Translations under genes and position numbers: made by a program | The notes under the pieces: model-generated | Database searches by the model: none | Seen by the model: only the letters and a program-made list of their open reading frames with translations | What the model was told of the DNA's origin: nothing | Shown here: positions 1 to 64,000 of the stretch, piece by piece | Layout of the letters: every line of letters begins with the position of its first letter | Numbering within the stretch: the stretch's first letter is position 1 | IMG/VR virus record: IMGVR_UViG_3300036790_000178 | Location: 8,343-72,342 of that record | Reading direction: 5' to 3' (one strand) | From: a virus | Length of the DNA stretch: 64,000 nucleotides

Positions 1-1297
1 CGTAGAAGCCATGCGTCATCGACGCGCCGCCGATATCGTGGATGTACGGCAGGAAGATCCGCACGCCCACACCATCCCCAGCCGCGCCTCCTGCCCGCAT
101 GTCCGCCGTGAATGGCCACGTGCTCTCGCAATTGAATGACCTGAAATAGTGAGCGCTGTTGTCGATGTTGAACAGCCACGAGGCAATCGTATTTGTGCCG
201 GGCGCGACCCTGATGTTGGAGAACTGCATGTAGTGATTCATGCCGGCAGAACCGTCATAAGGGTTAGTTATCCCAGCAGACGATCCGCTCTCCCCGGCAT
301 CCGCAGAGTCCTGGCCGAAGTAGAAAGCGCTACCCGTGTACTCGGGAAGCTCAGGCGCATTTCCGCCAATTGGTCCCGGATATCCGCATATCTTGAGCGA
401 TCCGACGTTGACGCCAGCAACACCACCAGGAGCGATGATGGTCGGAGCGCATCCCGTTACCCTCTGTCCCTGAACCCATGCGGTCGAATTTGGTCCCGTT
501 GTGGCATGCGCCCATGTGCCGCTATTTCTGACGACGCACATGATGCCGGCCTGAGCGCCACTACTCTTGCCGCCAGATACCGTGAGGTTGCTGGCTAGAA
601 CCCCGAGCATGTTGTTGCCGCTCGCGCCGCTTTGCGCGTACTGCTTAGGCGATGCGAACGTGCCGGGATTCGACTCACTTCCGTTGTTCTCGTCTATGTA
701 GACGATGGGCGCCTGAGTCAGGACGATCTGAATCGGATTCCCGCGAAGGTCATTGGTGTTCGACGCCACGCCATTGACCACGACACTCAGCGCGAGAGGT
801 GTCCCAATGGCGAGCGCTTGCACGGCGGCAGAGCCGATCTGGACGCCCAATATCCAGATATCGGGAAACGGCCAGCCCACTGCTCGCGCGGCGACGGCGC
901 AAGGCGCTTGGATGAGGTAGCGATAGTTGGCGATTTCTACGCCGTCGATAAACATGCGCGCGCCCGCTGGCGTACCCATGTTTGCGACGGATCCGGGATT
1001 GGTGAGCGCAACCGCCAGATACCCGCCTGCCCCACCCTCCCCTTCGTAATTGGCCGCCGTCATCCCGGTCGGAATGAAGCTGCTAGACGGCGCTACACCC
1101 GTCGGAACGTCGAGGAAGTCCTGGGCTATGACCAGCGGCGCGCCAGAGCCGCCGCCGGAAACCTGGATGACCTGGCCGCCCTCAACCAATACCACGCCGC
1201 CGGGAGCAACAATCTGACCCCTGGCAGACGGGGGCAGTAAAAGACCCGCAAAGGTCGCCCCAACGCCAGCAAGAGCTGTTCTGCGCGTGACGATCAT
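1..1297 (-). CDS. Tat-signal protein with DUF1565-like motif and right-handed beta-helix (tailspike/depolymerase-like); 3'-truncated by window edge
   Basis: Manual translation from ATG 1297 is open to position 1. It reads MIVTRRTALAGVGATFAGLLLPPSARG, later YIDENNGSESNPGTFASPKQY, then YIHDIGGASMTHGFY. Not in the ORF track because the stop lies outside the window. Confidence 0.75.
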   Translation of the reverse strand, partial: MIVTRRTALAGVGATFAGLLLPPSARGQIVAPGGVVLVEGGQVIQVSGGGSGAPLVIAQDFLDVPTGVAPSSSFIPTGMTAANYEGEGGAGGYLAVALTNPGSVANMGTPAGARMFIDGVEIANYRYLIQAPCAVAARAVGWPFPDIWILGVQIGSAAVQALAIGTPLALSVVVNGVASNTNDLRGNPIQIVLTQAPIVYIDENNGSESNPGTFASPKQYAQSGASGNNMLGVLASNLTVSGGKSSGAQAGIMCVVRNSGTWAHATTGPNSTAWVQGQRVTGCAPTIIAPGGVAGVNVGSLKICGYPGPIGGNAPELPEYTGSAFYFGQDSADAGESGSSAGITNPYDGSAGMNHYMQFSNIRVAPGTNTIASWLFNIDNSAHYFRSFNCESTWPFTADMRAGGAAGDGVGVRIFLPYIHDIGGASMTHGFY

Positions 1298-1298
1298 G

Positions 1299-2033
1299 TC
1301 AATTCACCGGGTGACCGTTGCTGATGAGTGGATGGCCGTTTGAGAGAACTGACGACAGGGTCGGAGCGCTCGGGGCTTGAACCGACAGCGCCGCATGGGA
1401 GCCAATCAATCCGCCGCTCTCAGTCCAGCCGATCGTCACCGTTGAAGCCCCTGCCGCGTATTGTCCTGCGCAGTAGATGTTTCCGTTTGTCGAGCTATTC
1501 GCGAGCGTGCCAGACGGTGTGTAAACAAAGTCGTAAGGACGGCTCCCGACGAAGTCAACTACTAGATCGCCCGTTGCGCTCGTGACAGTGAGAGACGGGT
1601 TGACTGCGTTTGTCACTTGGGATGCGAACGTTCCGGTCCGCATGACCTGCGTAGTCGAGCCGCCCGTCACGCTGATGGAGACACCATTGGCGTAGCTGGC
1701 CGACCCGAGCGTGACCAGAACGGTCTGCGCGCCGGTTGCAGGATTCGCCAGCTCGTAGACGTACATCACATCGCCGCTGGCGTTCGCTGCACTCTGCCCG
1801 TCGAGAGTCATGGTCACGCCGCCGTACTTGACGCTGGTCGGCGCGGCTAGCCCGTAGACTCCCACGATGATTCCGGTAGGAGTTCCTACCGGGGTGTTCG
1901 TCCAGCTTCCGGTGGTGGCGTTATTGACGATCCCTTCGCCAGAAGCACTGTAAGCGACGCTCGCGAACGCCAGAGGACAGGCAAGGAGAGCGGCGCAGAG
2001 AAGCGCCGCTATCAGTCTCAGTGATCGGAACAT
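1299..2033 (-). CDS. Sec-signal beta-rich fibre-associated protein
   Basis: Leader MFRSLRLIAALLCAALLACPLAFA-S; T/S/G-rich beta strands; 1-3 nt from both neighbours. Confidence 0.75.
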   Translation of the reverse strand: MFRSLRLIAALLCAALLACPLAFASVAYSASGEGIVNNATTGSWTNTPVGTPTGIIVGVYGLAAPTSVKYGGVTMTLDGQSAANASGDVMYVYELANPATGAQTVLVTLGSASYANGVSISVTGGSTTQVMRTGTFASQVTNAVNPSLTVTSATGDLVVDFVGSRPYDFVYTPSGTLANSSTNGNIYCAGQYAAGASTVTIGWTESGGLIGSHAALSVQAPSAPTLSSVLSNGHPLISNGHPVN

Positions 2034-2036
2034 GCT

Positions 2037-5000
2037 TTAGCTCCCCATGCACGAGAAGCCGACGACATCTCCCGACGTGATGGTGCCGCCGAGCGTCGCG
2101 CTACTCGCCCCCCACGTGGTTTCGCTCACCGTGTTCGCGGGAGTGGTCTTGTCCACGGCCTTGCAGATCCATGTGCTATTGGGAGCCGTGGGCAGATTCA
2201 CGACGATGCTGGAAGCGCCCGTCGTCCCGGAGCATACAAAGCTGCCAACCGTGGTTCCGCCGACCAGGGTTGTCGTCGTGGCGCATGCCCCGCTACCGCT
2301 GCTCAGGGTGAACGTCGTGCCCTCATCGAGCAGGTACGTGACCGTCGTGGCCGCCGTGAGCTGACCGCTGGAGTTGGTCGAGACCACAGCCGCACTCGTC
2401 GGCACCGCCCCGCCGTTCACCTTGACCACCGTAGTAGCCACGGTCCCGGATGTGGTGGTGACGTCGCCGGTGAGCGCCGGCATCTGAGCCGCCGCCAGAG
2501 TCCCGCTATTGACCTCCGTGGCGGCGATCGACTTATTCGTCAGGGTCTGGGTTGCGGCGAGCTCCACCACCGTGTCGGTCGCGGCCGGGAATGTGGCCGT
2601 GAAGTTCGACGTGCTGGCATTCGCGGTGGCAAGAGCGGTCGTCCCGGTCGAGGAGCCCTTGATGAGAATGTCGCTAGCGGGGAAGGTCTGCGCGGCCGAC
2701 CAGGTATTCGGCACCGCAAGCGCCGCGAGAGACGCCGATGCCGGTATCGTGGTCCCGTTGACGCTGGTCACATTCGGGAGCGACGTCAGGCTCGACGCGA
2801 CGGCATTGGCGGTGATCGTGCCCGTTCCCGTCGTCCCAAGGGTGGCTCCCGTCCCGACCAGCATGGCGGCCGTCGTATTGGTCGCAGAGGTCAGCGCCGA
2901 GAACGCTGTAGCGCCAGTGCTGCTCGCCGTGATCGTGACACCGCTGCCAGAGTTCGCGAGCGTAATGTTCGTGCCGGCGATGAGATTGAGCGCGGTCTGG
3001 CTGGCATTGTTCGTGCCGTTGGTCTGAAGCGTGATCCCACCACCGCAATCAGCCCCGAAGCCCGATACCACTCCCGAGGTGCTGACGTGCAAGCACTGGG
3101 TCGAGCCGGTGATCCCGGAGAGAGTCAGGCCCGAGAGCGTCTGAGTCGCGCTGAAGGTCTGCGCGAGATTCAGTTCTGCCACCGTGCCGGTGTTCGCCGG
3201 GAACGTCCCGGTGAAATTGCTGGCTCCGGAATCCGAAGTGGTCAGCGTCACGAAGCCGGTCGAGGAGCCGAGGAGATCAAGATTCCCAGTCGTCGTGAGG
3301 CTCGCCCCGCTCCCAACCACCATCGCCGCCGATGTGTTCGTGGCCCCTGAGATCGCGCTGAACGCAAGAGTCCCAGTCGTGGTGCAGCCGATCAATTGTC
3401 CCGAGCTGTTGCTCGCGAGACAAGTCTGGCTGGCGGGCACGGTGGCGCCGTTCACCTCATTCGAGTTGAGCGTGCCGGTGCCCGTGGGTCCCAAGCTCGC
3501 CCCGCTCCCGACAAGCATTGCGGCTGCGGTATTGGTGCCACCGGTGAGAGCGCTAAATGCGGAACTGCCCCCGCCGCCGCATCCCGTGCAGCTCGCGACC
3601 GTGAGGTTTCCCGACGCATCGAGGGATGCGACGGAGGCGCCCCCGTTGACGTGGAAGTCAAGGAAATATCCCGCGAAGCCGCTGTTGCCGTTGAACCCCA
3701 TGAAGGTCCCAGCCGTGTTCCACGTCGTGACATTGGTCCCCGCCGAGAACATGAAGAGGGGAACCGTGGTCGTGCCGGTGCCACCTGAGAAAGGCGTGCC
3801 GAGGAACGCCGTTGCCGTCGAGTTCGACGCGCCGTTCTTGGTATTGTTGAAGCCCTGCGAGAAGACCTGGCCGGCGCTGAACGTCTGCCCCAGATTGAGC
3901 TCGGCGATGGTGCCCGTGTTCGCCGGCAGGCTGGCCGTCACGGAACCAAGCGCACCGGTGACCGGCGCAATGGTCACCGTGCCCGAAGTCGCATTGCCGA
4001 GCGCAACCGAACCCGCGGTACCCGAGGCGCCGAGCGACAGCGCGCCCGCGGTGATCGATGCATTCGTGGTGCCGGAGACCGCGGTGCCCGTGGAGCCGTA
4101 GAAGGCGAGCTGGCCCAGCGTGCCGGAGTTGACCGTGCCGGAGCCGGTAGTCGGTGTCTGCCAGGTCGCGGCCGTGGTGCTCGTGGCCGTGAGAACCTGG
4201 CCAGTCGTCGGGGCCGTGGCGGAGCTGACTGCAACCGTCGTCGTGGCGGATTTCAGCCCGTTCGCAACTGTGGCAGTGCCAGCGGTTAGGCTGGCGGCAG
4301 TGCCGGTGAGGTTCGTCGCAACGCCTGAGGCGGGCGTGCCGAGCGCGCCGCCATTCACGGCGAATGAACCCGCAGTGCCTACGTTGACGGCGAGCGCCGT
4401 CGCGACACTCGTTCCAAGCCCACTGAGTCCTGAAAGCGGAGCGCTGGTGGCCGCGATGGTTCCAGAACCTGTGGCACCGAGGCTCGAGCCCGTGCCGACA
4501 AGCATCGCCGCAGTCGTGTTCGTTCCGCTCGTGAGAGCAGAAAATGCGCTGCTGCCGCCACCACTACAGGCGCCCCATGTTCCCAAGCCGGCCGTCGTCG
4601 TCGAGAGTTCGCACTGGCCGGCAGTCGTGGTCGTCGGGGAGGTCAGGATCGGCTGACCATTCGCCTGCGTGTTCGCAGCCGAGCCGGCGACGATGTTCGT
4701 GACGCTCCCTGAATTCGTGCTGCCGTAGGTGGCGCTGACGGCCGCAGCCGAGGTCGTTCCTGTTACATGCTCGAACGTCGCGGCACTGGCACTTCCGCCG
4801 ATCTGCCGATATGAATTGCCGTTGCGATCATCGCGACAGTCAAAGGGAAGCGAGAAAGACGACCAGCCCGTGCAATGCGGCGGCGCGCCATCACTGGCGG
4901 CGGCCGTGCTCGTCGAGAAGAGGTTGTCCTCGTAGACGCCGCTCGTGAAACTGCTGGGGCCATGGAACTGCCAAACATACGAATTGGCGTTGGCCGTGGT

Positions 5001-6599
5001 CGCGGTGAAGCTCGCTCCAGCGCAGTCATCCGAGTCGGTGCAACTGAAATCGAAGTCGTTGTCGTTTTGGATGTAGGTCTGGACGGCCGACAGAAATTCG
5101 ATTTGGCACGCCACATAGCCAGGGAAGCCCGCGACTCCGCAAGTGCCGGGATCGCTCGCGTCGCGCTGTACCTGTAGCCAATCCGTGGGGTTCGCTAAGG
5201 AATCATCCAGCATCGCTCCATGCAATGTGGTGACGCCGCTCGTGGTGGTGCTATAGAGCTTCCAGTTCTTCTGATTGGCTGCTGCGGAAGGGTCCGACAG
5301 CGAGAACGGCAAATCGACACCGATCACGGGATTGCCGGAGATCGCATTCGCCGTGACGGTGCCCGTGCCCGTGGGGCCGAGACTTGCCCCGGTACCGACA
5401 AGCATCGCGGCGGTGGTGTTTGTCGCTCCCGTGAGCGCGCTAAACGCGGTCGCGCCCGTCGAGCTCGCCGTGATCGTCTGATTCGGCCATGTCCCTGTGA
5501 TCGTGACGTTCGTGCCGGCGACGAGGCCTGCGCCGGTTACCGCAGCTCCCAGGTTCGTGGCGGAGGGCGTTCCCAGGAAGGTGGCCACTCCGGTGCCCAG
5601 TCCGGACAAGCCACCCACCGGAAGGCCGGTGGCGTTGGTGAGTGTGCCGGAGGCGGGAGTGCCGAGCGCGATGCCGGACGAAAGAGCGTTGGCGGTAATC
5701 GTGCCGCTACCAGTCGGGCCGAGACTTGCGCCAGTGCCCACGAGCATGGCCGCTGTGGTGTTCGTGCTGCTCGTCAACGCGCTGAAGGCGGAACTGCCAC
5801 CCGCGCCGCAGCCGGCTCCGGAGTCGACGAGATTCCCGGTCGTGGTGCTCCACTGCGCGCAGTGACCTGAGACGAGTGAGCCGCTGAAAGTCGTGAGAGT
5901 CGACGGCAGGTCGGACAGGGTGAGCGAGAGCGGCGCAAGGGTTCCGGCCGTACCAGTTCCGATGACCTGGTGGGCGGTGAGTCCCGTGGCGCCGGCGAGC
6001 GTGAGGGTGCCTGAGCTCGTGACCGGGGAGCCAGAGACGGTGAGCCAGGAGGGAGCCGAGAGGCCGACACTCGTGACCGAGCCGCCGCCGCTCAGGGAAT
6101 GGCAGGCACCATCAGAGCCCAAGAGGATCGTATTGCCGCTGCAGCCGGAGAAGAGCGCGCCGATATCGCTCGCGGCCGCGGTGGTCAATCCCGAGCCGGT
6201 ACCCTTGATGACGCCCGAGAGAGTCGTCGAAACGGTGAGCGCGCCGCTACTCGTGACAGGCGAGCCCGCAACCGTGAAGCCCGCCGGCATGACGAGGCCG
6301 ACACTCGTGACGGTGCCAGCGCTCGAGCACGCCTGCCAGACGAGCGCGGTCCCGTTGTTCGCGAGGCAGTAGCCGTTGACGAGCGGTGAAGGCAGAAGCG
6401 AGAGGACCGCGTCCGAATCCACGAAGTACGTGACGATCTGCGCCGGCAGGATGTCGACCGTGATGCCGCTCTGATCGGAGAGCATCCGCTCGCTGCCGGT
6501 CAGTGGAGATGCGGTCGGGTAGCCGCCCACTTCTTGGGTCGCGGCTCCCGCGGTCGAGAAGACGGCGACGAGCGCGAGGATCGCGAGGAGTCTTTTCAT
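2037..6599 (-). CDS. 1520-aa fibre-like repeat protein with Sec signal peptide and paired cysteines
   Basis: Leader MKRLLAILALVAVFSTAGA-A; fibre-type repeats GTVTSVGL..P..TV.GSPVTSSG and LGTPASG..TN.TG; 24 Cys in 12 neighbouring pairs. Confidence 0.85.
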   Translation of the reverse strand: MKRLLAILALVAVFSTAGAATQEVGGYPTASPLTGSERMLSDQSGITVDILPAQIVTYFVDSDAVLSLLPSPLVNGYCLANNGTALVWQACSSAGTVTSVGLVMPAGFTVAGSPVTSSGALTVSTTLSGVIKGTGSGLTTAAASDIGALFSGCSGNTILLGSDGACHSLSGGGSVTSVGLSAPSWLTVSGSPVTSSGTLTLAGATGLTAHQVIGTGTAGTLAPLSLTLSDLPSTLTTFSGSLVSGHCAQWSTTTGNLVDSGAGCGAGGSSAFSALTSSTNTTAAMLVGTGASLGPTGSGTITANALSSGIALGTPASGTLTNATGLPVGGLSGLGTGVATFLGTPSATNLGAAVTGAGLVAGTNVTITGTWPNQTITASSTGATAFSALTGATNTTAAMLVGTGASLGPTGTGTVTANAISGNPVIGVDLPFSLSDPSAAANQKNWKLYSTTTSGVTTLHGAMLDDSLANPTDWLQVQRDASDPGTCGVAGFPGYVACQIEFLSAVQTYIQNDNDFDFSCTDSDDCAGASFTATTANANSYVWQFHGPSSFTSGVYEDNLFSTSTAAASDGAPPHCTGWSSFSLPFDCRDDRNGNSYRQIGGSASAATFEHVTGTTSAAAVSATYGSTNSGSVTNIVAGSAANTQANGQPILTSPTTTTAGQCELSTTTAGLGTWGACSGGGSSAFSALTSGTNTTAAMLVGTGSSLGATGSGTIAATSAPLSGLSGLGTSVATALAVNVGTAGSFAVNGGALGTPASGVATNLTGTAASLTAGTATVANGLKSATTTVAVSSATAPTTGQVLTATSTTAATWQTPTTGSGTVNSGTLGQLAFYGSTGTAVSGTTNASITAGALSLGASGTAGSVALGNATSGTVTIAPVTGALGSVTASLPANTGTIAELNLGQTFSAGQVFSQGFNNTKNGASNSTATAFLGTPFSGGTGTTTVPLFMFSAGTNVTTWNTAGTFMGFNGNSGFAGYFLDFHVNGGASVASLDASGNLTVASCTGCGGGGSSAFSALTGGTNTAAAMLVGSGASLGPTGTGTLNSNEVNGATVPASQTCLASNSSGQLIGCTTTGTLAFSAISGATNTSAAMVVGSGASLTTTGNLDLLGSSTGFVTLTTSDSGASNFTGTFPANTGTVAELNLAQTFSATQTLSGLTLSGITGSTQCLHVSTSGVVSGFGADCGGGITLQTNGTNNASQTALNLIAGTNITLANSGSGVTITASSTGATAFSALTSATNTTAAMLVGTGATLGTTGTGTITANAVASSLTSLPNVTSVNGTTIPASASLAALAVPNTWSAAQTFPASDILIKGSSTGTTALATANASTSNFTATFPAATDTVVELAATQTLTNKSIAATEVNSGTLAAAQMPALTGDVTTTSGTVATTVVKVNGGAVPTSAAVVSTNSSGQLTAATTVTYLLDEGTTFTLSSGSGACATTTTLVGGTTVGSFVCSGTTGASSIVVNLPTAPNSTWICKAVDKTTPANTVSETTWGASSATLGGTITSGDVVGFSCMGS
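2800..5800 (-). repeat. Six dispersed copies of an approximately 35-aa coding repeat AFSALT..TNTTAAMLVGTGASLG.TG.GTI
   Basis: Six copies counted in the translation (one shortened); coordinates approximate. Confidence 0.9.
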
Positions 6600-6740
6600 T
6601 TCAGGCTACCTGCATGAAGGCAAAGGGAATCCCTGCGGCTTGGCGCCGCATGTCTGATTCGCGCGAGGGAATGGGTTTGCTAACCGCTCGGCATTAAGCC
6701 GCAGTTAGCAATTGACAATCTGAAGGACGTTAAAAGGTCG

Positions 6741-7349
6741 CTATGACGCGGACGCTCTGTATTCGCGGGCGCGGCTCGCATTGCTGTATCTGCAAAGAGC
6801 GCATCGACATCCTTGGTCATAACGTCTGCGCGTGCCGCATGGCGCTGGGCCCTTAGTTCCTTTCCTTGCTCTGTTCATCGCCGCGCTCACTGTCGGACGC
6901 TGATCTGGCGCCAGCAGCGCTGACTTGGCATCCATTCCCTTTTTCATGCGCCTAAATACGGTAGACGTGTTCAGCTGCAAAACTCGGATCCATTCGGTGA
7001 TCGGCCGAGAGACGCCATCAATCTCGACACGGCGTGATGTTTGTTTATTATTGCTCTGCTCTTTTTTCGTTGCCCAGCGGCAGTTCTCCGGCTCGTAGTC
7101 ACCGTCGTTGTCCTTTCGGTCCAGCGACATTCCCGGCGGCGGCTGTCCCATGTCCGCGAGGAAGTTAGCAAAGTCCCCCCATCGAGCGCAGACGCGGATG
7201 CCGCGGCCGCCGTATTGGGCGTACCGGTCGATCTTTGGATCAGTACAACGGCGCCACATATTGTTCCAAACTAGATAGGCTCGAGTTCCAGCGCCGCCGT
7301 GTCGCCAGTTACCGTTTAGCTCTCCCATCCCAGAGGTGCTGCTGCGCAT
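6741..7349 (-). CDS. Free-standing phage HNH-family endonuclease
   Basis: YGGRGIRVCARW..FANFLADMG..P...SLDRKDNDGDYEPENCRWAT motif; lower GC than flanks. Confidence 0.85.
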   Translation of the reverse strand: MRSSTSGMGELNGNWRHGGAGTRAYLVWNNMWRRCTDPKIDRYAQYGGRGIRVCARWGDFANFLADMGQPPPGMSLDRKDNDGDYEPENCRWATKKEQSNNKQTSRRVEIDGVSRPITEWIRVLQLNTSTVFRRMKKGMDAKSALLAPDQRPTVSAAMNRARKGTKGPAPCGTRRRYDQGCRCALCRYSNASRAREYRASAS

Positions 7350-7370
7350 GACGGCAAATTATCGATCAAA

Positions 7371-7907
7371 TTACCCGCGACTGGCCACCAATTTGGCGCC
7401 TGCTCCGAGCCACAGATTGAGTGCCGCGCCGGGGGTCTGCCGGTATGGCAGGAAGTTTTCCGGCAACTTCAGGTACCCACAGCCGCGCCACGCCATGAAC
7501 AGGGATAGCTCATCGCAGAACCATGCTTTGCTCTTGGCCGGATTCTGGGGCGCGTACTCGCGATCCTTGAAGCTGCCGCTGAGAAGCCCGCTGACGAAGC
7601 CCATGATTCCGCGGCTATCGTAGGGCTTCCCTATCTGCCCCAGGCCGGCCTGGAGCCACGGCTCATACATCTCAGGCGTCCCGAACTCGAAAACCGCCCA
7701 GCGGGGCTGAGAATCGAGGTAATGGGCAGGACGGAGTTGGACGCCAGGAGAATATTTCTTGCCCTGGTAGGTCACATGATCGAAGCGCGCATCCAGCGCC
7801 GTCCCATCGTCCAGCAGATTCGCCATGTGCGACCATTGGCCGAAGTCTTCAATGAGACGGGAACTCCAAGAGCTCGCGCCCACCACCATGATGCGTGGAA
7901 GTGTCAT
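7371..7907 (-). CDS. Permuted papain-like (YiiX/YebB-type NlpC/P60) enzyme
   Basis: WSH near the N-terminus, QIGKPYD and WFCDEL; His-before-Cys order. Confidence 0.7.
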   Translation of the reverse strand: MTLPRIMVVGASSWSSRLIEDFGQWSHMANLLDDGTALDARFDHVTYQGKKYSPGVQLRPAHYLDSQPRWAVFEFGTPEMYEPWLQAGLGQIGKPYDSRGIMGFVSGLLSGSFKDREYAPQNPAKSKAWFCDELSLFMAWRGCGYLKLPENFLPYRQTPGAALNLWLGAGAKLVASRG

Positions 7908-7910
7908 GGC

Positions 7911-8234
7911 CTAGTTCCCGAAAACGACCCAGCGAAGCGTGGCGAGGAAGCCGCGCCTCTTCTTCGGGGCGCGCAACGGGATCGGCTCGCTCGGCGCCGG
8001 CTCCGCTACAATCTGCGTCGGAGCCGGTTGATCCGTGCCCCCCGTGGCTAAACCGGCAGCCGCATGCGGGGGGACTTCGCTCACCTTGAGAGACTCGAGC
8101 TGCTCGGAGTTGCTGCGCAGGATCTCGCGCGCTTCGGGTGTCAGCTCCTCCCCGACGACGAGGCTCACGCCCTCTTCCGCCGGCCTCGCGACCTTGGGCC
8201 GCCGCGGCTTGCTCGACTTGCGTTTGGCGGTCAT
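7911..8234 (-). CDS. Hypothetical protein
   Basis: ATG overlaps the upstream TGA; basic N-terminus and short amphipathic C-terminal tail. Confidence 0.55.
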   Translation of the reverse strand: MTAKRKSSKPRRPKVARPAEEGVSLVVGEELTPEAREILRSNSEQLESLKVSEVPPHAAAGLATGGTDQPAPTQIVAEPAPSEPIPLRAPKKRRGFLATLRWVVFGN

Positions 8235-9013
8235 GCGGCCTCCTGCACTTCGATCTGCTGTGCCGCGGCGAGGAGGCCCTGCAGGTCGAAGCCGTTCGGC
8301 GCCGTGCCGCCGGCGCGCACGAAGTCTGGCCACGCCTCGCAGTGAGCCTCCTGGAGGAAGTCGCTATTGCCGATGAGGGACCAGGAGACCGGCTGCAGCT
8401 TTCCCCAGGTCACGACGTACGCGAAGTCGGCGTCGTACTTGACGATCGGGACGTCGTGGCCGCCCTCGACGTTGCCAGCGACGCTCGTCCAGGGCTGGCC
8501 GGCGCCGAAGGTCTGCATCATCTGGTCCGTAACGACGATGCCGAGCCGGCATGACCCGAAGAGCTGCACCGCCCACTTGAGATGCGCGAGGTTGGTCGGG
8601 TCTACGGGGCCGCTGGCTGCTGACTTCTGGCCGCACAGTCCCGTAGTAGTGAGGTACTGGCACATGCCGGTCTCATCGCATCCCTGGTCCGTCGATGAGT
8701 TGCCGGGCACGTAGCCGCCCACCGCTTCATAGAGCGCGAGGATGTCCTGCTGCGTCGGGATGAGGATCGCGCCGGCGTTGGCCGTGCGCAGCATGAGGCC
8801 GTGCCCACTGTCCTCGCAGACGCAGTCCCCGAGCTGATCGTTCAGCCAGCAGATCCAGCCCGCGGCGCTCTGCTTCATCACTGCCGACACATAGTCGTCG
8901 CTCGCGGCGGGCGGGGCGCCGAGCGTGGCGAGCGCCTGATGCATGGCGATGCCGAGGCGCATCGTGCGCCGGGTATGGACCGCCGGCCGGCGGCCGGTGC
9001 GCAGCGCCATCAT
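8231..9013 (-). CDS. Papain-fold cysteine peptidase-like protein
   Basis: LNDQLGDCVC, GGHDVPIVKYD and YVVTWG motifs give a Cys/His dyad pattern. Confidence 0.65.
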   Translation of the reverse strand: MMALRTGRRPAVHTRRTMRLGIAMHQALATLGAPPAASDDYVSAVMKQSAAGWICWLNDQLGDCVCEDSGHGLMLRTANAGAILIPTQQDILALYEAVGGYVPGNSSTDQGCDETGMCQYLTTTGLCGQKSAASGPVDPTNLAHLKWAVQLFGSCRLGIVVTDQMMQTFGAGQPWTSVAGNVEGGHDVPIVKYDADFAYVVTWGKLQPVSWSLIGNSDFLQEAHCEAWPDFVRAGGTAPNGFDLQGLLAAAQQIEVQEAA

Positions 9014-9234
9014 TTGCGCTTCCCGTGATCATGCCCATCACCCTGGACGCACTCCCCGCCGCCACCAGTGGGGTTGCCCTGCGCGTCGTATGTGGTGACG
9101 GACTTCCAGTGTCCGCCGCCTGACTCGCACTGCTCCTGCGGTGTGGGCGCCGGGATGGCGTCGAGGATCGCGCCGACGGTCGCGCACGCGCTCAGCAACG
9201 CTGCGGCCGCCACACAGGCAAGTCTTGCTTTCAT
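9010..9234 (-). CDS. Small lipoprotein (possible o-spanin-like)
   Basis: MKARLACVAAAALLSA-C lipobox; further Cys pair; located in the lysis cassette. Confidence 0.65.
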   Translation of the reverse strand: MKARLACVAAAALLSACATVGAILDAIPAPTPQEQCESGGGHWKSVTTYDAQGNPTGGGGECVQGDGHDHGKRK

Positions 9235-9303
9235 GGACGCTCCAAATGCAGCGCGCCCCGCCAAAGGCGCGGGGCGCGGCATATCCGGGACGGTGGGGAC
9301 GGG

Positions 9304-9696
9304 TTACTTCTGGGCGGCAGCCTTCTTCGCCGCGCCGCTCGTCAGGTAGGCGCCCGCCGAGGACGCCATTCCGCTTCCGACGTCAGCGAGTGCCTGCTGA
9401 AGCGAGCCGCCGAGCACGGGCGTGTTCTCCACGACATTGAGTTCGACCTGAAGATACGGCTGGCCGGTCGACCAGAGATCCTCGGCAACCTTCTGCAGGC
9501 CCGGATCCTTGATGCCGGCGATCGCCGAGGCGACCTGCGCGTTCGCCCCGGTGATATCACCCTTGCCGGCGGCGCTGAAGAAGGCCGCGACCTGCGAGGC
9601 CGTGGTGGCGCGGGCCTGCTTGTCCGCATCGGACGAACCCTGGCTGATGACGGCCGCGGTGACAGCTTCGGCGGCGAGGTAGGGAATGGAGCTCAT
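9304..9696 (-). CDS. Hypothetical helical protein in lysis cassette
   Basis: ATGA-coupled to the upstream gene; phage-typical codon usage. Confidence 0.65.
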   Translation of the reverse strand: MSSIPYLAAEAVTAAVISQGSSDADKQARATTASQVAAFFSAAGKGDITGANAQVASAIAGIKDPGLQKVAEDLWSTGQPYLQVELNVVENTPVLGGSLQQALADVGSGMASSAGAYLTSGAAKKAAAQK

Positions 9697-9923
9697 GGTT
9701 TCACCTGTTGCGCCGGGGTGGCCGGCTGGGTAGGGTTTACGGGGCTGGGGATGTGGAACACGGAAGTGACGACGTGCATCAGGATGGTCCCCAAGCCGCC
9801 CAACACCATCTCGATGATGGCGCGGGCATCCTGGGAGAGCGTCACGGGATGCAGGATGAGGAGGTAGATGAGGCCGCCCATCACCGCCGTCAGGAAAAAG
9901 CAGTACGCGACACGGGCGTTCAT
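9693..9923 (-). CDS. Two-TM membrane protein, holin candidate
   Basis: 76 aa with two hydrophobic segments, near the endolysin. Confidence 0.55.
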   Translation of the reverse strand: MNARVAYCFFLTAVMGGLIYLLILHPVTLSQDARAIIEMVLGGLGTILMHVVTSVFHIPSPVNPTQPATPAQQVKP

Positions 9924-10297
9924 AGGTTCACCTTGAGAGTGAGGTTCGTGGGCGCGCCCGGAACTTCCGAGAAGGTCCCGCAGGCTTCCGGCGAATGAGG
10001 CGATTCGAATCCGTTGACGACAGACGTCACGAAGCCGCAGACGGTCTCGCCCGCGGTGTATCCAGAGGTGATTGCGCTCGTGAAGCGGATCCCGGTCTGT
10101 ACTGGCGCCGCGGCCTCACTTCCCGGGCCGGCAGTGCCGACGTACAGGTTGTAGGTGATCGTCGCGGTGCTTGGGATAGCTGTACCGTCGGTGAACTGTG
10201 TCGGCGCGCTGTAGGCCCAATTGACCGTTCCGCTGGTCTGTGCGGAAGCGACGCCCACGACGAGCATCGCGGCGAGCGCGATGAGATAGCGAATCAT
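9920..10297 (-). CDS. Secreted FN3-like single-domain protein
   Basis: Leader MIRYLIALAAMLVVGVASA-Q; W..PT..TDG....YNLY, VTSV.NG.ES..S and VPGAPTNL motifs; one Cys pair. Confidence 0.7.
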   Translation of the reverse strand: MIRYLIALAAMLVVGVASAQTSGTVNWAYSAPTQFTDGTAIPSTATITYNLYVGTAGPGSEAAAPVQTGIRFTSAITSGYTAGETVCGFVTSVVNGFESPHSPEACGTFSEVPGAPTNLTLKVNL

Positions 10298-10377
10298 GGG
10301 GAAGGTCCTCTTCGGGAAATTATGGCGACCGGTTGGCATGATCCCGGCTCCGCTGCTGGCGCGGCGAGCGAGCTGCA

Positions 10378-10734
10378 TCAGAATGGCTCCAGCTGCACGG
10401 TCTTGCCCGTGAGTTGGTGAGTGCAGTCGGAAAGGAACTGAATCTGGCCGCCGGTCACGAATGAATGGCAGCGAGTGTCGGCCGCAGGAAACGTAGGCGC
10501 CGGCTTCGGGCAACCTTCCGCGTGCCACGCATCGAACTGGCGCCTACCGTCTTCGGTGAAATCGCGCCCGGTGACAAGCACGCTCGGCGTGAAGCTCGGT
10601 CGGTCATAGTCGCCATTGAAGCCCCACGGCTCGGGAGCGGGCGCCACGCGCACGGCATGCATCTGCCTGCAGCCCGGGCACCAGAAACCCAGCTTGCCGC
10701 CCTCGATGGTTCGGAGGACGCCGCGCGCGCTCAC
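10378..10734 (-). CDS. DUF6527-like Zn-binding protein
   Basis: FWCPGC...H, WGFNGD...PSFTPSVLV and CHSFVT.GQIQFLSDCTH motifs. Confidence 0.75.
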   Translation of the reverse strand: MSARGVLRTIEGGKLGFWCPGCRQMHAVRVAPAPEPWGFNGDYDRPSFTPSVLVTGRDFTEDGRRQFDAWHAEGCPKPAPTFPAADTRCHSFVTGGQIQFLSDCTHQLTGKTVQLEPF

Positions 10735-11219
10735 GACAGCGCCGCGAGCGACGCGGCCATCTGCCGCCGCTCCCAGCCGGTGCCGTCACGCGACCAGGTT
10801 GCGGACTGATGGAGCCGATCCATGCAGGCTCCGAAGTACCACTCGAGGAGCGCTGCCGGCGTGGGGAGCGTCGCGGCATGAATGGTCTGCGGCCCGATGC
10901 CGCCATCGACGTGCACGCCGAGCGCGCGCTGTAGCGCCATCACCGCCTGCACTGGCCCGTCGAGCACGGAGAACGCGAGCAATGGCATGGCGAGATAGGA
11001 CGGCAGATCCGACGCCCCCTTCGGCCAGTACTGTTCCGCGAGCATCTGAGCGGCTGCGGCCTGCGTGAGCGCCTGTAGCTTCCCGGCAAGCTCGGGGTGA
11101 TAGCGCACAGCCAGACCCCATGCGGTCTCCCCGCCCGGATCCTTGGGATCGAAGTGGTACGGCCCCTCACGGCCCGTCACCCAAAGCGAGGCCTCCTGGA
11201 GAGCGTCTGCTGAGATCAT
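10731..11219 (-). CDS. Endolysin, glycoside hydrolase family 108 with PG-binding segment
   Basis: EGPY..DPKDPGGETAWG; LQRALGVHVDGGIGPQT; GWERR. Confidence 0.85.
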   Translation of the reverse strand: MISADALQEASLWVTGREGPYHFDPKDPGGETAWGLAVRYHPELAGKLQALTQAAAAQMLAEQYWPKGASDLPSYLAMPLLAFSVLDGPVQAVMALQRALGVHVDGGIGPQTIHAATLPTPAALLEWYFGACMDRLHQSATWSRDGTGWERRQMAASLAALS

Positions 11220-11644
11220 TGGGGCGAGCGCTCCTGCCCGCAGTTGATCGCCTGCGGATACGGATGGCCCGCCGTGTTCTCGTAGCGCTCGAGCAGCTGC
11301 GAGAGCGACGCCTCGTAGAGACCGCGGGACTCGGAGTTCTGCGTCTCGCTACAGCGGCCGGCGTCCTGCAGGATCTGGGAGCTCAAGTCCTCGAGGTAGT
11401 GGCGGCCCTCGTTCTTCTCATCAGCTCGCATCTGCGCCGTGATCGGCGCCACGGCCGCTATGATCGAGGGGCCCATCTGGGCCTTGAGGGCCTGCACATC
11501 GCTTTCCTTCGCGAAGTTGTGCGTGCTGTAGTAGATCCAGCCCGTGAGTCCCATGAGAGCCGTGCAGGAGACGATGCGCACGCGGTATCGCTCCGGAAGG
11601 AGCTTGTCCAGCTGCGCGAAAATCACGCCAAGCATGTCGCTCAT
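11216..11644 (-). CDS. Single-TM membrane protein preceding the endolysin (holin/antiholin candidate)
   Basis: One TM segment plus a Cys-containing soluble tail; ATGA overlaps at both ends. Confidence 0.55.
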   Translation of the reverse strand: MSDMLGVIFAQLDKLLPERYRVRIVSCTALMGLTGWIYYSTHNFAKESDVQALKAQMGPSIIAAVAPITAQMRADEKNEGRHYLEDLSSQILQDAGRCSETQNSESRGLYEASLSQLLERYENTAGHPYPQAINCGQERSPQ

Positions 11645-12726
11645 GCCGTCCTCCGCCACATCCGCACGACCCGATAGGGCTGCAAGTTGTTGTGAGGCGT
11701 AGCGGGTTCAGTCCCAGTGAGCCCTTCCCCGCTAAGCGTCGTCTTGTTCGCGTAGAGGCAGGCATCATTGTCGTTGTCGGTGGTGTTCGATCCGACGTTG
11801 TTATTGAGTGCTCCGATCCCTACGTACTGGGTCGCGCCACGCTGCGCCAAGATGCTGGACTTCTCTGGATAGTAGAAATCCTGATAGTTGAGCGGCGGCA
11901 CCTCGGCCGCGACGAGCTGGTGCGTATCCTCGCCTCCGGTCTGCCCGGTAGACTCGAAGTTCGGATCGCTCGGCAGCCGGCCGACGAGCACGACGCCTTG
12001 AACTTCGACCCAGGTCTGCCAAGTGAACACGGCCCCGGGGCTCGTCGTGTCGGTCTCCCACAGCACATACGCGCCGATGGGATAGATGAGATTGGTGAGC
12101 GCCTGCTCGATCCCGGTGATGTTCGTCGGCAGTTCCGTGATCTGAAATTCGGTGCCGTCCCAGACGAATGCAGCGATGCCACCGGCGAGAAGCGCCCCCA
12201 CCGCAGGTGCAGCGCCGCCAGGCAGGACTGCCGATGCCGCGCCGGCACCATCATTGAACGTGACGGTGCCTGAAGTATTGGTATGCGCGATCTTGACGCG
12301 AAGCGGCGCTCCGACCTTGTGCGCGGTCAGCGCGGGCGTGAAGTTCGCGACATAGGCATTCGCCGAGCCGGTATCAGCGGCATAGTTGCCAGCCTGCGCC
12401 TGCACATCGTCCGCTTGCGCCGCGGCACCGAGATCAGCCGCGGTCGGCAGGAGGTTGAGAAAGTCCCCCGCCGCCCATGCCAACGCGCTCGTTCCCTCCT
12501 GAGCGCGCGTGATGGTCATCGTATCCGTCGAGCGCGCGGTAACGAGCACGACCTCTCGAATATTCGAATTCGAGGCCGCCTGGAACGTTGCCGTGAACGT
12601 CTGGACCCCGGTGAGCGTCGGGAATAGCGCGCCCTCGCCCGCATTCACCGAAACGCTGGTTGCGCTATTGCTGATCGATGCCGCGAGAGTTGCGGTCGCG
12701 TTGTTCGAATACTGGCGTACAGCCAT
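11641..12726 (-). CDS. Tail fibre protein
   Basis: Fibre N-terminus NNATATLA...REVVLVTARSTDTMTITRAQEGT; collar-like IYPIGAY...TGGEDTHQL...HNNLQPY..VRMWRRTA. Confidence 0.85.
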   Translation of the reverse strand: MAVRQYSNNATATLAASISNSATSVSVNAGEGALFPTLTGVQTFTATFQAASNSNIREVVLVTARSTDTMTITRAQEGTSALAWAAGDFLNLLPTAADLGAAAQADDVQAQAGNYAADTGSANAYVANFTPALTAHKVGAPLRVKIAHTNTSGTVTFNDGAGAASAVLPGGAAPAVGALLAGGIAAFVWDGTEFQITELPTNITGIEQALTNLIYPIGAYVLWETDTTSPGAVFTWQTWVEVQGVVLVGRLPSDPNFESTGQTGGEDTHQLVAAEVPPLNYQDFYYPEKSSILAQRGATQYVGIGALNNNVGSNTTDNDNDACLYANKTTLSGEGLTGTEPATPHNNLQPYRVVRMWRRTA

Positions 12727-12729
12727 TGC

Positions 12730-13062
12730 CTACTCCGGTCTCCAAGTGAGCAATTCCCGCCAATCGGCAGGGCGCACGTACATGCGATTGAAAATCACGG
12801 TGTTATCTTCCATGGCGGTGATGCGGTGCGGCAGAAGACTATTGAACTCGGGCTCTTCCGCTTGCGAGTTAGCATCGAGAATCAGCCACTGCGGCTCCTG
12901 CTCGCCTGCCGGGCAGATCTCGACCAGGACTTGTCCTTTCAGGCAGAGACAGGCGTGGCGACGCTCGATCGAATGCGCGTGCACGCCGAACCCCTCGCCT
13001 GCTTTCTCCAGCACGTACTCGCAGCCGAACTCGCCTTCGAGCTCGGTGTATCGTTCGCGCAT
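12730..13062 (-). CDS. Small cupin-fold protein
   Basis: HAH....H...CLKG and HRITAMEDNT cupin-like motifs. Confidence 0.6.
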   Translation of the reverse strand: MRERYTELEGEFGCEYVLEKAGEGFGVHAHSIERRHACLCLKGQVLVEICPAGEQEPQWLILDANSQAEEPEFNSLLPHRITAMEDNTVIFNRMYVRPADWRELLTWRPE

Positions 13063-15209
13063 CAGGTGAAGCGGATCGAGACGAGGCCTGCGCCGCCGTT
13101 CTGGCCGGGCTGGCTCCCCTGGAAGCCGGCCTCACCGCCGTACCCGTTCGCGTTGCCGCCCGTGTTGGAGTAGACGCCGTGCTGAGTGACTCCACCCGCG
13201 CCGGTGGTGCGAAATGGCGCTCCCGTGCCACCAGTGACGTTGGCTTGGTTGCCGCCCGAGGCCGTGCCGCCAGTACCGCCCGCCGAGTTGTTCCCCGGCT
13301 GGCCGCCGTTCGCCGTGAGCGTGACGCCGGCGACGACTACGACCGTGGCGGTGCCCGCCGTACCGACGCCACCATTGCCGAAGCCTTCCGCTCCGGCCGC
13401 GCCCACCGCGCTGATGGTGATGGACTCGCCACCGGTCACGGCGACCTGGTGCCTGACATAGCCGGCACCGCCGCCGCCGGCCCCTGGCTGGGCGGTGCAG
13501 AGTGAGCCCGTACCGCCCTGGCCACCGCCGCCCCCGCCCCACTCCTCGATGACGGCGTTCGAATATCCGTTCGGGACGGTGACGGTCTGTGCCGTGGCGT
13601 AAGTGAAGGTCTCAGGCGGCAGGTAGGTAAAGGAAACGCTGACGGTGACCTGGGCCTGCTGCCCCAAGGCATCGGTAACGGTGCACTGCGCGTTGCCGGT
13701 ATCGGTGTTCCCGGCCGTCATGCCGGAGGCGGTGAGGTTCGTCGTGGCCGAGGTCGGCGATCCGATGGCGTAGCTGGCGCCATCCGTGTGCGAGGTCCAG
13801 GTGAACGTCCAGTTGTAGGTATACGGGGCCTCCCCGCCCGAGACGGTGACCGTCGTCGATGCGGTGGTCATCGGGATCGTGCTCGAGGAGACCGGAAGCG
13901 ACATCGGGCTTGCCGAGGCGCTTGGCGCCGTCGCGCGCGCCACCGATACCGCGCAAGTTGCCGTGGCCTGCTGACCGAAGGAATCCGTGACGGTGCAGAG
14001 GAGTGTCCCGGATTCCGTGGCGCCCGGTGAGAGTCCAGAACCCGTGATTGTGGTCGAAGAGCCGGCGGGCGAATTGATCGTAAGCCCCGTACCGCCCGAC
14101 TGCCACGTATTGGCGTAGATGAAGGGTCCGGCACCGCCCGTCACGGTGGCCGTGGTCGCGCCCGTCGTCTCGGTCGCAGTCGATCCCGTCACCGAGAGCG
14201 TGGTCGGGGAAAGCGCGACGCTCGGCGCCGAGACGTTGCTGATGGTCACGATGACAAAGGCGTACGCGGTATGCGTGCCGTCGGAAACCGTGCATTTCGC
14301 CGTGCCGGTAAGCGTGGTGCCGCGCGTCATCCCGGTCGCGGTGAAGGCCGTATCGGCCGCGGAAGGCGAGTCGATCGTGATCCCGGTGCCGCCTGAATCC
14401 CACGTCCAGGTGTAAGTGAGAGCACCTGAACCACCTACGGCCGAGACGCTCGCCGTGCCGGTCGAGAGGGTCGTCGCGATGCCCGTAACCGATTCGGTCG
14501 GCGGGCTCGCGGTCGCGACCAGCATCGTCACGATGTTGAACGCGTAGGTGTACTGGACCGGAAGATCAAGCACCCCGCCCAAGAAGGCGGACTGCAGGAT
14601 CGGCAGTATGTTCGGTGCCAACTGCACGAGCGAAGAAATGGCGGCGCCGTTGACCGTCACGGTGAGGACGTCACTTGATACGGTGACACTCACCGCCTGG
14701 GTGTTCTCAGGGCCTATGACGAAGTCTGGCGAGAGCGGATTGGGATCGAGGCCGTCCGTTCCGATGAGGAAGCGCATGATCCTTCGCTTCAGCCACTTCA
14801 TGCAGAAGCGCTTGCCGTCACCCTTGTAGTAATTCCAGGTGAGGATGCGCTTCAGCACATCATCGGATATCGAGTAGTACGTGACCGACGGGGCGACGAA
14901 AGAGTTGAGCGTTGCGGTGTTCAGCTCCTGCGTATTGAGCGGGCCCGCCGCAGCGCTCGCCGACTGCACCAAGCTCGTCCGCTGCGTGCCGTAAAGACCG
15001 TTCAGCACCCAATCAAGGAGCGGTCCGGAAAGGCCGGGATAGAACGGCAGATTGGCCGAGTTGAACCAATCTACATACGTCTGCGTCGCTGCGTTATAGG
15101 CGGCGAAGAACGCCTGAATATCATCATCGTCGGCGTACTGTTTGTAGGGATATGCCGGGATCGTCGCAGTCAGGGTCGGCTGCGGCGAAAGAAGCTGAGA
15201 ATCGCTCAT
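13062..15209 (-). CDS. Baseplate wedge-like protein fused to three Ig-like repeats and a Gly-rich tip
   Basis: N-terminal IPAYPYKQY.DD..IQAFF...KRILTWNYYKGDGKRF; three copies of YTW..SGG.G.TI.SP....T....CTV.D; C-terminal WGGGGGG Gly-rich domain. Confidence 0.75.
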   Translation of the reverse strand: MSDSQLLSPQPTLTATIPAYPYKQYADDDDIQAFFAAYNAATQTYVDWFNSANLPFYPGLSGPLLDWVLNGLYGTQRTSLVQSASAAAGPLNTQELNTATLNSFVAPSVTYYSISDDVLKRILTWNYYKGDGKRFCMKWLKRRIMRFLIGTDGLDPNPLSPDFVIGPENTQAVSVTVSSDVLTVTVNGAAISSLVQLAPNILPILQSAFLGGVLDLPVQYTYAFNIVTMLVATASPPTESVTGIATTLSTGTASVSAVGGSGALTYTWTWDSGGTGITIDSPSAADTAFTATGMTRGTTLTGTAKCTVSDGTHTAYAFVIVTISNVSAPSVALSPTTLSVTGSTATETTGATTATVTGGAGPFIYANTWQSGGTGLTINSPAGSSTTITGSGLSPGATESGTLLCTVTDSFGQQATATCAVSVARATAPSASASPMSLPVSSSTIPMTTASTTVTVSGGEAPYTYNWTFTWTSHTDGASYAIGSPTSATTNLTASGMTAGNTDTGNAQCTVTDALGQQAQVTVSVSFTYLPPETFTYATAQTVTVPNGYSNAVIEEWGGGGGGQGGTGSLCTAQPGAGGGGAGYVRHQVAVTGGESITISAVGAAGAEGFGNGGVGTAGTATVVVVAGVTLTANGGQPGNNSAGGTGGTASGGNQANVTGGTGAPFRTTGAGGVTQHGVYSNTGGNANGYGGEAGFQGSQPGQNGGAGLVSIRFT

Positions 15210-16426
15210 CCCTGCGTGACCGTGATCCCACTTGCGACACAGGTAAAGTAGCTCTCGGAATCACCCGGGATGTCCTGGTAGCCGGTGGGCGGGCTCACCC
15301 CTGAGCCATTGATCGACACCGTGAACACGAGGCGCGTCAGCAGGTTCGGGTCGAGCGTGCTCGCAATCGCCGACTGCACGATGTTCGTCATCTCGAGCAG
15401 GTTGATCGGCTGCCCGACGATGAGCTGGTTGATGTATGCCGCGATGACCGGCTGAATCAGCGACGGGAATGCCGCACCGCCCGTGAAGCTCGAAAGCGAG
15501 GTGTTCCAGGTGATCGTCATCGTCACGGTCTGAACGCCGGGCGACACGTAGACCACGGTGTAGGGATCGGGATAGTCGTTCAGGCTCACCGTGACGTTCG
15601 TGCCGCCACCGGACTTGCCGATGAGGTCGCTCGGGTCGCCCACGGACTGAAGGATGGCGTTGGCGATCTGGTACGGATCACCGGAGCCGCCGACTAGGAC
15701 CTTGATCCCGGGCGAACCCTGCTGCACGCCGATGAGGCGCCGCACCACGCCGAGCGGTACCAACTGCCCGACCAGCGTCTTGATGAACCGTGCGGTGCCG
15801 ACTGAGGCCGCGAGGTTCGCTTGCAGCACCGCGACACGATAGGACTCGAAGCTCTCCGGCGCCTGCGCCGGCGTGCCGGCCGACGGATTCGTGACGTTGA
15901 GCGCGATACCAGGCGGAATCGAGGTCCTGCTCTGCGTCACCGTATTCGCCGCAGGAGCCACTGTCTGTGCGGTATTGAGAGCGATCGCCGTCCCAAATCC
16001 GGTACCGTCGGTCGCGATCGCAATGGTGGACTGCAGCGCGTAGGAGTTCGTACCGTCTGAGAAGATCCAGCCTTGTGATACGAGGAAGCCCGCGGTGGAT
16101 CCCGAGAACGCCAGCGCGACACTCACTGCGCTCGCGCCCCCCTGTGGAACGCCGACGACCTGGCCGATCTGAATGAGGAGCGGCTCGTTCGCGCCGTTCG
16201 GCGTCAAGGAATTGACGAGGTCGACCTTGGCCTGGTCGCAGAGCGCGATCGCCCCGACATCGGTGCTGGCGACATCTTCGATCAGCGAGCCAGGAAGATT
16301 GTTGGTGTATCCGGGATTCGTCAGTGCCACGTTGCTCGTCAACTGCGAGAGCAGGCTTGCTGGCGTCTGCGGCTGAAGTCCCTGCGCCGTGATGATGACG
16401 GGAAAGTTGTACGAATACGTGGCCAT
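15206..16426 (-). CDS. Baseplate J/gp47-like protein
   Basis: PGYTNNLPGSLIEDVASTD and ESFESYR..VLQA motifs; baseplate position. Confidence 0.75.
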   Translation of the reverse strand: MATYSYNFPVIITAQGLQPQTPASLLSQLTSNVALTNPGYTNNLPGSLIEDVASTDVGAIALCDQAKVDLVNSLTPNGANEPLLIQIGQVVGVPQGGASAVSVALAFSGSTAGFLVSQGWIFSDGTNSYALQSTIAIATDGTGFGTAIALNTAQTVAPAANTVTQSRTSIPPGIALNVTNPSAGTPAQAPESFESYRVAVLQANLAASVGTARFIKTLVGQLVPLGVVRRLIGVQQGSPGIKVLVGGSGDPYQIANAILQSVGDPSDLIGKSGGGTNVTVSLNDYPDPYTVVYVSPGVQTVTMTITWNTSLSSFTGGAAFPSLIQPVIAAYINQLIVGQPINLLEMTNIVQSAIASTLDPNLLTRLVFTVSINGSGVSPPTGYQDIPGDSESYFTCVASGITVTQG

Positions 16427-16771
16427 TTAAGTTGCGACCTGAGCGCCGAGGACAACGCCTGAATTGGTAATGACGTTCACGGCGTAGGTTGGTGGCGAAG
16501 GCGTGGTTTTCGTGATGGTGAGAGAGGCGAAGAACGGCGCGAAGCTCTGCTGCGTGACTGACATGTCGTAGTCGGGGGCGACCTGCTGCACGATGGATTG
16601 TCGTGAGGACAAGCCAGACGAAGCGTAGAAAGGGCTCTCGTTCTTGGAGAGTTGAAGCGTCTGGCACAAAGTCGTCAGCATTACTAGACTGTTGTCGCCT
16701 GACGATGATGTTTGCACCACAACCCATGTGCGTGAGCCGTCTGGGTTGGTGATCCTGCCGAAGGTCCTGAT
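16427..16771 (-). CDS. Baseplate gp46/W-like protein; probable ATC start
   Basis: LTTLCQTLQLSKNESPFYA motif. Frame is open upstream to IRTFGRITNPDGSRTW, with AGGAG 6 nt before ATC at 16771. First standard start is GTG at 16720. Confidence 0.65.
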   Translation of the reverse strand: MRTFGRITNPDGSRTWVVVQTSSSGDNSLVMLTTLCQTLQLSKNESPFYASSGLSSRQSIVQQVAPDYDMSVTQQSFAPFFASLTITKTTPSPPTYAVNVITNSGVVLGAQVAT

Positions 16772-16780
16772 GACGCTCTC

Positions 16781-17365
16781 CTAAACGACGGTCCCGCTGT
16801 CGCCTGTGACTGGCGTCGAGCCGGCCACGTAGGTTCCTGGACCATGATCGTGATTCAGGAACACGCGCCCATTGATCAGGACCTCGCCTGAAGTATTGAT
16901 CTGAAAGAGCACGGTCCCGTTGTGCGCCATCGTGATGCCGATATCGGCCACATCGACGGTGAAATCTCCGTTCGCCGACTCGAGGTGCTGCGATGTCGAG
17001 TCGATCTCTGACCAGTCCTTATTTCCGACCGGCACCCACACGAGCGCCGAGAGGTTCCCGCGCTGCGTGAGGTCGGCCGTTCCGCCGCCCAAGCCCGTGA
17101 CGCCACCGAGATATGCATCGGCCGTGGTCGCGAAGCCGAGGTCACCGATCTGAATCGGTGAGCGGCAGTAGCGCGACCCAGCCGCCGCCATGCTCATCTG
17201 CTGCAGCGGGACACCGACGTCGAATTGCACCGTGACGATGGGGCCAGAGACGGCGACGACGTGGCCAGGAAGTCTTAGACCGAGAAGGCCGATCTGGTCT
17301 TGCGCATTCTTCGTCGCGAAAGCTGGCAGCGTGCGCGAGAACGGTGTTTTTTGGGCATCCGTCAT
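16781..17365 (-). CDS. Baseplate spike (gp45/gpV-like)
   Basis: OB-like N-terminus and C-terminal HDH metal-binding tip. Confidence 0.75.
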   Translation of the reverse strand: MTDAQKTPFSRTLPAFATKNAQDQIGLLGLRLPGHVVAVSGPIVTVQFDVGVPLQQMSMAAAGSRYCRSPIQIGDLGFATTADAYLGGVTGLGGGTADLTQRGNLSALVWVPVGNKDWSEIDSTSQHLESANGDFTVDVADIGITMAHNGTVLFQINTSGEVLINGRVFLNHDHGPGTYVAGSTPVTGDSGTVV

Positions 17366-17371
17366 AGCGGC

Positions 17372-18466
17372 TCAACCACTCAGCGTGCTCGGCGCACCGA
17401 CGAACGTGGTTACCCACGCGTCTGCGGACGGCTGCCTGAACTGACCAAAATGATGAATTTCCGTGAGTTTCCAAGTGCCGCCGAAAGCGATGCGACTTGC
17501 GGCCGGCGTTCCCGGCAATGATTGGACGCCAGCAGCGTCTGAAATCTGCGCGTACGGAGGCAATACGCCTTGCGGGAATATGATGTAGCTAGTCAAATCC
17601 AGATCCGCGCGCAGCACAGTGGAAAACTGGATCGTCGCTGGAGTGATCCACGTCGGCTGCCCAACGAGGTCCGAAAACAGTAGCTTCTTCGGGAGAGCTG
17701 ATCCGACGGTTCCGGGAGCGTCCTCTTGCGCGACAATGGTGTCGCCCGAGAAGAAGATATCTACGCCACGATAACCACTTACGATCTGAGAGCCGACACT
17801 GATTGTCAGGCCCTTGAGGTATGCGGCGAATTGATTGATGTTCTCGTAGTAACCGCTCTCGTCATTCGTCAACACGATATCGGTCGTAATCGAAATCTGC
17901 TGCTTGAAGTTCGGGAACACCGCGTTGAACACTTGGGAGAGAGCCGAGTTAAGCGTGGTGCCGGCTGCCCAGTTGAAGATCACCGGGATGTCAAACTGAA
18001 AGTTGATGTTCCCGGCGTTCGCGGCCGAGAACTTCGCTATAGGTCCAGGAGTGATGACTAGGTCAAGCGTCTGATTCACGCCCTGCCAGTTTCCGTATGA
18101 CGTGAGCACCTTTCCCTGTGCAATAAGCCCCGGTGGGGGCGAAGTGTTCGCAAGGGGCAGGCCATACGACATTCCCGCCTTCAGAGCGAAATTCATCCCG
18201 GAAAGGTTCGCGGCTTGACTTATCATCCTCAGGCCGACGCCGAAAACCTTGATGAGCGGATTCCCCTGCGGCGTAGCCATCGGAATAACCGGCACGTCGA
18301 TGGTGATATCTAGCGCCCCGGGATCGGGACTCATCCGGCCGGTGAAAGGATTTTTCGCGAGGCTCGTAAACGTCGGCCCCGATCCTCTCGTAAATCCACC
18401 CTTGCCGTCCTGAACGATCGACTGTCCGGTATTAGGATCAGAAATTGTCAGGCTGTAATACCGCAT
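17372..18466 (-). CDS. Baseplate hub-like protein
   Basis: Start MRYYSLTISDP (TAATG overlap); DLVGQPTWI and HFGQFRQPSADAWVT motifs; position. Confidence 0.65.
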   Translation of the reverse strand: MRYYSLTISDPNTGQSIVQDGKGGFTRGSGPTFTSLAKNPFTGRMSPDPGALDITIDVPVIPMATPQGNPLIKVFGVGLRMISQAANLSGMNFALKAGMSYGLPLANTSPPPGLIAQGKVLTSYGNWQGVNQTLDLVITPGPIAKFSAANAGNINFQFDIPVIFNWAAGTTLNSALSQVFNAVFPNFKQQISITTDIVLTNDESGYYENINQFAAYLKGLTISVGSQIVSGYRGVDIFFSGDTIVAQEDAPGTVGSALPKKLLFSDLVGQPTWITPATIQFSTVLRADLDLTSYIIFPQGVLPPYAQISDAAGVQSLPGTPAASRIAFGGTWKLTEIHHFGQFRQPSADAWVTTFVGAPSTLSG

Positions 18467-18957
18467 TACGGCGTCACTTCGAACTGACCGGTGCCCGGCC
18501 GATAGATCAGCGTCGATGTCTTGAAGTAGCCGCCGACGAGATTGACGTCCTGGCTGATGTTCCCGGTCACGCCCGACTGTCCCGGATCGGTCGAGAGCGG
18601 GAACGTCAACGTCATCGGATCGACCGCCAGCACCTGCTGCGCGCCGTCGTATGCGAGCCCGGTATCCGACACATCGACGTTCGCGACAGCGCCGACGGGT
18701 ATGTTGTGCGGTGACTGTAGAGCCGCCGTCGCGGTCCAATCCGCCCAGGAGAGGACGCTTTGAATCTTGGCTCCGGAGCCCGTCATCGGCCGGAAGAGCA
18801 CGAGATTCCCGGAGAGGTCGTAGATGCCGATGTACCAGCGCTGGCCGTACACGTTCCATGTCACAGAGACGTTGTACGTAGCCCCATCGAGCTGCGCCTG
18901 AAACTGAAATGGCGGCGCCGCCGTCGCGGACGGCGCGAAGGCCGTGACCGTGGTCAT
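18466..18957 (-). CDS. Baseplate plug-like protein
   Basis: PFQFQAQLDGATYNV.VTWNVYGQRWYI and NLVGGYF motifs. Confidence 0.65.
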   Translation of the reverse strand: MTTVTAFAPSATAAPPFQFQAQLDGATYNVSVTWNVYGQRWYIGIYDLSGNLVLFRPMTGSGAKIQSVLSWADWTATAALQSPHNIPVGAVANVDVSDTGLAYDGAQQVLAVDPMTLTFPLSTDPGQSGVTGNISQDVNLVGGYFKTSTLIYRPGTGQFEVTP

Positions 18958-19634
18958 TGCAGCGGATTCGCGGGAACGAAGGCCGAGAGGAGTGCCGTGG
19001 GATTGCCTACCGGCAGTCCTCCCGACCAGGACGGCTGGCCTGCGATCTGCGAGCCATTGGTCAACTGGCTCATGAGATTGTTCTGCGCCTGCTGCGCCGC
19101 GGCGAGTGAGACCAGCGGCTGCACGAAGTCCAAGCGATACGTGTGCTGCTGCTGAGTGTCGTCCTCGCCCGTGTCCTGCATGACAGTCAGCAGGCAATCG
19201 GTGTAGACATACGCGGGCGTGATGATCGAATAGGTACCGCCGGAGAGTGAGTGCTGCTGCAGCGCCTTGGTGAGCGCCGTCATCGTCGCGAGCTTCACCG
19301 CGAAGCCCCAGTTACCCTTGGCCGGAACCCGCATGATCACCGACACCGAAAGCGGCTGCGCGATGATGGCATTTGCCGCCACGGCCTGATTCGCTAACGG
19401 GTACATGCCGACTTCGTTCGCCTGCAACGTGCTGCCGGGCTGCACGATGTAATTGGCGAAGAGGTTATTGATGTCGGTGGGATTGCCGCCGGAGAGTGCG
19501 GTCGCGAGGAAGTTGGCGCCCTCGGTCAACGCGATGATCGGGAGCGCGCCGCCGATGTTTGAGGCAATGCCGCGCGTGAGGATGATGGGCGAGCCCTGGA
19601 GCGAGAGCTGCGACAGGGTTTGACCGACGCTCAC
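18954..19634 (-). CDS. Tail tube initiator/baseplate protein
   Basis: YPLANQAVAANAIIAQPL motif; follows tape measure. Confidence 0.6.
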   Translation of the reverse strand: MSVGQTLSQLSLQGSPIILTRGIASNIGGALPIIALTEGANFLATALSGGNPTDINNLFANYIVQPGSTLQANEVGMYPLANQAVAANAIIAQPLSVSVIMRVPAKGNWGFAVKLATMTALTKALQQHSLSGGTYSIITPAYVYTDCLLTVMQDTGEDDTQQQHTYRLDFVQPLVSLAAAQQAQNNLMSQLTNGSQIAGQPSWSGGLPVGNPTALLSAFVPANPLQ

Positions 19635-21214
19635 GGGCCGGCTCCGAGGCCCTGCGCGGCGAGGACAGGGTTCGCGCCGGTCTTGTGCGTGACACGCACG
19701 ATGACGCCAGAATCTGGCGCTGAGGCGCCCACCACGTAATGCTTCATGCGCCGCGGCATGTTGGCCCGAGTCTCGCCGACGTGAACGCCACTGAAGCCGC
19801 CGTACGCAGCGAGCGCCGCATCCAGATTGCCGAATTGCGCGCGAAGCTGAGAGAGGTACTTCCCCGCATCATTTCCTACGGCGAACACATCGAACGGATC
19901 AACGCCGCGAGATTTCGCGGTGGACGGGATATATTGAAATGGTCCGGCGGCACCAGTCTTTGAGTTGAGCGCGTTGTAATCTCCGCTCGACTCAACCATC
20001 ATAAGCCGCTCAAGCGTTCCAGTTGGAAGCTTGTACTTGCTGTCAATACCCTCAAGATATCCTGCGTAGGTATTCTTACTAGGACCTGTTAGGTTGAGGG
20101 CGAATTCATGGAACGATTCCCCGGCGGCGCGCGGAGATCCGGGTATGGGATTGCCTGTGACTCCAAGGCCGACATCGCGCATCACGGTCGCCAAAGAATG
20201 GAGCCCGCTCGCAATGGTCCCCGTGTCTGATACGAGCGAATCTACAGCCGCTTGGAATTTCTTCGAAGTCATTTGCGCCGAGAAGTTGTTCAGCAAGTCC
20301 GCCAGATTGTCGATTCCTTCCTTGACCAACGGGCCGGAGAGTAGCTTCGACAGAAAGCTACCGAAGGCTTGGGAGAGTTTCGCCAGCGGATCGGCTAGGG
20401 GAACCAAACCTTTCACGAAGATCGTGAAGATTTGATTCCCGGCAGTCTCCAGTTGCGTGGTGAATTTCTGCCACTTCAACGCGGTGGCGTCATCCAAGCC
20501 GAAGAGAGATTTGCCATTCTGCTCGCCGCTCAGCAGACCGGAGAACTCCTTATTCCCCATGGCCTTCAGGATCATGAGCTTTTCGAGGCCGCCGAATGCC
20601 CCGAGTTGATAGGCGTCGCTCGTTGTCCCGAGAAGACCACGAGGAGTCTCCTGCGCGAGCTTACGCATCGCCTTCAGCATGGCGATGGAGACTTGCTCTG
20701 TGCTGCCGTGCGGGTCCACGCCCAGCGCGTACAACGGACTCTGAAGCGCGGGATTGCTGATCGCCTGGTTGATCGCCGAGAGGAATCCTCCGGGATTGCC
20801 AAGTCTCTCCATGTTGACATCGAACGACCGCATGGAGCCAATGCTCATACCGAGGCCCATGGCGGAGCGGCGGTATCCAGAAACATCGCCAGCCATCCGA
20901 GTGATCCCAAAGAGCGAGCCGCCGAGCAGGCCGCTGCCGATGATGGTGCCCCACTTCAGCAGCTCGCCGGTGATCTTGAGCGTGTTGGAGAGAATCCCGG
21001 CACTGAATCCGGCGATCCCTTTCCAGGACTTCTCGACGCCGAAAATGGGCGAGGACGATCCCGAGCCGAATACCTTGGACTGCGCCTCTCCGACCTTGCC
21101 CCATAGACTAGGGGTGTCCGAGAGGCCCTTTTCGAAGGCCGAGAACTTGGCGGCGAACGCGGAGAACTTGGAGTCATCGATGGGGATTTCTAAAATCGGC
21201 ATTTTCAGGGCCAA
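19631..21214 (-). CDS. Short tape measure protein with C-terminal lytic transglycosylase (SLT) domain
   Basis: Helical body; VESSG, AAGPFQYIPSTA and ALAAYG motifs. Confidence 0.8.
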   Translation of the reverse strand: MALKMPILEIPIDDSKFSAFAAKFSAFEKGLSDTPSLWGKVGEAQSKVFGSGSSSPIFGVEKSWKGIAGFSAGILSNTLKITGELLKWGTIIGSGLLGGSLFGITRMAGDVSGYRRSAMGLGMSIGSMRSFDVNMERLGNPGGFLSAINQAISNPALQSPLYALGVDPHGSTEQVSIAMLKAMRKLAQETPRGLLGTTSDAYQLGAFGGLEKLMILKAMGNKEFSGLLSGEQNGKSLFGLDDATALKWQKFTTQLETAGNQIFTIFVKGLVPLADPLAKLSQAFGSFLSKLLSGPLVKEGIDNLADLLNNFSAQMTSKKFQAAVDSLVSDTGTIASGLHSLATVMRDVGLGVTGNPIPGSPRAAGESFHEFALNLTGPSKNTYAGYLEGIDSKYKLPTGTLERLMMVESSGDYNALNSKTGAAGPFQYIPSTAKSRGVDPFDVFAVGNDAGKYLSQLRAQFGNLDAALAAYGGFSGVHVGETRANMPRRMKHYVVGASAPDSGVIVRVTHKTGANPVLAAQGLGAGP

Positions 21215-21318
21215 CTTACGATCTCCTCACAAACTCGGTTTCTTGCGAATCGCGTCAACTACCCAGCGGGAACGAAACTCCTCCGCCTCGGCCCATTTGG
21301 ACTTTGGATCAAATAGCT

Positions 21319-21948
21319 TTAGGACTTCGCCGAATCGGCTGCCGGCGCAGCAGGACTCGAGAATGTGTCCCACCACGCCGCGACCTTCGCGCCAGAACTC
21401 GCGTCTCCGGTCCACGTCGGCAAGGAAGGAAGGAACTCCGCACAGGCCAAGAACGAGACGTGCGCACCTATCCGACTGGAGCACATCTGTAGGAATTGCT
21501 TCAGATTCTGCCTCGGGAAGTTCCGCGAGGCACATGTAAAAAAAACTGCCGCGGCCTGCACCTCTCTGGCCTCCCGAGCCGAGAGGATGTCATGCCCAAC
21601 ACAATCATCCAGCGGCACCATTTCCCACGACTTCGTGGATGGTGCAAACACATTGGTTAGGCGACGGACCTCGGCGAGCAGCCCGCGCTCTACGCCAATG
21701 CGCTTCTCCTTGGGATCGTCTGCCCATAATCCGATGCGTGTGGCTACGTCCTTGAGAACTAGGTCGGCATTGCGGATGCCCCCATTTCCGACGAGTCCAT
21801 CCGCAGACAGTTGCGCGTACGTAATGCTGAGCGGCCGGTGGAAGGCGATGAAGATATCTTCGTTGATCGGGGTCGAGTGGGCGAAGAGAATAACGCCATC
21901 GTCCCGCTCAATGGGCAGGATGAGGTTCAGGTCCTTGTCGATTCTCAT
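21319..21948 (-). CDS. Tail assembly chaperone; possible -1 frameshift extension to 21227
   Basis: Lies between tube and tape measure; GTT TTT TTT at 21546-21538; -1 frame open to 21227. Confidence 0.6.
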   Translation of the reverse strand: MRIDKDLNLILPIERDDGVILFAHSTPINEDIFIAFHRPLSITYAQLSADGLVGNGGIRNADLVLKDVATRIGLWADDPKEKRIGVERGLLAEVRRLTNVFAPSTKSWEMVPLDDCVGHDILSAREAREVQAAAVFFTCASRNFPRQNLKQFLQMCSSRIGAHVSFLACAEFLPSLPTWTGDASSGAKVAAWWDTFSSPAAPAADSAKS

Positions 21949-21951
21949 GTG

Positions 21952-22389
21952 CTAAGGCCAGAGACTCAGGTTGATGTTATATTGCCCACTCAGCACGACA
22001 AACAAATCAGGCTCTTCGCCGTTGAAGGCCATATCGCCCACGCTCTTAATTCCTACCTGCACAAGATCGAACGGAGACAGAACGGTCGTGTCCGGGCGCA
22101 CGGTGATCGCGCCGAGGATCGAATTGCTTTCCCACTGCTTTTTGTAGAGGTCGGCTAGGCCCTGAGACTTGATGAGATTGATGCGCACCTCGGCCATAAG
22201 GTACTGCTGCGGAGACTTCACGACGCCGACGGCGACGGGCAGGTCCTTGGTGGCATCGCCAGAAAGTGCGAGGTGGACCATCTGCTTGCCCAGGTACGGC
22301 GGCGTGACGTTGAGCGATGGGAAGGCGGGAATTGTGACGCTGGTATTGAGGAGCTGGAGAATTCCGGGAGAGATATTGGGGTTAGCCAC
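21952..22389 (-). CDS. Tail tube protein
   Basis: 145 aa, beta-rich, directly after the sheath-like gene. Confidence 0.6.
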   Translation of the reverse strand: MANPNISPGILQLLNTSVTIPAFPSLNVTPPYLGKQMVHLALSGDATKDLPVAVGVVKSPQQYLMAEVRINLIKSQGLADLYKKQWESNSILGAITVRPDTTVLSPFDLVQVGIKSVGDMAFNGEEPDLFVVLSGQYNINLSLWP

Positions 22390-22399
22390 GGTCTATACC

Positions 22400-23764
22400 T
22401 CAGCCCTGAACCAGAATGTTGATGATGATGTGCTTGAAGAGATGCGGCGCCCAGAATGCGATGGTCAGACCGCCATAGGTGTCGGCGGCGTACTGGGTCG
22501 GGTTCTCCTCGATGTAGTCGACGAACGGCACGGCGTTCACGACGTTCTGGCCGACGTAGTCGTCCGCGTCCAGATTGTCGATAAAGGCCTGCTGGTCGAG
22601 GTTCGCCCGCGCCGGCGTCGCCTGTGTGAGCGCGTACGCACCCATGTTCGAGAGCAGCTGGAACAGCGCGTCCTGCAGGCGATTGATACCGTCCTGGCTG
22701 TACCAGAGAGGATTGACCGAATTGTTCGATCCTTCGATGACCACGTTGGACGTGGTCTGGTCTGCGTTGATCTGCAGGTAGTCCACCGAGTACCACCAGG
22801 ACGCGTCCTCACCGTCTTGCATGGCGCCGGAGGAGATCATCGCATTCGAAAGGCCGCCCTCGGCAGCGGAGGCAACGTAGTTCACGTTGGCAGCGTCGAG
22901 CGCGGCGAGCAGTGCAGAGTTCCCGAGCGCCGGGTACACCGTCGCATCGTTGAGAAACGTATACGCATGCGGCGTCATGCGATTCACGGACGAAGGCGCG
23001 TAGGCCAGGAAGCTCTGGAAGTCCCCCGCTGCATCGAACTCAGTGGTCGAAACGCCAGGGGCCTCTATCCAGGGTCCGCAAATCGACTTCACGCCCGCGT
23101 ACTGTTGATAGGTCCCGGTGGTCGTCGTGACGAAGAAGTACGTCATCGACGTATCGGCCTTGAACGTCTTGGCAAGCGGCAGGAAGGTCGAGGAGCCGTC
23201 CCAGTTCTTCGGCACGAGGTAGGCGTAGAACACGCCAGGATTGGCCGTGATGAACGTACCGAGCGCGGTGGGCCCGGTGTTGAGGTCCGTTGCCCCGAGC
23301 TCGAGCACGTAGACCGCGCGGCGAGTCCCATGCGCGAAGAAATCCGTGATGGCGAGGCTGAGCATCACCTGCGACGGAGGCGCGTACGTGCCGCGTGCGC
23401 TCTCAGAGCCGGGGTTGCCGGCCAGCGGATAGGTGAAGGCGCTCGTTCCCGTCACGGTCGCGGTAACCGTGCCGTTGTAGCCGATCGGCGTGGCGCCGGC
23501 GACGGTGGTGAGGAAGGTGTCGCCCGTGGCGAGACCTGGGATCGGATTGGTCGTGGTTGCGGTGACGGTACCGCCCGACCAGGCCAAGCTCGAAATGGCG
23601 AGCGGGGCGGCGAGGATCGCCGTGAGGTCCGACGACTGCGTGATGAGCGCATAAGACCCGGCGGCGAGCGTGGTCGCGCCCTGGGAGAGGATGGCGCCTG
23701 TCTGCTGGCGCGTATTGGGTTTGGCTCCAATCAGCGTCGAGACGTTCAGTTGGACGATGGACAT
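22400..23764 (-). CDS. Tail sheath-like protein
   Basis: Start MSIVQLNVS; WYSVDYLQIN and NPLWYSQDGINRLQ motifs; size and position. Confidence 0.7.
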   Translation of the reverse strand: MSIVQLNVSTLIGAKPNTRQQTGAILSQGATTLAAGSYALITQSSDLTAILAAPLAISSLAWSGGTVTATTTNPIPGLATGDTFLTTVAGATPIGYNGTVTATVTGTSAFTYPLAGNPGSESARGTYAPPSQVMLSLAITDFFAHGTRRAVYVLELGATDLNTGPTALGTFITANPGVFYAYLVPKNWDGSSTFLPLAKTFKADTSMTYFFVTTTTGTYQQYAGVKSICGPWIEAPGVSTTEFDAAGDFQSFLAYAPSSVNRMTPHAYTFLNDATVYPALGNSALLAALDAANVNYVASAAEGGLSNAMISSGAMQDGEDASWWYSVDYLQINADQTTSNVVIEGSNNSVNPLWYSQDGINRLQDALFQLLSNMGAYALTQATPARANLDQQAFIDNLDADDYVGQNVVNAVPFVDYIEENPTQYAADTYGGLTIAFWAPHLFKHIIINILVQG

Positions 23765-23810
23765 GAGCGGCTCCGTGAGAGGAAGCGAAGGGCGCTTGAT
23801 GCGCTCGGGA

Positions 23811-24119
23811 TCAGACGAAGGAAACGGCGAGCGTCTGCCCGGTGCCGGGAACGACGACGATGCCGGTGCCGCAGGGCCAGTTGAACTCGTACGTCCCGAC
23901 GGTGTTCGGGATCGTCCCGAACTGGTTCGTGACGGCGGCGCTGCCCGTGGTGCTGGCATCGTTCACAGTGCCGGCAGCACTCCCGGCCACGAGCACGCTC
24001 ACCTTGCAGCAGATCCCCGGCGCGTTCTTGACGACGATTGCCGCGGTGATGTCGAGCTCTGCACGGGTCCCCCCGGGAAGTCCCGGCGAGACATCCACCG
24101 GGCCGACTGGCGTGGCCAT
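23811..24119 (-). CDS. Small virion protein
   Basis: Beta-rich; ends GIVVVPGTGQTLAVSF; TAATG coupling. Confidence 0.65.
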   Translation of the reverse strand: MATPVGPVDVSPGLPGGTRAELDITAAIVVKNAPGICCKVSVLVAGSAAGTVNDASTTGSAAVTNQFGTIPNTVGTYEFNWPCGTGIVVVPGTGQTLAVSFV

Positions 24120-24556
24120 TACTGGCTCGTCCCGTTGCTGCCGACGTCCTGGAAGGAAACGGCGGTGAGGCTTGTGATCTTCACCATGTACTCGCGCCAG
24201 CCGTTCTGCGCGACGCTGGTGGCGCCTGTGATCGTGACGCCCGTACCGCCCGCAATCGTCCAGGCGAAGGCGCCCGTCGACTCATTGATGATGCGCAGCT
24301 TGTAGGTGAAGCCCACATAGCGCTGCGCCTGCGGGATCGCCGCAATGATGTTCGCCGCGGTGTCGGTCGTCGCCGTCGCTCCGGCCGCCAGCACGCCCGT
24401 CATCGCGAGATGGACCTCTACGGCACCACCGGTCAGGGCGTTGGGCGCAGAAAGCGCGGTGTTGCCGGTTGCGGTGCTGGTGTTGTAATCGATGTTCGGC
24501 TGAGCCGACTCACGGAGCGCCGCGGGGTTGTTCCAGGGGAAAGCATTCTGGGGCAT
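24119..24556 (-). CDS. Capsid decoration/fibre-like protein
   Basis: TTDTAANIIAAIP, LRIIN and TIAGGTGVT motifs. Confidence 0.6.
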   Translation of the reverse strand: MPQNAFPWNNPAALRESAQPNIDYNTSTATGNTALSAPNALTGGAVEVHLAMTGVLAAGATATTDTAANIIAAIPQAQRYVGFTYKLRIINESTGAFAWTIAGGTGVTITGATSVAQNGWREYMVKITSLTAVSFQDVGSNGTSQ

Positions 24557-24568
24557 GACTGCTCCGAT

Positions 24569-25498
24569 TTATGAGTTGACGATCACCGTCGGAATCGCCG
24601 ACAGGATGAGCTTTTGAGCCACAGTATTGACACGGCTCTGCGTGTAGCTGACGCGGAAATCAATCGTTTTCTTCATCGCAATGGCCTGAAGTTCCGTCTG
24701 GGTACGCCGCTCGTCCGATATGGTCGGCATCGACATCAGGCCAAAGTTCTGCGTATCGCGGCTGTACTGAATGATGGCGTTCAAGTAGTCGATCGCCTCA
24801 TTGCTCTGGAGCCCGTAGAGCACGAGCCGCACACGATCCGCCACCGGCTGCATGCTCGAGGAGCTCGCATCAAGATACGGAATCGCGGCCAGCGGATCGG
24901 TACGGTCGATGATCACGGCCCCGTAGGGCGGCGCCAAATTCGGATCGACGATGTCGGCCGGGAACAACTCCACCTTCGGCGCGTAGCCGTAAATGGGCTT
25001 GTAGGAATTGAGCGCGATCCACAGCGCCAGCGAGTTCGAGGTGACCGCACGCTTCGGGTCGATTGCTCCTGGGATATCCAGAAGCTGCGACGCCAGTGCC
25101 GGATATATCGAGCGGCCGGCATAGTGCCACTGGCCCGCCTCCTCGTATCGTCCATTCTGCTGCGCGAAGGCGAAGCGAAACTCTCCGATGGTCGCGACAA
25201 AGATGGTTTGCGGCGGCGCGTCCGCGAATTCGGTGATGCGCGTCGAGGTGGTGAAGACCACGTGCGCGAGCCCCACCGTCTCATCCTCGTTCTGCTCGAT
25301 GTCCTGAGAGACGTGCAGCGAGCCCGGAACCGGATCCGTCTTTACGGTCGGCTGCCAATAGACGTATTTGTCGATGGGCAATACGACGCGCGAGTACGCC
25401 TGGAATGCAATCGACTGATCGCCGCTTAGTACCCGGCGCGATTCATTGAGGAGGCCGGCAATCTGCGAGGCATCTCCAGACTCATCGATGAGACCCAT
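24569..25498 (-). CDS. Head closure/tail completion-like structural protein
   Basis: YSRVVLPIDKYVYW and AMKKTIDFRVSYTQ motifs; neck region. Confidence 0.55.
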   Translation of the reverse strand: MGLIDESGDASQIAGLLNESRRVLSGDQSIAFQAYSRVVLPIDKYVYWQPTVKTDPVPGSLHVSQDIEQNEDETVGLAHVVFTTSTRITEFADAPPQTIFVATIGEFRFAFAQQNGRYEEAGQWHYAGRSIYPALASQLLDIPGAIDPKRAVTSNSLALWIALNSYKPIYGYAPKVELFPADIVDPNLAPPYGAVIIDRTDPLAAIPYLDASSSSMQPVADRVRLVLYGLQSNEAIDYLNAIIQYSRDTQNFGLMSMPTISDERRTQTELQAIAMKKTIDFRVSYTQSRVNTVAQKLILSAIPTVIVNS

Positions 25499-25501
25499 CT
25501 G

Positions 25502-26041
25502 CTACGACATCCAAGCGGCAAAGCTGTTGGCATAGGTGTGGGAATCGTAGAAGCTCGGCCGGCGAGGATTAGATTTCGCGTACGGATGCTTGCGGCGATG
25601 GTTCACGCCACGCGACGCCGCGCCGGTGGGCGTCCCCGGAATCCCGACCCGCTCGGCCTCAGAGCTCGAGATGAACTGCTTGAAGCGAGACTGGATCACC
25701 TGCATGCCGCGGCCGAAGGGATCCACGCGCCGGCCCATGACAAGCGCCTCGAGGGAGTTCTGCATGGAGATTCGGATCGAGCTTTCGATCGCGGTCCAGT
25801 GAACCCGCGCGAAGACCTGCATGATCCCGTACTCATTCTCGAGCCACTTCGCGACATCGGCGGTGGTGACGGGGCGGCTCTTCGCATCCTCGGCGCGATA
25901 GGGCTGCACGATGACGCCGAGGTTCAGTGTCGGCCTTCGGTTCGTCCCCAACGTCGGGACGTTCGGCGGAAAGACCGTGGGAATGTCCGGCGGGAAAACC
26001 GTCGGTATGACCCGGCTCGTGTCGTCGAGAATCGGGCTCAT
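25502..26041 (-). CDS. Neck protein with N-terminal IPTVFPP repeat
   Basis: LNLGV..QPY, GIPGTPT.AA.RGVNHR and RPSFYD motifs. Confidence 0.6.
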   Translation of the reverse strand: MSPILDDTSRVIPTVFPPDIPTVFPPNVPTLGTNRRPTLNLGVIVQPYRAEDAKSRPVTTADVAKWLENEYGIMQVFARVHWTAIESSIRISMQNSLEALVMGRRVDPFGRGMQVIQSRFKQFISSSEAERVGIPGTPTGAASRGVNHRRKHPYAKSNPRRPSFYDSHTYANSFAAWMS

Positions 26042-26802
26042 GAGATGCCAAAGAGCGTCGGCCCATAGGCCTGCGCGATCGAGATATAGGCCCGGCCAAA
26101 GGGCGTCTTCATCAGCTGCAGATCGCTCATCGTGAAGGTCTGCATCTGCTGCGGAATCACGTACGACCCGGACGTTCCCTGATCCGAGGCGGAATTGACG
26201 ATCCCGACGTTCAGCGCGACGAGGTCGAACTTCTTGCGCGCATCGGCAAGCAGCGTCTGTCCGGGAACATCGACACCGAAATTGATGAGCCGATCGGCCG
26301 CCAGGTTGTAGACCGCCTTGGTGTAGAGGAGCGGCGATGCCAGATTGATGAGCTCGTTCACCTCGGCGAGCGCCACGGCCAGGCTCTCAGAGAGGCTCGG
26401 CTGCACGATCAAGTACTGATCCCCGGGCGCCGGCGTCAGTCCCTGCGAGTTCCCCGTCGCCGTGATTTCGTTCCCGCCGGAATCGGTGACGAATGCTCCG
26501 GAGCTATCGATGAGCTGGACACCTCCGGAGGCCGTGATGAAGCTCGCGACGGTGAGCGTGTTCGAGACGACGAGGCCGCCCCAGCGCTGCGTAACATCGA
26601 AGAGGACACAGCCAGCCCACTCGTTATCAGGCCATTTCGCGGCCAGGTCCGTGAGCGTCGCCGTCGTGCCGGCGCTCACCGTTCCCGCCGCATAGGGGAA
26701 GGCGGGATATGGATAAGGAGGCGTCGCCGCTGGCAGTACGAGCCCGTACACGAACGTCCGATAATTGGCTAGGTTCGGGCAGAGCGGATTGACCAGGGCC
26801 AA
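26038..26802 (-). CDS. Head-tail adaptor-like protein with inserted beta domain
   Basis: TTG start with GGAGG; YTKAVYNLAADRLINF and DLQLMKTPFGRAY motifs. Confidence 0.65.
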   Translation of the reverse strand: MALVNPLCPNLANYRTFVYGLVLPAATPPYPYPAFPYAAGTVSAGTTATLTDLAAKWPDNEWAGCVLFDVTQRWGGLVVSNTLTVASFITASGGVQLIDSSGAFVTDSGGNEITATGNSQGLTPAPGDQYLIVQPSLSESLAVALAEVNELINLASPLLYTKAVYNLAADRLINFGVDVPGQTLLADARKKFDLVALNVGIVNSASDQGTSGSYVIPQQMQTFTMSDLQLMKTPFGRAYISIAQAYGPTLFGIS

Positions 26803-27064
26803 AGCGAGCCTCCAGCGATTGAAGAAATTGACCCCTCACCGGCACGCACGCTGGCTTTTCAGGAGGAGCCACAGAAGCCGCGGCGCACGCTATCCGCCCC
26901 GCCGTAGGTCGCGGGTTAGGCGACTCGCTCATCACGCACGGGAAAGACAAGGGTCCGCATGCTCAGGGCCGCCAGACGCACCGCAGGGGCAGTCGGGGTT
27001 ACTTCCGGCCGTGAGGCCGTAACGAGTCCGCCACTGGCCGACTGGGCGGGAGCCACCAGCACCG

Positions 27065-27631
27065 CTAGAGATGAGTTACGCCGCTCTCTCGGCCGCCGCG
27101 CGTCGACCGGTTGCGGGGAGTGACGCCCGACTGGACGGCTTCGGAGCCCTTGCCGGCCACATCGACGTCCTTCGACCTATCGGCTGCGACCTCGAGCTCG
27201 ACGCGCTGCGGAATCGGGGTGCCGGCCTCCTGCGCGCGTTCGCTCTGCTTGTCGAGCAGCGCCGCCGCGGTCGCATCGAGCATCTGGTCGCTGCGCGCCT
27301 CGGCCGCGGCCTTGTTCTGTTCGAGAGCATCCTCGATTCGACCGAGCTTGATCGGCTTGTCGCTCCAGATCATGCCGATGAAGCCGCGGGCGCGCTCGCC
27401 GTCGCGACGCGCACCGTAGTGTCCGGCCTGATGCTCGAAAATGTGCTTGAACTGATCGTCCGTGAATTCCTTGCCGCCGGCGAGTGCGACCTGGCCGCCG
27501 GCCGGGATCTTCTCGACGAAGAGCTTCTGGCTCCACATCATGCGCCCGCTCTTCGCATTCGCTTCCTCGGGCAGGCGATAGTTGAGCAGCGCGTTCTGTA
27601 CGGTGGTGTTGGCGACGTAGATCTTGGGCAT
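27065..27631 (-). CDS. Hypothetical head-associated protein
   Basis: Start MPKIYVANTT with GAGGAG SD; follows major capsid gene. Confidence 0.7.
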   Translation of the reverse strand: MPKIYVANTTVQNALLNYRLPEEANAKSGRMMWSQKLFVEKIPAGGQVALAGGKEFTDDQFKHIFEHQAGHYGARRDGERARGFIGMIWSDKPIKLGRIEDALEQNKAAAEARSDQMLDATAAALLDKQSERAQEAGTPIPQRVELEVAADRSKDVDVAGKGSEAVQSGVTPRNRSTRGGRESGVTHL

Positions 27632-27710
27632 TTCAGACTCCTCAGTGCTGAGGCGGCCCGCGCCACAATGGGCGGGCCGCCAGCACGATTTGACTCAGTG
27701 AGAGATCGAC

Positions 27711-28730
27711 TCAGTGAGGCATCGACAGCAGGAACACGGTCTCCGGACGGACCGGCCAGCCGCAGGTCGCACGGATCTCGTAGAGCGTATCCACGGCGCC
27801 CAGCGCGAGGGGTACCGTGATCTCGAGGGGCGCCGCCATGTCGGCGTACTGGAAGGAGCAGCCCGCGAGATTCGGTTGCAGCTTCGCGAAAGCGTTGGTG
27901 TCCCACTCCGGCCCGTTCGGCTGCTCCACTTCCGGCATGTGGAGGATCACCATGTCCGCCCCGCCAGCACCCTGACCGATCAGGGTGTCGTCATAGCAGA
28001 ACTCGATGACGTCACCCTCGCAGGTCTTCGCCACTTCCTGCACGACCTGCGCTGTAGTGGCGCTGCCAGCGCCGATGCGCTGGTAGGAAGTGACTTGCAC
28101 GATGTTGACGAGCTCGAGCTGGCCGAGGATCCGCTGAGGTCCGAGGAAGACGAGCCGATGCGGCTTGCCCAACTGGTATGTCGCAGTCTTGAGGTTCAGG
28201 ATCTGCTGCAGCAGCCATATCGACATCTGGCCGTTGTCGTAGTTCGAAACGGTGGTTGCCCCGAACGTATCTGGCGGCAGCGTCACGGCCGTCCCGCCAC
28301 CATTCAGAAACCCCTCGCCGTTGCCGGCATTGACGCCGTAGAGCTCGAGATTGCGCAGCGTCTGGAATATGCCCTCATGGTTCGCGAGGCGGTAGCCTTC
28401 CGCGATGTTGACGCCCCAGCGGCTCATGTTCGCCGCGTCGTGATGATCCCACTCCGCATGCGAGCGGATCCGGTAAGTCGGCGTCGAGATGTATTTCGGG
28501 ACGAGCGTGGCGCCCGGGAGCAGGTTGCCCGCGCCCTGGTTCACGTTCGTGCGGGCTCGGAAGCCGAGTGTGCGCATGTAGACGTACAGGTCCTCCGGAT
28601 CCAGCATGATCCGCGGCTTGCCGTCCGCGACCAACCGCAGCGCCTGGGACGCCTGGTTGATCTGCATGAGCACCCCGGGCTCGATGCGCGAGGGGTGGAC
28701 CTGTGCCCAGGAAGTACCGAGAGTTGCCAT
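27711..28730 (-). CDS. Major capsid protein
   Basis: 339 aa after scaffold and decoration genes; LYGVNAGNGEGFLN and RATCGWPVRPE; strong codon bias. Confidence 0.75.
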   Translation of the reverse strand: MATLGTSWAQVHPSRIEPGVLMQINQASQALRLVADGKPRIMLDPEDLYVYMRTLGFRARTNVNQGAGNLLPGATLVPKYISTPTYRIRSHAEWDHHDAANMSRWGVNIAEGYRLANHEGIFQTLRNLELYGVNAGNGEGFLNGGGTAVTLPPDTFGATTVSNYDNGQMSIWLLQQILNLKTATYQLGKPHRLVFLGPQRILGQLELVNIVQVTSYQRIGAGSATTAQVVQEVAKTCEGDVIEFCYDDTLIGQGAGGADMVILHMPEVEQPNGPEWDTNAFAKLQPNLAGCSFQYADMAAPLEITVPLALGAVDTLYEIRATCGWPVRPETVFLLSMPH

Positions 28731-28748
28731 GTTGCTGTAGCTCCGAAA

Positions 28749-29381
28749 TTAGATCTGAAGGACCACGACGGAGCCGGCCTGATTCCAGGTGGCTTGTCCT
28801 GCCCCGGGGTTGTTCGGCACCACAATCCAGGAGTTGCCGATCTGCACGTCGATGATCTTCGCGTTGCCGTTGCTGGGACCGGGGATCGCGCCCGCATTGG
28901 CGCCCGAGTTGGTGAAGGGGATCACCACCTGGTTGGTGTAGTCCCAGGACAACTGCACGTTGTCGAGGCCGTTGAGCAGCGCGGCGGCATTGGCAGAGGA
29001 GATCGGAAGGGCGATGCAGGCCCCGGAGCCGAACTCGTAGAAGCTCATCCCCATGCCGGGCGAGGCCAGCGGGACGGGCGACTGCGGGGTCTGCACGGGG
29101 GCGGCCGACTGGTCCCACACGGCGAAACCGGTGAGATTCGCAATGGCCGTTGCGATCGCGAGCTGCGGGCCGAGCATCGGCGAGGCTGCCGCCTGCACGC
29201 TCGCGCTGACGCCGATGCCGCCGTAGACGAGGCCGGTGACGGCCGCGGCGATGAAGCCTGCGCGCAGCTTGTAGCGGGAGGCGGGATCGGGGTACGCGGC
29301 GCCCGCGATGTAGCCGTCGGTCGAGACGCCGAAAGTCCCGCTGGCGAAAGTGGTCGGCAGCGGGTTCAAGGTGATGGACAT
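28749..29381 (-). CDS. Capsid cement/decoration protein
   Basis: GYIAGAAYPDPASRYKL motif; lies between scaffold and MCP. Confidence 0.65.
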   Translation of the reverse strand: MSITLNPLPTTFASGTFGVSTDGYIAGAAYPDPASRYKLRAGFIAAAVTGLVYGGIGVSASVQAAASPMLGPQLAIATAIANLTGFAVWDQSAAPVQTPQSPVPLASPGMGMSFYEFGSGACIALPISSANAAALLNGLDNVQLSWDYTNQVVIPFTNSGANAGAIPGPSNGNAKIIDVQIGNSWIVVPNNPGAGQATWNQAGSVVVLQI

Positions 29382-29411
29382 GTGATTCTGGCTCCTGGGG
29401 TGGGGGTGAGA

Positions 29412-30194
29412 TCAGTGCGAGCGGAAGTCGCGGTTGATCTTCCCAAACTTGGTTGCGCCGCCCATAAACCGGCTCCACGTGACGGCCGGATCGCCGAACC
29501 ATTTGGTAATGGTGTGACCGGACTCACTTCGCGTGACCTGCTTGCGAAGCGGGCCGCCGACCGTGATGTTGGCGCTCGAGGCCTCGACCGCATCGTTGAC
29601 GATCGTCTCCTCGATGACCGAGAACGCCGCGGAGTCGTTGACCAACACGCCCAGGTTCGATTCCTTGTAGACCTTGCTGTGCGGCTTGATCTTGCCGAGC
29701 AGGCGCACGCGGTAGTCGCTCAGCGTCTCCCCATTCAGTGCGTGCGGCGCCGGCCCGTAGTTCCAGGCGTGATACGCCGCATCGGCTCGCATCTGCACCT
29801 CGGCGAAGCGGCCCTTGTCCTCATCCGACAAAGAGGCGGGACGGGTGCGCTCGAGCTCGGAGATGCGCTGCAGTACCTCGGCGGGAATGGCGCGGGAAGC
29901 AGCATCGGCCTTCTCCTTCTCCTTGCGCGCCTCCTCTTCGGCATCCGCGCGAGCCTTGTCCGCTTTCTCCTTCTCGGCCTTCTCCGACGCCTCGGCATCG
30001 GCGCGGGCCTTGTCGGCCCGATCCTTCTCCTCCTTCTCCTTGCGCTCATCCGCATCTTTGCGGACGGAGTCAACGCACGCCTTCATGTCGGCGGCGTCGG
30101 CGCGATCCTTCTTGTGCTCGGTCTCGATCGAATCGATGCGAGCGTTGATGCTATCGAGCTTCGTCAGGACCTTGTCCAGCTTGTCTTCGTCCAC
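29412..30194 (-). CDS. Capsid scaffolding protein
   Basis: Charged coiled coil with ADKARADAE repeats; PLNGETL.DYR.RLL-like motif. Confidence 0.7.
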   Translation of the reverse strand: MDEDKLDKVLTKLDSINARIDSIETEHKKDRADAADMKACVDSVRKDADERKEKEEKDRADKARADAEASEKAEKEKADKARADAEEEARKEKEKADAASRAIPAEVLQRISELERTRPASLSDEDKGRFAEVQMRADAAYHAWNYGPAPHALNGETLSDYRVRLLGKIKPHSKVYKESNLGVLVNDSAAFSVIEETIVNDAVEASSANITVGGPLRKQVTRSESGHTITKWFGDPAVTWSRFMGGATKFGKINRDFRSH

Positions 30195-30281
30195 AGGTTG
30201 TTACCTTTGGGTGATACGCGGCAATGCCGCACCGATGGCGCACGCCGCGCGGTGTGCGTCAGAATTGGGAGGAGAGAGAAT

Positions 30282-31445
30282 TTAAGCGCAGCGCGCGTTG
30301 ATTTCGCGCGTGTAGAGTCTGTCGAGAATGACATCGAGCGGGTCGAGTTGCTGAGAGTCGATCACGGCATCGACGCCGTAGGGCTCGAGCCCCTTATCCC
30401 ATACGCCCGCCCCTCCCGGGGGGATCAGGGCAATGTGATCCAACAGCCGCGGCTTCCCCTCGATGAGAAGATGCGAGCCATCGTCGAGCTTCTTCGAGAT
30501 GCTGGTATGGAGCCGCACGCCGGGCGAAGTCGACCAGAGCTTGTCATTCGCCAAAGACTCCGCCGTTTCCTGATCGTAGATCTTGGCGACGCCCCAGACC
30601 TCGTCATCCCTGATGAACGGCAGCATCACGCTGCCCACCGTGCGGCTGCTGAACTCCTTGGAGTTGAGCATCCGACCTTTCGGGTGCTCCCAGATCACGA
30701 TGAGACCCTGGCAGCGCTGCAGGAACTCATCGTTCAAATAAATCGAGGCATCGCGCCAGACGTACTCGTCGAGTCCGGACCGATAGGCCGCGCCGGTGCC
30801 GGTGATCCGGATCGCGACGAGCAGCACGTTGTCGTACTGCTGCGGGCTCACGAGATCGCCGGTCACGATCGCCTTGGCGATGCCGAGCTCGTCCATGGCG
30901 AAACGCTTCAGCGCCACAGCTGCGCCGGGATGCAACGGCAGGCTCGAGAGCGCGACGGTGATCGGCGCCCAGGTGAAAAGGTCGTGCTCGGCGTTGAGCT
31001 TCGGAATGAACTTCTCCGCCCGCGCGACGAAGTTGGTGAAGTCGACGCCGTCTTTGATGCGGCGCGTCCATACCGTCAGAGGCCCGCTGTAGTCCATCGC
31101 GGTCTCTTCGATCGTCTCGCGACGCGCGCACTCCTCGGCCGACTCGTCTCCCTCGAGGCCGCCGCCTGGGAAGGCCCACTCGCCGGCATGGTCTCGTCCG
31201 GTGCGGCGCATCAGCAGGACCTGGCCGTCCTCAGCGACGAAGAGAATCCCCGCGGCGCGCAGCGGCTCACCATCCGCCGGCGGCGCCGAAGGCGAGAGGT
31301 CGCCAGGCTGACCGGCATCGGTCTCGTCCCCGCGTTGCTTCGCGTACGCGATCGCGACTGCCTGCTCCTGCGGCTTGCCGGCCTCGATCTCGGTTTTCAC
31401 GTTCTGCTCAAACGCGGCGCGCGATTTCCCAGACTCAAGCGGCAT
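30282..31445 (-). CDS. NUDIX hydrolase fused to DUF2213-like prohead protease domain
   Basis: Nudix box GGGLEGDESAEECARRETIEET; IWEHP, STSPGV and LDHIAL...GVWDKG motifs. Confidence 0.8.
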   Translation of the reverse strand: MPLESGKSRAAFEQNVKTEIEAGKPQEQAVAIAYAKQRGDETDAGQPGDLSPSAPPADGEPLRAAGILFVAEDGQVLLMRRTGRDHAGEWAFPGGGLEGDESAEECARRETIEETAMDYSGPLTVWTRRIKDGVDFTNFVARAEKFIPKLNAEHDLFTWAPITVALSSLPLHPGAAVALKRFAMDELGIAKAIVTGDLVSPQQYDNVLLVAIRITGTGAAYRSGLDEYVWRDASIYLNDEFLQRCQGLIVIWEHPKGRMLNSKEFSSRTVGSVMLPFIRDDEVWGVAKIYDQETAESLANDKLWSTSPGVRLHTSISKKLDDGSHLLIEGKPRLLDHIALIPPGGAGVWDKGLEPYGVDAVIDSQQLDPLDVILDRLYTREINARCA

Positions 31446-32280
31446 ACGCCGGGCTCCTCAAGTGTTTGCGCGCCTCGAGGAGCGCTTCTTTACCTTTCGC
31501 AGTGATCATCTCTGCGGGCAGGTCACGCAGCGAATAACCGTATTCGTAGTAGCAGGAGCAGAACACCGGGCCGCCCGGCGCATCGACCTGGTCGGTGTAC
31601 TTGTGTCCGGCCAGCTTGATCAGGTCCTTGCGCAGCGCCCAGTTGTCGCGGATCACGAAGATCTCGCCGTCCATTGCGAGATGTTCCGGACGGGACTGGT
31701 AGCCCGCGCTCGGATGGATGTGCCGCCAGGTGCCGACGATGGCGCCGCCGTCGACGGCGATGATGTCGTTCAAGGAGCTCGCGAGCTTTCCGCCCTGGTC
31801 GATCACGACGCGTCGCTCCTCGAACGGAAGGCCGGCGATTGATCGGCGCACCTTCTGCGCCTCCTCGCCCCTCTTCACGACATCACTGCCGCCCGCGGGG
31901 ATCGAGGTCGCCCAGCCCGAGAAGCGCTGCAGCGTTCGCTGAATCGAGGCCTCGCGGTTCAACTTGATCAGGTTCGCCGAGGCGAGGATGCGTCGATCGA
32001 GTTCGGCCCGAAGTTTCGGCGTCAGCATCTGCACCGTGAAATTGCTGACGCCTGGCTGCACCTTGGCGAGCCGGCCCGTGGCGAGTGTGCGGGAATAGGT
32101 GCGTTCCAGCACGTCCCGCAGATTTCGCTCCAGCACCGATGCCGGCACCAGGCATTCCACCGCCGCGGCGCGCAGCTCGCGCATCCACCGCTCGACGCGC
32201 TCCTGGCTGTCGAAGCCGTGCTCAGAGAGGTCGGCGATCGCGGCGGAGATGACCTCGTAGAAGCGGGCTCGATTAGCCAT
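31435..32280 (-). CDS. Head morphogenesis protein (MuF/SPP1 gp7-like)
   Basis: WRH......YQSRPEHLAMDG and PGGPVFCSCY motifs. Confidence 0.75.
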   Translation of the reverse strand: MANRARFYEVISAAIADLSEHGFDSQERVERWMRELRAAAVECLVPASVLERNLRDVLERTYSRTLATGRLAKVQPGVSNFTVQMLTPKLRAELDRRILASANLIKLNREASIQRTLQRFSGWATSIPAGGSDVVKRGEEAQKVRRSIAGLPFEERRVVIDQGGKLASSLNDIIAVDGGAIVGTWRHIHPSAGYQSRPEHLAMDGEIFVIRDNWALRKDLIKLAGHKYTDQVDAPGGPVFCSCYYEYGYSLRDLPAEMITAKGKEALLEARKHLRSPAYAA

Positions 32281-33808
32281 GTGCCGCGGCCGAGAGGAGC
32301 GCTACGGCACCGCGCATCCTTTCGCGCGAACGGCCGCCGGCGCTGTCGATCTTGGCCATGCGATGCACCTCGCCATTGGCCTCGAAATCCCGGTCCTGAT
32401 CCGCCTCGTTGCGCGTCGCCCGCTTCTCGAGGTGTGCCTGCAGCTCCTCCGGATCCACCGCGAACGAGTACGGGAAGAGCCGCTTGTTCTCGCTGATATT
32501 GTCGAGCGCCGCGGTGAGCACGATCATCTGGTTCGCGGGATCCAGCTTGTCGAAAATGGTTTCGATCAGATAGATCGAGGCCTCGAACTTCACCGAGTCG
32601 ACCTTGACCTGCTCGCTCTCAGGCTCGACGAGGAGCGACGGCCACTGCGCAGAGAAAGCGCGGCACCATTCGGTGAAGGCGAGTTCGTGCGACTTCGTGC
32701 CGTACTGATCCGGATAGTTCGTCTGGATCAGCTTGTAGAAGTCGGGGCGCATCCAGGCGCGGTAGCGGACGATGTCGTCGTGCCACTCGTAATCCGGTTG
32801 CATCTCGAGCCGGACGCCATCGATGTAATTCGCGATGTTCTTGGCGTCCTCGGTGCCCTCCGCCATCCCGCCAATCATGGTCTCGTTCTCGAGGAGCTTG
32901 GCGGGCATGTCGCCTGCGGTCGCGGCGTTCTTGAGGATGTTGTTCCTGGCGAAGGTGCCGGCGCCGTCGACGTTCTGCATGTTGAGCGTGGCGACATCCT
33001 CGCTCACATCGATCTGCATGACCTGGCCGACACGGGCCGACTTCAAGAGGACCCGCTTGATGGCCGCAATCGCCGTCATGACCTTGTTGACGACCGAGCC
33101 GGGCGACTTCATCTTGGCGACGAGAAGGCCGTTCTTCGTCGCGATCATATCGTCCGCGATCATCGTCTTGATGAACGACTTCAGCGGGAAGAGCGCGCGC
33201 TGGTACACGGAGCGGCCGGTGAACCCGAAGCCCGAATCGGTGTACGCGATGTAGATCGGCTCCTCGTTCTGCGCGACGCGGTAACGGGAGCGGTGATAGG
33301 TCTTGCCGGCGGCGGTGACCTGCGTGACCTGGTTGAAGTCAGGCGTGTTCGGCACCTGATTCATGATCACGGAGCCCGAAATATTCAACGGGTCGAAGAC
33401 GTTGAAGTAGATCGGCAGATCCCAGAGCTGGCGCATATCGAGCGGCTGGTCGGTCGGCTTATCCTTGCAGCCCAAGACCAGGGCGGAGACACCGTAGACG
33501 CGGGCCAGGCGCTTCAAGTTGAGGATGTTGGTGTCGCATTTGAGCTCGCCCCATACCCGCAGGAATTCCTGCGCGACCTCGGGAGGTGCGCCCTGCACGG
33601 TGATCGTGCGCGGCTTCCACTGCGCCATCCTGATCGGGGCCTCGGCCATCTTGGCGCCGAGCGGATGATAGAGCAGGATCAGCTTGCAGAGATCGTAGCT
33701 CGGATTCGTCCCCGGCACGATGTCATCGGCCATGAGGATCCGCATCAGCGCGGACTTCGTCGTCTCGTCGTCCGAGGCGCCGAGCTGCTCTATCGTGGCG
33801 GTCGCCAT
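32273..33808 (-). CDS. Portal protein (DUF1073-like)
   Basis: 511 aa after terminase; YHPLGAKMAEAPI, FGFTGRSVYQRA and EGTEDAK motifs. Confidence 0.8.
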   Translation of the reverse strand: MATATIEQLGASDDETTKSALMRILMADDIVPGTNPSYDLCKLILLYHPLGAKMAEAPIRMAQWKPRTITVQGAPPEVAQEFLRVWGELKCDTNILNLKRLARVYGVSALVLGCKDKPTDQPLDMRQLWDLPIYFNVFDPLNISGSVIMNQVPNTPDFNQVTQVTAAGKTYHRSRYRVAQNEEPIYIAYTDSGFGFTGRSVYQRALFPLKSFIKTMIADDMIATKNGLLVAKMKSPGSVVNKVMTAIAAIKRVLLKSARVGQVMQIDVSEDVATLNMQNVDGAGTFARNNILKNAATAGDMPAKLLENETMIGGMAEGTEDAKNIANYIDGVRLEMQPDYEWHDDIVRYRAWMRPDFYKLIQTNYPDQYGTKSHELAFTEWCRAFSAQWPSLLVEPESEQVKVDSVKFEASIYLIETIFDKLDPANQMIVLTAALDNISENKRLFPYSFAVDPEELQAHLEKRATRNEADQDRDFEANGEVHRMAKIDSAGGRSRERMRGAVALLSAAAHG

Positions 33809-33815
33809 GAGGCCT

Positions 33816-34193
33816 TCAGTTCAGTCCCGCGGCCCGAACGATGTCGAATTTCACGCGGGCGTAAAACACAGCCCCGTTCTGATCCGTCACCTGAAAGAGC
33901 GCCTGGTGCGTCTCGGACTGGCGTGACGCATTCACCATGGCGTTCTGAGCGGAGCTCACCGTCACGGTATTGACCGCCGCGGGAGTGAGCGAGGTCCACG
34001 CAAGGATGTTCTCCAGGCTCTCGATGTCATCGAGCCGGTAGTTCAGGAACTTCGGAACATAGGAATTGCCCGCCGCATCGAACCAGGATGCCTGCAGCAT
34101 GCACGCCGACTCTTCGGTAAAGGCCTCTTCCGCGGCCTGCGCGCCCGATTGCGAGATCGCGATGACTTCGGCGTATCCGTATGAGGTGGCCAT
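33816..34193 (-). CDS. Hypothetical beta-rich virion protein
   Basis: Fills the gap between TerL and portal in the same orientation. Confidence 0.6.
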   Translation of the reverse strand: MATSYGYAEVIAISQSGAQAAEEAFTEESACMLQASWFDAAGNSYVPKFLNYRLDDIESLENILAWTSLTPAAVNTVTVSSAQNAMVNASRQSETHQALFQVTDQNGAVFYARVKFDIVRAAGLN

Positions 34194-34201
34194 TGCGGAA
34201 C

Positions 34202-35779
34202 TCAGAAGCCCTCGGGGTTGCCCAGTGACATCGCGATACCGTAGCTCCAAGCATCCAAACAGTCGTCCGCCTTCATGTCCTTGTCGCCTGGGACGAAGGC
34301 GAGGATCTGCGACAGCAGGTGGTTACGATTCGAATCCTTGTAGACCACGGTCTTGTCGTGCGCCTCCTGGCATATCACCACCTGGCCGGCATACACGTAG
34401 CTCTCGATCGAGAGGCAGCGCTCCGACTTGCCCATCTGCGTGAGCTTGGATTCGATGGCATGGGCGTCCCAGTTGCTATTCCTCGCATGCTGCAGCGCGA
34501 TCGTCCCGGACGCGCGGTCTTCGATGAAGACGCCGATCGATCCCTCGATGGCGCCGCATTCTCGAGAGAGTTGCTCCAGCCGCTCGTAAACGCTCGGCAA
34601 CCACTGCGGCAACATCACGCCCTCCAGCTGCGTTAGATGCCAGTCGAGGATGCAGAGCGAGACCCCATCCTGCCCGGTGTGCGGCACGAAATGGCGCGTA
34701 TATCCCCAGTACACAACGGCAAGTCCGTCGTGCTCCTTGCCGGTCTTGTTCGCGGAATCGATGGTCGCGAACACGCAGGAGACGTGCTTTGGTCGATCGA
34801 CGGGCCGTCCCTCGTGGAGCAACATCTCGAGCTTGAAGTGCGCGCCCTCAACGGCGCGGGGGCGCTGCTGGTAAAGCGAGTTCCACGTCCGTGGGATCCG
34901 TTCGTGAGCGCGCCAATGCTCGCGATCGAACCAATCCGCCCAGAGATATTCTCCGAGCTGCCGCTTCAGCGGATCGGTGGTCGTTTCGCACTTCGCCTGC
35001 AGGCAGAGCACTTCCCACTGCCTGCCGTCGCGGCATTCGAAAATTCCGCTGTCGCCGTTCCAGTCCTCGGGAAGGATTCGCCCGGCGATGTCATCATGCG
35101 CCCATCGCGTCATGATGAGCACGAGCCAGCCCCCGGGCACGAGACGCGTCGAGATATCGTCCGTGTAGGCTTCCCAGGTCGTCAGCTGGACGTTCTCGCT
35201 CTGGGCTTCCTTGCGTCCCTTCACCGGGTCATCGATCACGGCACCATCCGCTCGGTAGCTCGTGACAGATCCCAGGATGCTGGTCGCGAGGTACTCGCCG
35301 CCGTTGCTGAGTGAGAACTGCTCCGCGGCGCTTGATTCCTGAGAGAGATCGGCGCCGAAGATCCGTCGATACCGCGCCTGGCGGATGATGGAGCGCGTCC
35401 TTCGTCCCATGCGCTTCGCCGGCAGATCGCCGTAGCTTGCGAGCAGCAACCGCCTACCAGGTACGGCACCGAGGTAGTGGCTGGGGAACACCACCGAGGC
35501 GTAGCTCGTCTTGGCCGAGCCCGGCGGCGCGAAGATCAGTAACCGGCCGTAGCGCCTCGCCGCAGTGCGGGCCATCGCCTCGAGGATGATGACGTGGTGC
35601 GGCGCGAGGTTCGTCTCGACCGGCGCGAATAGTTCGCAATCGGGGTCGTCGGGATCATCCGATAGCGGACGGCCCGGGACTTCGATGATCCCGGCATAGG
35701 TGACGACGTCAGTTCGGGCCCGCCGGCGGTTTAGCAGGTGCTGGGCGGCCGCCTGCGGCGATAGCTGCAAGCTCTTCAT
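34202..35779 (-). CDS. terL: Terminase large subunit
   Basis: APPGSAKT Walker A; VIDDPVKG Walker B; IMTRW; SLYQQRP; IEDRASG; DDCLDA nuclease motif. Confidence 0.92.
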   Translation of the reverse strand: MKSLQLSPQAAAQHLLNRRRARTDVVTYAGIIEVPGRPLSDDPDDPDCELFAPVETNLAPHHVIILEAMARTAARRYGRLLIFAPPGSAKTSYASVVFPSHYLGAVPGRRLLLASYGDLPAKRMGRRTRSIIRQARYRRIFGADLSQESSAAEQFSLSNGGEYLATSILGSVTSYRADGAVIDDPVKGRKEAQSENVQLTTWEAYTDDISTRLVPGGWLVLIMTRWAHDDIAGRILPEDWNGDSGIFECRDGRQWEVLCLQAKCETTTDPLKRQLGEYLWADWFDREHWRAHERIPRTWNSLYQQRPRAVEGAHFKLEMLLHEGRPVDRPKHVSCVFATIDSANKTGKEHDGLAVVYWGYTRHFVPHTGQDGVSLCILDWHLTQLEGVMLPQWLPSVYERLEQLSRECGAIEGSIGVFIEDRASGTIALQHARNSNWDAHAIESKLTQMGKSERCLSIESYVYAGQVVICQEAHDKTVVYKDSNRNHLLSQILAFVPGDKDMKADDCLDAWSYGIAMSLGNPEGF

Positions 35780-36218
35780 CAGTGAGATCGTCGACGCCTC
35801 GCGGCAGGAGTGGGGTGCCGTTCTTGCCTGTCAGCTCAACCCTCTCCGTACCTACGACTCCGCATGCCTTCGCCAGCAGCTCGTTCGCGCGGTTCGCGCC
35901 CGCAGAGTCGAATTGATATTCGCCGGTGGGTTTGCCGTCGCGATCGCGCACGGGTTCGGCGGTCATGCAGCGAAGCTTGATTTCCTTCGCATCGAGGAGG
36001 ACCTGCAGCCGGGTGATGCCAGCCTCCTCTGCGGTCAGTTGCTCGAGTTCACGGATCGCCGCGCCCACCTGCGGGATCTGCTTCCATCGCCAGCCCTGCT
36101 GTTTCGGGCAGCGCGCGCGGGGCCGCACCAGCCTCACGGCTTCCGCGGCGGTGCGGCCCTCCGCGATCGCCTCCGCAAAGCGTTTCAGGCGCGCCGGAAG
36201 CTTGAGATAGTTCTCCAT
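35709..36218 (-). CDS. terS: Terminase small subunit
   Basis: HTH-like N-terminus; GANRANELLAK and ELTGKNGTPL...LTDEEL motifs; overlaps TerL. Confidence 0.8.
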   Translation of the reverse strand: MENYLKLPARLKRFAEAIAEGRTAAEAVRLVRPRARCPKQQGWRWKQIPQVGAAIRELEQLTAEEAGITRLQVLLDAKEIKLRCMTAEPVRDRDGKPTGEYQFDSAGANRANELLAKACGVVGTERVELTGKNGTPLLPRGVDDLTDEELAAIAAGGRPAPAKPPAGPN

Positions 36219-36499
36219 CTTGGAGCCAGATCAGCCCGCGTGTCCGAACCGCGGTGTCCGCACCATGCCGCTCGTCGACTGGCCGGACTGTGACGGCCAG
36301 AGCGTGCGGACCTGGTGGCGCATGGCTGCGCGCTGGATGGCTGCCTGCGCGACGGCGCGCGCATAAGCCGGCGTTTCCCGGTAGGGGACGTTTTCGAGGT
36401 CGCGGTACATGGTGGGGGCCACGGCAAAAGGCGCCCGTCGCCCTGGTGGGCGCGAGCGGAGGTCTGGGTAGAAGGCGTCAACAGACGCGGAAGCGCGGC

Positions 36500-36859
36500 C
36501 TACGCGGCACGTACGGCGCTACACCTGAGAATTCTGGTTCTGGGAACGGTGATCTCGACGTTCACGCGCGCGACGCTTCTTCGGCCGAGAGAGTCGGTAA
36601 TTTCACATTGAGCTACGCCAGATGCCCTGCGGGAGTCGAGCATGGCAAATGCTGTTTCGGCTTCAAATGGAGAAACAATCGCGAGTCCCGATCCGCCGGA
36701 AACCCAGGACCACTGGTAGGTGTATGGGTTGAAACCGAACGGCAGTGTTGCTGCCTTCCGTGTCGGCGGCACAATCACCGGATCGATCAGGCCGCGCCAT
36801 GGTACGAGTGGCGCTCCGGCTGCGCCGGCAAGCGGGCTAATGAAGCCGCGGCGGTTCAA
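36500..36859 (-). CDS. Small protein with twin-Arg-like leader and one Ig-like repeat resembling those in 13062..15209
   Basis: TTG overlaps the upstream TGA, with GGAG SD; MNRRGFIS leader; YTYQWSWVSGGSGLAIVSP...AQCEITDSLG. Confidence 0.6.
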   Translation of the reverse strand: MNRRGFISPLAGAAGAPLVPWRGLIDPVIVPPTRKAATLPFGFNPYTYQWSWVSGGSGLAIVSPFEAETAFAMLDSRRASGVAQCEITDSLGRRSVARVNVEITVPRTRILRCSAVRAA

Positions 36860-37107
36860 TCGTTGCTCCACGTATCGACGTGCCGATGACGGCACTCGAC
36901 GTAGGTGTCTTTGTCGTTGCTGCCGGCGTAGTAGATACGGCCGGCGCTCGTGAGCGGCATCATGCCGGCGGCGCCATACTCAAGCTGCATCTGGTGCTGG
37001 CAGTCCGCGAGCGACGCATAGACCGGTGGAGGCGGGTCACTCGGTAGGTACGTGCCGGCCGGTTGGCACTGGCCGTAGACGCACATGAAGATCGCCCAGA
37101 TGGTCAT
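36856..37107 (-). CDS. Small Cys-containing hypothetical protein
   Basis: MTIWAIFMCVYGQCQ, YASLADC and YVECR motifs. Confidence 0.55.
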   Translation of the reverse strand: MTIWAIFMCVYGQCQPAGTYLPSDPPPPVYASLADCQHQMQLEYGAAGMMPLTSAGRIYYAGSNDKDTYVECRHRHVDTWSND

Positions 37108-37217
37108 CGCGTTTCTTCGACGCACACGTTTCCTACGTAGGTCGCCGAGCTTTATGGGCCTGGCTGTTCGTATTGTGGGATCGCGGAGCAAAGCTCCCGG
37201 TCCATGGGGAGGCGATC

Positions 37218-37916
37218 CTAGGCCGCGTTCTCGCTTTCGTCAACTCCGCCCACCGCCTCGGCCTCGAGCTCCTCGCGCGTCGAACGCTCGACATAGGCCC
37301 TTGCGATGCCCTGCCAGCGCTCGTAACGCGACAGCGCCTCGGTGTAGTAGCGCATCAGCCGTTCCCGCCAGACATCGTCCGTGACCCCGAGCATGATGCC
37401 GTAGAGACCTGGAATCTTGGCGAACATCGGCGCGCACCAGTCGTGCGCCAGGACGACCTCGCAGAGCTCGTCCCCGAAGAACACTTGCCGGCCGGTGAAG
37501 CCGTCGACCTTGAGCGGCCATCTGTCGCGCTCCGCGATCTCCGCCACCGCCTTGCGAAGTGCACGGCAGAGATCCTCGTACACCTGGTCATCGAGGCCGA
37601 AGGAGAACATCGCGGTGAGGTACGGCGCTCCCGTGAGTCCCGAGAGCGCATGTCCCAACTCCACGTGCGAATAGAGCTTAGGTTTCGCAACGCGCGTCTG
37701 TGTCCCCCGCACGGTCTGCGTGACGGTCTTCGCGCTCTCGAGCATCGTCCCCTTGATTGCCTTCTCATCGATCGGCCGCCCGCCGGCCAGGCGCTCCATG
37801 AGGTTGCGTCGTCGCGGTGATCCCGGGCCGTAGAGCTTGGCGCACTCCCCCGCCGCTTGGCGAAGGTCGATGCCGTGGGCGGAGGCGCAGGAAAACAGGC
37901 GTTCGATGGCTTGCAT
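37218..37916 (-). CDS. Hypothetical protein at the late-regulator (Q-like) position
   Basis: Last early-left gene before the packaging genes; function inferred from position only. Confidence 0.45.
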   Translation of the reverse strand: MQAIERLFSCASAHGIDLRQAAGECAKLYGPGSPRRRNLMERLAGGRPIDEKAIKGTMLESAKTVTQTVRGTQTRVAKPKLYSHVELGHALSGLTGAPYLTAMFSFGLDDQVYEDLCRALRKAVAEIAERDRWPLKVDGFTGRQVFFGDELCEVVLAHDWCAPMFAKIPGLYGIMLGVTDDVWRERLMRYYTEALSRYERWQGIARAYVERSTREELEAEAVGGVDESENAA

Positions 37917-37920
37917 GGAT

Positions 37921-38280
37921 TCAAGATCCTTTCGCTGGGCATATCTCGAGCGGGGAGGTCCATACGTTCCCCTCCCATGAGATGACTGTGATGTCTTTGC
38001 CGCAATGCCGACACCGATACTGCAACGTAGTATCGCCAGGGCAAGCGGCGGCGGCCAACTCCCACTGATGGAATCGCTGTTTCGACGGCAATGGCGCGGC
38101 GCGAAATATCGGCATCGCCTCGACATCGAGAGGTCCCATCACGAATTCCAACTTCAGCGTCATGCCACTTCCGTCGAAGTGTGTATCGACGGAAATCAGG
38201 GCGGCCTTGTCCTTATCAATCAATGCCGCGAGTTCACGCAACCGTTTGGCGTGTTCAGTCGAAAATTTTATAGTTTGCAT
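37921..38280 (-). CDS. Hypothetical protein with C-terminal CxxC
   Basis: TAATG-coupled; YRCRHCG. Confidence 0.5.
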   Translation of the reverse strand: MQTIKFSTEHAKRLRELAALIDKDKAALISVDTHFDGSGMTLKLEFVMGPLDVEAMPIFRAAPLPSKQRFHQWELAAAACPGDTTLQYRCRHCGKDITVISWEGNVWTSPLEICPAKGS

Positions 38281-38525
38281 TACGTTCCTTTGTGCCCGGG
38301 GGCGGCGGAGAATTTCCACGTCGGGTCTAGGGCCTTCATGCATTCATCGAGTGCGTTGCCTTGGGCCTGCAGGGCATCGCGGGCATTCGCGAGTGTGGAA
38401 CTGTCGGAAGCCAAAGCGCTCATGAGTTGCTGTCTGGTATGCGTGAGCTGCAGATGCTCCTGCGCGAGGAGTGCGATGAGACAGAGTTGCATCACGACGA
38501 TGATTATGATCGAAGTAGTTTTCAT
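38280..38525 (-). CDS. Small protein with N-terminal TM and coiled coil
   Basis: MKTTSIIIIVVMQLCLIALLA. Confidence 0.5.
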   Translation of the reverse strand: MKTTSIIIIVVMQLCLIALLAQEHLQLTHTRQQLMSALASDSSTLANARDALQAQGNALDECMKALDPTWKFSAAPGHKGT

Positions 38526-38553
38526 TGTGTGTGACCCCGCGTTGGGATTTCTG

Positions 38554-38904
38554 CTAGCGCATTGTGCTTTCAAATATGCGGCGGACTTCCTCCTCCTCGC
38601 GGGCGCGCTCCTGTCTGTACACCAGGACCCCATGCCGCTTCGCCTCAAGCTCACGAAGCTCATTGGCAGCATCAGATACACCGCGCCAGTCCCCGGTTGC
38701 GACCCTTGCCTCCAAGTGCGCGATGAGGCGGCCCCGGATTTCGTCGTACGGCATCGCGGCAGCTTTCGGCTTCGTCTCGCGCGAGGAGCTAACATGGTGT
38801 TGCGGGCCTTCGATGCGCTCGTCGTCCAGGAGCCAGAAGCGAAAGGGTGCCTCGCTGTTGACGAACACGCAATCGATCCAGGCGTATGGCAGGCGCAAGG
38901 TCAT
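38554..38904 (-). CDS. Hypothetical protein
   Basis: ATGA-coupled chain; GDWRGVSDAANELRELE. Confidence 0.55.
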   Translation of the reverse strand: MTLRLPYAWIDCVFVNSEAPFRFWLLDDERIEGPQHHVSSSRETKPKAAAMPYDEIRGRLIAHLEARVATGDWRGVSDAANELRELEAKRHGVLVYRQERAREEEEVRRIFESTMR

Positions 38905-39082
38905 GTTTTCTGCGCCTTCTGGCGCCGATTCAGATCCTGAACACGTTGCTGCGCGCACGGACGGAGGAAGTGTGTACCTTGCTCGCGGCTCGCCCATATC
39001 AGGCGCCCGCGCTTCCGCCAGAGATCCCTGGGTGTGTACCGTACTGCCAGCCAGACCTTGCGGTTGGGATAGTCAAGACTCA

Positions 39083-39580
39083 TTACGCCGCCCTCCCATC
39101 AAACATGTCAGCCGGCGAGCGATGCGCGTTCAACTCCGCAATCGTATCGAGTGACGTGATCTCGATCCGCGCTCCTGGCGCCTCGAGCGCTTCCGGGTCT
39201 TCGTTCGGAAACACCTTGGCGGCACGCAGGTATTCAACAATTCGAGCATCATCGACGATCAAGCCTGCCTCGACCAGGGCGTCCTCTGTGCTGCGGACCA
39301 ACTTCGAGACGTCGGGCTTTCGCATCGGGAATGTGCGCCGTCGTTTCGGTGCGCTGGCCGGCTTTGGCACCGTGAAGACCATGCGAACCGCGAGCGGGCC
39401 ATCGAGTGGCGGCGCACCGGCGCGGACCTTCAGCGCCTCGGCGCGGACATCCTGCCTCCATGGTTTAACCTTGCTCGACGACTCGACCATGATTCCGCGC
39501 CCGGCTTTGGACGTGCCAACAAAGCGTTTACTGCCGGCTGGTGCGGGTGAACCATAAACCACGAGACTGATCCTGGTCAT
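39083..39580 (-). CDS. rusA: RusA family Holliday junction resolvase
   Basis: VYGSPAPAGSKR, VKPWR, KPDVSKLVRSTEDAL and DDARIV motifs. Confidence 0.9.
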   Translation of the reverse strand: MTRISLVVYGSPAPAGSKRFVGTSKAGRGIMVESSSKVKPWRQDVRAEALKVRAGAPPLDGPLAVRMVFTVPKPASAPKRRRTFPMRKPDVSKLVRSTEDALVEAGLIVDDARIVEYLRAAKVFPNEDPEALEAPGARIEITSLDTIAELNAHRSPADMFDGRAA

Positions 39581-40044
39581 ACGCGTCGCTCCTGGCGCCA
39601 ACGGCGGCAATATTCGATTTTTTGTTCTCTGCGCGCGGCCTCGTATTCTGCCAAGCAAACCGGGCAACGCCGCTGGTGCTTCATCTGCACGAGCACGTGG
39701 CCTTTTGCGCATAGCACGGCGCCAGCCGTCGTCAGCGGGGAACGCCTGAGATTTATCAGCCCCGTGACCGGCTCAAGGTGATCTGGATTGACGCAGTGGC
39801 GAACGCGACAGAGGTGATCGAGCTGCAGGTCGCCTGGATCGCTACGAAGCAATGTCCAGATCAATCGGTGGGCCTGGTACGTCCGATTGTCGAGGCTTGC
39901 CCAGCCGTAGCCGTCCGGACTGCGCGATCTTGTCCATAACCAACAGCCATGCTCGCCAAGGCGGATATTCCTCCGGATGTGCAACGGAAGACCCGGGGGT
40001 AAGTTTTGCGCTTGCCACGGCGTCAACGGTTTTGGCGCTGTCAC
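39577..40044 (-). CDS. HNH endonuclease inserted in the 5' end of rusA
   Basis: CWLW...DGYG, AHR and LDHLCRVRHCVNPDHLEPVT...N motifs; GTG start with GGAG. Confidence 0.88.
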   Translation of the reverse strand: MTAPKPLTPWQAQNLPPGLPLHIRRNIRLGEHGCWLWTRSRSPDGYGWASLDNRTYQAHRLIWTLLRSDPGDLQLDHLCRVRHCVNPDHLEPVTGLINLRRSPLTTAGAVLCAKGHVLVQMKHQRRCPVCLAEYEAARREQKIEYCRRWRQERRV

Positions 40045-40088
40045 GATGCGATCTCCAACGGCGAGCCGTAGACGACGAGCTTGATCAT
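40041..40088 (-). pseudogene. Orphaned original N-terminus of rusA (MIKLVVYGSP-LEIAS*)
   Basis: LVVYGSP is identical to RusA residues 6-12; ATGA-coupled to the upstream gene. Confidence 0.8.
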
Positions 40089-40312
40089 GTCGGAGGCCTC
40101 GCGGACGGTTGACGAATCTCGGTGACGGAGGAAACGGCCGGCTCATTGGCCGCGCGAAGTCGTCCCTCCTCGATCCACTCATCGCGCCGGTAGCCGCAAT
40201 CCCTGCCTTCCACCAAGAATTGCGTCGAGCCGTGCAGCGACTCCGTGCGCCTGGTCGCGATTCCTTCGAAGCCTGTGACCGCGTCTTTGACGGACTGGCC
40301 GAGCTTGATCAC
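40085..40312 (-). CDS. Small SH3/KOW-like phage protein
   Basis: IKLGQSVKDAVTGFEGIAT.R and WIEEGRL motifs. Confidence 0.7.
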   Translation of the reverse strand: MIKLGQSVKDAVTGFEGIATRRTESLHGSTQFLVEGRDCGYRRDEWIEEGRLRAANEPAVSSVTEIRQPSARPPT

Positions 40313-40313
40313 C

Positions 40314-41114
40314 TCAGTGCGCTCCCCGGTTGCCGTTGCGCTGCCGGTCCTGATGCTTCACCCGTTCCGAGCGACCATCGAGCGCAGCGCCGCCCTTCTG
40401 CGCCTTGAACGCCTCGACCTGCTTGCGGGCTGCCTCCTCGAAACTGCCGGCCTCGGCTTGTGTCGGATCTGCGCTCGGCTTCGCCGCCTCGCCCATCACC
40501 GGCGTATCAGGATGCTCCGCGCGCATCTTGGCGTCGGTCTCGGACGATGGCGTCGACTGCGTGAAGCCGCCGCTCACCTGACGCTGGCCTTCACCGTTTG
40601 CCGGTGCCGGCCCGAACGGCACGAAGTCGAAGTACAACTGCTGCGTCTGCTCGATCAACTGCTTGGCCTGCAACACCTCCATGCTGTGCTCGCCGTGCCG
40701 TGCCGCGACCCCATCGAACCAGCCGTACTGGTGATCGTGGCGGCGCATCCGGAGCTTCGGGCGGCCCAGCGTGTCGTATTTGGGCTTCTGCGTCTCCTCA
40801 TCGATGACGCGATCCAAGTGTTCCAACTCGTGATCTACCAGGGCGTCGCGGGACTCGGCGCTGAGCGTCAACCAGGTGAAGCGGTCGACCACGATCACGG
40901 CATCTGCCATGCCGAGCGCGCGGTCGCGCAGCGGTGAGATTCGGACCACGGCGGCGGCCGAGTAGCCCTGATGCTTGAGGCACGGCAGCGTGGTCTCGTC
41001 ATCGAACACGAAGAGCGCGCCGACTCTCACCCTCGAGAGGTCAGGATGGTAGGCGTGCTGCATGCGTTCGATGGCGGTCTCGAGGTCGGAGCTGGCGTCG
41101 GAGTAGGTTTTCAT
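40314..41114 (-). CDS. Putative phage metallopeptidase-family protein
   Basis: ALVDHELEH (HExxH) and RRHD motifs. Confidence 0.75.
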   Translation of the reverse strand: MKTYSDASSDLETAIERMQHAYHPDLSRVRVGALFVFDDETTLPCLKHQGYSAAAVVRISPLRDRALGMADAVIVVDRFTWLTLSAESRDALVDHELEHLDRVIDEETQKPKYDTLGRPKLRMRRHDHQYGWFDGVAARHGEHSMEVLQAKQLIEQTQQLYFDFVPFGPAPANGEGQRQVSGGFTQSTPSSETDAKMRAEHPDTPVMGEAAKPSADPTQAEAGSFEEAARKQVEAFKAQKGGAALDGRSERVKHQDRQRNGNRGAH

Positions 41115-41428
41115 GCCTTGACCTTGCGTTGGTTGTTTGTTTCACGTGGAACGTAAAGCGGCTCTCCGAAGAGTCGCTCAAAAGCATCCTGGAACGTCTC
41201 GGGCTTCGTGCCCAGCTTGCCCGCGATGACGGGCCCGTACCCTTCGCGCAGGATCACGAAGCGAATCCGATCCTTGAGCGAATCAAACGGCCGATCGACA
41301 TACAGCGGGCAACTGAGCTGGTGCAGGCGATTCCACATCCAGTCCTCGGCATCCGTGCGGTCGAAGAGGCCCGGCGCCGGCGTCTGCGGTTGGGGCGTGC
41401 CAGGCGGCTCGGGGTTACGCGTCATCAT
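41111..41428 (-). CDS. Hypothetical protein
   Basis: ATGA-coupled to the downstream gene; ETFQDAFERLFGEPL. Confidence 0.6.
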   Translation of the reverse strand: MMTRNPEPPGTPQPQTPAPGLFDRTDAEDWMWNRLHQLSCPLYVDRPFDSLKDRIRFVILREGYGPVIAGKLGTKPETFQDAFERLFGEPLYVPRETNNQRKVKA

Positions 41429-41440
41429 GGTGTAGTTTCG

Positions 41441-41998
41441 TCAGGCTCTGCGCTGCTCGACCAGGTCGCGACGAGCATCCCGCAGCCTTCGGTCCTCGCG
41501 CATAGCCTCGGCGTATTGCGGCGAGTCGAGCCGCTCCGCTGCGAGCAGCCTTCCCCACTGCGATATCAGATACTCGATACTCGCAAGCTCGGGATCGGCG
41601 GCCTTGAACTCGCACCAATTGCCCCGGTTGACTTCGAACACGCCAGGCAGATGTCCGCAGCGTCCCGGCTCGAGACGCGCGCTTTCCATCATCGCGAGGT
41701 GCGAGGAGCGCGCAGCGCTTGCGCTCAACGCCAACCGGTCCCCCGCATCATCCTTTGGGCGCAGTTGGAACGGCCGCGGAAACCACTTCCCGCGCTTTAG
41801 GTGCGATTCGACGCAGCGCCTGAACATCTCCAGCGGCAGATCGCGCAGCGCGCTCCAGTAGGCCTCGACGACATCGTCCGGCGGCTTGTCGAGCTTCGTC
41901 TTCGTCTGCGGGTCCTTCCAGTCGCCGGGCCCCAGGATGAGCGCGAGGCGATCAAGAAGCGCGCGGAACTCGGCGAAGTCAGGCTTGTGCACGGTCAT
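41441..41998 (-). CDS. Helicase loader/inhibitor-like replication protein
   Basis: YWSALRDLPL and KWFPRP motifs; follows the initiator gene. Confidence 0.55.
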   Translation of the reverse strand: MTVHKPDFAEFRALLDRLALILGPGDWKDPQTKTKLDKPPDDVVEAYWSALRDLPLEMFRRCVESHLKRGKWFPRPFQLRPKDDAGDRLALSASAARSSHLAMMESARLEPGRCGHLPGVFEVNRGNWCEFKAADPELASIEYLISQWGRLLAAERLDSPQYAEAMREDRRLRDARRDLVEQRRA

Positions 41999-42896
41999 CC
42001 TCCTCGTCGGGCGGTTCCCAGCTGCGCTCGGGCTCGGTCGTCTTGCCATGGCCATTCGGTGTCGCGAGTCGCGCCGCATCGGCCCGCCGGCCACCGACAA
42101 TCCCCAGCGCATAGCCGAATCCCTTGCCGCGGCCGACGGCTTCCTTCGCGGCCTGAGCGAACTCGCCGACCTCAGCGCCCTGCTCGAGGAGCTTGAGCAA
42201 CGTCGCGTGGCTCGGGTTCACGGCCATGAGCCCTTCGGCTCGCATGGCGATGCAGGCGGCAGTGGCGCGAGTGGGCCCGGGTGCCGGATCAGGATCGCCG
42301 GGCGATTCGCCGGGAGGTCTACTTTCGTCTCGTTCCGCTCTCGCTTTCTCACCCCGTTCCGGAGGGGTCGCGCCCGCACGCGCGTTCTGAGCGAGTGCGT
42401 CTTCGCACGAGTCTGGATCTGGTTTCTGGATCTGGACTCTGGATTCTGGCTCTGGAGCTGGAGAGCCATTTTTCCCGCTATCATTACCCCATCGTTTTTT
42501 GTGGGGTACCCTATGGCCAACCCCATCAGATTCGCCATAGCCGTCGCCATGGCCAGCGCTATTCTTTCCCCATCGCTTTTCGGCGCCCCTACGCCCTGAT
42601 TCTGATGCCTCCGCCGAGATCGCCTCCCACTTCGCAATTTCATCATCCGCCCGCGGGTTGTGCCTGAGGCCGTCCGGCGCGATAGGGAAGAATTCATCTG
42701 CAACCGCTGAGACTGCCGCCTGCTCAAGCTTCGATGTCGCCCGGCAGAGCCGCCACAACGCCTCCCTGCTCTCAGGCAGCGGCTTTCGACGTGAGTAGTA
42801 GTGATCGAGCAGGACCGTGTAAGCGCCATGCTCGGCCAGCGACAGGTGGCTCGTGTCCCGCTGGTAGTCGCCCATGTAGCGCTTGTAGTAATCCAT
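41979..42896 (-). CDS. YdaU/DUF1376-family replication initiator
   Basis: MDYYKRYMGDYQRDTSHLSLAEHGAYTVLLDHYY and HNPRADDEI motifs. Confidence 0.88.
   Translation of the reverse strand: MDYYKRYMGDYQRDTSHLSLAEHGAYTVLLDHYYSRRKPLPESREALWRLCRATSKLEQAAVSAVADEFFPIAPDGLRHNPRADDEIAKWEAISAEASESGRRGAEKRWGKNSAGHGDGYGESDGVGHRVPHKKRWGNDSGKNGSPAPEPESRVQIQKPDPDSCEDALAQNARAGATPPERGEKARAERDESRPPGESPGDPDPAPGPTRATAACIAMRAEGLMAVNPSHATLLKLLEQGAEVGEFAQAAKEAVGRGKGFGYALGIVGGRRADAARLATPNGHGKTTEPERSWEPPDEEDDRAQA
42465..42575. repeat. Iteron-like repeats ([GC]C[CT]AT, about 12-bp period): probable phage replication origin inside the initiator gene
   Basis: Cores at about 42465, 42477, 42488, 42510, 42522, 42534, 42546, 42558 and 42569; lambdoid origins lie within the O-like gene. 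Confidence 0.55.
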
Positions 42897-43582
42897 CAGC
42901 CCCGACTCCCGTCCGTCGCCATCCGCACGATCTCCTCGACGTCCGCGAGCTCCTGCTGAACCATGGTCACCATTGCGAGCAGCGTCTGAAGCGTCATCGC
43001 CTTGGAGCGCTGCAGCTCGACCAGGCGGACGATGAGGTCCGGTGAGAACGTGATGCGCCGGGGCTCGATGTCTATTTTCGGGACCTCGACTGGAGGTGCC
43101 GGCGCTTGGACGGGCACGACGATCGGCGCCGACGGCCCGGTATGCTCCACGCGCTCCCGACCGCTCCCCACCGGACGACCAGCCCTCGCGACGATGCCCA
43201 ACTTGGCGCGGGCAGCAGAGAGGTGTTGCGAGACGGAATTCACGGAAGAGCCGAGTCGTTGCGCGACCTCGGCATGCGTGAGGCCGCTCTTAATCAGCTC
43301 GAAAACCTGCGATTCGCGCGGCGTCAGACCGTTACTTACGACGAGTTGGCGGTGTGGTGTTAATGGTGCCGGCGCCTGCGGGACAGGCTGCCGCAGTGGA
43401 TGCTCGTGCCCGTTGATCCTCTGGTAGCACCCAAGCTCGAAGCTCACGGCGCCGCGTTTCAGCAGCATGCTGAGTTCGCCATCGATGCTCGCCGCCTGAT
43501 CGCCTTTGAGCAGCCCGTAGATCGCGTTTCGTGGTACTGCCTTCTCGCCCAGCGCCTCTTGGATGCGTTCCTGAAGGGTCAT
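42896..43582 (-). CDS. LuxR-type HTH-containing protein
   Basis: LTPRESQVFELIKSGLTHAEVAQRLGSSVNSVSQHLSAARAKLG. Confidence 0.75.
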   Translation of the reverse strand: MTLQERIQEALGEKAVPRNAIYGLLKGDQAASIDGELSMLLKRGAVSFELGCYQRINGHEHPLRQPVPQAPAPLTPHRQLVVSNGLTPRESQVFELIKSGLTHAEVAQRLGSSVNSVSQHLSAARAKLGIVARAGRPVGSGRERVEHTGPSAPIVVPVQAPAPPVEVPKIDIEPRRITFSPDLIVRLVELQRSKAMTLQTLLAMVTMVQQELADVEEIVRMATDGSRG

Positions 43583-43698
43583 CCGTGCTGGTCCAGGTGG
43601 GCTGAAATCCAAACCACGCCGACGACCAAGATCGTCATGATCACCGCGCACATCACGCGCTGGAAGAGCGGCAGATCCGATTCCTTGCGCTCGCTCAT
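43579..43698 (-). CDS. 39-aa single-TM peptide
   Basis: Manual translation MSERKESDLPLFQRVMCAVIMTILVVGVVWISAHLDQHG; ATGA overlaps at both ends. Confidence 0.5.
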   Translation of the reverse strand: MSERKESDLPLFQRVMCAVIMTILVVGVVWISAHLDQHG

Positions 43699-44154
43699 CG
43701 CGCCGCCACCGCAATCAGCGCGACAGACATCGCGAGCCCCCAGATGACGACGATGACGAGCGCAAATAGCGCCGCCGTCAGGACGTCCCAGAAGAGCTCC
43801 TGCAGGTGATCGAATAAAATACCCGCGCGCGCCGGAAGTGCGGAATGAGTGCGCTCGGGGTGCGCCAGGCGCTTACCGTCGGGGGTTGGTGACGGGGCGT
43901 CGGATTGGCGCGAAACTGGTTTGGATAGAGAAAGAGCCGAGGCGACTGGCATCGCGCTCGGCCCTGAAGTCGCAGGCGTAGGGTGAAATGACGCGCCCGC
44001 GGGGACAGAGCCGGCAGCAAGCGGCGTGCCGCGTGCCGGGAACACAAGAATATTAGCCCCACCCATCTGCTCACCCTTGCCGGCGTATGCGAAGCCGGAA
44101 CCGTCTCGCGCTCACCGTCCTGCCAGGGATCGGGGCGCTTCAAAAATAGAATTC

Positions 44155-44559
44155 CTAGCGGCCTCCCCGCTTGCCCGGCGCGCCGACGCCCGCTGCCGCG
44201 AGCTTCCCAGGCAGCGCCGAGAGCATCTGATGGACCTCTGTTAGCGCGTGGTCGCGCATCGCGCATTCATCGCCCAGGTACTTGGCGACGAGGTAGTAAA
44301 TCCAGGTCTTGTCCCCGGTCACCCGCGTGTACTTCTCCGCCTCATCGAGCCCGAACTTGCGCGTTGGGTCGTCCGAGAGCGCAACCGAGAGATTGCCGGG
44401 CGATACGTCGAGGTCGGACGCGATCTTCCCGAGACCTCGCTTATAGACGCCCGCAGCGACGCACTCACGCGCCCACCGGTAGACATCCGGCAGGCTCGGA
44501 TCCAACGCGAGCGTCATCTGTCTGTGAGAATCAGTGAGAAGTCGTGATGACATCTGCAA
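44155..44559 (-). CDS. CII-like transcriptional regulator
   Basis: HTH-like LGKIASDLDVSPGNLSVALS; position after cro; start uncertain. Confidence 0.6.
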   Translation of the reverse strand: MQMSSRLLTDSHRQMTLALDPSLPDVYRWARECVAAGVYKRGLGKIASDLDVSPGNLSVALSDDPTRKFGLDEAEKYTRVTGDKTWIYYLVAKYLGDECAMRDHALTEVHQMLSALPGKLAAAGVGAPGKRGGR

Positions 44560-44615
44560 TCACCGGTTATCGCTGCTTTTCACTGGCCGTCGTGACAATG
44601 CGTGCCATGCGAAGC

Positions 44616-44867
44616 TCACGCTCGATCGCGACAGGCGCGCCGTTCCGGCTGACGAGTGCTCGATTTGAGCGCCGTCAACCTGGCGTGCAAAGCCTGGACG
44701 CGACTGACCGCAGGGTCGGGTGTCTTCCCGTCCTCAACATCGCGGACGAATCGCTTCAGCCATTCATAGGGAACGTCGGGCTCGGAAGCGATGGACCGGA
44801 CGGAGAGGTCGCCGTTCTTGTCGCGGACGCTCTTGAGCAGTCCAATGGTGTCGTCGAGGAGGTTCAC
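44616..44867 (-). CDS. Cro-like HTH protein
   Basis: SVRSIASEPDVPYEWLKRF and DPAVSRVQAL motifs; divergent from the repressor. Confidence 0.65.
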   Translation of the reverse strand: MNLLDDTIGLLKSVRDKNGDLSVRSIASEPDVPYEWLKRFVRDVEDGKTPDPAVSRVQALHARLTALKSSTRQPERRACRDRA

Positions 44868-44874
44868 GTGCCCA

Positions 44875-44919
44875 ATAATGGGGAATCTTTTCCTCATTTG
44901 TCAAGGAGCACATTCCCCA
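44875..44919. promoter_or_regulatory. OR-like operators and PR-like promoter
   Basis: 18-bp imperfect palindromes TGGGGAATCTTTTCCTCA (44879-44896) and CAAGGAGCACATTCCCCA (44902-44919). Minus-strand TTGACA (44904-44899), 18 bp, CATTAT. Confidence 0.75.
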
Positions 44920-44942
44920 AGCGAGTCCGCATGCTCACTCGC

Positions 44943-45422
44943 ATGCCTCGATCGCGCGAATCAAGCCGACTAGCAAAGCTGCTCGGGATGAATCTCGACA
45001 AGCTGATGAGCTATCGCAAGCTATCCGGACACGGCATCGCGACGTCCGCGAAGCGCATCGGGCATTCGATTGATCCGAAGACCGTGAACAACGCCCGTAA
45101 TGCCGCAAAAGAAGGCCACGGCAAGGGCGATCTCACGCTCTCAACGCTCGAAGGCATTTCGGCTGGCGCGTCCGTCGACGCCTGGCAGCTGCTCGCTCCG
45201 CGCTTCGATCCGCAACGCCTGCCGGAGCTACGCAAGCGCTGGGGAGAATCGACGCGAGCGACACCCAGCGACGGCTATCTCGATGAACTCATCGGCCTCT
45301 GGTCGAAGATGAAGCCCGGGCGCCGCGCGACCCTATTGCACCTCGCCCAAGAATGGTCTTCAGAAAGTGGGGAGGCGGCCGATCCCCCGGACCCTCCACG
45401 CGCATCGCAGAGGACCCGCTGA
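44943..45422 (+). CDS. CI-like repressor (XRE HTH, no visible S24 autopeptidase domain)
   Basis: KTVNNARNA and LTLSTLEGISAGASVDAWQLL motifs; lies between two operator pairs; start 44931 or 44943. Confidence 0.7.
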   Translation: MPRSRESSRLAKLLGMNLDKLMSYRKLSGHGIATSAKRIGHSIDPKTVNNARNAAKEGHGKGDLTLSTLEGISAGASVDAWQLLAPRFDPQRLPELRKRWGESTRATPSDGYLDELIGLWSKMKPGRRATLLHLAQEWSSESGEAADPPDPPRASQRTR

Positions 45423-45618
45423 CGGATACTGCGGTGCTAAGAATGCTAGAAAAGTTCAGTAAAAAACAAAACAACAACTGACATGAATCCCGGCGCCAGC
45501 GACGATCTGACGCCCCTCCCATGATATTGCCGAGAGCGAACGCGTTGCTCCGGCGGCAGGCTTCTTTCCCCGTTCCGATTCGGGCCCGATAAGCCTCGAT
45601 TGCTGCCTTCGTGCGGCG

Positions 45619-45669
45619 TGGGGAATATATTCCTTGACTTCGCGATCTACGTGGGGAATACTTTCCCCA
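45619..45669 (+). promoter_or_regulatory. OL-like operators and PL-like promoter
   Basis: TGGGGAATATATTCCTTG (45619-45636) and TGGGGAATACTTTCCCCA (45652-45669); TTGACT, 17 bp, AATACT. Confidence 0.8.
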
Positions 45670-45686
45670 TGCACTCGGGAGGTCAC

Positions 45687-45977
45687 ATGCAGTCCCAAGC
45701 CGAACAGGCCGCCAGAAGCCCGGCCAGCGTCGATACCGAGACATTCCGTCGCGGCTCGCAGATCTTCTCGATCTTCGGACAGATCGAAGCGGTGGCCGCT
45801 GATCTGATGGTCCAGCGCGGCCTCGGTCAACGGATCGAGGTGAGCGACTTCCCTGATGCCGCCACCTGCCCCGACGTGCATGTGAATGAGCGCGGCGAGC
45901 AGGCGCGCTTCGCCCTTCTGCTGCCACTCCAGCACGTCCAGCAGTTCGAGAACCTGATCCGGGAGTTGCGCTCATGA
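45687..45977 (+). CDS. Hypothetical early protein
   Basis: GGAGG SD; first gene after the PL-like promoter. Confidence 0.65.
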   Translation: MQSQAEQAARSPASVDTETFRRGSQIFSIFGQIEAVAADLMVQRGLGQRIEVSDFPDAATCPDVHVNERGEQARFALLLPLQHVQQFENLIRELRS

Positions 45978-46423
45978 GCAACGCCCACGTCCACCCGATC
46001 TTCCAGCCGATTGTCGAAGCGCTCGCGACCGGCCCGATGGAGTCCGAGCCCGTCGCTGACTGCTTCTACTGTGCCGGCAACGGAGTAGAGCAGAACGGCG
46101 AGCCGTGCCCGCGAGGGTGCTCGGTCCCGAGTGCTCCTCCCCAGGTCGAGTTCAAAGCCACCGCGAAGATGCCTCGGCGCCTGCTCGTCGATCTGAGCGT
46201 CGGCCGCAGGCTCTACGTTCGAGCCTACGCGCCGGGTAAGGCTGTCGTGCCCCTCGCCTCCGCAGACGCTTGGATGGCCGATGTCACGCTCAGCTATCGC
46301 GACTTCGGGCGCTTCCTCCATGTCGGCACCGCGCTCTTCCACCTCACCGAATCCGAAGCGACCGAGATCGAGCAGGTCTTCGGTCCTCTCGGTCTCAAGG
46401 TCCGCCGCGAGGTGCAGTCATGA
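45974..46423 (+). CDS. Hypothetical protein with DnaJ-like CxxCxGxG Zn ribbon
   Basis: CFYCAGNG......CPRGC. Confidence 0.65.
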   Translation: MSNAHVHPIFQPIVEALATGPMESEPVADCFYCAGNGVEQNGEPCPRGCSVPSAPPQVEFKATAKMPRRLLVDLSVGRRLYVRAYAPGKAVVPLASADAWMADVTLSYRDFGRFLHVGTALFHLTESEATEIEQVFGPLGLKVRREVQS

Positions 46424-46551
46424 ACGACTACACCGACGACGACTATCACCCCGAAGTTGTCGGCGCCTTCGTCGGCGTCGTGCTGCTCGCGGGCGCGCTC
46501 GGTGCCGCCATCACCGTCCTCGTGCTCTGCGCGCGGTTCCTCGGAGCCTGA
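46420..46551 (+). CDS. Small single-TM protein
   Basis: ATGA overlap; long hydrophobic stretch. Confidence 0.5.
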   Translation: MNDYTDDDYHPEVVGAFVGVVLLAGALGAAITVLVLCARFLGA

Positions 46552-46552
46552 C

Positions 46553-46942
46553 ATGCCAACCAGTCCCGAAGCCGGCGCCTATCGGCACATGATCGCCCAC
46601 ATCTGCGACCAGGAGCCTCGCCTCGGTTGGTTGCGCGCCGAGGAGCTGCCCGAACTCACCACCGATGACGTCGCGCTGATCTGCCGCATGCGCGAAGACG
46701 AGGTCACGGAGTACATGACCGAGCACGTCGGCTTCGAGCGTTCCATCCGCATGACGGGCGCGACGGGCATGCTCATCGTGCCGTCCGAAGAGGCGCTGCG
46801 CTCGATGCTGCGCACGGCCTGCCAGCACGCGATCTTCGATGACGTCCAGACTGAATGTACGCGCCGTGACGATCCGGATGATGGCCCGCTCGACTCTCAG
46901 GTGGCGTTGCTCGAATGCTGCCCGTCGGGGTTGTTGTCATGA
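46553..46942 (+). CDS. Hypothetical protein
   Basis: GGAG SD; part of the coupled gene chain. Confidence 0.55.
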   Translation: MPTSPEAGAYRHMIAHICDQEPRLGWLRAEELPELTTDDVALICRMREDEVTEYMTEHVGFERSIRMTGATGMLIVPSEEALRSMLRTACQHAIFDDVQTECTRRDDPDDGPLDSQVALLECCPSGLLS

Positions 46943-47241
46943 GCGCGCCGCATACGCCGGGGCCGTGGGAGCCAAAGCGGATAGACCGCCATCACTGGGT
47001 AATTGGCGATGGGGTCGCGCGTACACAGGTTCCCCCAGAAGGCGGCGAGGAAATGATCGAGGCCAATGCTCGCCTGATAGCCGCCGCTCCCGACCTTCTG
47101 GAACTCGCCCACCAGATGGCGCGGGAATGCTGCGACTGCAATTACGGCGGGGGTGCGACGGGCCTCGGCTCTGAAGGCGCGCCGTGCGAATCGTGCGGCC
47201 ACATCCGCGCGCTCATCGAGAAGGCCGAGGGTCGGGCATGA
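46939..47241 (+). CDS. Phage small protein of the HTPGPW...ANARLIAAAPDLLE family
   Basis: Both hallmark motifs present. Confidence 0.8.
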   Translation: MSAPHTPGPWEPKRIDRHHWVIGDGVARTQVPPEGGEEMIEANARLIAAAPDLLELAHQMARECCDCNYGGGATGLGSEGAPCESCGHIRALIEKAEGRA

Positions 47242-47416
47242 GACGTTTGCCGCCCGACCAGTTGTTTCGAATCGGCCGCGAGGGCCTCGAAGACATCAGC
47301 GACGCCACTCTCGAAGTGAGAGTCACGGAAAGCGAGCGAGCTACTTTGCGCCGGCAGGCCGACGAAGGCTACCAAGCCGCAACTGTCGACGAAATGCTTC
47401 AACTTCCGGAGTCCAC

Positions 47417-48001
47417 ATGAACGAGTTCAAAGACGGCTGGATTGAGGACGAGAACGGCAACCGCTGTTCCGTCGACTATTTTGGCTCCGAGGAGGCGGCG
47501 CGCGAGGCGCTGGCATCGCTCAAGAATTGCAAGCGATGTATCAACTGCTCGGGCTGCTCGGACTGCTCGGACTGCTCGGGCTGCTCGGGCTGCTCGGACT
47601 GCTCGGGCTGCTCGCGCTGCTCGCATACCGCCTTTCTCTACGATAAGAAAGACCTGCATGCGGACCCGGCGGCGGCCGTCCGCGGCTCGCCGCCCATACC
47701 ACGCATCGAGAGCATTCACCAGGCGGTATACGCCGCGGTATCACAACCCAACGCGCTGGACATGGGTTCGTGGCATGTATGCGATACGACGCACTGCCGC
47801 GCGGGATGGGTGATCGCACTGGCGGGCGAGGCCGGAAAGGCGCTAGAGGACTTCCACAACACTCCTTTGGCGGCGCAACTGATCTATCGAGAGAGCGGCT
47901 ACGAAATCAACCCGTGCCGGTTCTACGACACGAACGAGGCGGCCATGGAGGATATGCGGCGCCTGGCGGATGGGAGCGCGATGCCCGAGGCCCAGCCATG
48001 A
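47417..48001 (+). CDS. Cys-repeat (CSx)n protein with phage C-terminal 'MGSWH-CDTTHCRAGW' domain
   Basis: CKRCINCSGCSDCSDCSGCSGCSDCSGCSRCSH; LDMGSWHVCDTTHCRAGWVIALAG. Confidence 0.75.
   Translation: MNEFKDGWIEDENGNRCSVDYFGSEEAAREALASLKNCKRCINCSGCSDCSDCSGCSGCSDCSGCSRCSHTAFLYDKKDLHADPAAAVRGSPPIPRIESIHQAVYAAVSQPNALDMGSWHVCDTTHCRAGWVIALAGEAGKALEDFHNTPLAAQLIYRESGYEINPCRFYDTNEAAMEDMRRLADGSAMPEAQP
47546..47626 (+). repeat. 9-bp tandem repeat TGCTCGnnn, nine units
   Basis: Nine consecutive units, mostly TGCTCGGGC or TGCTCGGAC. Confidence 0.95.
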
Positions 48002-48324
48002 CCGAATGCGCCGACTCCTTGAGCAAGCAGCACGACTTCGAGACGCGCCCCGATTGGATGGGCGATCCGAGCATCCCCAACGGCACGACGAGCTGGGATG
48101 TGAAGCGCTGCCGTCACTGCGGGCACGAGCAGATCCAGTGCGATTGCGGTGCCTGGTTCGATCCGGTGGGCGATGACGGCGAGGATCTCACGCGCTGTGC
48201 CAACTGCGAGCAGAACCGGGCCGAGGCCGAGTATGACCGCCAGCAGGAGGAAGGATTTCGGGGCGGCGAATGGGCGGCAGCGCAGGCCGCTGAGCAGGAT
48301 CGGATCCGGAGGGAGCTGAAATGA
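47998..48324 (+). CDS. Hypothetical Zn-ribbon protein
   Basis: CRHC, CDC and CANC motifs; ATGA overlaps. Confidence 0.6.
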   Translation: MTECADSLSKQHDFETRPDWMGDPSIPNGTTSWDVKRCRHCGHEQIQCDCGAWFDPVGDDGEDLTRCANCEQNRAEAEYDRQQEEGFRGGEWAAAQAAEQDRIRRELK

Positions 48325-49088
48325 GCCCAGCGCCTGCAAAGTTAGCTGGGCGACGTTTCAACAAGCTCACGGCAATTGAGTTCGTTGGCCGACGAGAGCC
48401 ATCGAACGGCAACCGCATCTGGCGCTTTCGATGCGACTGCGGGAAAGAAATAGAAACCATAGCGACAAGGGTGGTTAGGGGACTCCGCATATCTTGCGGC
48501 TGCGCAAACAACCATGCCCATACCACAGAGCACCGCGCCAACATAAGCCGTGGTCTCAAAAAATATAATGACAAGCATCCAGAGGCTCCGAATTCGGCGC
48601 GGAGAAAGAAGATAAGCGATGCCGTGAAGAAGGCTTACGGTGAAGGGCGACTATCAAAAGATATTTCGCTCAGGAACCTCTCAAGAGCGCGTCAGAAGCT
48701 AAAAGCTAATCCGGAACTTTTGGCATTAGGCGGACAGCGCGGCGGTTCAGCGAAACGCGGACTCCCGCAGCGCAAGGGATCGCTAAACGAAATGGGGCCG
48801 CTCAACCATAACGGAAAACGCTACGGGCTGATCTCTCCGGACGGGGTCAGATATCACGCGCTCAACTTGAATGACTTTATCCGGACACACCATCACCTGT
48901 TTGACCCTCGCGACGTTGACTGGAAGATTCTTCCGAAACATCCCGCGAAGGGGCTGTATTGCAGGGCACAAGGTGGGCTGCGGTCGCTGTTTGTGAGCAA
49001 TCCTGAGAAGCAAAACAGTGCTTGGAAGAATTGGCAAGCGTTTTATGGTCCTAACATCGTGCGGCGCAAACCGGAGGGCTCGCAATGA
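48321..49088 (+). CDS. Homing-endonuclease-associated DNA-binding protein (CDCG...SCGC plus NUMOD-like modules)
   Basis: GRRFNKLT...WRFRCDCG...SCGC; HTTEHRANIS; LISPDG.....NLNDFIR; low GC. Confidence 0.7.
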   Translation: MSPAPAKLAGRRFNKLTAIEFVGRREPSNGNRIWRFRCDCGKEIETIATRVVRGLRISCGCANNHAHTTEHRANISRGLKKYNDKHPEAPNSARRKKISDAVKKAYGEGRLSKDISLRNLSRARQKLKANPELLALGGQRGGSAKRGLPQRKGSLNEMGPLNHNGKRYGLISPDGVRYHALNLNDFIRTHHHLFDPRDVDWKILPKHPAKGLYCRAQGGLRSLFVSNPEKQNSAWKNWQAFYGPNIVRRKPEGSQ

Positions 49089-49327
49089 TTTCGACCTGGT
49101 GGGCCAGCCTCTCCTGGTCTCACGCCACATTTGTGCTCGTCGCGATCCTGCTCGCGATCGTCGTGCTCTGGTACGCGTTCGCCTCGCTCATCGAGTCGGC
49201 GACGAACGACCCGCGGCCGCGCGCGTACCCGCTCGCCGACTACTCCGCCGCATATCAGCGGCAACGGGACTGGCTCGGTGACAGATGGCTCCTGGCTCGG
49301 CCGGTCAACCGGAGGTTGGCGCGATGA
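49085..49327 (+). CDS. Small membrane protein
   Basis: One TM segment; ends WLGDRWLLARPV. Confidence 0.6.
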   Translation: MISTWWASLSWSHATFVLVAILLAIVVLWYAFASLIESATNDPRPRAYPLADYSAAYQRQRDWLGDRWLLARPVNRRLAR

Positions 49328-50214
49328 GTCTCACGACAGAACAGGTCGCGGCGCGCGCCAACGGTATTGGCGGGAGCGACGCCGCCGCCGCCCTCGGCCT
49401 CTCCAAGCGCAAGACGGTGCGTCAGCTCTATCACGAGAAGCGGGGGGAAATTCCACCCGATGTCTTCGACGCCGAAGTTATCTGGTGGGGCAATGCGCTC
49501 GAGCCGGTTGTGCGGCAGAAGTACGCCGAGAAAACCGGGCATACCGTGCTGCTGCCGAAAGAGACGCTCTGGCATCCGGCGCACGCCTTCATGTGTGCGC
49601 ACATCGACGGCTACGTCGACGCTCCGCGCCGCGGATACGAGGGTAAGACCGCATTCCTCTCAACCGGCTGGGGCGAGGAAGGCACAGACCAGGTTCCTTC
49701 TGACTGTCTGATGCAGGTCCACCATTACATGATCGTCACGGACCTGCCCGTGTTCGACGTCGCGTGCCTCATCGGGCGCCGGTTTGCCTATTACGAAGTG
49801 CCGGCTGATCCCGAACTCCATCAGATGATCATCGAGGGCGAGCGAGAGTTCGCCCGGCGCGTGAAGGATGGCGATCCGCCGCCGCTCGATTACGAGCATC
49901 CGACCGCGCTCGATGTCATGAAGAGGTTGCACCGCGGCACGAACGGCGTGCGCCTCATCGCGTCCGAGGGAGCCTGCGGGTGGCGTCGCAAGATCGAGCG
50001 CGCGCAGCGCATCGAGAAAGCGGCGAAGGCCCGCATCGATGCCTACAAGAGCCGGCTCCTCGAGGAGATGGGAGATGCCGCGCTCCTCGCCTTCCCCGAC
50101 GGCAAATGTTACCGCCGCCAGGTCACCCCGCGCGCCGCCTACTCCGTCGATGCGACCGAGTATGTAGACGCCAGGTTCATCAACGATCCGCTGATCAAAG
50201 GTAAAAAGCGATGA
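49324..50214 (+). CDS. YqaJ/lambda-exonuclease-family recombinase nuclease
   Basis: GIGGSDAAA, WGNALEP, AHIDG, EGKT and QVHHYM motifs. Confidence 0.9.
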   Translation: MSLTTEQVAARANGIGGSDAAAALGLSKRKTVRQLYHEKRGEIPPDVFDAEVIWWGNALEPVVRQKYAEKTGHTVLLPKETLWHPAHAFMCAHIDGYVDAPRRGYEGKTAFLSTGWGEEGTDQVPSDCLMQVHHYMIVTDLPVFDVACLIGRRFAYYEVPADPELHQMIIEGEREFARRVKDGDPPPLDYEHPTALDVMKRLHRGTNGVRLIASEGACGWRRKIERAQRIEKAAKARIDAYKSRLLEEMGDAALLAFPDGKCYRRQVTPRAAYSVDATEYVDARFINDPLIKGKKR

Positions 50215-51290
50215 GTACCGTACCCGAGAAGGCTCTCAATCCGTTCGGCAGCGTCGCTGTCGTCGCCTCGCCAACCGGTGGAGGCGCCTCCGCCGCTGCT
50301 CTCGCTTCCCGCGAAGCGCAGGACATCATGATGCAGATGATGTGCGCGAGACAGTTCCCGCGAGATCCCATCCGTGCGACCGACCGCGCGCTCAATGCCT
50401 TCACACGCCCGGAACTCTGCGAGGAGGCGATGTACGCCTACAGTCGCGGCGGGTCTGACGTGTCGGGCCTTTCCATCCGTGCGGCGGAAGTGCTGGCACA
50501 GTGCTGGGGCAACATTCGCACCGGCGTCGCCGAGTTGGTCCGCGGCGCCGGCCAGTCGGAGCTGCTTTCCTTTGCCCAGGATCTCGAGACGGGCTTCTCC
50601 GATGAGAAGCGCTTCTTCGTGCAGCACTGGCGCGATACGAAGCAGGGCGGCAAGGCGGTCACCGGGGAGCGCGACGTCTACGAACTCGGCGCCAACATGG
50701 GCGCGCGCCGCAAACGTGCCTGCATCCTCGCCGTGATCCCGAAGGACGTACAGGCGGCGTGCGAGCGGCAGATCGAGATCACCCTGAAGCAAAAGGCCGA
50801 AGTCACGCCAGACTCGATCAAGGCATTGCTACAGGCCTTCGAGAAATACGGCGTCACGAAAGAGCAGATCGAGAAGCGCATTCAGCGCCATATCGACGCA
50901 ATGCTACCCGCGCAGCTCGTGCAGATGCGCCGCATCTTCGCCTCGCTCAAGGACGGCATGAGCAGTGCCGAGGAATGGTTCGAGATGGGCGCCGCTCCGG
51001 CGCCTGAGCAGGCATCGACGTCGCAGACCGAGGCGGCGAAGCAGGCGCTCAAGGGCAAGCAGCCGAAAACTCAAGCATCCAAGGACGAAGGCAACATTCC
51101 GCACTTCGACGATGCGACGGCCGAAGCGGAACTCAAGAAACACCAGACCTCGGCAGCGCACGACAAAGCATGGAACGAGATCCTGAAGGATTACGAGGCC
51201 ACGAACCGCAAGCTCCCGGATGGTTTGGAGCCGCTCTATAAGGATCGCCTCGAGGCGCTCAAGGAAAAAGAGAGCAAAAAGGATCTCTGA
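50211..51290 (+). CDS. Putative single-strand annealing protein
   Basis: ARQFPRD, YSRGG..VSGLSIRAAE.LAQCWGNI and RACILAVIP motifs; coupled to YqaJ. Confidence 0.65.
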   Translation: MSTVPEKALNPFGSVAVVASPTGGGASAAALASREAQDIMMQMMCARQFPRDPIRATDRALNAFTRPELCEEAMYAYSRGGSDVSGLSIRAAEVLAQCWGNIRTGVAELVRGAGQSELLSFAQDLETGFSDEKRFFVQHWRDTKQGGKAVTGERDVYELGANMGARRKRACILAVIPKDVQAACERQIEITLKQKAEVTPDSIKALLQAFEKYGVTKEQIEKRIQRHIDAMLPAQLVQMRRIFASLKDGMSSAEEWFEMGAAPAPEQASTSQTEAAKQALKGKQPKTQASKDEGNIPHFDDATAEAELKKHQTSAAHDKAWNEILKDYEATNRKLPDGLEPLYKDRLEALKEKESKKDL

Positions 51291-51402
51291 CACGAACCGG
51301 CGCGCCGGCGCCTGACTGTCCCGATCGGTCCTTTGTAGGGTTGACTAGATCGGGTGAGGCGTCGGCGGCCTTTCCTCTCCATCTCATCAGGACAAACGCA
51401 AA

Positions 51403-52845
51403 ATGACACGCCTGCACGAGCTCGAAGTCGAGGGCTTTAAAAAGATCCGGGTCGTCCGGTTTCAGCTGCGCAAGGGGATCACCGAAATCTCCGGGCGCAA
51501 CGGGGCCGGCAAGAGCAGCATCCTCGATTCGATTGCCGTCTGGCTCGACGGCATGAAGGTCGCCCCCGAGAAGCCGATCCGCACCGGCTGCGAGCGGGCG
51601 CGAATCCGCGGCCGACTGGGGGAGATGATCGTCTCTCGCGAGATCCGCCAGGGCAAAAACGGCAAGTACACGACCTCGATTACGTTCCAGCCAGTCGAGG
51701 GCAAGCCTTATCCGGCCACGCAACGACAGCTCGAGGACCTGATCGGCGCTCACCATCTCGATCCGCTCGATTTTCTGACGCTCGACAAGAGAGGCAAGTG
51801 GGACGCTCTCAAGGCCTTCGTCCCCGGCTTCGACTTCCAGCGCTGCGCGAACGATCAGGCAGCCGACTTCGCCCGACGCACCGATGTCAATCGCATTGCG
51901 AAGGAGGCGCGCGCCGCGGCGAGCCTGATCCTCGTGCCCGAGGGCACGCCCGAAGAGCCGGTCGACGAGCAGGCCCTGGTTCAGCAGCTGCAGGCCGCCG
52001 GCGATGCGAACGCGGAACTCGAGGCACGCAAGGGTCGGCGCGAGCAAGCAGTGCGAGACGTCGCGGCGCTCCGCCAGAAGGCGGCGGACGCGCTCAATGA
52101 GATTGAGCCGACGGTCGGTCATATCCAGATTCGCACGGCCGACCAGGTCGGAGAGATCGATCGGCGTATCCGCGAACTCGAACAGCAGATCGCGTCGCTG
52201 AGGGAGCGCTCGAATAGTCTCCAGGCCGAGGCGTTGGAGGAGATCAAAGCCGAGGAGCAGCGGCTTCGGGAGACCTCGGCTGCCCATGCCGCTGCGGCCG
52301 ACGCGCTGCAGAAGCGGCTGGATGAGGCTCCGGAGCTGCCGGCGCCGGTCGATACCGTGGCGCTCGCTCAGAGGATCGAGGCCGCGCGCCTGGTCAACCA
52401 GGCCGTCACCCGTGCGCAGGAACGCGTAAAGCACGCCGCAACAGCCGAGAAGTACGAGGCCGAGAGCGAGCAGCTCACCGAGCAGATGAAGGCGCGCGAG
52501 GCCGCGAAGCGCAACGCCATCGCGAGCGCGAAGCTCCCGATCCCCGGCATCGACTTCGGCGACGGGGAGATCCTCTACCAGGGCGAGCCGCTCGAGCAGG
52601 CCTCTACCGCGCAGAAATTCCGCGTCGCGATCGCGCGGATCGTCGCGTTGAATCCAGAGTTGCGACTCGCCTGGATCCGGGACGCGTCGCTTCTCGATGA
52701 TGAGTCGTATCAGGAGCTCGCGAAGCTCGCCGAGGAATTCGACGTAGACATCCTGCTGGAGACGGTCAGGCCGATCGGTGGAGATGCCGTAGTCCTTGAG
52801 GACGGGCGCATCAAGGCCGAGGGCGCCGCGGAGAGCGCGGCATGA
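51403..52845 (+). CDS. SMC/Rad50-like AAA ATPase
   Basis: GRNGAGKSS Walker A; long coiled coil; QASTAQ signature; IRDASLLD. Confidence 0.85.
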   Translation: MTRLHELEVEGFKKIRVVRFQLRKGITEISGRNGAGKSSILDSIAVWLDGMKVAPEKPIRTGCERARIRGRLGEMIVSREIRQGKNGKYTTSITFQPVEGKPYPATQRQLEDLIGAHHLDPLDFLTLDKRGKWDALKAFVPGFDFQRCANDQAADFARRTDVNRIAKEARAAASLILVPEGTPEEPVDEQALVQQLQAAGDANAELEARKGRREQAVRDVAALRQKAADALNEIEPTVGHIQIRTADQVGEIDRRIRELEQQIASLRERSNSLQAEALEEIKAEEQRLRETSAAHAAAADALQKRLDEAPELPAPVDTVALAQRIEAARLVNQAVTRAQERVKHAATAEKYEAESEQLTEQMKAREAAKRNAIASAKLPIPGIDFGDGEILYQGEPLEQASTAQKFRVAIARIVALNPELRLAWIRDASLLDDESYQELAKLAEEFDVDILLETVRPIGGDAVVLEDGRIKAEGAAESAA

Positions 52846-53594
52846 CTGTGCTCATCCTTGACACAGAGGCGACCGACAAAGAGCCCGGCCGCGAGCTGAT
52901 CGAAGCCGCCTGGGTCTCGATACGACCTGTCGAGGATCTCGGCGGCGTCAATCCCGACATCATCGCGGTGCCGATCGTCCTCGACGGCGAGTTCTGCCAG
53001 CGCTACAAGCCGCAGCAGCCCTCGAAATTCGGCGCCCTGGCCGTTCATCACATCCTGCCCGAGGAGTTGGAATACATGCCGCCGGCGAGTTCGTTCGAGC
53101 TTCCCGCGGGCGTCACCTACCTGATCGGCCACTCAATCGATTCGGATTGGGAGACGATCGGCAAGCCCGACATCAAGCGGATCTGCACGCTCGCAATGGC
53201 GCGATCGCTCTGGCCGAAGGCCGACAGCCACTCGCAAAGCGCGATGCTCTACATGTTGAACGGGGCGACGGTCGAGACGCGCCGCATGTTGAAGGACGCG
53301 CACAGCGCCGCGGCGGATGTCCGCAATAACCTGATCCTGCTCGAATACATCCTCGCCGCGAAGCCTGAGATCCGCACCTGGTCGGCGCTCTGGGCGTTCA
53401 GCGAGGAAGCGCGCATCCCGACCGTCATGTTCATGGGGCGCAACAAGGGCGAGCCGATATCGAGCCTCGATAGCGGGGAAGCTCGCTGGTACCTAGAACG
53501 TGATTTTATAGACGAGTATCAGCGCAAGGCGCTCACCCGTGAGTTAGATAGAAGGCGCTCGGAATCATTTGCAGAGGACGTCGACTGTGCGTGA
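52842..53594 (+). CDS. DEDDh 3'-5' exonuclease (ExoX-like)
   Basis: LDTEAT, GHSIDSD and AHSAAADV motifs; C-terminal MFMGRNKGE. Confidence 0.85.
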   Translation: MTVLILDTEATDKEPGRELIEAAWVSIRPVEDLGGVNPDIIAVPIVLDGEFCQRYKPQQPSKFGALAVHHILPEELEYMPPASSFELPAGVTYLIGHSIDSDWETIGKPDIKRICTLAMARSLWPKADSHSQSAMLYMLNGATVETRRMLKDAHSAAADVRNNLILLEYILAAKPEIRTWSALWAFSEEARIPTVMFMGRNKGEPISSLDSGEARWYLERDFIDEYQRKALTRELDRRRSESFAEDVDCA

Positions 53595-54123
53595 GACCTG
53601 GCGGCCGATCATTGGATTTGAAGGGCTCTATGAGGTGTCCGATCTGGGGCGCCTCAGAAGTCTGGACAAATTCATCAAGAGTTCAAACGGTGGCGTTCAG
53701 CTTTGCCGCGGCAGGGTGCTGAAATTGCAGCACAGGGGCAGATATCCGCATATCACCCTCCACCGTGGGCGCGAGTACAAAAATACCCATGTCCATACCG
53801 CGGTGCTGGAGGCGTTTATCGGTCCGCGTCCTCCCGGGATGGAGGCATGCCACGGACCAGATCCGAACCCGGATAATTGCGCGCTCTCGAACCTCCGCTG
53901 GGACACCAAGAGCAACAATCAGAAAGACCGGCTCACGCAAGGAGGCAGAGATTACCGAGGTTCAAAACATCCCGGTTCGCTGCTGACTGACGTGGACGTG
54001 GAACGAATGCGGGACCTGCATCGAACCGGCCTTCGAGCAAAAGCGATCAGCAAGTGGCTGGGCACGAGAAATTCCAACACGTGGCTGATCATCAAAGGCA
54101 AAGCATGGAGGCATGTCCTGTGA
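53587..54123 (+). CDS. NUMOD4-HNH homing endonuclease
   Basis: ETWRPIIGFEGLYEVSDLGRLRS; VH..VLEAFIGPRP...ACH.......N....NLRWDT..N. Confidence 0.9.
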   Translation: MRETWRPIIGFEGLYEVSDLGRLRSLDKFIKSSNGGVQLCRGRVLKLQHRGRYPHITLHRGREYKNTHVHTAVLEAFIGPRPPGMEACHGPDPNPDNCALSNLRWDTKSNNQKDRLTQGGRDYRGSKHPGSLLTDVDVERMRDLHRTGLRAKAISKWLGTRNSNTWLIIKGKAWRHVL

Positions 54124-54344
54124 ACGCAGTCCTTCGCCGCACCCGAACCGCAGCCGTGACGCAACGTCGCATCAACCGGTTCCTGCGCCGCAAATGCTAC
54201 GGCCATGTGAGCGGCTCTCTCGTGCAGTGCGACTGCTGCCCGAAGTTTGAGCGGATCGGAGAGTTGTCGGAGCGCGGATGGTGCGGGAAGTGTGAGCGGG
54301 AGTTCGGGTGCGTCGTGCGTGCGTTACGAGGTCGCGCAGCATGA
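54120..54344 (+). CDS. Small Cys-rich protein
   Basis: GTGA and ATGA overlaps; CDCC and CGKC motifs. Confidence 0.5.
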   Translation: MNAVLRRTRTAAVTQRRINRFLRRKCYGHVSGSLVQCDCCPKFERIGELSERGWCGKCEREFGCVVRALRGRAA

Positions 54345-56857
54345 GCGATTACCTGGCATTCCTCGAACGCAAGGTCGCGCTGGCCCAGGCCTTCGGCTTC
54401 GAGATCGACCCGGCCGAGGTCAATCCCCTGCTATTCCCGCAGCAGCGCGACGCGGTCGTATGGGCCGTGGCGGGCGGCCGGCGCGCCCTCTTCGAGAGCT
54501 TCGGGCTCGGCAAGACCGTGCAGCAGTCCGAGATCGTGAGGATCGTGCGCGCGCGCGTCGGCGGCGCTGCGCTGATCTCTCTGCCGCTCGGGGTGCGCCA
54601 TGAGTTCATCCGGGACGGCGCTCGCCTCGGCATCGACTTCCAGTTCATCCGCTCGCACGATGAGATGCGGGCAGGCCACGAGTTCTACCTCACGAACCAC
54701 GACAGCGTGCGGCTCGGCAAGGTCGATCCGGCGCGCTTCTCTGTGGCGAGCTTGGATGAGGCCGCGGTGCTGCGCTCCTACGGTTCTGACACGTTCCAGG
54801 AGTTCGTGCCGCTCTTTGCCAGCGTGCCGTATCGCTTCGTCGCGACGGCTACGCCTGATCCGAACCGGCACAAGGAACTCATCCACTATTCGCACTTCTT
54901 GGGCGTGCTCGACTCCGGGCAGGCCCTGACGCGTTTCTTCCAGCGCAACAGCGAGAAAGCCGGGGATCTCACGCTCTATCCGCATAAGCGGCAAGAGTTC
55001 TTCCTGTGGCTCGCCTCTTGGTCGCTCTGGCTGCAGAAGCCGTCCGACCTCGGGTATAGCGACGAAGGCTATGACCTGCCGCCGCTCGACGTGCAGTTCC
55101 ATGAGGTGGCCGTCGACCATTCGGCGGCGGCAGCGGATCGCGACGGCCAGGGGCAGATGTTTCGCAACGCGGCTCTATCTGCTGCCACGGCGGCGAAGGA
55201 GAAGCGCGCGACGCTCGCGGATCGGATCGGGAAGGTCCGCGAGCTGCTCAGTACGATCGGGCCAGCGGAGCAGGTCGTCATCTGGGCGGACCTCAATGAC
55301 GAGCAGTCCGCGATCGAGCAGGTCCTGGACGATGCCGGAATCAGCTATTCGTCGCTCTACGGCTCGCAGGACATCGATCACCGCGAGAAGCTGCTCACCG
55401 ACTGGCTCGAACGGCGCACGCGGGCCTTCGTGTCAAAACCCGTCATGTATGGCGCCGGCGTCAACCTGCAGCAGTGCAGCCGGATGATGTTTGCTGGCGT
55501 CACGTATAAGTTCTACGACGCCATCCAGGCGATTCACCGCATCTACCGCTTCCTGCAGATGAAGGCCTGCAGGGTGGATTTCGTGCACGCCGAGAGCGAG
55601 CGCGAGGTCGTCACCAACTTCCGCGAGAAGTGGACTCAGCACAACGAGCAGACTGCGGAGATGTCGACGATCATCCGCCAGTACGGCTTGAGCCACGCCC
55701 GGATGGCGAGCGCCCTCACCAGGTCGATCGGCATCGAACGCCAAGAGGCCGGCGGTGAGCATTGGATGGCGGCGAACAACGACTGCGTCGAGGAATGCCG
55801 GGCGATGCAGTCAGACAGCGTCGACCTGATCGTGACCTCCATCCCCTTCTCGAATCATTACGAGTACACGCCCTCCTACAACGACTTCGGGCACACTGAC
55901 GGCGACGAGCATTTCTTCGCGCAGATGGACTTCCTGACGCCGGAACTGCTGAGGATCCTGAAGCCCGGCCGGCTCGCTTGCGTTCACACGAAGGACCGAA
56001 TTCTCTTCGGCAGCGTGACCGGCTTCGGGACGCCCACGGTCAATCCGTTCCACGCGAAGTGCATCATGCACTACCAGCGGCACGGCCTCGCCTTCATGGG
56101 GATGATCACCGTCGTCACGGATGTCGTGCGGGAGAACAATCAGACCTATCGCCTCGGCTGGTCGGAGAACTGCAAGGACGGCACGAAGATGGGCGTCGGC
56201 TCGCCGGAGTACATCCTGCTCCTGCGCAAGCTGCCGACAGATCGGTCGAAGGCCTATGCCGATGATCCGGTCCGCAAGTCGAAAGACGATTACACGCGGG
56301 CGCGCTGGCAGGTCGACGCCCATGCCTTCTGGCGCTCGAGCGGCAACCGGCTGCTCACCGCCGAGGAGCTCGCGGAGATGGGCCCGGACAAGCTCGCGAA
56401 GGCCTTCACGGAGTATTCCACGCGCCAGGTCTACGACCATGAGGAGCATGTCCGCATCGGCGAGGCGCTTGAGGCTCGCGGCGCGCTGCCGGCTACCTTC
56501 ATGGCGATCGCGCCCGGCTCGCATGAGCCTGACGTATGGCATGACGTCGCGCGCATGCGCACGCTCAACGGCGAGCAGGCGCGGCGTGCAGTGGAGCTTC
56601 ACGTCTGTCCGCTGCAGCTCGACATCGTCGAGCGCCTGATCCGCCGCTACTCGAACGCCGGCGAGACTGTTTTCGATCCCTTCGCGGGGCTGATGACGGC
56701 GCCCTATATGGCCGTGAAGATGGGACGATTCGGCCGGGGCGTGGAGTTGAATACGGGCTACTTCCGCGACGGCGTCCGCTATCTGCGCGAAGCCGAGGTC
56801 GAACGCGACGCGCCGACGCTCTTTGATGCGCTCGATGATGGAAAGGAGGTCGCGTGA
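54341..56857 (+). CDS. SNF2-like helicase fused to N4/N6 DNA methyltransferase
   Basis: Helicase motifs FGLGKT, LDEAA, TATP, QAIHRIYRF; methylase motifs VTSIPF and FDPFAGL. Confidence 0.88.
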   Translation: MSDYLAFLERKVALAQAFGFEIDPAEVNPLLFPQQRDAVVWAVAGGRRALFESFGLGKTVQQSEIVRIVRARVGGAALISLPLGVRHEFIRDGARLGIDFQFIRSHDEMRAGHEFYLTNHDSVRLGKVDPARFSVASLDEAAVLRSYGSDTFQEFVPLFASVPYRFVATATPDPNRHKELIHYSHFLGVLDSGQALTRFFQRNSEKAGDLTLYPHKRQEFFLWLASWSLWLQKPSDLGYSDEGYDLPPLDVQFHEVAVDHSAAAADRDGQGQMFRNAALSAATAAKEKRATLADRIGKVRELLSTIGPAEQVVIWADLNDEQSAIEQVLDDAGISYSSLYGSQDIDHREKLLTDWLERRTRAFVSKPVMYGAGVNLQQCSRMMFAGVTYKFYDAIQAIHRIYRFLQMKACRVDFVHAESEREVVTNFREKWTQHNEQTAEMSTIIRQYGLSHARMASALTRSIGIERQEAGGEHWMAANNDCVEECRAMQSDSVDLIVTSIPFSNHYEYTPSYNDFGHTDGDEHFFAQMDFLTPELLRILKPGRLACVHTKDRILFGSVTGFGTPTVNPFHAKCIMHYQRHGLAFMGMITVVTDVVRENNQTYRLGWSENCKDGTKMGVGSPEYILLLRKLPTDRSKAYADDPVRKSKDDYTRARWQVDAHAFWRSSGNRLLTAEELAEMGPDKLAKAFTEYSTRQVYDHEEHVRIGEALEARGALPATFMAIAPGSHEPDVWHDVARMRTLNGEQARRAVELHVCPLQLDIVERLIRRYSNAGETVFDPFAGLMTAPYMAVKMGRFGRGVELNTGYFRDGVRYLREAEVERDAPTLFDALDDGKEVA

Positions 56858-57048
56858 GCACGCAACCGGTCACCGATCAACCGGTCGACGCGTACCGCCG
56901 CGCCCGATACCTCCAGCCCGGCTGCGAGCACTTCCTCGGCCGATGCAAGTGCGCGCCACCGATGTGGCTCCGCGATTTCTCCCCCGCCGAGCTCGCCCGC
57001 ATCGAGCGCAATCGGCTGCCGGGGGAAGGAGTTGAAGGCGATGGGTGA
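56854..57048 (+). CDS. Small hypothetical protein
   Basis: AGGAGG SD; GTGA overlap. Confidence 0.5.
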   Translation: MSTQPVTDQPVDAYRRARYLQPGCEHFLGRCKCAPPMWLRDFSPAELARIERNRLPGEGVEGDG

Positions 57049-57094
57049 GAACAGCGCCATTGAGTGGAGGCTATTCCAATGCCGTTTGGCGTGA
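57041..57094 (+). pseudogene. Orphaned original N-terminus of the DUF5131 gene (MGENSAIEW-RLFQCRLA*)
   Basis: Matches the family N-terminus and the downstream MGSKTTIEW; ATTGAGTGGA repeated at 57059 and 57431. Confidence 0.8.
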
Positions 57095-57420
57095 ACCCGA
57101 TTACCGGGCGTCCCGGCCCTGCGCCGAAACCACCTCGGGCGGGCGATAAGTTGCAGGCGCGGCAGCGGGTAAATGTGGAGGTTCGCACCGGGCATAGACC
57201 TCACCCGAACACGCTCCCTTGCGCCGACTGCGGCCATACATGGGCGCCGGGCGAGCGCCGCCACGAGTACGACCACAATTTGGGCTATGCACCGGAGCAT
57301 CACTACGACGTGCAATCGGTATGCACGATCTGCCATCGGCGCCGATGCGATGAGCGCGGCGAGTTGATCCAGATTCGTGACGCCGTCGGCCGGTTTGCTT
57401 CGAGGTGCGCGCATGGGTAG
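57079..57420 (+). CDS. Small HNH-like endonuclease inserted in the 5' end of DUF5131
   Basis: CADCG......HEYDH.LGY......V..VCTICH; GGAGG SD at 57066. Confidence 0.75.
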   Translation: MPFGVNPITGRPGPAPKPPRAGDKLQARQRVNVEVRTGHRPHPNTLPCADCGHTWAPGERRHEYDHNLGYAPEHHYDVQSVCTICHRRRCDERGELIQIRDAVGRFASRCAHG

Positions 57421-58315
57421 CAAAACAACAATTGAGTGGACTGATTTTACTTTTAACCCCTGGTGGGGCTGCACCAACGTCTCGCCCGGCTGCGACCATT
57501 GTTATGCGGAGTCCTGGGCGCGCCGTTTCGGTGTGAAGTGGGGACCGGCTCAACCGCGGCGGCCGGCGAGCGAGCGCACCTGGAATGAGCCGATCAAGTG
57601 GAACGCGAAGGCCGAGCGTGATGGCGTGCGCCGGCGCGTGTTCTGCGCCTCGATGGCTGATGTCTTCGACAACGAAGGCGACGTGGCCGCGCGTCAGTGG
57701 CTTTGGGAGGTGATCGAGGAGACGCCGGCGCTCGACTGGCTGCTCCTCACAAAGCGGATCGGCAATGCGCGCGCAATGCTGCCCGCCCGCTGGCTCGATC
57801 AGCCGCAGCCGAACGTCTGGATCGGCGCGACCGTCGTCAACCAGGAGGAAGCGGAGCGGGACATACCGAAGCTGGTCGAGCTGCCGGCAGTCGTCAGATT
57901 CCTGTCATGCGAGCCACTTCTCGGACCGATCGACCTCGCGCGCCCGGGCCCGTGGTCGACCTGGTTGCAGCCGTGCGGCTACTACTGCGACCACGATGAT
58001 GAAGGCGGCGGCCATCGACCGGCGCGCAGCCTAATCCATTGGGTTATCTGCGGCGGCGAAAGCGGGCATGGCGCTCGGCCGATGCATCCGGACTGGGCAA
58101 GGTCACTGCGGGATCAATGCGGGTTTGTCGACGTCCCCTATTTTTTCAAACAGTGGGGGCAATGGCAGCCGATCGAATCGGTCGAAGAATCGCGCACTGC
58201 GCCGGCCGGCCTGCTGCATTACGACCGAGTGCACGATATGACCTACATCAGTGCGGGGAAGAAGGCCGCCGGGCGCATGCTCGATGGGCGCACGTGGGAG
58301 AAGTATCCGCGATGA
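57413..58315 (+). CDS. DUF5131 (phage Gp37/Gp68) family protein
   Basis: IEWTD.TFNPWWGCTNVSPGCDHCYA; VFCASMADVF; LLLTKR; SCEPLLG; WVICGGESG; FFKQWG. Confidence 0.92.
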   Translation: MGSKTTIEWTDFTFNPWWGCTNVSPGCDHCYAESWARRFGVKWGPAQPRRPASERTWNEPIKWNAKAERDGVRRRVFCASMADVFDNEGDVAARQWLWEVIEETPALDWLLLTKRIGNARAMLPARWLDQPQPNVWIGATVVNQEEAERDIPKLVELPAVVRFLSCEPLLGPIDLARPGPWSTWLQPCGYYCDHDDEGGGHRPARSLIHWVICGGESGHGARPMHPDWARSLRDQCGFVDVPYFFKQWGQWQPIESVEESRTAPAGLLHYDRVHDMTYISAGKKAAGRMLDGRTWEKYPR

Positions 58316-58899
58316 GCCGCGAGCGACCCATCATTTTCTCGGCGCCGATGATCAAGGCGATCCTGGCGAACCGCAAAACACAGACGCGCCGCATTGTGAA
58401 GTTCAACGACGCGGGGCGCGTTCGGCTCGGCAAGCGCAATTGGCACGTCGACGATCCGGCTGTCACGACGGCATGTCCCTACGGGCAGCCCGGCGATCGC
58501 CTTTGGGTGCGCGAGAACTGGCGCCCGCTGATGGATCATCTGAGCGAGTGCACGGGGCCCGAAGACATCCGCTTTGCCGCGTCCGTCAGCGAGGCCGAAT
58601 GGGCGATCTCGAAGTGGCGCCCATCGATCCACATGCCGCGCTGGGCTTCGCGTATCACGCTAGCGGTCACCGACGTTCGCGTGCAGCGTCTCAACTCGAT
58701 CAGCGAGGCGGACGCCATCGCGGAGGGCTGTCCCGCCGTGCCGCTGCACTCTCTCGACTGCGCATCCACCGCGCCATCGGAGCATTTCCGGCGCCTCTGG
58801 GAATCGATCCACGGCCCCGGCTCATGGGACGCAAACCCGTGGGTCTGGGCTGTTTCGTTCGAGCGCGTCGTCGCGAAGGCACGGAGCGAGGCCGCATGA
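58312..58899 (+). CDS. ASCH/PUA-like phage protein
   Basis: ERPIIFSAPM..AIL..RKTQTRR; GDRLWVRE; WRPSIHMPRWASRI; NPWVW. Confidence 0.85.
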   Translation: MSRERPIIFSAPMIKAILANRKTQTRRIVKFNDAGRVRLGKRNWHVDDPAVTTACPYGQPGDRLWVRENWRPLMDHLSECTGPEDIRFAASVSEAEWAISKWRPSIHMPRWASRITLAVTDVRVQRLNSISEADAIAEGCPAVPLHSLDCASTAPSEHFRRLWESIHGPGSWDANPWVWAVSFERVVAKARSEAA

Positions 58900-59171
58900 C
58901 CCGCTCCGGCACTCCCTACACGCCCTGCAAACTCTTCTACGACGGCGCCGCGCGCGTGGCGATCGGCGACTACCTGCGCACACCCGCGGGGTCGGCCTAT
59001 CTCGTCCAGAAGGTGCGGGTGAACCGAAACCGCGCCTACCGCAAGCATCTCGATTGTGTCCGTTGGCCGCTCGCCGAGATCCCGGACGACGCGACGGTGC
59101 ATCCGCTGCACTGGTATCCGCGCACGAAGAAGCGCGGGCGCACGTTGGCATCACTCCGGGGAAACGCATGA
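58896..59171 (+). CDS. Hypothetical protein
   Basis: ATGA-coupled chain. Confidence 0.55.
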   Translation: MTRSGTPYTPCKLFYDGAARVAIGDYLRTPAGSAYLVQKVRVNRNRAYRKHLDCVRWPLAEIPDDATVHPLHWYPRTKKRGRTLASLRGNA

Positions 59172-59377
59172 GCGAGCAGCTGACCAAGGACCCGCAGCTC
59201 TATTTCCGCCACATCGTACAGATTGCGACGACGAGAGTGGAGAACACTTCGTCGACTCAATGCCATTGGCTCGTGTACGCGCTATGCAACGATGGCAGCT
59301 TGTGGGAAAAGGCTGGCGATGGTTCGTGGTCTCTGATCAATACCACGGGAATCGAGACGAGGAGGATTCACCCGTGA
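59168..59377 (+). CDS. Hypothetical protein
   Basis: IVQIA and YALCNDGSLW phage small-protein motifs. Confidence 0.6.
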   Translation: MSEQLTKDPQLYFRHIVQIATTRVENTSSTQCHWLVYALCNDGSLWEKAGDGSWSLINTTGIETRRIHP

Positions 59378-59787
59378 GCGAGCAGCCGGTCTCAAAGACG
59401 CTGGTCCAACGCCTGCGCGATACGTACGAGCATTGCTGGATAGAGTGCGCACGCATGCAGCGGCAGGATGCAGAGACGCTGCACGAGGTGCTGTGCCTGC
59501 TTGAGTGCACCACTGTCGAGACATCAGCGGTTCGCGTCGCGCTGCAGGCATTCATGGACTTTCAGATTTCCGACTACTTCCGCCAGGCTGATGCAGCGAA
59601 GCATTATTGCGAATTGCGCCGCCAAGGCCGCGCGGCACTGGCAGGCTCGCCGGGGGAAATGACCGCTTGTCCCAAGTGCGATGCCGTCCGCAAGCTGGGT
59701 CTGACCTCTTGTTTTGAGCATAAGCAACCGGTGGAAACGTCCGAGCGCCGGGATGTCATTGCTGATGACGACGGGGATGACCTATGA
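59374..59787 (+). CDS. Hypothetical protein
   Basis: GAGGAGG SD; GTGA overlap. Confidence 0.5.
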   Translation: MSEQPVSKTLVQRLRDTYEHCWIECARMQRQDAETLHEVLCLLECTTVETSAVRVALQAFMDFQISDYFRQADAAKHYCELRRQGRAALAGSPGEMTACPKCDAVRKLGLTSCFEHKQPVETSERRDVIADDDGDDL

Positions 59788-60047
59788 CCGATATGCTCGA
59801 TATGGCCTACATCAACAGCCTGCCGCAGCCGCTCTTTGTGCGCGAGTTCGGGAGCAAGGATTGGTGGTGGCCTGTCTACGACATCGACGTCGAGACCGGC
59901 TGCTATCGTATCGACGTCATGGGGAAACTGGAGGTAAAGCACGTTGGCGGCGCCGCTGAGTTCCGGGACGCCAACGGCAATCTACATCCCGTGGATCTGT
60001 TCTTCAAAGAAGATCCATCGGTGAGCGAGAGAGGAAGTCATGACTAG
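59784..60047 (+). CDS. Hypothetical protein
   Basis: INSLPQP and WPVYDIDVETG..RIDV.G motifs. Confidence 0.65.
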   Translation: MTDMLDMAYINSLPQPLFVREFGSKDWWWPVYDIDVETGCYRIDVMGKLEVKHVGGAAEFRDANGNLHPVDLFFKEDPSVSERGSHD

Positions 60048-60225
60048 AACAGTACGTCATTGCGAGAACTGCGGCGTCGAGATCGATCCGATCGAGAAAT
60101 TGCCCGGCGATTTCATCGTCTGCGGTAGCCGCGAGTGCGCGCGTGCTGAGACTCAGGTCTATCGCGAACGCGATGCCGATGCGCGAGAGCGCGCTGAGGC
60201 CGACAACTACGACGCGTATCGGTGA
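60040..60225 (+). CDS. Small Zn-ribbon protein
   Basis: CENCG and CGSREC motifs. Confidence 0.55.
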   Translation: MTRTVRHCENCGVEIDPIEKLPGDFIVCGSRECARAETQVYRERDADARERAEADNYDAYR

Positions 60226-60228
60226 GGC

Positions 60229-60435
60229 ATGACCCAGTTGAAACTCACCGTCTGCAACCGCTGCGGCCATCGCGCTCTGGAGCACGAGTTCGAAGGCATG
60301 GACGTGCAGATTTACGACCAGGACGGCACCGGCAGCGATGCTGACAGCTACGCCCTATGCAATCCCTGCACGGATGCGCTGCGCGTGTGGCTCGTGTCGA
60401 AACCGATATCTGAGGCGAATAGAGGTCAGAAGTGA
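60229..60435 (+). CDS. Small Zn-ribbon protein
   Basis: CNRCG and LCNPC motifs. Confidence 0.55.
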   Translation: MTQLKLTVCNRCGHRALEHEFEGMDVQIYDQDGTGSDADSYALCNPCTDALRVWLVSKPISEANRGQK

Positions 60436-62198
60436 AATCACCGATCCCCGAGGCTGCCCTCGCGCAGCACATCGCCGTACTCGGCAAGACCGGCAGCGGC
60501 AAGAGTTACGCCGTGCGCGGCGCTGCGGTCGAGCCGCTGTTAGATGCCGGTGCGCGCGTCTGCATCATTGACCCGACAGGCGCATGGCATGGACTTCGTT
60601 CTAGTGCGAACGGCTCGCGGGCCGGCTACCCGGTCGTGATATTTGGCGGCGAGCATGCCGATCTGCCGCTGGGCGGCGCGCATGGCGAGGCGATTGCAGA
60701 GGTGATCGGCACCTCGAGCACGCCGTCGATTCTCGATACCTCGCTGATGAAAGTGAGCGAGCGCACGCGCTTCTTCGCGGACTTCGGCGATGCGATCATG
60801 CGCAAGAACAAGGGGCCGCTTCATCTCGTGATTGACGAGGCGCACCTCTTCATGCCGCAGGGGAAGGTTCCATCGCCCCAGGCCGGTGAGATGCTGGCGG
60901 CCGGCAACAACATGGTGAGCGGTGGTCGCTCCCGCGGTCTGCGGATCATCCTGATTACCCAGCGGCCGGCAAAGCTGCACAAGGATTCCCTCACCCAAGT
61001 CGAGACGCTGATCGCCATGCGGCTGATCGCGCCCCAGGACCGCCAGGCGGTGGAAGACTGGATCGAGGACAACGCGGATGAGAAGAAGGCGGCCGAGATC
61101 CTTTCCTCCCTCGCGATGCTCAAAACCGGCCACGGCTGGATATGGGCTCCCGAGATCGGCGTGCTCGAGCGCGTGACGTTCCCGAAGATCAAGACCTTCG
61201 ACTCGGGCCGAGCGCCCGATGGTTCAGAAGCCGATGCCGCGAAAGTGCTGGCGCCGATCGACCGCGAGGCGATTGCGCAGAAGCTGCAGTCGGTGTCGGC
61301 AGCGGCGCTCGCCGATGATCCGAAGCGGCTGCGCGCGCGGATCGCGGATCTCGAGCGGCTGAACCTCGCCGCCGCCACGGAACCGCAGACTCTCAAACCC
61401 GCCGAGACGCGCGCCGCCCAGGACAAAGGCTTCGAGATCGGCTATGCCGCTGGCTACAAAGAAGGCGCCGAGGTCGGCCGCCGACGTCTGATGGACAAGC
61501 GCGCCGACTTCAAGGATCTGCGCGGGCGCGTGCATCGGGCGCTCGATACCGCATTGAACGAATGCGCGCCCACCGAGGCCGATGAGGTGCCGAAGCCGGC
61601 CGTGCCGGGGCCATCTGAACGGCATATGCCGGTCATAAGCCGTGCACATGCCAGGGATATATCCCGGAAAGATCCCGGTAGTTACCCGGTTAAAACCCGG
61701 GTTCTGACGGGGGCGAATGGCGCCGGTGACGCCGACCTCGGCTCCGGCGGCAAGCGGCGCATCCTCACCGCGCTCGCTCAGTACCCTGGTGGTCTGTCCG
61801 CCCGCAAGCTCTCAATCCTCATCGACATGAGCCCGAAGGGCGGCACCTGGCGCACCTACATGGCGGAGCTTCGCGGGAAGGGCTGGATCGACGGCCGTAA
61901 TGATCACCTCACGATCACGCAGGGCGGCGCGGCCGCGCTCGGCAGTTGGGAGCCGCTCCCCACCGGTGACGGGCTGATCCAGTATTGGCGCCAACGGCTC
62001 GGCGAGTCAGGCAAGCGAGCCATCTTCGATGTCGTCGTCGACGCGCACCCGCGCGCGATCGCGCAGGAATCCGTCGCTGAGACGACTGGCATCGCGATCG
62101 GCGGCGGGACGTGGCGGACCTATCTCGCGGAGCTGCGCGGGCTCGGCCTCGTCGAAGGGCGCGGGGAGCTCAGGGCGAGCGAGGACCTCTTCGGGTAA
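60432..62198 (+). CDS. HerA/DUF87-family P-loop ATPase with two C-terminal winged-HTH repeats
   Basis: GKTGSGKS, IIDPTG, VIDEAH, GRSRG and TQRPA motifs; two copies of GGTWRTY.AELRG.G. Confidence 0.85.
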   Translation: MKSPIPEAALAQHIAVLGKTGSGKSYAVRGAAVEPLLDAGARVCIIDPTGAWHGLRSSANGSRAGYPVVIFGGEHADLPLGGAHGEAIAEVIGTSSTPSILDTSLMKVSERTRFFADFGDAIMRKNKGPLHLVIDEAHLFMPQGKVPSPQAGEMLAAGNNMVSGGRSRGLRIILITQRPAKLHKDSLTQVETLIAMRLIAPQDRQAVEDWIEDNADEKKAAEILSSLAMLKTGHGWIWAPEIGVLERVTFPKIKTFDSGRAPDGSEADAAKVLAPIDREAIAQKLQSVSAAALADDPKRLRARIADLERLNLAAATEPQTLKPAETRAAQDKGFEIGYAAGYKEGAEVGRRRLMDKRADFKDLRGRVHRALDTALNECAPTEADEVPKPAVPGPSERHMPVISRAHARDISRKDPGSYPVKTRVLTGANGAGDADLGSGGKRRILTALAQYPGGLSARKLSILIDMSPKGGTWRTYMAELRGKGWIDGRNDHLTITQGGAAALGSWEPLPTGDGLIQYWRQRLGESGKRAIFDVVVDAHPRAIAQESVAETTGIAIGGGTWRTYLAELRGLGLVEGRGELRASEDLFG

Positions 62199-62202
62199 TC
62201 CG

Positions 62203-62412
62203 ATGACCGACGATCAGATGTCCCAGATCATCCAGAAGCTGCCGCGCCTGCAACGCGCGGTCTTCGTGATGGCGATCGTCGAGGGAAAGCCGCTCGATGA
62301 GGTCGCGGGCGCGCTCCGGATCTCCCGGCGTCGGGTCGACAAGAGGCTCGCGCGGGCGATCAGGAAGTGCCAGGAGCGGCGTGACGGCGCCGAGGACGCG
62401 GCGTGTTCCTGA
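62203..62412 (+). CDS. Stand-alone sigma-70 region 4 (ECF-type) HTH protein
   Basis: LPRLQRAVFVM...EG...DEVA..L.IS...V.KRLARA. Confidence 0.7.
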   Translation: MTDDQMSQIIQKLPRLQRAVFVMAIVEGKPLDEVAGALRISRRRVDKRLARAIRKCQERRDGAEDAACS

Positions 62413-62615
62413 CCCCCTCAGAGATCCAGCGCCTCACCGGTAAGACGCGCCACAGCGCCCAGATTCGCTGGCTGAGGGCCCGGGGGTATAAGATCGACGT
62501 CAATGGGCTGGGTGAGCCCATTGTTCACGTCCGCGAGGCCAATCGAAAACTGGTCGGCGGATCGGTGTCCCGAGAACAAGAGCCTGACTGGGGAGCCATG
62601 CATCGTGGGGCGTAG
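62403..62615 (+). CDS. Excisionase-like DUF4224 protein
   Basis: MFLTPSEIQRLTG......QIRWL...G, GEPIV and EPDW motifs; directly before integrase. Confidence 0.85.
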   Translation: MFLTPSEIQRLTGKTRHSAQIRWLRARGYKIDVNGLGEPIVHVREANRKLVGGSVSREQEPDWGAMHRGA

Positions 62616-63648
62616 ACGCCGTGCGGATCTGCATCTGCCGAAGCGGATGTATCAGCGCCGCGGCAAGTTCTACTTCGACTCGCCGGCGACTGGCAAGTGG
62701 GAGCCGCTGGGCGCCGACTATACCGCCGCGCTCGCGCTCTACGGCAAGCTCGCCGGCCCGATCTGGACCGGCCGCTGCTTGGCCGACGTCTTCACCCGGT
62801 ACAAGACCGAGATCACAGCTCTCGCCGCTTCCAAGGGCGCGCGCGAGAACGAGATCCGCACGCTCGATCGCTTCAGCCGCGTGTTCGGGCATATGCAGCA
62901 GGACAACCTCACGCAGCAGCACTTGTACAAGTACATGGACGAGCGCATCGATGAGCGCCCGGAATTCATCGAGCAGAAGCGCCCGGCGCCGTCTGCCGGT
63001 CGCCACGACGTCCGGTTCCTGAAGAAAGTGCTGACGAAGGGGATCAAGTGGGGAGTCGGCACCGTGAATGCCGTGCTCGGCCTCGAGTTCGATCCCGATC
63101 CGAAGAACGAGCGCGACGTGACGGATGCGGAGTTCGCCACGGTTTATGCCCTCACCAATGAGCGGGTGCAGATCGCGATGGAGCTCGCGCGCAACATTGG
63201 GCAGCGCCGCGGGGATCTGCTCAAGATTAGGCGCGAGGATCTGACGGCCGAGGGGATCCTCATCAGCCAGGGCAAGACGAAAGCGCGGCTGCTCATCGAG
63301 TGGACGCCGGCGCTGCACGCCATCGTCGATAGAGGTCTTGCCATGAAGCCGGATATCCCGCGCGACTACGTGCTGAGGTCACGCAGCGGGCAGCCCTACA
63401 CGAAAGACGGCTTCAACGCGATCTGGCAGCGCCTGATGCGCAAGGCGACGGCGCCTGGCAGGAACGGCGAGCCGCCAGCGCTTGCGGCACGGTTCAAGTT
63501 CCACGACCTGCGCGCGAAGGCTGCCACTGACAAGGCCGACCTCGAGACCGACGAGGAGGCGCAGAAGCTACTCGGGCACCGCGAAGTGAAGACGACCCGC
63601 GGCTACATCCGGCACAAGAAACCGACGCGCGCGAGGCCTGTCCGATGA
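62605..63648 (+). CDS. int: Tyrosine integrase
   Basis: GQRRGDLL (R), QGKT (K), FHDLRAK (HxxR), LLGH and terminal Y; probable GTG start at 62605. Confidence 0.95.
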   Translation: MGRRRRADLHLPKRMYQRRGKFYFDSPATGKWEPLGADYTAALALYGKLAGPIWTGRCLADVFTRYKTEITALAASKGARENEIRTLDRFSRVFGHMQQDNLTQQHLYKYMDERIDERPEFIEQKRPAPSAGRHDVRFLKKVLTKGIKWGVGTVNAVLGLEFDPDPKNERDVTDAEFATVYALTNERVQIAMELARNIGQRRGDLLKIRREDLTAEGILISQGKTKARLLIEWTPALHAIVDRGLAMKPDIPRDYVLRSRSGQPYTKDGFNAIWQRLMRKATAPGRNGEPPALAARFKFHDLRAKAATDKADLETDEEAQKLLGHREVKTTRGYIRHKKPTRARPVR

Positions 63649-63654
63649 GCGTTT

Positions 63655-63681
63655 TTCTGGACAACCGCGAGAATTCTGGAC
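63655..63681 (+). repeat. TTCTGGAC direct repeat, two copies; candidate integrase arm-type sites
   Basis: Copies at 63655-63662 and 63674-63681, between the int stop and the tRNA 3' end. Confidence 0.45.
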
Positions 63682-63702
63682 GCTCGATATGCGGTTTAGA
63701 TG

Positions 63703-63775
<73 letters not shown>

Positions 63776-63789
63776 ACGGGAGGTCGGCG

Positions 63790-63818
63790 AAGGTACGTAA
63801 CCCCCGCCGGACTGTCAA
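63790..63818 (-). promoter_or_regulatory. Sigma70 promoter for the tRNA
   Basis: TTGACA (63818-63813), 17 bp, TACCTT (63795-63790). Confidence 0.7.
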
Positions 63819-64000
63819 GGAGAAGCGGGGGTCAGTACCTTGTCGATGCGAGCCAGCGCACGCTCCCGGCCCAGTAGCGCGAGCGTCGCGTCGATCGGCG
63901 GTGAGACCGCCGTACCGGTCACGGCCACCCGCACCGGCTGCGCGATCTTTCCGAGTCCCGTCCCGAGAGCTGCGGCGAGGTCATTGAGCGTGCCGCGAAT
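63815..64000 (-). CDS. gltX: Glutamyl-tRNA synthetase, C-terminal fragment (host)
   Basis: Manual translation [39 protein letters not shown]; gltX followed by tRNA-Ala(GGC) is a familiar proteobacterial arrangement. Confidence 0.85.

Follow-up and report, generated by a model that had tools for sequence, protein, structure and literature searches.

The late strand of a soil prophage ends with five tightly packed minus-strand genes encoding proteins of 1520, 244, 680, 113 and 741 aa, four of which begin with Sec- or Tat-type leaders (the 113-aa protein is without one). For the Sec proteins, export has good support, from leader conservation, paired cysteines and a shared N-terminal module, and the set, of host-recognition type, probably matures outside the cytoplasm. 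The reading favoured here, which falls just short of an even chance, is that this translationally coupled block supplies appendage-type proteins that are exported late and join virions at lysis as an accessory fibre and enzymes. The window referred to below is the whole stretch of 64,000 nucleotides analysed, namely positions 8343-72342 of a virus record that is 72,342 bases long and comes from a soil metagenome; genes running past its edge were completed from the remainder of the record's contig (coordinates L001).

The prophage encodes a terminase, a portal, a baseplate and leaderless fibres, and from the terminase through the exported block the genes lie on one strand throughout. The features considered are as follows, in window coordinates unless stated otherwise.

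62503-63645, plus strand: integrase
63702-63775, minus strand: tRNA-Ala(GGC), containing a 45-bp repeat
27711-35779, minus strand: head and packaging genes, on the same late strand as the block
34205-35779, minus strand: terminase large subunit gene
32276-33808, minus strand: portal gene
27711-28730, minus strand: major head gene
11641-15209, minus strand: leaderless ordinary fibre genes, for proteins of 361 aa (tail-fibre PHROGs, Gp10_C), 110 aa and 715 aa (phrog_8212, PKD-like repeats)
9010-11219, minus strand: lysis region
10731-11219, minus strand: GH108 endolysin (lysis region)
10378-10734, minus strand: DUF6527 (lysis region)
9693-9923, minus strand: holin-like 76-aa protein (lysis region)
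9010-9282, minus strand: lipoprotein-like 90-aa ORF (lysis region)
6741-7349, minus strand: HNH endonuclease gene (phrog_3377, E 2e-51), between the lysis genes and the exported block
6600-6740, minus strand: 141-nt spacer upstream of the 1520-aa gene
2037-6599, minus strand: 1520-aa fibre-like protein, N-terminus MKRLLAILALVAVFSTAGA
1299-2033, minus strand: 244-aa protein, N-terminus MFRSLRLIAALLCAALLACPLAFA
1-1297 (first 432 codons; complete at L001 7597-9639), minus strand: 680-aa protein, N-terminus MIVTRRTALAGVGATFAGLLLPPSARG
beyond the window, after the 680-aa gene, minus strand: 113-aa Lcl_C/DUF1566 protein (Pfam E 1e-15), no leader
beyond the window, after the 113-aa gene, minus strand: 741-aa protein, N-terminus MPNRRKFLLSAGASLAAVGTLGTSLAQQ

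The 45-bp repeat in the tRNA-Ala(GGC) gene is found again at contig positions 811-855, and its presence at both ends indicates a prophage of ~71 kb, in which 4-14 kb separate the exported block from the far att end. Intergenic gaps across the block are, in order, 3, 1, -4 and -1 nt, and its G+C content (0.61-0.66) is similar to that of the rest of the window. A first-pass annotation had placed the block downstream of the lysis cassette; this is correct as to position, but the two are not adjacent, since a 260-aa ORF, a 178-aa ORF, the HNH gene and the 141-nt spacer intervene. The spacer, which may mark a transcript boundary or serve as a processing site, contains a 14-bp imperfect hairpin with no U-run (z -1.9) and an AGG 10-12 nt ahead of the ATG of the 1520-aa gene. 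Acyl_transf_3 and hexapeptide acetyltransferase genes adjoin the block and are convergent to it.

Leaders were called with a home-made heuristic, not SignalP, at a threshold of 23; the Sec criteria were a charged n-region, a hydrophobic stretch of 8-16 residues free of charge, and small amino acids at positions -3 and -1. On this scale, the 1520-aa protein scores 38.0 and the 244-aa protein 41.5. Three consecutive minus-strand genes with leaders (Sec, Sec and Tat-like), as originally described, were confirmed at 2037-6599, 1299-2033 and 2-1297, and the ordinary fibre genes at 11641-12726 and 13062-15209, said to be leaderless, do fail the heuristic. This heuristic, a crude one, accepts 7 of the contig's 75 ORFs. 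Four of the seven fall within the five consecutive block genes, a concentration matched in 818 of 100,000 gene-order shuffles; the remaining three are a host membrane protein, the acyltransferase and a holin-like protein. Public gene calls retain the leaders of the 1520-, 244- and 741-aa proteins (P0001, P0124 and P0274). Searches of Pfam and PHROGs gave zero matches for the 1520-, 244- or 680-aa protein. The reported absence of an autotransporter barrel agrees with the lack of any Pfam family in the 1520- and 244-aa proteins and with the two beta-sandwiches of the 244-aa model.

In the 1520-aa fibre-like protein, cleavage of the Sec leader is predicted after residue 19, a conserved N-terminal module, YPTASPLTGSERMLSDQ, starts at residue 27, and the distal part holds six copies of an AFSALTxxTNTxAAMLVGxGAxL repeat. 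Leaders are kept in the family (85/120 among the listed homologues pass the heuristic), and their presence goes with Cys content. The 24 Cys of the fibre form 12 close pairs; even Cys counts occur in 82 of 84 leader-bearing homologues versus 20 of 27 leaderless ones, the medians being 16 versus 4 Cys and 7 versus 0 close pairs, and the Cys share differs between both groups (Mann-Whitney p 1.5e-13). As far as sequence can tell, these values favour the oxidative folding proposed earlier for the fibre. In 21 of the 85 leader-bearing homologues the N-terminal motif begins 5-15 residues (median 7) beyond the point of predicted cleavage, and in two leaderless homologues (P0077 and P0097) it begins at residue 9-10; a control stretch (fibre residues 201-290) finds matches in 2/120 homologues. 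The leader thus directly precedes a module also present in two leaderless proteins, which is a graft-like arrangement. Over its 44 residues the module shows a mean identity of 60.5% (78 pairs), against 12.8% of residues identical in the best local match outside it in the same comparison, and a fibre of a related phage, L058, shares 60% identity with it across 52 residues. A conserved module with a variable remainder resembles the pattern expected of an anchor, although the module could serve trimer formation instead of docking. The appendage ancestry suggested at the outset is supported by fibre homologues that carry Peptidase_S74 (P0053, P0104) or match tail-fibre PHROGs (P0070, P0096, and P0097 with phrog_11393 tail fibre, E 1.3e-11), and by the likeness of the 244-aa model to minor tail proteins. 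One weak relative of the fibre was also seen on an Acidobacteria contig (L002), in a stretch that does not look like phage.

The 244-aa protein has a Sec leader with predicted cleavage at AFA|S. It had been stated that no lipobox is present; a lipobox-like L-L-A-C does occur at residues 16-19 of the leader, but a cleavage site behind AFA is the better fit, given the many leaderless homologues whose alignments begin at query residue 25. Leaderless homologues mostly begin at the mature start of the query, and leaders recur in this family too, in 33/150 among the listed homologues. The mature part comprises two beta-sandwich subdomains and the family motif WTHTPVG. By its AF2 model (pLDDT 89.5), this lectin-like protein has the fold of phage minor tail proteins: at E<=1e-3 the model has 88 viral counterparts, with TM up to 0.74 and many of them named minor tail protein; no solved structure compared with the model was above Z 8. 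The query itself matched 0 PHROGs families at E<=0.01, and a leader-bearing relative in L015 matches phrog_2106 and phrog_553 (E 4.3e-12 and 3e-9).

The twin-arginine motif of Tat leaders reads S/T-R-R-x-F-L-K before a mildly hydrophobic stretch. The leader of the 680-aa protein (TRRTAL...ARG|Q) is Tat-like, T-R-R-T-A-L fitting this motif only in part, and it is absent from both homologues (0/2). The public gene call (P0121, 646 aa) begins at V35 and omits the leader. The ATG of the longer ORF sits 1 nt past the preceding stop, as at other block junctions, and a start at V35 would leave ~100 nt unused; GC3 is 0.56 in the leader codons versus 0.70 in the remainder. The mature part has 11 Cys, an odd number, and is probably an Ig/TIG-like region followed by a right-handed beta-helix, a predicted enzyme, as judged from its language-model neighbours (TIG/Disaggr_assoc and Beta_helix clusters, score 0.90, 173 shared features); the AF2 model is unusable (pLDDT 29). 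Pfam yielded no family at E<=0.1, and the 'DUF1565-like' label given previously, a short-motif reading, found no database match there. The next protein, of 113 aa, is by its Pfam match a putative small Lcl_C lectin-like protein. The leader of the 741-aa protein (RRKFL) is of the Tat type: N-R-R-K-F-L-L fits the motif, and the Pfam Rieske Tat-signal model is matched at E 0.032, below the cut-off of that model. Of its eight homologues, three (P0276, P0277 and P0281) are positive by the Sec heuristic and another, P0278, shows an RR leader on visual inspection; in P0277 a fibre-type N-terminal motif follows the leader. The nearest predicted structures of the 741-aa protein are named 'cellulose-binding protein' (TM 0.6), which points to an enzyme-like protein.

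Similar clusters occur in late operons of relatives. In L058, whose major head and portal proteins are 69.5% and 59% identical to those of this phage, the terminase and portal genes enclose a cluster of seven genes with leaders; in L057, such a cluster adjoins a leaderless tail fibre gene. Leaders switch on cluster-wide, in whole gene groups together: leader-bearing neighbours number 9/14 where the 244-aa homologue has a leader (4 loci) and 8/91 where it has not (39 loci; Fisher p 1.1e-5), the loci compared not being independent (e.g. L010 and L011 are duplicates). Across seven related viral loci, even Cys counts are found in 22/23 leader-bearing ORFs versus 20/42 other ORFs. A tblastn search of 50,697 phage records gave no match, and no description of export-signal fibre-like proteins like these was found in the literature searched.

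According to the mechanism proposed, synthesis of the block proteins late in infection would be followed by their export to the periplasm, where Sec proteins would fold with disulfide bonds, Tat proteins crossing already folded. They would meet the cytoplasm-built particle only once lysis breaches the envelope. The 1520-aa fibre might then dock via its N-terminal module and act, next to the leaderless fibres, as an accessory one for receptor binding, and the block enzymes might dock likewise, or remain free and clear surface polysaccharide. Of the interpretation first put forward, the Sec leaders, the oxidative fibre folding and the appendage ancestry are supported; the Tat leader of the third protein, seen in neither of its two homologues, and the beta-helix of that protein are less secure. 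A broader proposal, tentative and somewhat to be doubted, is that several soil lineages use two-compartment assembly, with a Sec/Tat-exported, disulfide-hardened cassette of fibre, lectin and glycanase joining the particle at lysis via the N-terminal module; in this phage it would be an optional second fibre set, mobile within the late operon between related phages. The exported set here is an extra one behind the lysis genes, with Sec as well as Tat leaders, and it would not be required for infectivity since the phage already has leaderless fibres. This point counts against the favoured reading, as do the leader of the 680-aa protein (missing from both homologues and from the public call, and of lower GC3) and the odd Cys number of that protein.

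The same proteins might be exported and never enter a particle. As free glycan-binding or -cutting proteins released at or before lysis, they would strip or mask surface polysaccharide and receptors, helping progeny to escape the matrix and avoid debris. The block is indeed rich in lectin- and enzyme-like parts, namely the beta-sandwich with CBM-like matches (Z 6-8), the beta-helix and TIG-type neighbours found through language-model features and the 'cellulose-binding protein' neighbours, and the phage possesses leaderless fibres of its own. Free depolymerase is a known source of plaque halos, according to the portion of PMC6116005 at hand; the likeness lies in free action, whereas the block proteins would reach the envelope via Sec/Tat. 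However, the 1520-aa fibre keeps an N-terminal module of the leaderless-fibre kind, useless to a free enzyme, and P0277 has such a module behind its leader, so that this explanation appears unlikely, if far from negligible. Still less probable is that the leaders are unused, the proteins being cytoplasmic (virion or not) and their hydrophobic N-termini start-codon artefacts or membrane tethers. The V35 call and the leaderless homologues of the 680-aa protein would agree with this, but the public calls keep the other three leaders, the position of the 680-aa ATG speaks for the longer ORF, and leader presence tracks Cys number and even counts in 120 homologues, unlike an artefact; the chance is very slight.

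Lysogenic conversion or exclusion was the alternative named from the start: as morons, the genes would encode prophage-expressed adhesins or matrix enzymes that remodel the host envelope or block superinfection at the receptor. The att-distal position, past the lysis genes, the HNH gene and the hairpin-bearing spacer, is one where morons also sit, and it runs counter to docking. The adjoining acetyltransferase genes are typical of surface conversion, the weak fibre relative of L002 has a non-phage-looking setting, and signal-peptide prophage genes are so read in P. gingivalis phages in the text available from PMC10367356. Against this, the five block genes are tightly coupled and share strand and base composition with the late genes, promoter-like and terminator-like sites are no commoner than in shuffles, and the acetyltransferases, the more typical conversion genes, point the opposite way. 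The clusters of L058, between terminase and portal, and of L057, beside a tail fibre gene, also argue against it. Thus weakened by co-orientation, coupling and the L058 setting, this alternative is rather improbable.

If export and disulfide bonding of receptor-binding parts are routine, the secretion and Dsb systems of the host would become determinants of host range and defence, and soil-phage fibre genes would misfold in standard cytoplasmic expression. Signal peptides would no longer separate 'moron' from virion genes in prophage annotation, and a leader grafted onto an unchanged N-terminal module would constitute a clean, testable evolutionary switch between two routes to one part.

Textbook tailed-phage assembly is wholly cytoplasmic. 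In filamentous phages, the coat proteins of the virion first enter the host membrane or are exported across it and are assembled afterwards, but these phages are non-tailed and assemble at the membrane without lysis; pre-assembly export is what they share with the proposed block, whereas this prophage is of the tailed type (terminase, portal, baseplate and leaderless fibres). Closer to the fibre are the modular receptor-binding proteins of tailed phages, for which the idea of an N-terminal anchor is set out in the accessible part of PMC8262889. These leaderless proteins resemble it in their conserved N-terminus and variable remainder, in Peptidase_S74 or tail-fibre PHROG homologues and in late-operon genes; the fibre described here differs by a predicted cleavable Sec leader before the module and a mature part rich in apparently paired Cys. 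Likewise, the fold of the 244-aa protein resembles that of Mycobacterium and Gordonia phage minor tail proteins (phrog_2106, phrog_553) and of unnamed proteins from uncultured Caudovirales; the 244-aa protein differs in having a Sec leader and no PHROG match at E<=0.01. In the available text of Matrishin et al. (2023, PMC10367356), Porphyromonas gingivalis prophages encode function-unknown proteins with Sec leaders, which the authors interpret as capable of modifying the host's outer membrane; compared by description only, they are not presented in that text as tail-fibre relatives or as disulfide-rich, unlike the block. Finally, Sec-exported/SAR endolysins and spanins are late phage proteins that use host Sec and then remain in the envelope awaiting lysis (PMC6116005, in the section consulted); those are lysis proteins, whereas the exported proteins here are of fibre, lectin and glycanase type.

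The window corresponds to positions 8343-72342 of a virus record 72,342 bases long. The exported genes lie in a prophage of about 71 kb that is bounded by a 45-bp direct repeat. Its landmarks are listed here by position in the window, or in the full contig (L001) where this is named, and every listed gene from the terminase down to the endolysin is carried by the minus strand.

Contig 811-855: 45-bp direct (att) repeat, one copy
63702-63775: tRNA-Ala(GGC) gene, with the other repeat copy inside it
62503-63645: integrase (PHROG match)
53569-54120: HNH endonuclease gene
34205-35779, minus strand: terminase large subunit (PHROG match)
32276-33808, minus strand: portal (PHROG match)
19634-21214, minus strand: lytic tail protein (PHROG match)
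15206-16426, minus strand: baseplate wedge subunit (PHROG match)
13062-15209, minus strand: leaderless fibre gene (PHROG match)
11641-12726, minus strand: leaderless fibre gene with Gp10_C (PHROG match)
10731-11219, minus strand: GH108 endolysin
6741-7349: second HNH endonuclease gene, with the lysis genes on one side and the exported block on the other
Contig 3415-5044, plus strand: genes for Acyl_transf_3 and a hexapeptide acetyltransferase, at the att end and convergent with the exported block

Past the exported block, these two convergent genes are followed by RadC and then by the att repeat. In the lysis region, an internal start, MIRYLIALAAMLVVGVASAQ, lies inside a 202-aa ORF (window 9920-10300, minus strand), with about 105 residues after it; this internal-start product, between DUF6527 and a holin-like gene, looks like another small leader-bearing protein. 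Within window 9010-9923 (minus strand), two ORFs, one of 130 aa and a two-helix one of 76 aa, lie upstream of an ORF of 90 aa with a lipobox-like LLSAC. This arrangement resembles spanin and holin genes, with no family match for any of the three. A 1263-aa plus-strand ORF (window 27714-31505; GC1 0.84) most likely represents antisense noise, since the opposite strand holds relatives of the major head, protease-like and head-morphogenesis genes of L058, a related locus. Short contigs identical to window 713-4393 and 8936-12000, including parts of the exported genes, are found in a second soil DNA run from another study, which indicates that the same phage is present there too; the other of the two soil runs compared contains the source-like contig. 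The host-flank protein has matches, at ≤42% identity, in three of 301 genomes sampled from the phylum to which G002 belongs (an Acidobacteriota MAG that holds locus L003); residues 1-150 of the 1520-aa fibre likewise have weak matches in 3 of 301 sampled genomes.

The first-pass annotation had described three consecutive genes with export signals (leaders), and these ORFs and their N-termini were verified in the sequence. The third gene, completed from the contig beyond the window, encodes 680 aa, and is followed on the same strand by a leaderless 113-aa Lcl_C/DUF1566 protein and a 741-aa protein with the N-terminus MPNRRKFLL; the gaps across the five genes are 3, 1, -4 and -1 nt. By a crude heuristic of our own, leaders are called in 7 of the 75 ORFs of the contig, four of them within the five-gene block (a clustering matched in 818 of 100,000 gene-order shuffles), the remaining three being membrane proteins. 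Pfam and PHROGs gave zero matches for the four leader-bearing proteins (1520, 244, 680 and 741 aa), and PDB sequence searches nothing with E < 0.1. Zero matches were also returned by tblastn of the 1520-, 244- and 680-aa proteins against 50,697 phage records and by megablast of window 1-20000. No paralogues of the exported proteins were found elsewhere in the prophage, and promoter and terminator scans gave counts at shuffle level.

That homologues keep the leaders holds for the 1520-aa fibre (85 of 120 listed relatives) and the 244-aa protein (33 of 150 listed), and fails for the 680-aa protein (0 of 2). A word-indexed search with 8000 scored candidates gave at least 518 fibre relatives at E ≤ 1e-3, and leader and cysteine counts cover the 120 listed; among the 35 negative by the heuristic, a few leaders that are uncharged or lipoprotein-like can be recognized by eye. 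The fibre itself contains one repeat in six copies and 24 cysteines, that is 12 pairs with spacings of 3-38 residues. The medians are 16 cysteines and 7 close pairs in leader-bearing relatives versus 4 and 0 in leaderless ones (Mann-Whitney p 1.5e-13 for cysteine share). Among proteins with at least two cysteines, 82 of 84 leader-bearing versus 20 of 27 leaderless relatives have an even number, as do 22 of 23 leader-bearing ORFs versus 20 of 42 others in seven related viral loci. Since even counts at the 82/84 rate are a prediction of disulfide bonding, they provide the strongest support here for real export. Judged from such sequence features, the Sec proteins are very probably exported and oxidatively folded, and it is hardly credible that the leaders go unused. 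Peptidase_S74, Mtd_N or DUF5907 is present in some of the relatives, and some match tail-fibre and virion PHROGs; the family is therefore descended from phage fibres.

Behind the leader, 21 of the 85 leader-bearing relatives have the motif Y/L-P-x4-8-G-x-E...Q starting 5-15 residues (median 7) past the point of predicted cleavage, while a control stretch (residues 201-290) matches in 2 of 120; the same motif begins at residue 9-10 in two leaderless relatives. The 44-residue N-terminal module has a mean identity of 60.5% among 13 proteins, versus 12.8% of residues identical in the best local match outside it. This conserved head with a variable body is the pattern of receptor-binding-protein anchor domains, and we infer binding of the module to the particle.

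For the 244-aa protein, an exhaustive search with HMMER recovered 729 relatives at E ≤ 1e-3. Among the 150 listed, three of the 33 leaders are twin-arginine and 70 proteins have an M-x-V-A-F-D-like N-terminus; in those of ≤300 aa, the median start of the W-T-H-T family motif is position 59 for leader-bearing proteins and 21 for leaderless ones. AF2 yielded a confident model (pLDDT 89.5) with 88 matches at E ≤ 1e-3 among predicted viral structures (TM up to 0.74), many of which bear the name minor tail protein and come from phages of Mycobacterium or Gordonia; solved structures give common beta-sandwich likenesses only (best Z 7.9). In 43 viral loci the domain stands alone or at the head of 400-1600-aa proteins. 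Same-strand neighbours bear leaders in 9 of 14 cases where the 244-aa relative has one (4 loci) versus 8 of 91 where it is leaderless (39 loci), a difference with Fisher p 1.1e-5 over partly non-independent loci; the leader is thus a trait of the entire cluster. The leader of the 244-aa protein itself (window 1962-2033) has a lipobox-like L-L-A-C at residues 16-19, five residues ahead of AFA|S, and a lipoprotein fate may be considered.

For the 680-aa protein, just two relatives were found, both leaderless. Its ATG start is favoured by a position 1 nt past the preceding stop, as at other junctions, and by GGTGA 7-11 nt upstream; against it stands a GC3 of 0.56 in the 34 leader codons versus 0.70 in the rest. 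The public gene call begins at V35. AF2 gave a pLDDT of 29 (3-row alignment), and language-model neighbours belong to TIG/Disaggr_assoc and beta-helix clusters. On balance the sequence leans towards export. Export is likely for the 741-aa protein, which has an identical ESM Atlas entry from the RRKFL start; among its eight relatives, the heuristic calls a Sec leader in three, and in one an RR leader is visible by eye. One of these relatives, P0277, has a leader and then a fibre-type N-terminal motif. Its ORF starts MADQKISQMP, continues with a Sec-type leader and then TGTKISQMPLAAPLTG, and looks as though the leader had been inserted after a duplicate of the fibre motif.

Tentatively, the exported set would dock on particles at lysis, a reading consistent with the putative anchor module. 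Free glycan gear acting at lysis time is rather unlikely; in its favour, the ESM Atlas structural neighbours of the 741-aa protein bear the name cellulose-binding protein (TM about 0.6). Related loci bear on a further reading, expression in the lysogen for conversion or exclusion. The head module of L058 is syntenic with that of the prophage, with 59% identity for the portal and 69.5% for the major head protein. Between terminase and portal, L058 has an unbroken run of seven genes with leaders, two of which start with the module of the 1520-aa fibre (one 60% identical over 52 residues). In L057, a leaderless tail fibre gene is closely followed by two fibres that bear leaders, and clusters of three leader-bearing genes occur near endolysin or integrase in L005 and L015. 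From these positions, the cassette is mobile within late operons of related phages, and they are easier to reconcile with a late function of the phage than with a moron expressed by the lysogen. The Acyl_transf_3 and acetyltransferase genes are typical candidates for surface-glycan change driven by the prophage, and expression of the exported set in the lysogen is judged improbable, even more so than free glycan gear.

A 'Gp10-like socket' idea was rejected, as the 361-aa Gp10_C fibre and the leaderless fibre of L057 are not similar (BLASTP E 1.4). In a further locus (L026 3220-5808), an 862-aa protein directly after a tape-measure-like gene has a strong heuristic leader and weak SPP1_Dit (E 4.9e-4) and Sipho_tail matches, so a core tail-tip protein may bear a leader.

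Among the papers listed in a literature search, judged by title and abstract start, there was no description of Sec- or Tat-routed tail fibres of tailed phages. Exported fibres are absent from the part consulted of a review of envelope-breaching phage enzymes, which covers Sec-exported and SAR endolysins and free depolymerases (PMC6116005). Signal-peptide proteins of unknown function are described, in the part consulted of another study, in prophages of P. gingivalis (PMC10367356).

Follow-up and report, generated by a model that had tools for sequence, protein, structure and literature searches.

The window analyzed here is a 64,000-nucleotide stretch of a viral record (IMG/VR record IMGVR_UViG_3300036790_000178, positions 8,343 to 72,342). 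On its minus strand lie, in order, a gene encoding 75 amino acids, a short stub that reads like the beginning of a rusA gene, an HNH_3 endonuclease gene, and a full rusA, joined to one another by ATGA and GTGA overlaps (Table 1). An initial annotation had described the stub MIKLVVYGSP as ATGA-coupled to the previous gene, and direct reading agrees with this. The unbroken series of stop/start overlaps that it reported can also be read directly, since the stub TGA (40043-40041) overlaps the HNH GTG (40044-40042) and the HNH TGA (39579-39577) overlaps the rusA ATG (39580-39578). The leader following the rusA-derived codons is read through in the stub frame, and the stop is the TGA that overlaps the HNH GTG. 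The AGGAG expected to serve the new rusA start falls within the 3' end of the HNH gene. Through its overlap with the stub, the upstream gene would have been coupled in translation to the start of rusA as it originally stood. This layout is backed, with 0 differences, by contigs from three soil runs: X1, which may be the sample that the record came from, spans 38829-40782, X2 spans 39203-39660 and includes the HNH/rusA joint, and X3 spans 39981-40191 and includes the joint of upstream gene, stub, and HNH. These identical contigs rule out an assembly artefact as the origin of the layout.

Table 1. Features of the stub-HNH-rusA locus in the window.
Feature	Position	Strand	Evidence or remark
Upstream gene, 75 aa, phrog_16275	40085..40312	-	TGA 40087-40085 overlaps stub ATG 40088-40086
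Stub ORF, 15 codons, MIKLVVYGSP+LEIAS+stop	40088..40041	-	Direct reading
rusA-derived part of stub, first 10 codons (MIKLVVYGSP) of the displaced allele	40059..40088	-	RusA N-terminus profile
14-nt leader, stub end to HNH start	40045..40058	-	GGAG at 40056-40053, 8 nt before GTG
HNH_3 (His-Me finger) endonuclease gene, 155 aa, GTG start	39577..40044	-	Pfam, PHROG, alignment
AGGAG, predicted ribosome-binding site of new rusA start	39589..39593	-	Read directly; 8 nt upstream
Complete rusA, 165 aa, own ATG, start MTRISLVVYGSPAPAGSK	39083..39580	-	Pfam RusA match
Recoded segment of new rusA, codons 8-21, VYGSPAPAGSKRFV	39518..39559	-	A/T-ending codons enriched; right edge approximate

The HNH protein matches Pfam HNH_3 (PF13392) over residues 56-99 with 29.2 bits (cutoff 24.8, E=7e-7) and phrog_826, "HNH endonuclease", at E=3e-29, while its match to PF05551 reaches 24.2 bits and stays under the cutoff of 27 for that family. 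Every invariant column of a 43-sequence alignment (A4) is present in it, including D76, H77, C79, C84, N98, C112, C127, and C130, so that five cysteines are among the invariant family residues that it carries. We take the conserved His and Asn to be catalytic and the conserved Cys to bind zinc. The GTG start is backed by the N-terminus MT.PKPLT.WQ, which is common across the family. A search against the sequences of solved structures returned nothing (best E=0.82).

The product of the downstream gene matches Pfam RusA (PF05866) over residues 14-123 (E=1.4e-11) and phrog_140 (E=2e-26), and all 47 invariant columns of a 16-sequence alignment (A2) are present in it. Its length fits the 143-175 amino acids typical of its relatives. 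By homology, this is a full-length RusA-family protein with putative Holliday-junction resolvase activity. It reads APAGSK, a deviation from the PQGSK found in 118 of its 119 other best relatives. A profile of 119 RusA N-termini, run over the window in six frames (106,361 positions), ranks the stub first with 31.7 bits; the start of the real rusA scores 28.0 and the next best position 5.9. The stub is a true RusA start, and all 9 of the codons that follow the ATG in MIKLVVYGSP have G or C at the third base.

The initial annotation proposed that the element invades a conserved coding site, and suggested scanning phage genomes for further triplets of stub, HNH, and recoded start. Such a scan finds the same triplet in four more IMG/VR contigs (L338, L339, L341, and L342), and the idea of a conserved coding site gains from them and from the fused proteins described below. 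The stub reads MLIIVHGMP and rusA begins MLIIVMGSP in L338, and the corresponding pair in L339 is VIRLQVRGTP and VIRLVVRGTP. The stubs of L341 (MTSLVEFEVLGLP) and L342 (MKFFVPGKPAPQ) are fused to HNH, with rusA beginning MTSVVEFEVLGLP and MITFFVPGRPAPQ, respectively. The insertion point is a common one: G-x-P closes the stub in the window, L338, and L339, and probably also in L341, whose junction could fall at more than one place within GLP, and APQ closes it in L342. The leader before the HNH start measures 14 nt in three of the five triplets (window, L338, and L339). The sample of triplets is n=5, and L338 shares one metagenome with L004, the closest HNH-linked relative (HNH 67% and RusA 73% identical).

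Fusions extend this pattern to database proteins. HNH relatives at E<=1e-25 number 162. A RusA-like start (h.h.G.P) is fused in frame before the HNH core in 17 of 119 HNH relatives, compared with 3 of 119 shuffled N-termini, and the RusA-like part ends between G.P and PQGS. These starts were found with a general regular expression; a PSSM trained on the window's clade catches only 4 fused proteins. Shuffled N-termini provide the background for this count, as a control based on the rest of each protein (28 matches) was unusable because the HNH core itself holds a matching conserved motif.

A rusA-family gene adjoins HNH in all 9 IMG/VR loci whose HNH is at least 49% identical over most of its length, and the rusA-family genes next to this HNH subfamily belong to two PHROG families. 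HNH itself is sporadic: of 109 loci with RusA, 2 (L004 and L051) have an HNH_3 ORF as the immediate upstream neighbor of rusA, a count in which 107 of the 109 had a scanned upstream ORF. Pairwise identities of HNH and RusA are uncorrelated (Spearman rho=-0.03 over 15 pairs, a crude measure in which saturation is possible), and L341 and L342 share 69% identity in HNH and 41% in RusA. No stub is visible in L343-345 or L091, three-frame reading upstream of HNH in L343, L004, L340, and L365 revealed no stub, and L004 has no GC3 shift (-0.04). When IMG/VR was scanned using the fused forms, two weak matches were all that it added to the known contigs. More distant HNH homologues are found elsewhere, beside an integrase/repressor region, beside a gene for a single-stranded DNA-binding protein, and between two endolysin coding sequences.

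Since LVVYGSP is identical in the stub and the new start, their codons can be compared directly. The initial annotation had stated that the six codons after Leu are all changed, and 6 of the 7 codons indeed differ at the third base, with 4 of the 6 changes leading to A or T. Taken singly, this count is ordinary allele divergence: 61% of identical-residue codons differ between the window rusA and 22 natural relatives, and the probability of at least 6 differences in 7 is 0.17. The recoding away from the GC3 bias of the phage, which the initial annotation had seen in most of these codons, is replicated across loci, with a shift to A/T-ending codons in all five triplets that reaches about 10 codons beyond the insertion point. 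G/C-ending codons account for 42 of 49 in the stubs versus 20 of 49 in the new starts (Fisher P=6.7e-6). Over the 19 codons of the motif region, the GC3 deficit is 0.13-0.59 in the 5 linked rusA and averages 0.04 in 107 HNH-free rusA (Mann-Whitney P=2.6e-4). A deficit of 0.23 is reached by 4 of 5 linked genes and by 6 of the 107 HNH-free controls; the shift in L338 is weak (0.13).

The same shift can be seen at individual residues. The Lys of the motif (+8) is encoded by AAA in 5 of 5 linked rusA versus 15 of 71 controls. All five use GTT or GTA for Val at -2, where 6% of control codons end in A/T, and CCA or CCT for Pro at +4, compared with 21% in controls. Between stub and new start, 28 of 42 identical-residue codons differ, with few residue changes. 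This combination of many synonymous changes with few changes of residue suggests that the stubs were under protein selection until recently. When RusA identity was compared segment by segment, no clear mosaic emerged (in residues 13-45, L167 reaches 94% and 11 others 85-91%), and GC3 by itself is only suggestive of the right edge of the imported DNA in the window.

We consider it likely that this HNH lineage is a homing endonuclease that targets the conserved motif at the 5' end of rusA and travels with a recoded, linked allele of that gene. We expect that the enzyme cuts HNH-free rusA alleles in the stretch encoding V-Y-G-x-P-A-P-Q-G-S-K, at about codons 8-20, and that the break is repaired from an HNH-carrying phage. 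In the product that is observed, the stub represents the first 9-13 codons of the recipient, with their native start and their link to the upstream gene, and on the 3' side it is followed by a short leader with a predicted ribosome-binding site, HNH, and a full rusA that has a start and a predicted ribosome-binding site to itself. HNH would be translated by coupling to the hijacked rusA start, through termination-reinitiation at the overlapping stop and start in the window, L338, and L339, and as an in-frame stub::HNH fusion in L341, L342, and the 17 database proteins. The linked rusA retains the protein motif while respelling it mostly with A/T-ending codons (in the window also with a change of Q to A), which should make it resistant to the enzyme and leaves the identity between stub and new start too low for precise loss. 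The recoded segment of the window, which covers the conserved motif, would correspond to the recognition site in its immune form. The comparative data favor the reading of the initial annotation, that of a homing element free of splicing that enters a conserved coding site, repairs the gene, and would gain immunity by being recoded.

That annotation also held that the HNH gene supplies a replacement start, which is uncertain. A complete rusA with its own start does follow HNH. The new start of each locus resembles its own local stub, however, and HNH and RusA similarities are uncorrelated, so the start may be the donor allele of a related phage and not a fixed part of the element.

These last observations also fit a different account of the stubs, which we regard as unlikely but still deserving of some weight. 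HNH would normally be intergenic, immediately before an uninterrupted rusA like that of L004, and would cut naive rusA from there; stubs would be by-products of one-sided homing that play no role and do not serve as a homology arm, and the supposed replacement start would simply be the donor's own rusA start. Stubs would arise only where donor and recipient share no upstream homology, leaving the left end of the break to an illegitimate join. HNH does lie directly upstream of rusA in the stubless L004, L343-345, and L091, and the fused junctions vary as illegitimate joins would, with stubs ending at G.P, G.PAP, G.PAPQ, or PQGS and HNH parts beginning at differing residues. For T4 introns, the portions of PMC2988022 used here document one-sided homing in which ends are joined at microhomology. 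Against this, three loci with RusA proteins of only 64-74% identity share a leader of exactly 14 nt. A constant 14-nt leader keeps the stop/start overlap, which argues for an inherited and possibly selected junction rather than independent accidents, and the stubs have kept native starts and coupling. The two accounts have target, immunity, and endonuclease in common, and differ only in the origin and relevance of the stub.

It is very unlikely that HNH is instead a functional partner of RusA, for example in DNA processing, with adjacency that is selected and stubs that are relics of rearrangement. The constant position of this HNH subfamily next to rusA-family genes of two PHROG families would be expected of such a partnership, but HNH accompanies only 2 of the 109 rusA loci, its more distant homologues lie in quite different contexts, and both stubs and codon shift would be left unexplained.

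Strongly disfavored, and given very little probability, is a one-off scar, in which ordinary mosaic recombination brought in an HNH-rusA module, a fragment of rusA survived by chance, and the codon differences are plain divergence without any targeting. The 6 of 7 synonymous differences in the window would be compatible with this, a second RusA start was found in 0 of the 110 rusA loci scanned, and a crude stub scan of 139 HNH loci without close relatives gave no other clean case, in a noisy comparison where the null maximum was 48 and the window scored 41. A single accident is nevertheless hard to reconcile with four more triplets whose stubs end within the same motif, with 17 of 119 fused proteins, with a directional codon shift in five of five triplets, and with a rusA neighbor in 9 of 9 close HNH relatives in IMG/VR, and the 41-74% identity of RusA among the triplet loci is at odds with their being copies of one recent event.

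A reading of the stub as the genuine first exon of a rusA interrupted by a self-splicing intron, an intein, or a ribosomal bypass is barely credible despite its native start context and the HNH gene that interrupts the coding region, as a second complete start with its own predicted ribosome-binding site lies downstream and would be redundant if spliced, in L341 and L342 a stop codon closes the stub::HNH ORF ahead of rusA, domain searches revealed neither a Hint nor an intein domain, and no Rfam family, including any group I or group II ribozyme around HNH, matches at E<=1 on either strand of 38500-40800. These results agree with the splicing-free element that the initial annotation had proposed. 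An intein was rejected as a candidate with only HNH_3 found in the HNH ORFs and the window stub in a different frame from HNH. A target-site duplication was rejected, since the two copies differ at 30% of their bases.

A homing origin in this lineage predicts an empty allele, which the initial annotation expected to read MIKLVVYGSP-APAGSK. Searches by upstream gene, stub pattern, and contig found neither this allele in the phage lineage nor a close relative of the phage with an uninterrupted rusA. Relatives of the upstream gene occur in 17 IMG/VR loci and 47 metagenome-contig loci, and the best of them (L195, 62%) has no rusA downstream. A pattern encoding MIKLVVYGSP had 0 matches in IMG/VR; a looser one had 14, consisting of 10 full-length but distant RusA-like ORFs and 4 chance matches with stops. 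Sequenced phages contain no match of at least 60% to HNH or RusA (374 and 567 records, respectively). HNH was not found at E<=1e-15 in a sample of 401 genomes of the family of G003 or at E<=1e-25 in a sample of 401 genomes of the genus of G405, and 9 sampled genomes that hold rusA loci have no close HNH match; samples of this kind do not demonstrate absence. Contigs of the runs X1-X4 have no joint that skips HNH, although contigs drop rare variants and cannot show absence. RusA sequences reading MIKIIVYGSPAPAGSK (L167) or MIKLIVYGTPGPQGSK (P0052) occur only in other phages.

Several known systems resemble parts of this arrangement. The mobE gene in nrdA of phage Aeh1 is reported to split a coding sequence into two halves that both encode needed, reassembling parts. 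The window shares with it a free-standing endonuclease gene inside a phage coding sequence without intron or intein, but here the upstream piece is a remnant of 9-13 codons and the downstream gene is complete. Allomyces atp6 is reportedly a case of an organellar endonuclease gene with a duplicated gene end. Endonuclease ORFs of fungal mitochondria can lie between a functional gene (atp6 or cob) and a partial duplicate of that gene's end, according to the passages of PMC6279837 considered here. The initial annotation had alluded to organellar precedents of this kind. The window likewise has its endonuclease gene flanked by the complete rusA and by a partial copy of one end of that gene. The fungal cases in those passages involve organelle genomes, LAGLIDADG or GIY-YIG enzymes, and duplication of the 3' (C-terminal) end, while the window is from a virus record and has an HNH enzyme and a duplicated 5' end. 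With the 5' end duplicated, and the old start taken by the nuclease, the downstream gene needs a start codon and a ribosome-binding site of its own. The codon shift seen here in the linked copy is absent from the fungal account in the same passages.

Free-standing homing endonucleases of the T4 type, encoded by seg and mob genes, are described under the term "intronless homing" in the sections of PMC2988022 used here; these genes lie between other genes, and their cut sites are sometimes hundreds of bases away. Going by those sections, our case is similar in that a gene for a nuclease from one of the homing families (here HNH) lies outside any intron or intein and is sporadically present, in that it would cut the endonuclease-free allele of a neighboring conserved gene, with gene and flanks copied, and in that the donor allele would be protected by sequence differences. 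Unlike the seg and mob genes as presented there, the insertion here lies within the target coding sequence and leaves a start-bearing stub. Translation would pass from this stub to the nuclease gene, or else the two form a single reading frame, and the target is rebuilt with a second start, again unlike seg and mob. One-sided homing of T4 introns, with homology on one side of the break and a microhomology junction on the other (PMC2988022, same sections), would yield just such a leftover of the recipient gene beside the incoming element. That system, which involved an intron, had been engineered in the laboratory, whereas the products here are natural and recurrent and the downstream gene is intact.

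Taken more broadly, these loci could represent a "gene restart", a third way, beside introns and inteins, for phage homing endonuclease genes to reside within coding sequence, a generalization for which we see the balance as even. The nuclease gene would enter after the first codons of a conserved gene, take over its start codon and coupling as a coupled mini-ORF or an in-frame fusion, and leave a complete copy with a new start and a target motif rewritten synonymously so that it is not cut. The rusA-specific HNH lineage, spread across phages of Actinobacteria and Proteobacteria, would be the first described case, and the rewritten stretch of about 39 bp would read out the recognition site. 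A search of the full-text literature, with subscription journals mostly outside its scope, found no description of the stub-HNH-rusA arrangement, which may be in print elsewhere.

If this reading holds, splicing machinery is not needed for a selfish nuclease gene to settle inside the coding part of a conserved phage gene, and the host gene pays little for it. It would also provide a natural, replicated case of synonymous rewriting of a target site, and it predicts a recognition site of about 39 bp with a cut near rusA codons 12-17. Nuclease genes as markers of genetic-exchange boundaries in phage genomes are a theme of PMC10448857, in the parts of that paper considered here, and the arrangement would add a concrete mechanism to that idea. 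It would also explain an oddity of annotation, in which many "HNH endonucleases" in databases begin like RusA, as 17 of 119 do here, while short stub ORFs go uncalled.

The HNH gene of the window lies between a short stub and a complete rusA, with all genes of the region on the minus strand, and direct reading of that strand confirmed the initially annotated layout with its unbroken stop/start overlaps. The TGA of the 75-aa gene overlaps the stub ATG at 40088, the stub TGA overlaps the HNH GTG (40044; GGAG 8 nt before it), and the HNH TGA overlaps the rusA ATG (39580), which has a separate AGGAG 8 nt upstream. That the HNH gene begins at the GTG is confirmed by MT.PKPLT.WQ, the N-terminus shared across the family. 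The HNH protein matches phrog_826 "HNH endonuclease" and gave only a sub-threshold Pfam match to the His-Me homing endonuclease zinc loop. The virus record holding the window (72,342 bases) carries a single copy of each gene, and both junctions are matched with 0 differences by contigs of three soil runs, one of which may be the source sample.

In the 119 best RusA relatives, h-x-h-V-Y-G-x-P-A-P-Q-G-S-K follows an initial M and two to twelve residues; some starts read MIQLVVYGTP, MIALVVYGTP, MITLVVYGSP, or MIKLIVYGTP. When a nine-residue RusA profile closing with G-x-P was scored over 106,361 six-frame positions in the window, the stub ranked first (31.7 bits), followed by the real rusA start (28.0) and a third best of 5.9; its RusA homology ends exactly at Pro10. 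This bears out the initial annotation of the stub as a rusA start: the stub is genuine.

In a first comparison of 109 loci found with RusA (80 viral, 29 genomic), an HNH_3 gene lay directly upstream of rusA only in L004 and L051, and a second RusA start was present in 0 of 110 rusA loci. L004, the closest (HNH 67%, RusA 73%), has no stub, its HNH stop overlapping the rusA GTG. From that round alone, the stub looked like a one-off scar. The HNH-free empty allele expected in relatives was not recovered, and no close relative of the window phage was found in IMG/VR, metagenome contigs, or sequenced phages.

A scan of IMG/VR that used 43 aligned HNH relatives as query yielded nine loci from close members of the lineage, with an HNH at least 49% identical over most of the protein (L242, on the same contig as L004; L338 to L342; and L343 to L345, three alike), and all nine adjoin a rusA-family gene. 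The triplet of stub, HNH gene, and complete rusA recurs in four of them (table). In the window, L338, and L339, exactly 14 nt separate the last stub codon from the HNH start codon, and this leader keeps a purine-rich ribosome-binding site and the stop/start overlap. The stub start codon overlaps the stop of the upstream ORF in the window, L339, L341, and L342 (a putative ORF in L342) and follows it by one base in L338. A RusA-like h.h.G.P also precedes the HNH core in 17 of the 119 other HNH relatives listed, versus 3 of 119 shuffled N-termini; fused examples are MIEIVVYGSPAPQ-, MIRITVLGSP-, MTPVLSFRVVGLPAPQ-, and -RLFVPGDPAPQ-. Hosts named in the source records of some HNH relatives are Streptomyces, Nocardia, Microbacterium, Nesterenkonia, and Methyloversatilis.

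Table. Features at the window locus and at compared loci
Locus	Feature	Position	Strand	Details
Window	75-aa gene	40312..40085	-	phrog_16275, no assigned function
Window	Stub ORF, 15 codons	40088..40041	-	MIKLVVYGSP + LEIAS + stop
Window	HNH gene, 155 aa	40044..39577	-	Pfam HNH_3, 29.2 bits (cutoff 24.8)
Window	rusA, 165 aa	ATG at 39580	-	Pfam RusA E=1.4e-11; phrog_140 E=2e-26
L338	Triplet			Stub MLIIVHGMP + ETGVV + stop; stop overlaps HNH ATG; new rusA start MLIIVMGSPGPQGSK
L339	Triplet			Stub VIRLQVRGTP + GRNV + stop; stop overlaps HNH GTG; new rusA start VIRLVVRGTPAPQGSK
L341	Triplet			Stub MTSLVEFEVLGLP, in-frame fusion to HNH without its first ~17 residues; new rusA start MTSVVEFEVLGLPSPQGSK
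L342	Triplet			Stub MKFFVPGKPAPQ, in-frame fusion as in L341; new rusA start MITFFVPGRPAPQGSK
L341	Second HNH-like ORF, 193 aa	1893-2474		phrog_740 E=9e-13, unrelated to HNH in fusion
L340	Chimeric RusA	2106-2504		Residues 19-131 match phrog_34, E=1e-18
L340	HNH gene	2501-2965		Downstream of chimeric RusA, not upstream
L040	MUG113/T5orf172 protein, 294 aa	1138-2019		Directly upstream of rusA
L063	MUG113/T5orf172 protein, 294 aa	2112-2993		Directly upstream of rusA

The stub encodes LVVYGSP as CTC GTC GTC TAC GGC TCG CCG and the new start as CTC GTG GTT TAT GGT TCA CCC. The initial claim that six of these seven codons are recoded holds as a difference; at the window locus alone it does not exceed chance, because 61% of identical-residue codons differ between the window rusA and 22 natural relatives, which gives P = 0.17. 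Across the five triplets, the proposed shift away from third-position G+C (GC3) was replicated, with G/C-ending codons at 42 of 49 aligned positions in stubs versus 20 of 49 in new starts (Fisher P = 6.7e-6). Measured as a 19-codon span (from 6 codons ahead of the G-x-P Gly to 12 beyond it) against the rest of the same rusA, the GC3 deficit is 0.59 in L339, 0.31 in the window, 0.28 in L341, 0.25 in L342, and 0.13 in L338, versus a mean of 0.04 (SD 0.09; at least 0.23 in 6) in 107 rusA genes that have no HNH upstream (Mann-Whitney P = 2.6e-4). These 107 genes rule out a general 5'-end effect as the source of the shift.

The low-GC3 stretch extends past the duplicated part, to about ten codons beyond the insertion point, and in L339 the shift stops abruptly (GC3 0.35 to 0.90). 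Position by position, Val -2 is GTT or GTA in 5/5 linked genes (A/T-ending in 6% of 71 G+C-rich control rusA genes), Pro +4 is CCA or CCT in 5/5 (21% of controls), and Lys +8 is AAA in 5/5 (15/71). Controls have the consensus GTC-TAC-GGC-x-CCC-GCC-CCG-CAG-GGC-TCG-AAG, and stubs retain codons of this kind. The choices common to linked alleles may have been inherited from a shared ancestor or have arisen convergently as escape. Overall G+C in the window falls to 0.57 at 39475-39700 (0.62-0.70 in the surroundings), a segment comprising the last ~25 HNH codons and first ~22 rusA codons, matching the run of low GC3 that flanks the HNH/rusA joint. The highest deficits among the 107 controls are those of L005 and L006 (0.34 and 0.28; rusA start ~2989-3060, no HNH upstream), where the motif span includes AAA AAA TTT GTT GGT; these may be formerly linked immune alleles after loss of the nuclease gene, or chance.

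At the residue level, PQGSK is present in 118 of 119 other best RusA relatives, and the window rusA carries Gln to Ala (APAGSK), a change common to L167 (2452-2898), which has no HNH. The HNH-linked, stub-free L004 (3001-3465) and L051 read AAQGSK and GAQGSK, Pro to Ala one codon earlier than the window's change, and L044 and L082 have a change of the latter kind without an HNH_3 gene upstream.

Between stubs and new starts, 28 of 42 identical-residue codons differ and residue differences are few, which indicates that selection on the encoded protein still acted on the stub until a short time before its truncation. The stub is the native start of the recipient rather than an old copy in slow decay. 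Among phages with RusA proteins just 41-74% identical to one another, stubs end inside one five-codon stretch of rusA where conservation is highest, a clustering characteristic of site-specific breakage. HNH similarity does not track RusA similarity (rho = -0.03; L341 and L342 are 69% identical in HNH and 41% in RusA), which indicates that the nuclease gene moved between rusA clades. Because it covers both sides of the insertion point, the rewritten stretch is read as the recognition site; rewriting to avoid repeat-mediated deletion would not cover both. On these patterns we take the HNH to represent a lineage of homing endonucleases dedicated to the rusA 5' motif, whose linked allele would be resistant; all of the enzymology is inferred. 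The splicing-free homing element initially proposed gains support from replication in independent genomes. Such an enzyme would break rusA at the conserved motif, the linked rewritten allele would resist, and the old rusA start would drive nuclease translation by termination-reinitiation or fusion. Since the fusions replace ~17 residues, the first ~17 HNH residues may be dispensable. As an example of a selfish gene housed within coding sequence and not relying on splicing, it is clean, recurs, and can be tested directly.

Stubs could arise in two ways. Each may be a fresh scar of one-sided repair where upstream homology was absent, as suggested by junctions that vary among the fused forms, by L004, L343, and L091, which have no stub, and by the resemblance of new starts to local stubs; for T4, one-sided homing with microhomology joins is documented (PMC2988022, section 5). 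Alternatively, leader, HNH, and new start would move together, the stub being the left homology arm, as suggested by the 14-nt leader conserved beside locally derived stubs. The two routes may coexist. Where the imported DNA ends on the right in the window was not locatable from GC3 or RusA segment identity.

In phage Aeh1, mobE reportedly divides nrdA into two pieces, both needed. In T4-type phages, free-standing endonuclease genes home in the absence of introns but, unlike the HNH here, are located between genes (PMC2988022). Fungal mitochondria carry endonuclease ORFs with atp6 or cob on one side and a partial C-terminal duplicate on the other (PMC6279837, section 11). Full-text searches, with subscription journals mostly outside their reach, yielded no description of a 5'-end duplicate, hijacked start, or rewritten motif in phage.

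More distant homologues of the HNH in sequenced actinophages have other gene contexts. In Gordonia phage Smoothie (L418, NC_030696.1 31978-32439), a 47% identical homologue is flanked by two CDS that both carry an endolysin annotation, and adjoining stops and starts overlap; the endolysin gene may be another entered by the wider family. In L340, a RusA start of the window's type (VTVSFQVHGTPAPQGS; 16-18 residues) is fused to RusA of another PHROG family, and it looks as if rusA was replaced at the same motif. The 193-aa ORF of L341 immediately precedes the stub::HNH fusion and has a stop that overlaps the stub ATG, so that two tandem nuclease genes come before rusA. The MUG113/T5orf172 proteins of L040 and L063 represent another putative homing-nuclease family, and the rusA 5' end may be targeted by more than one. 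The motif-span GC3 deficit of the L040 rusA is 0.22.
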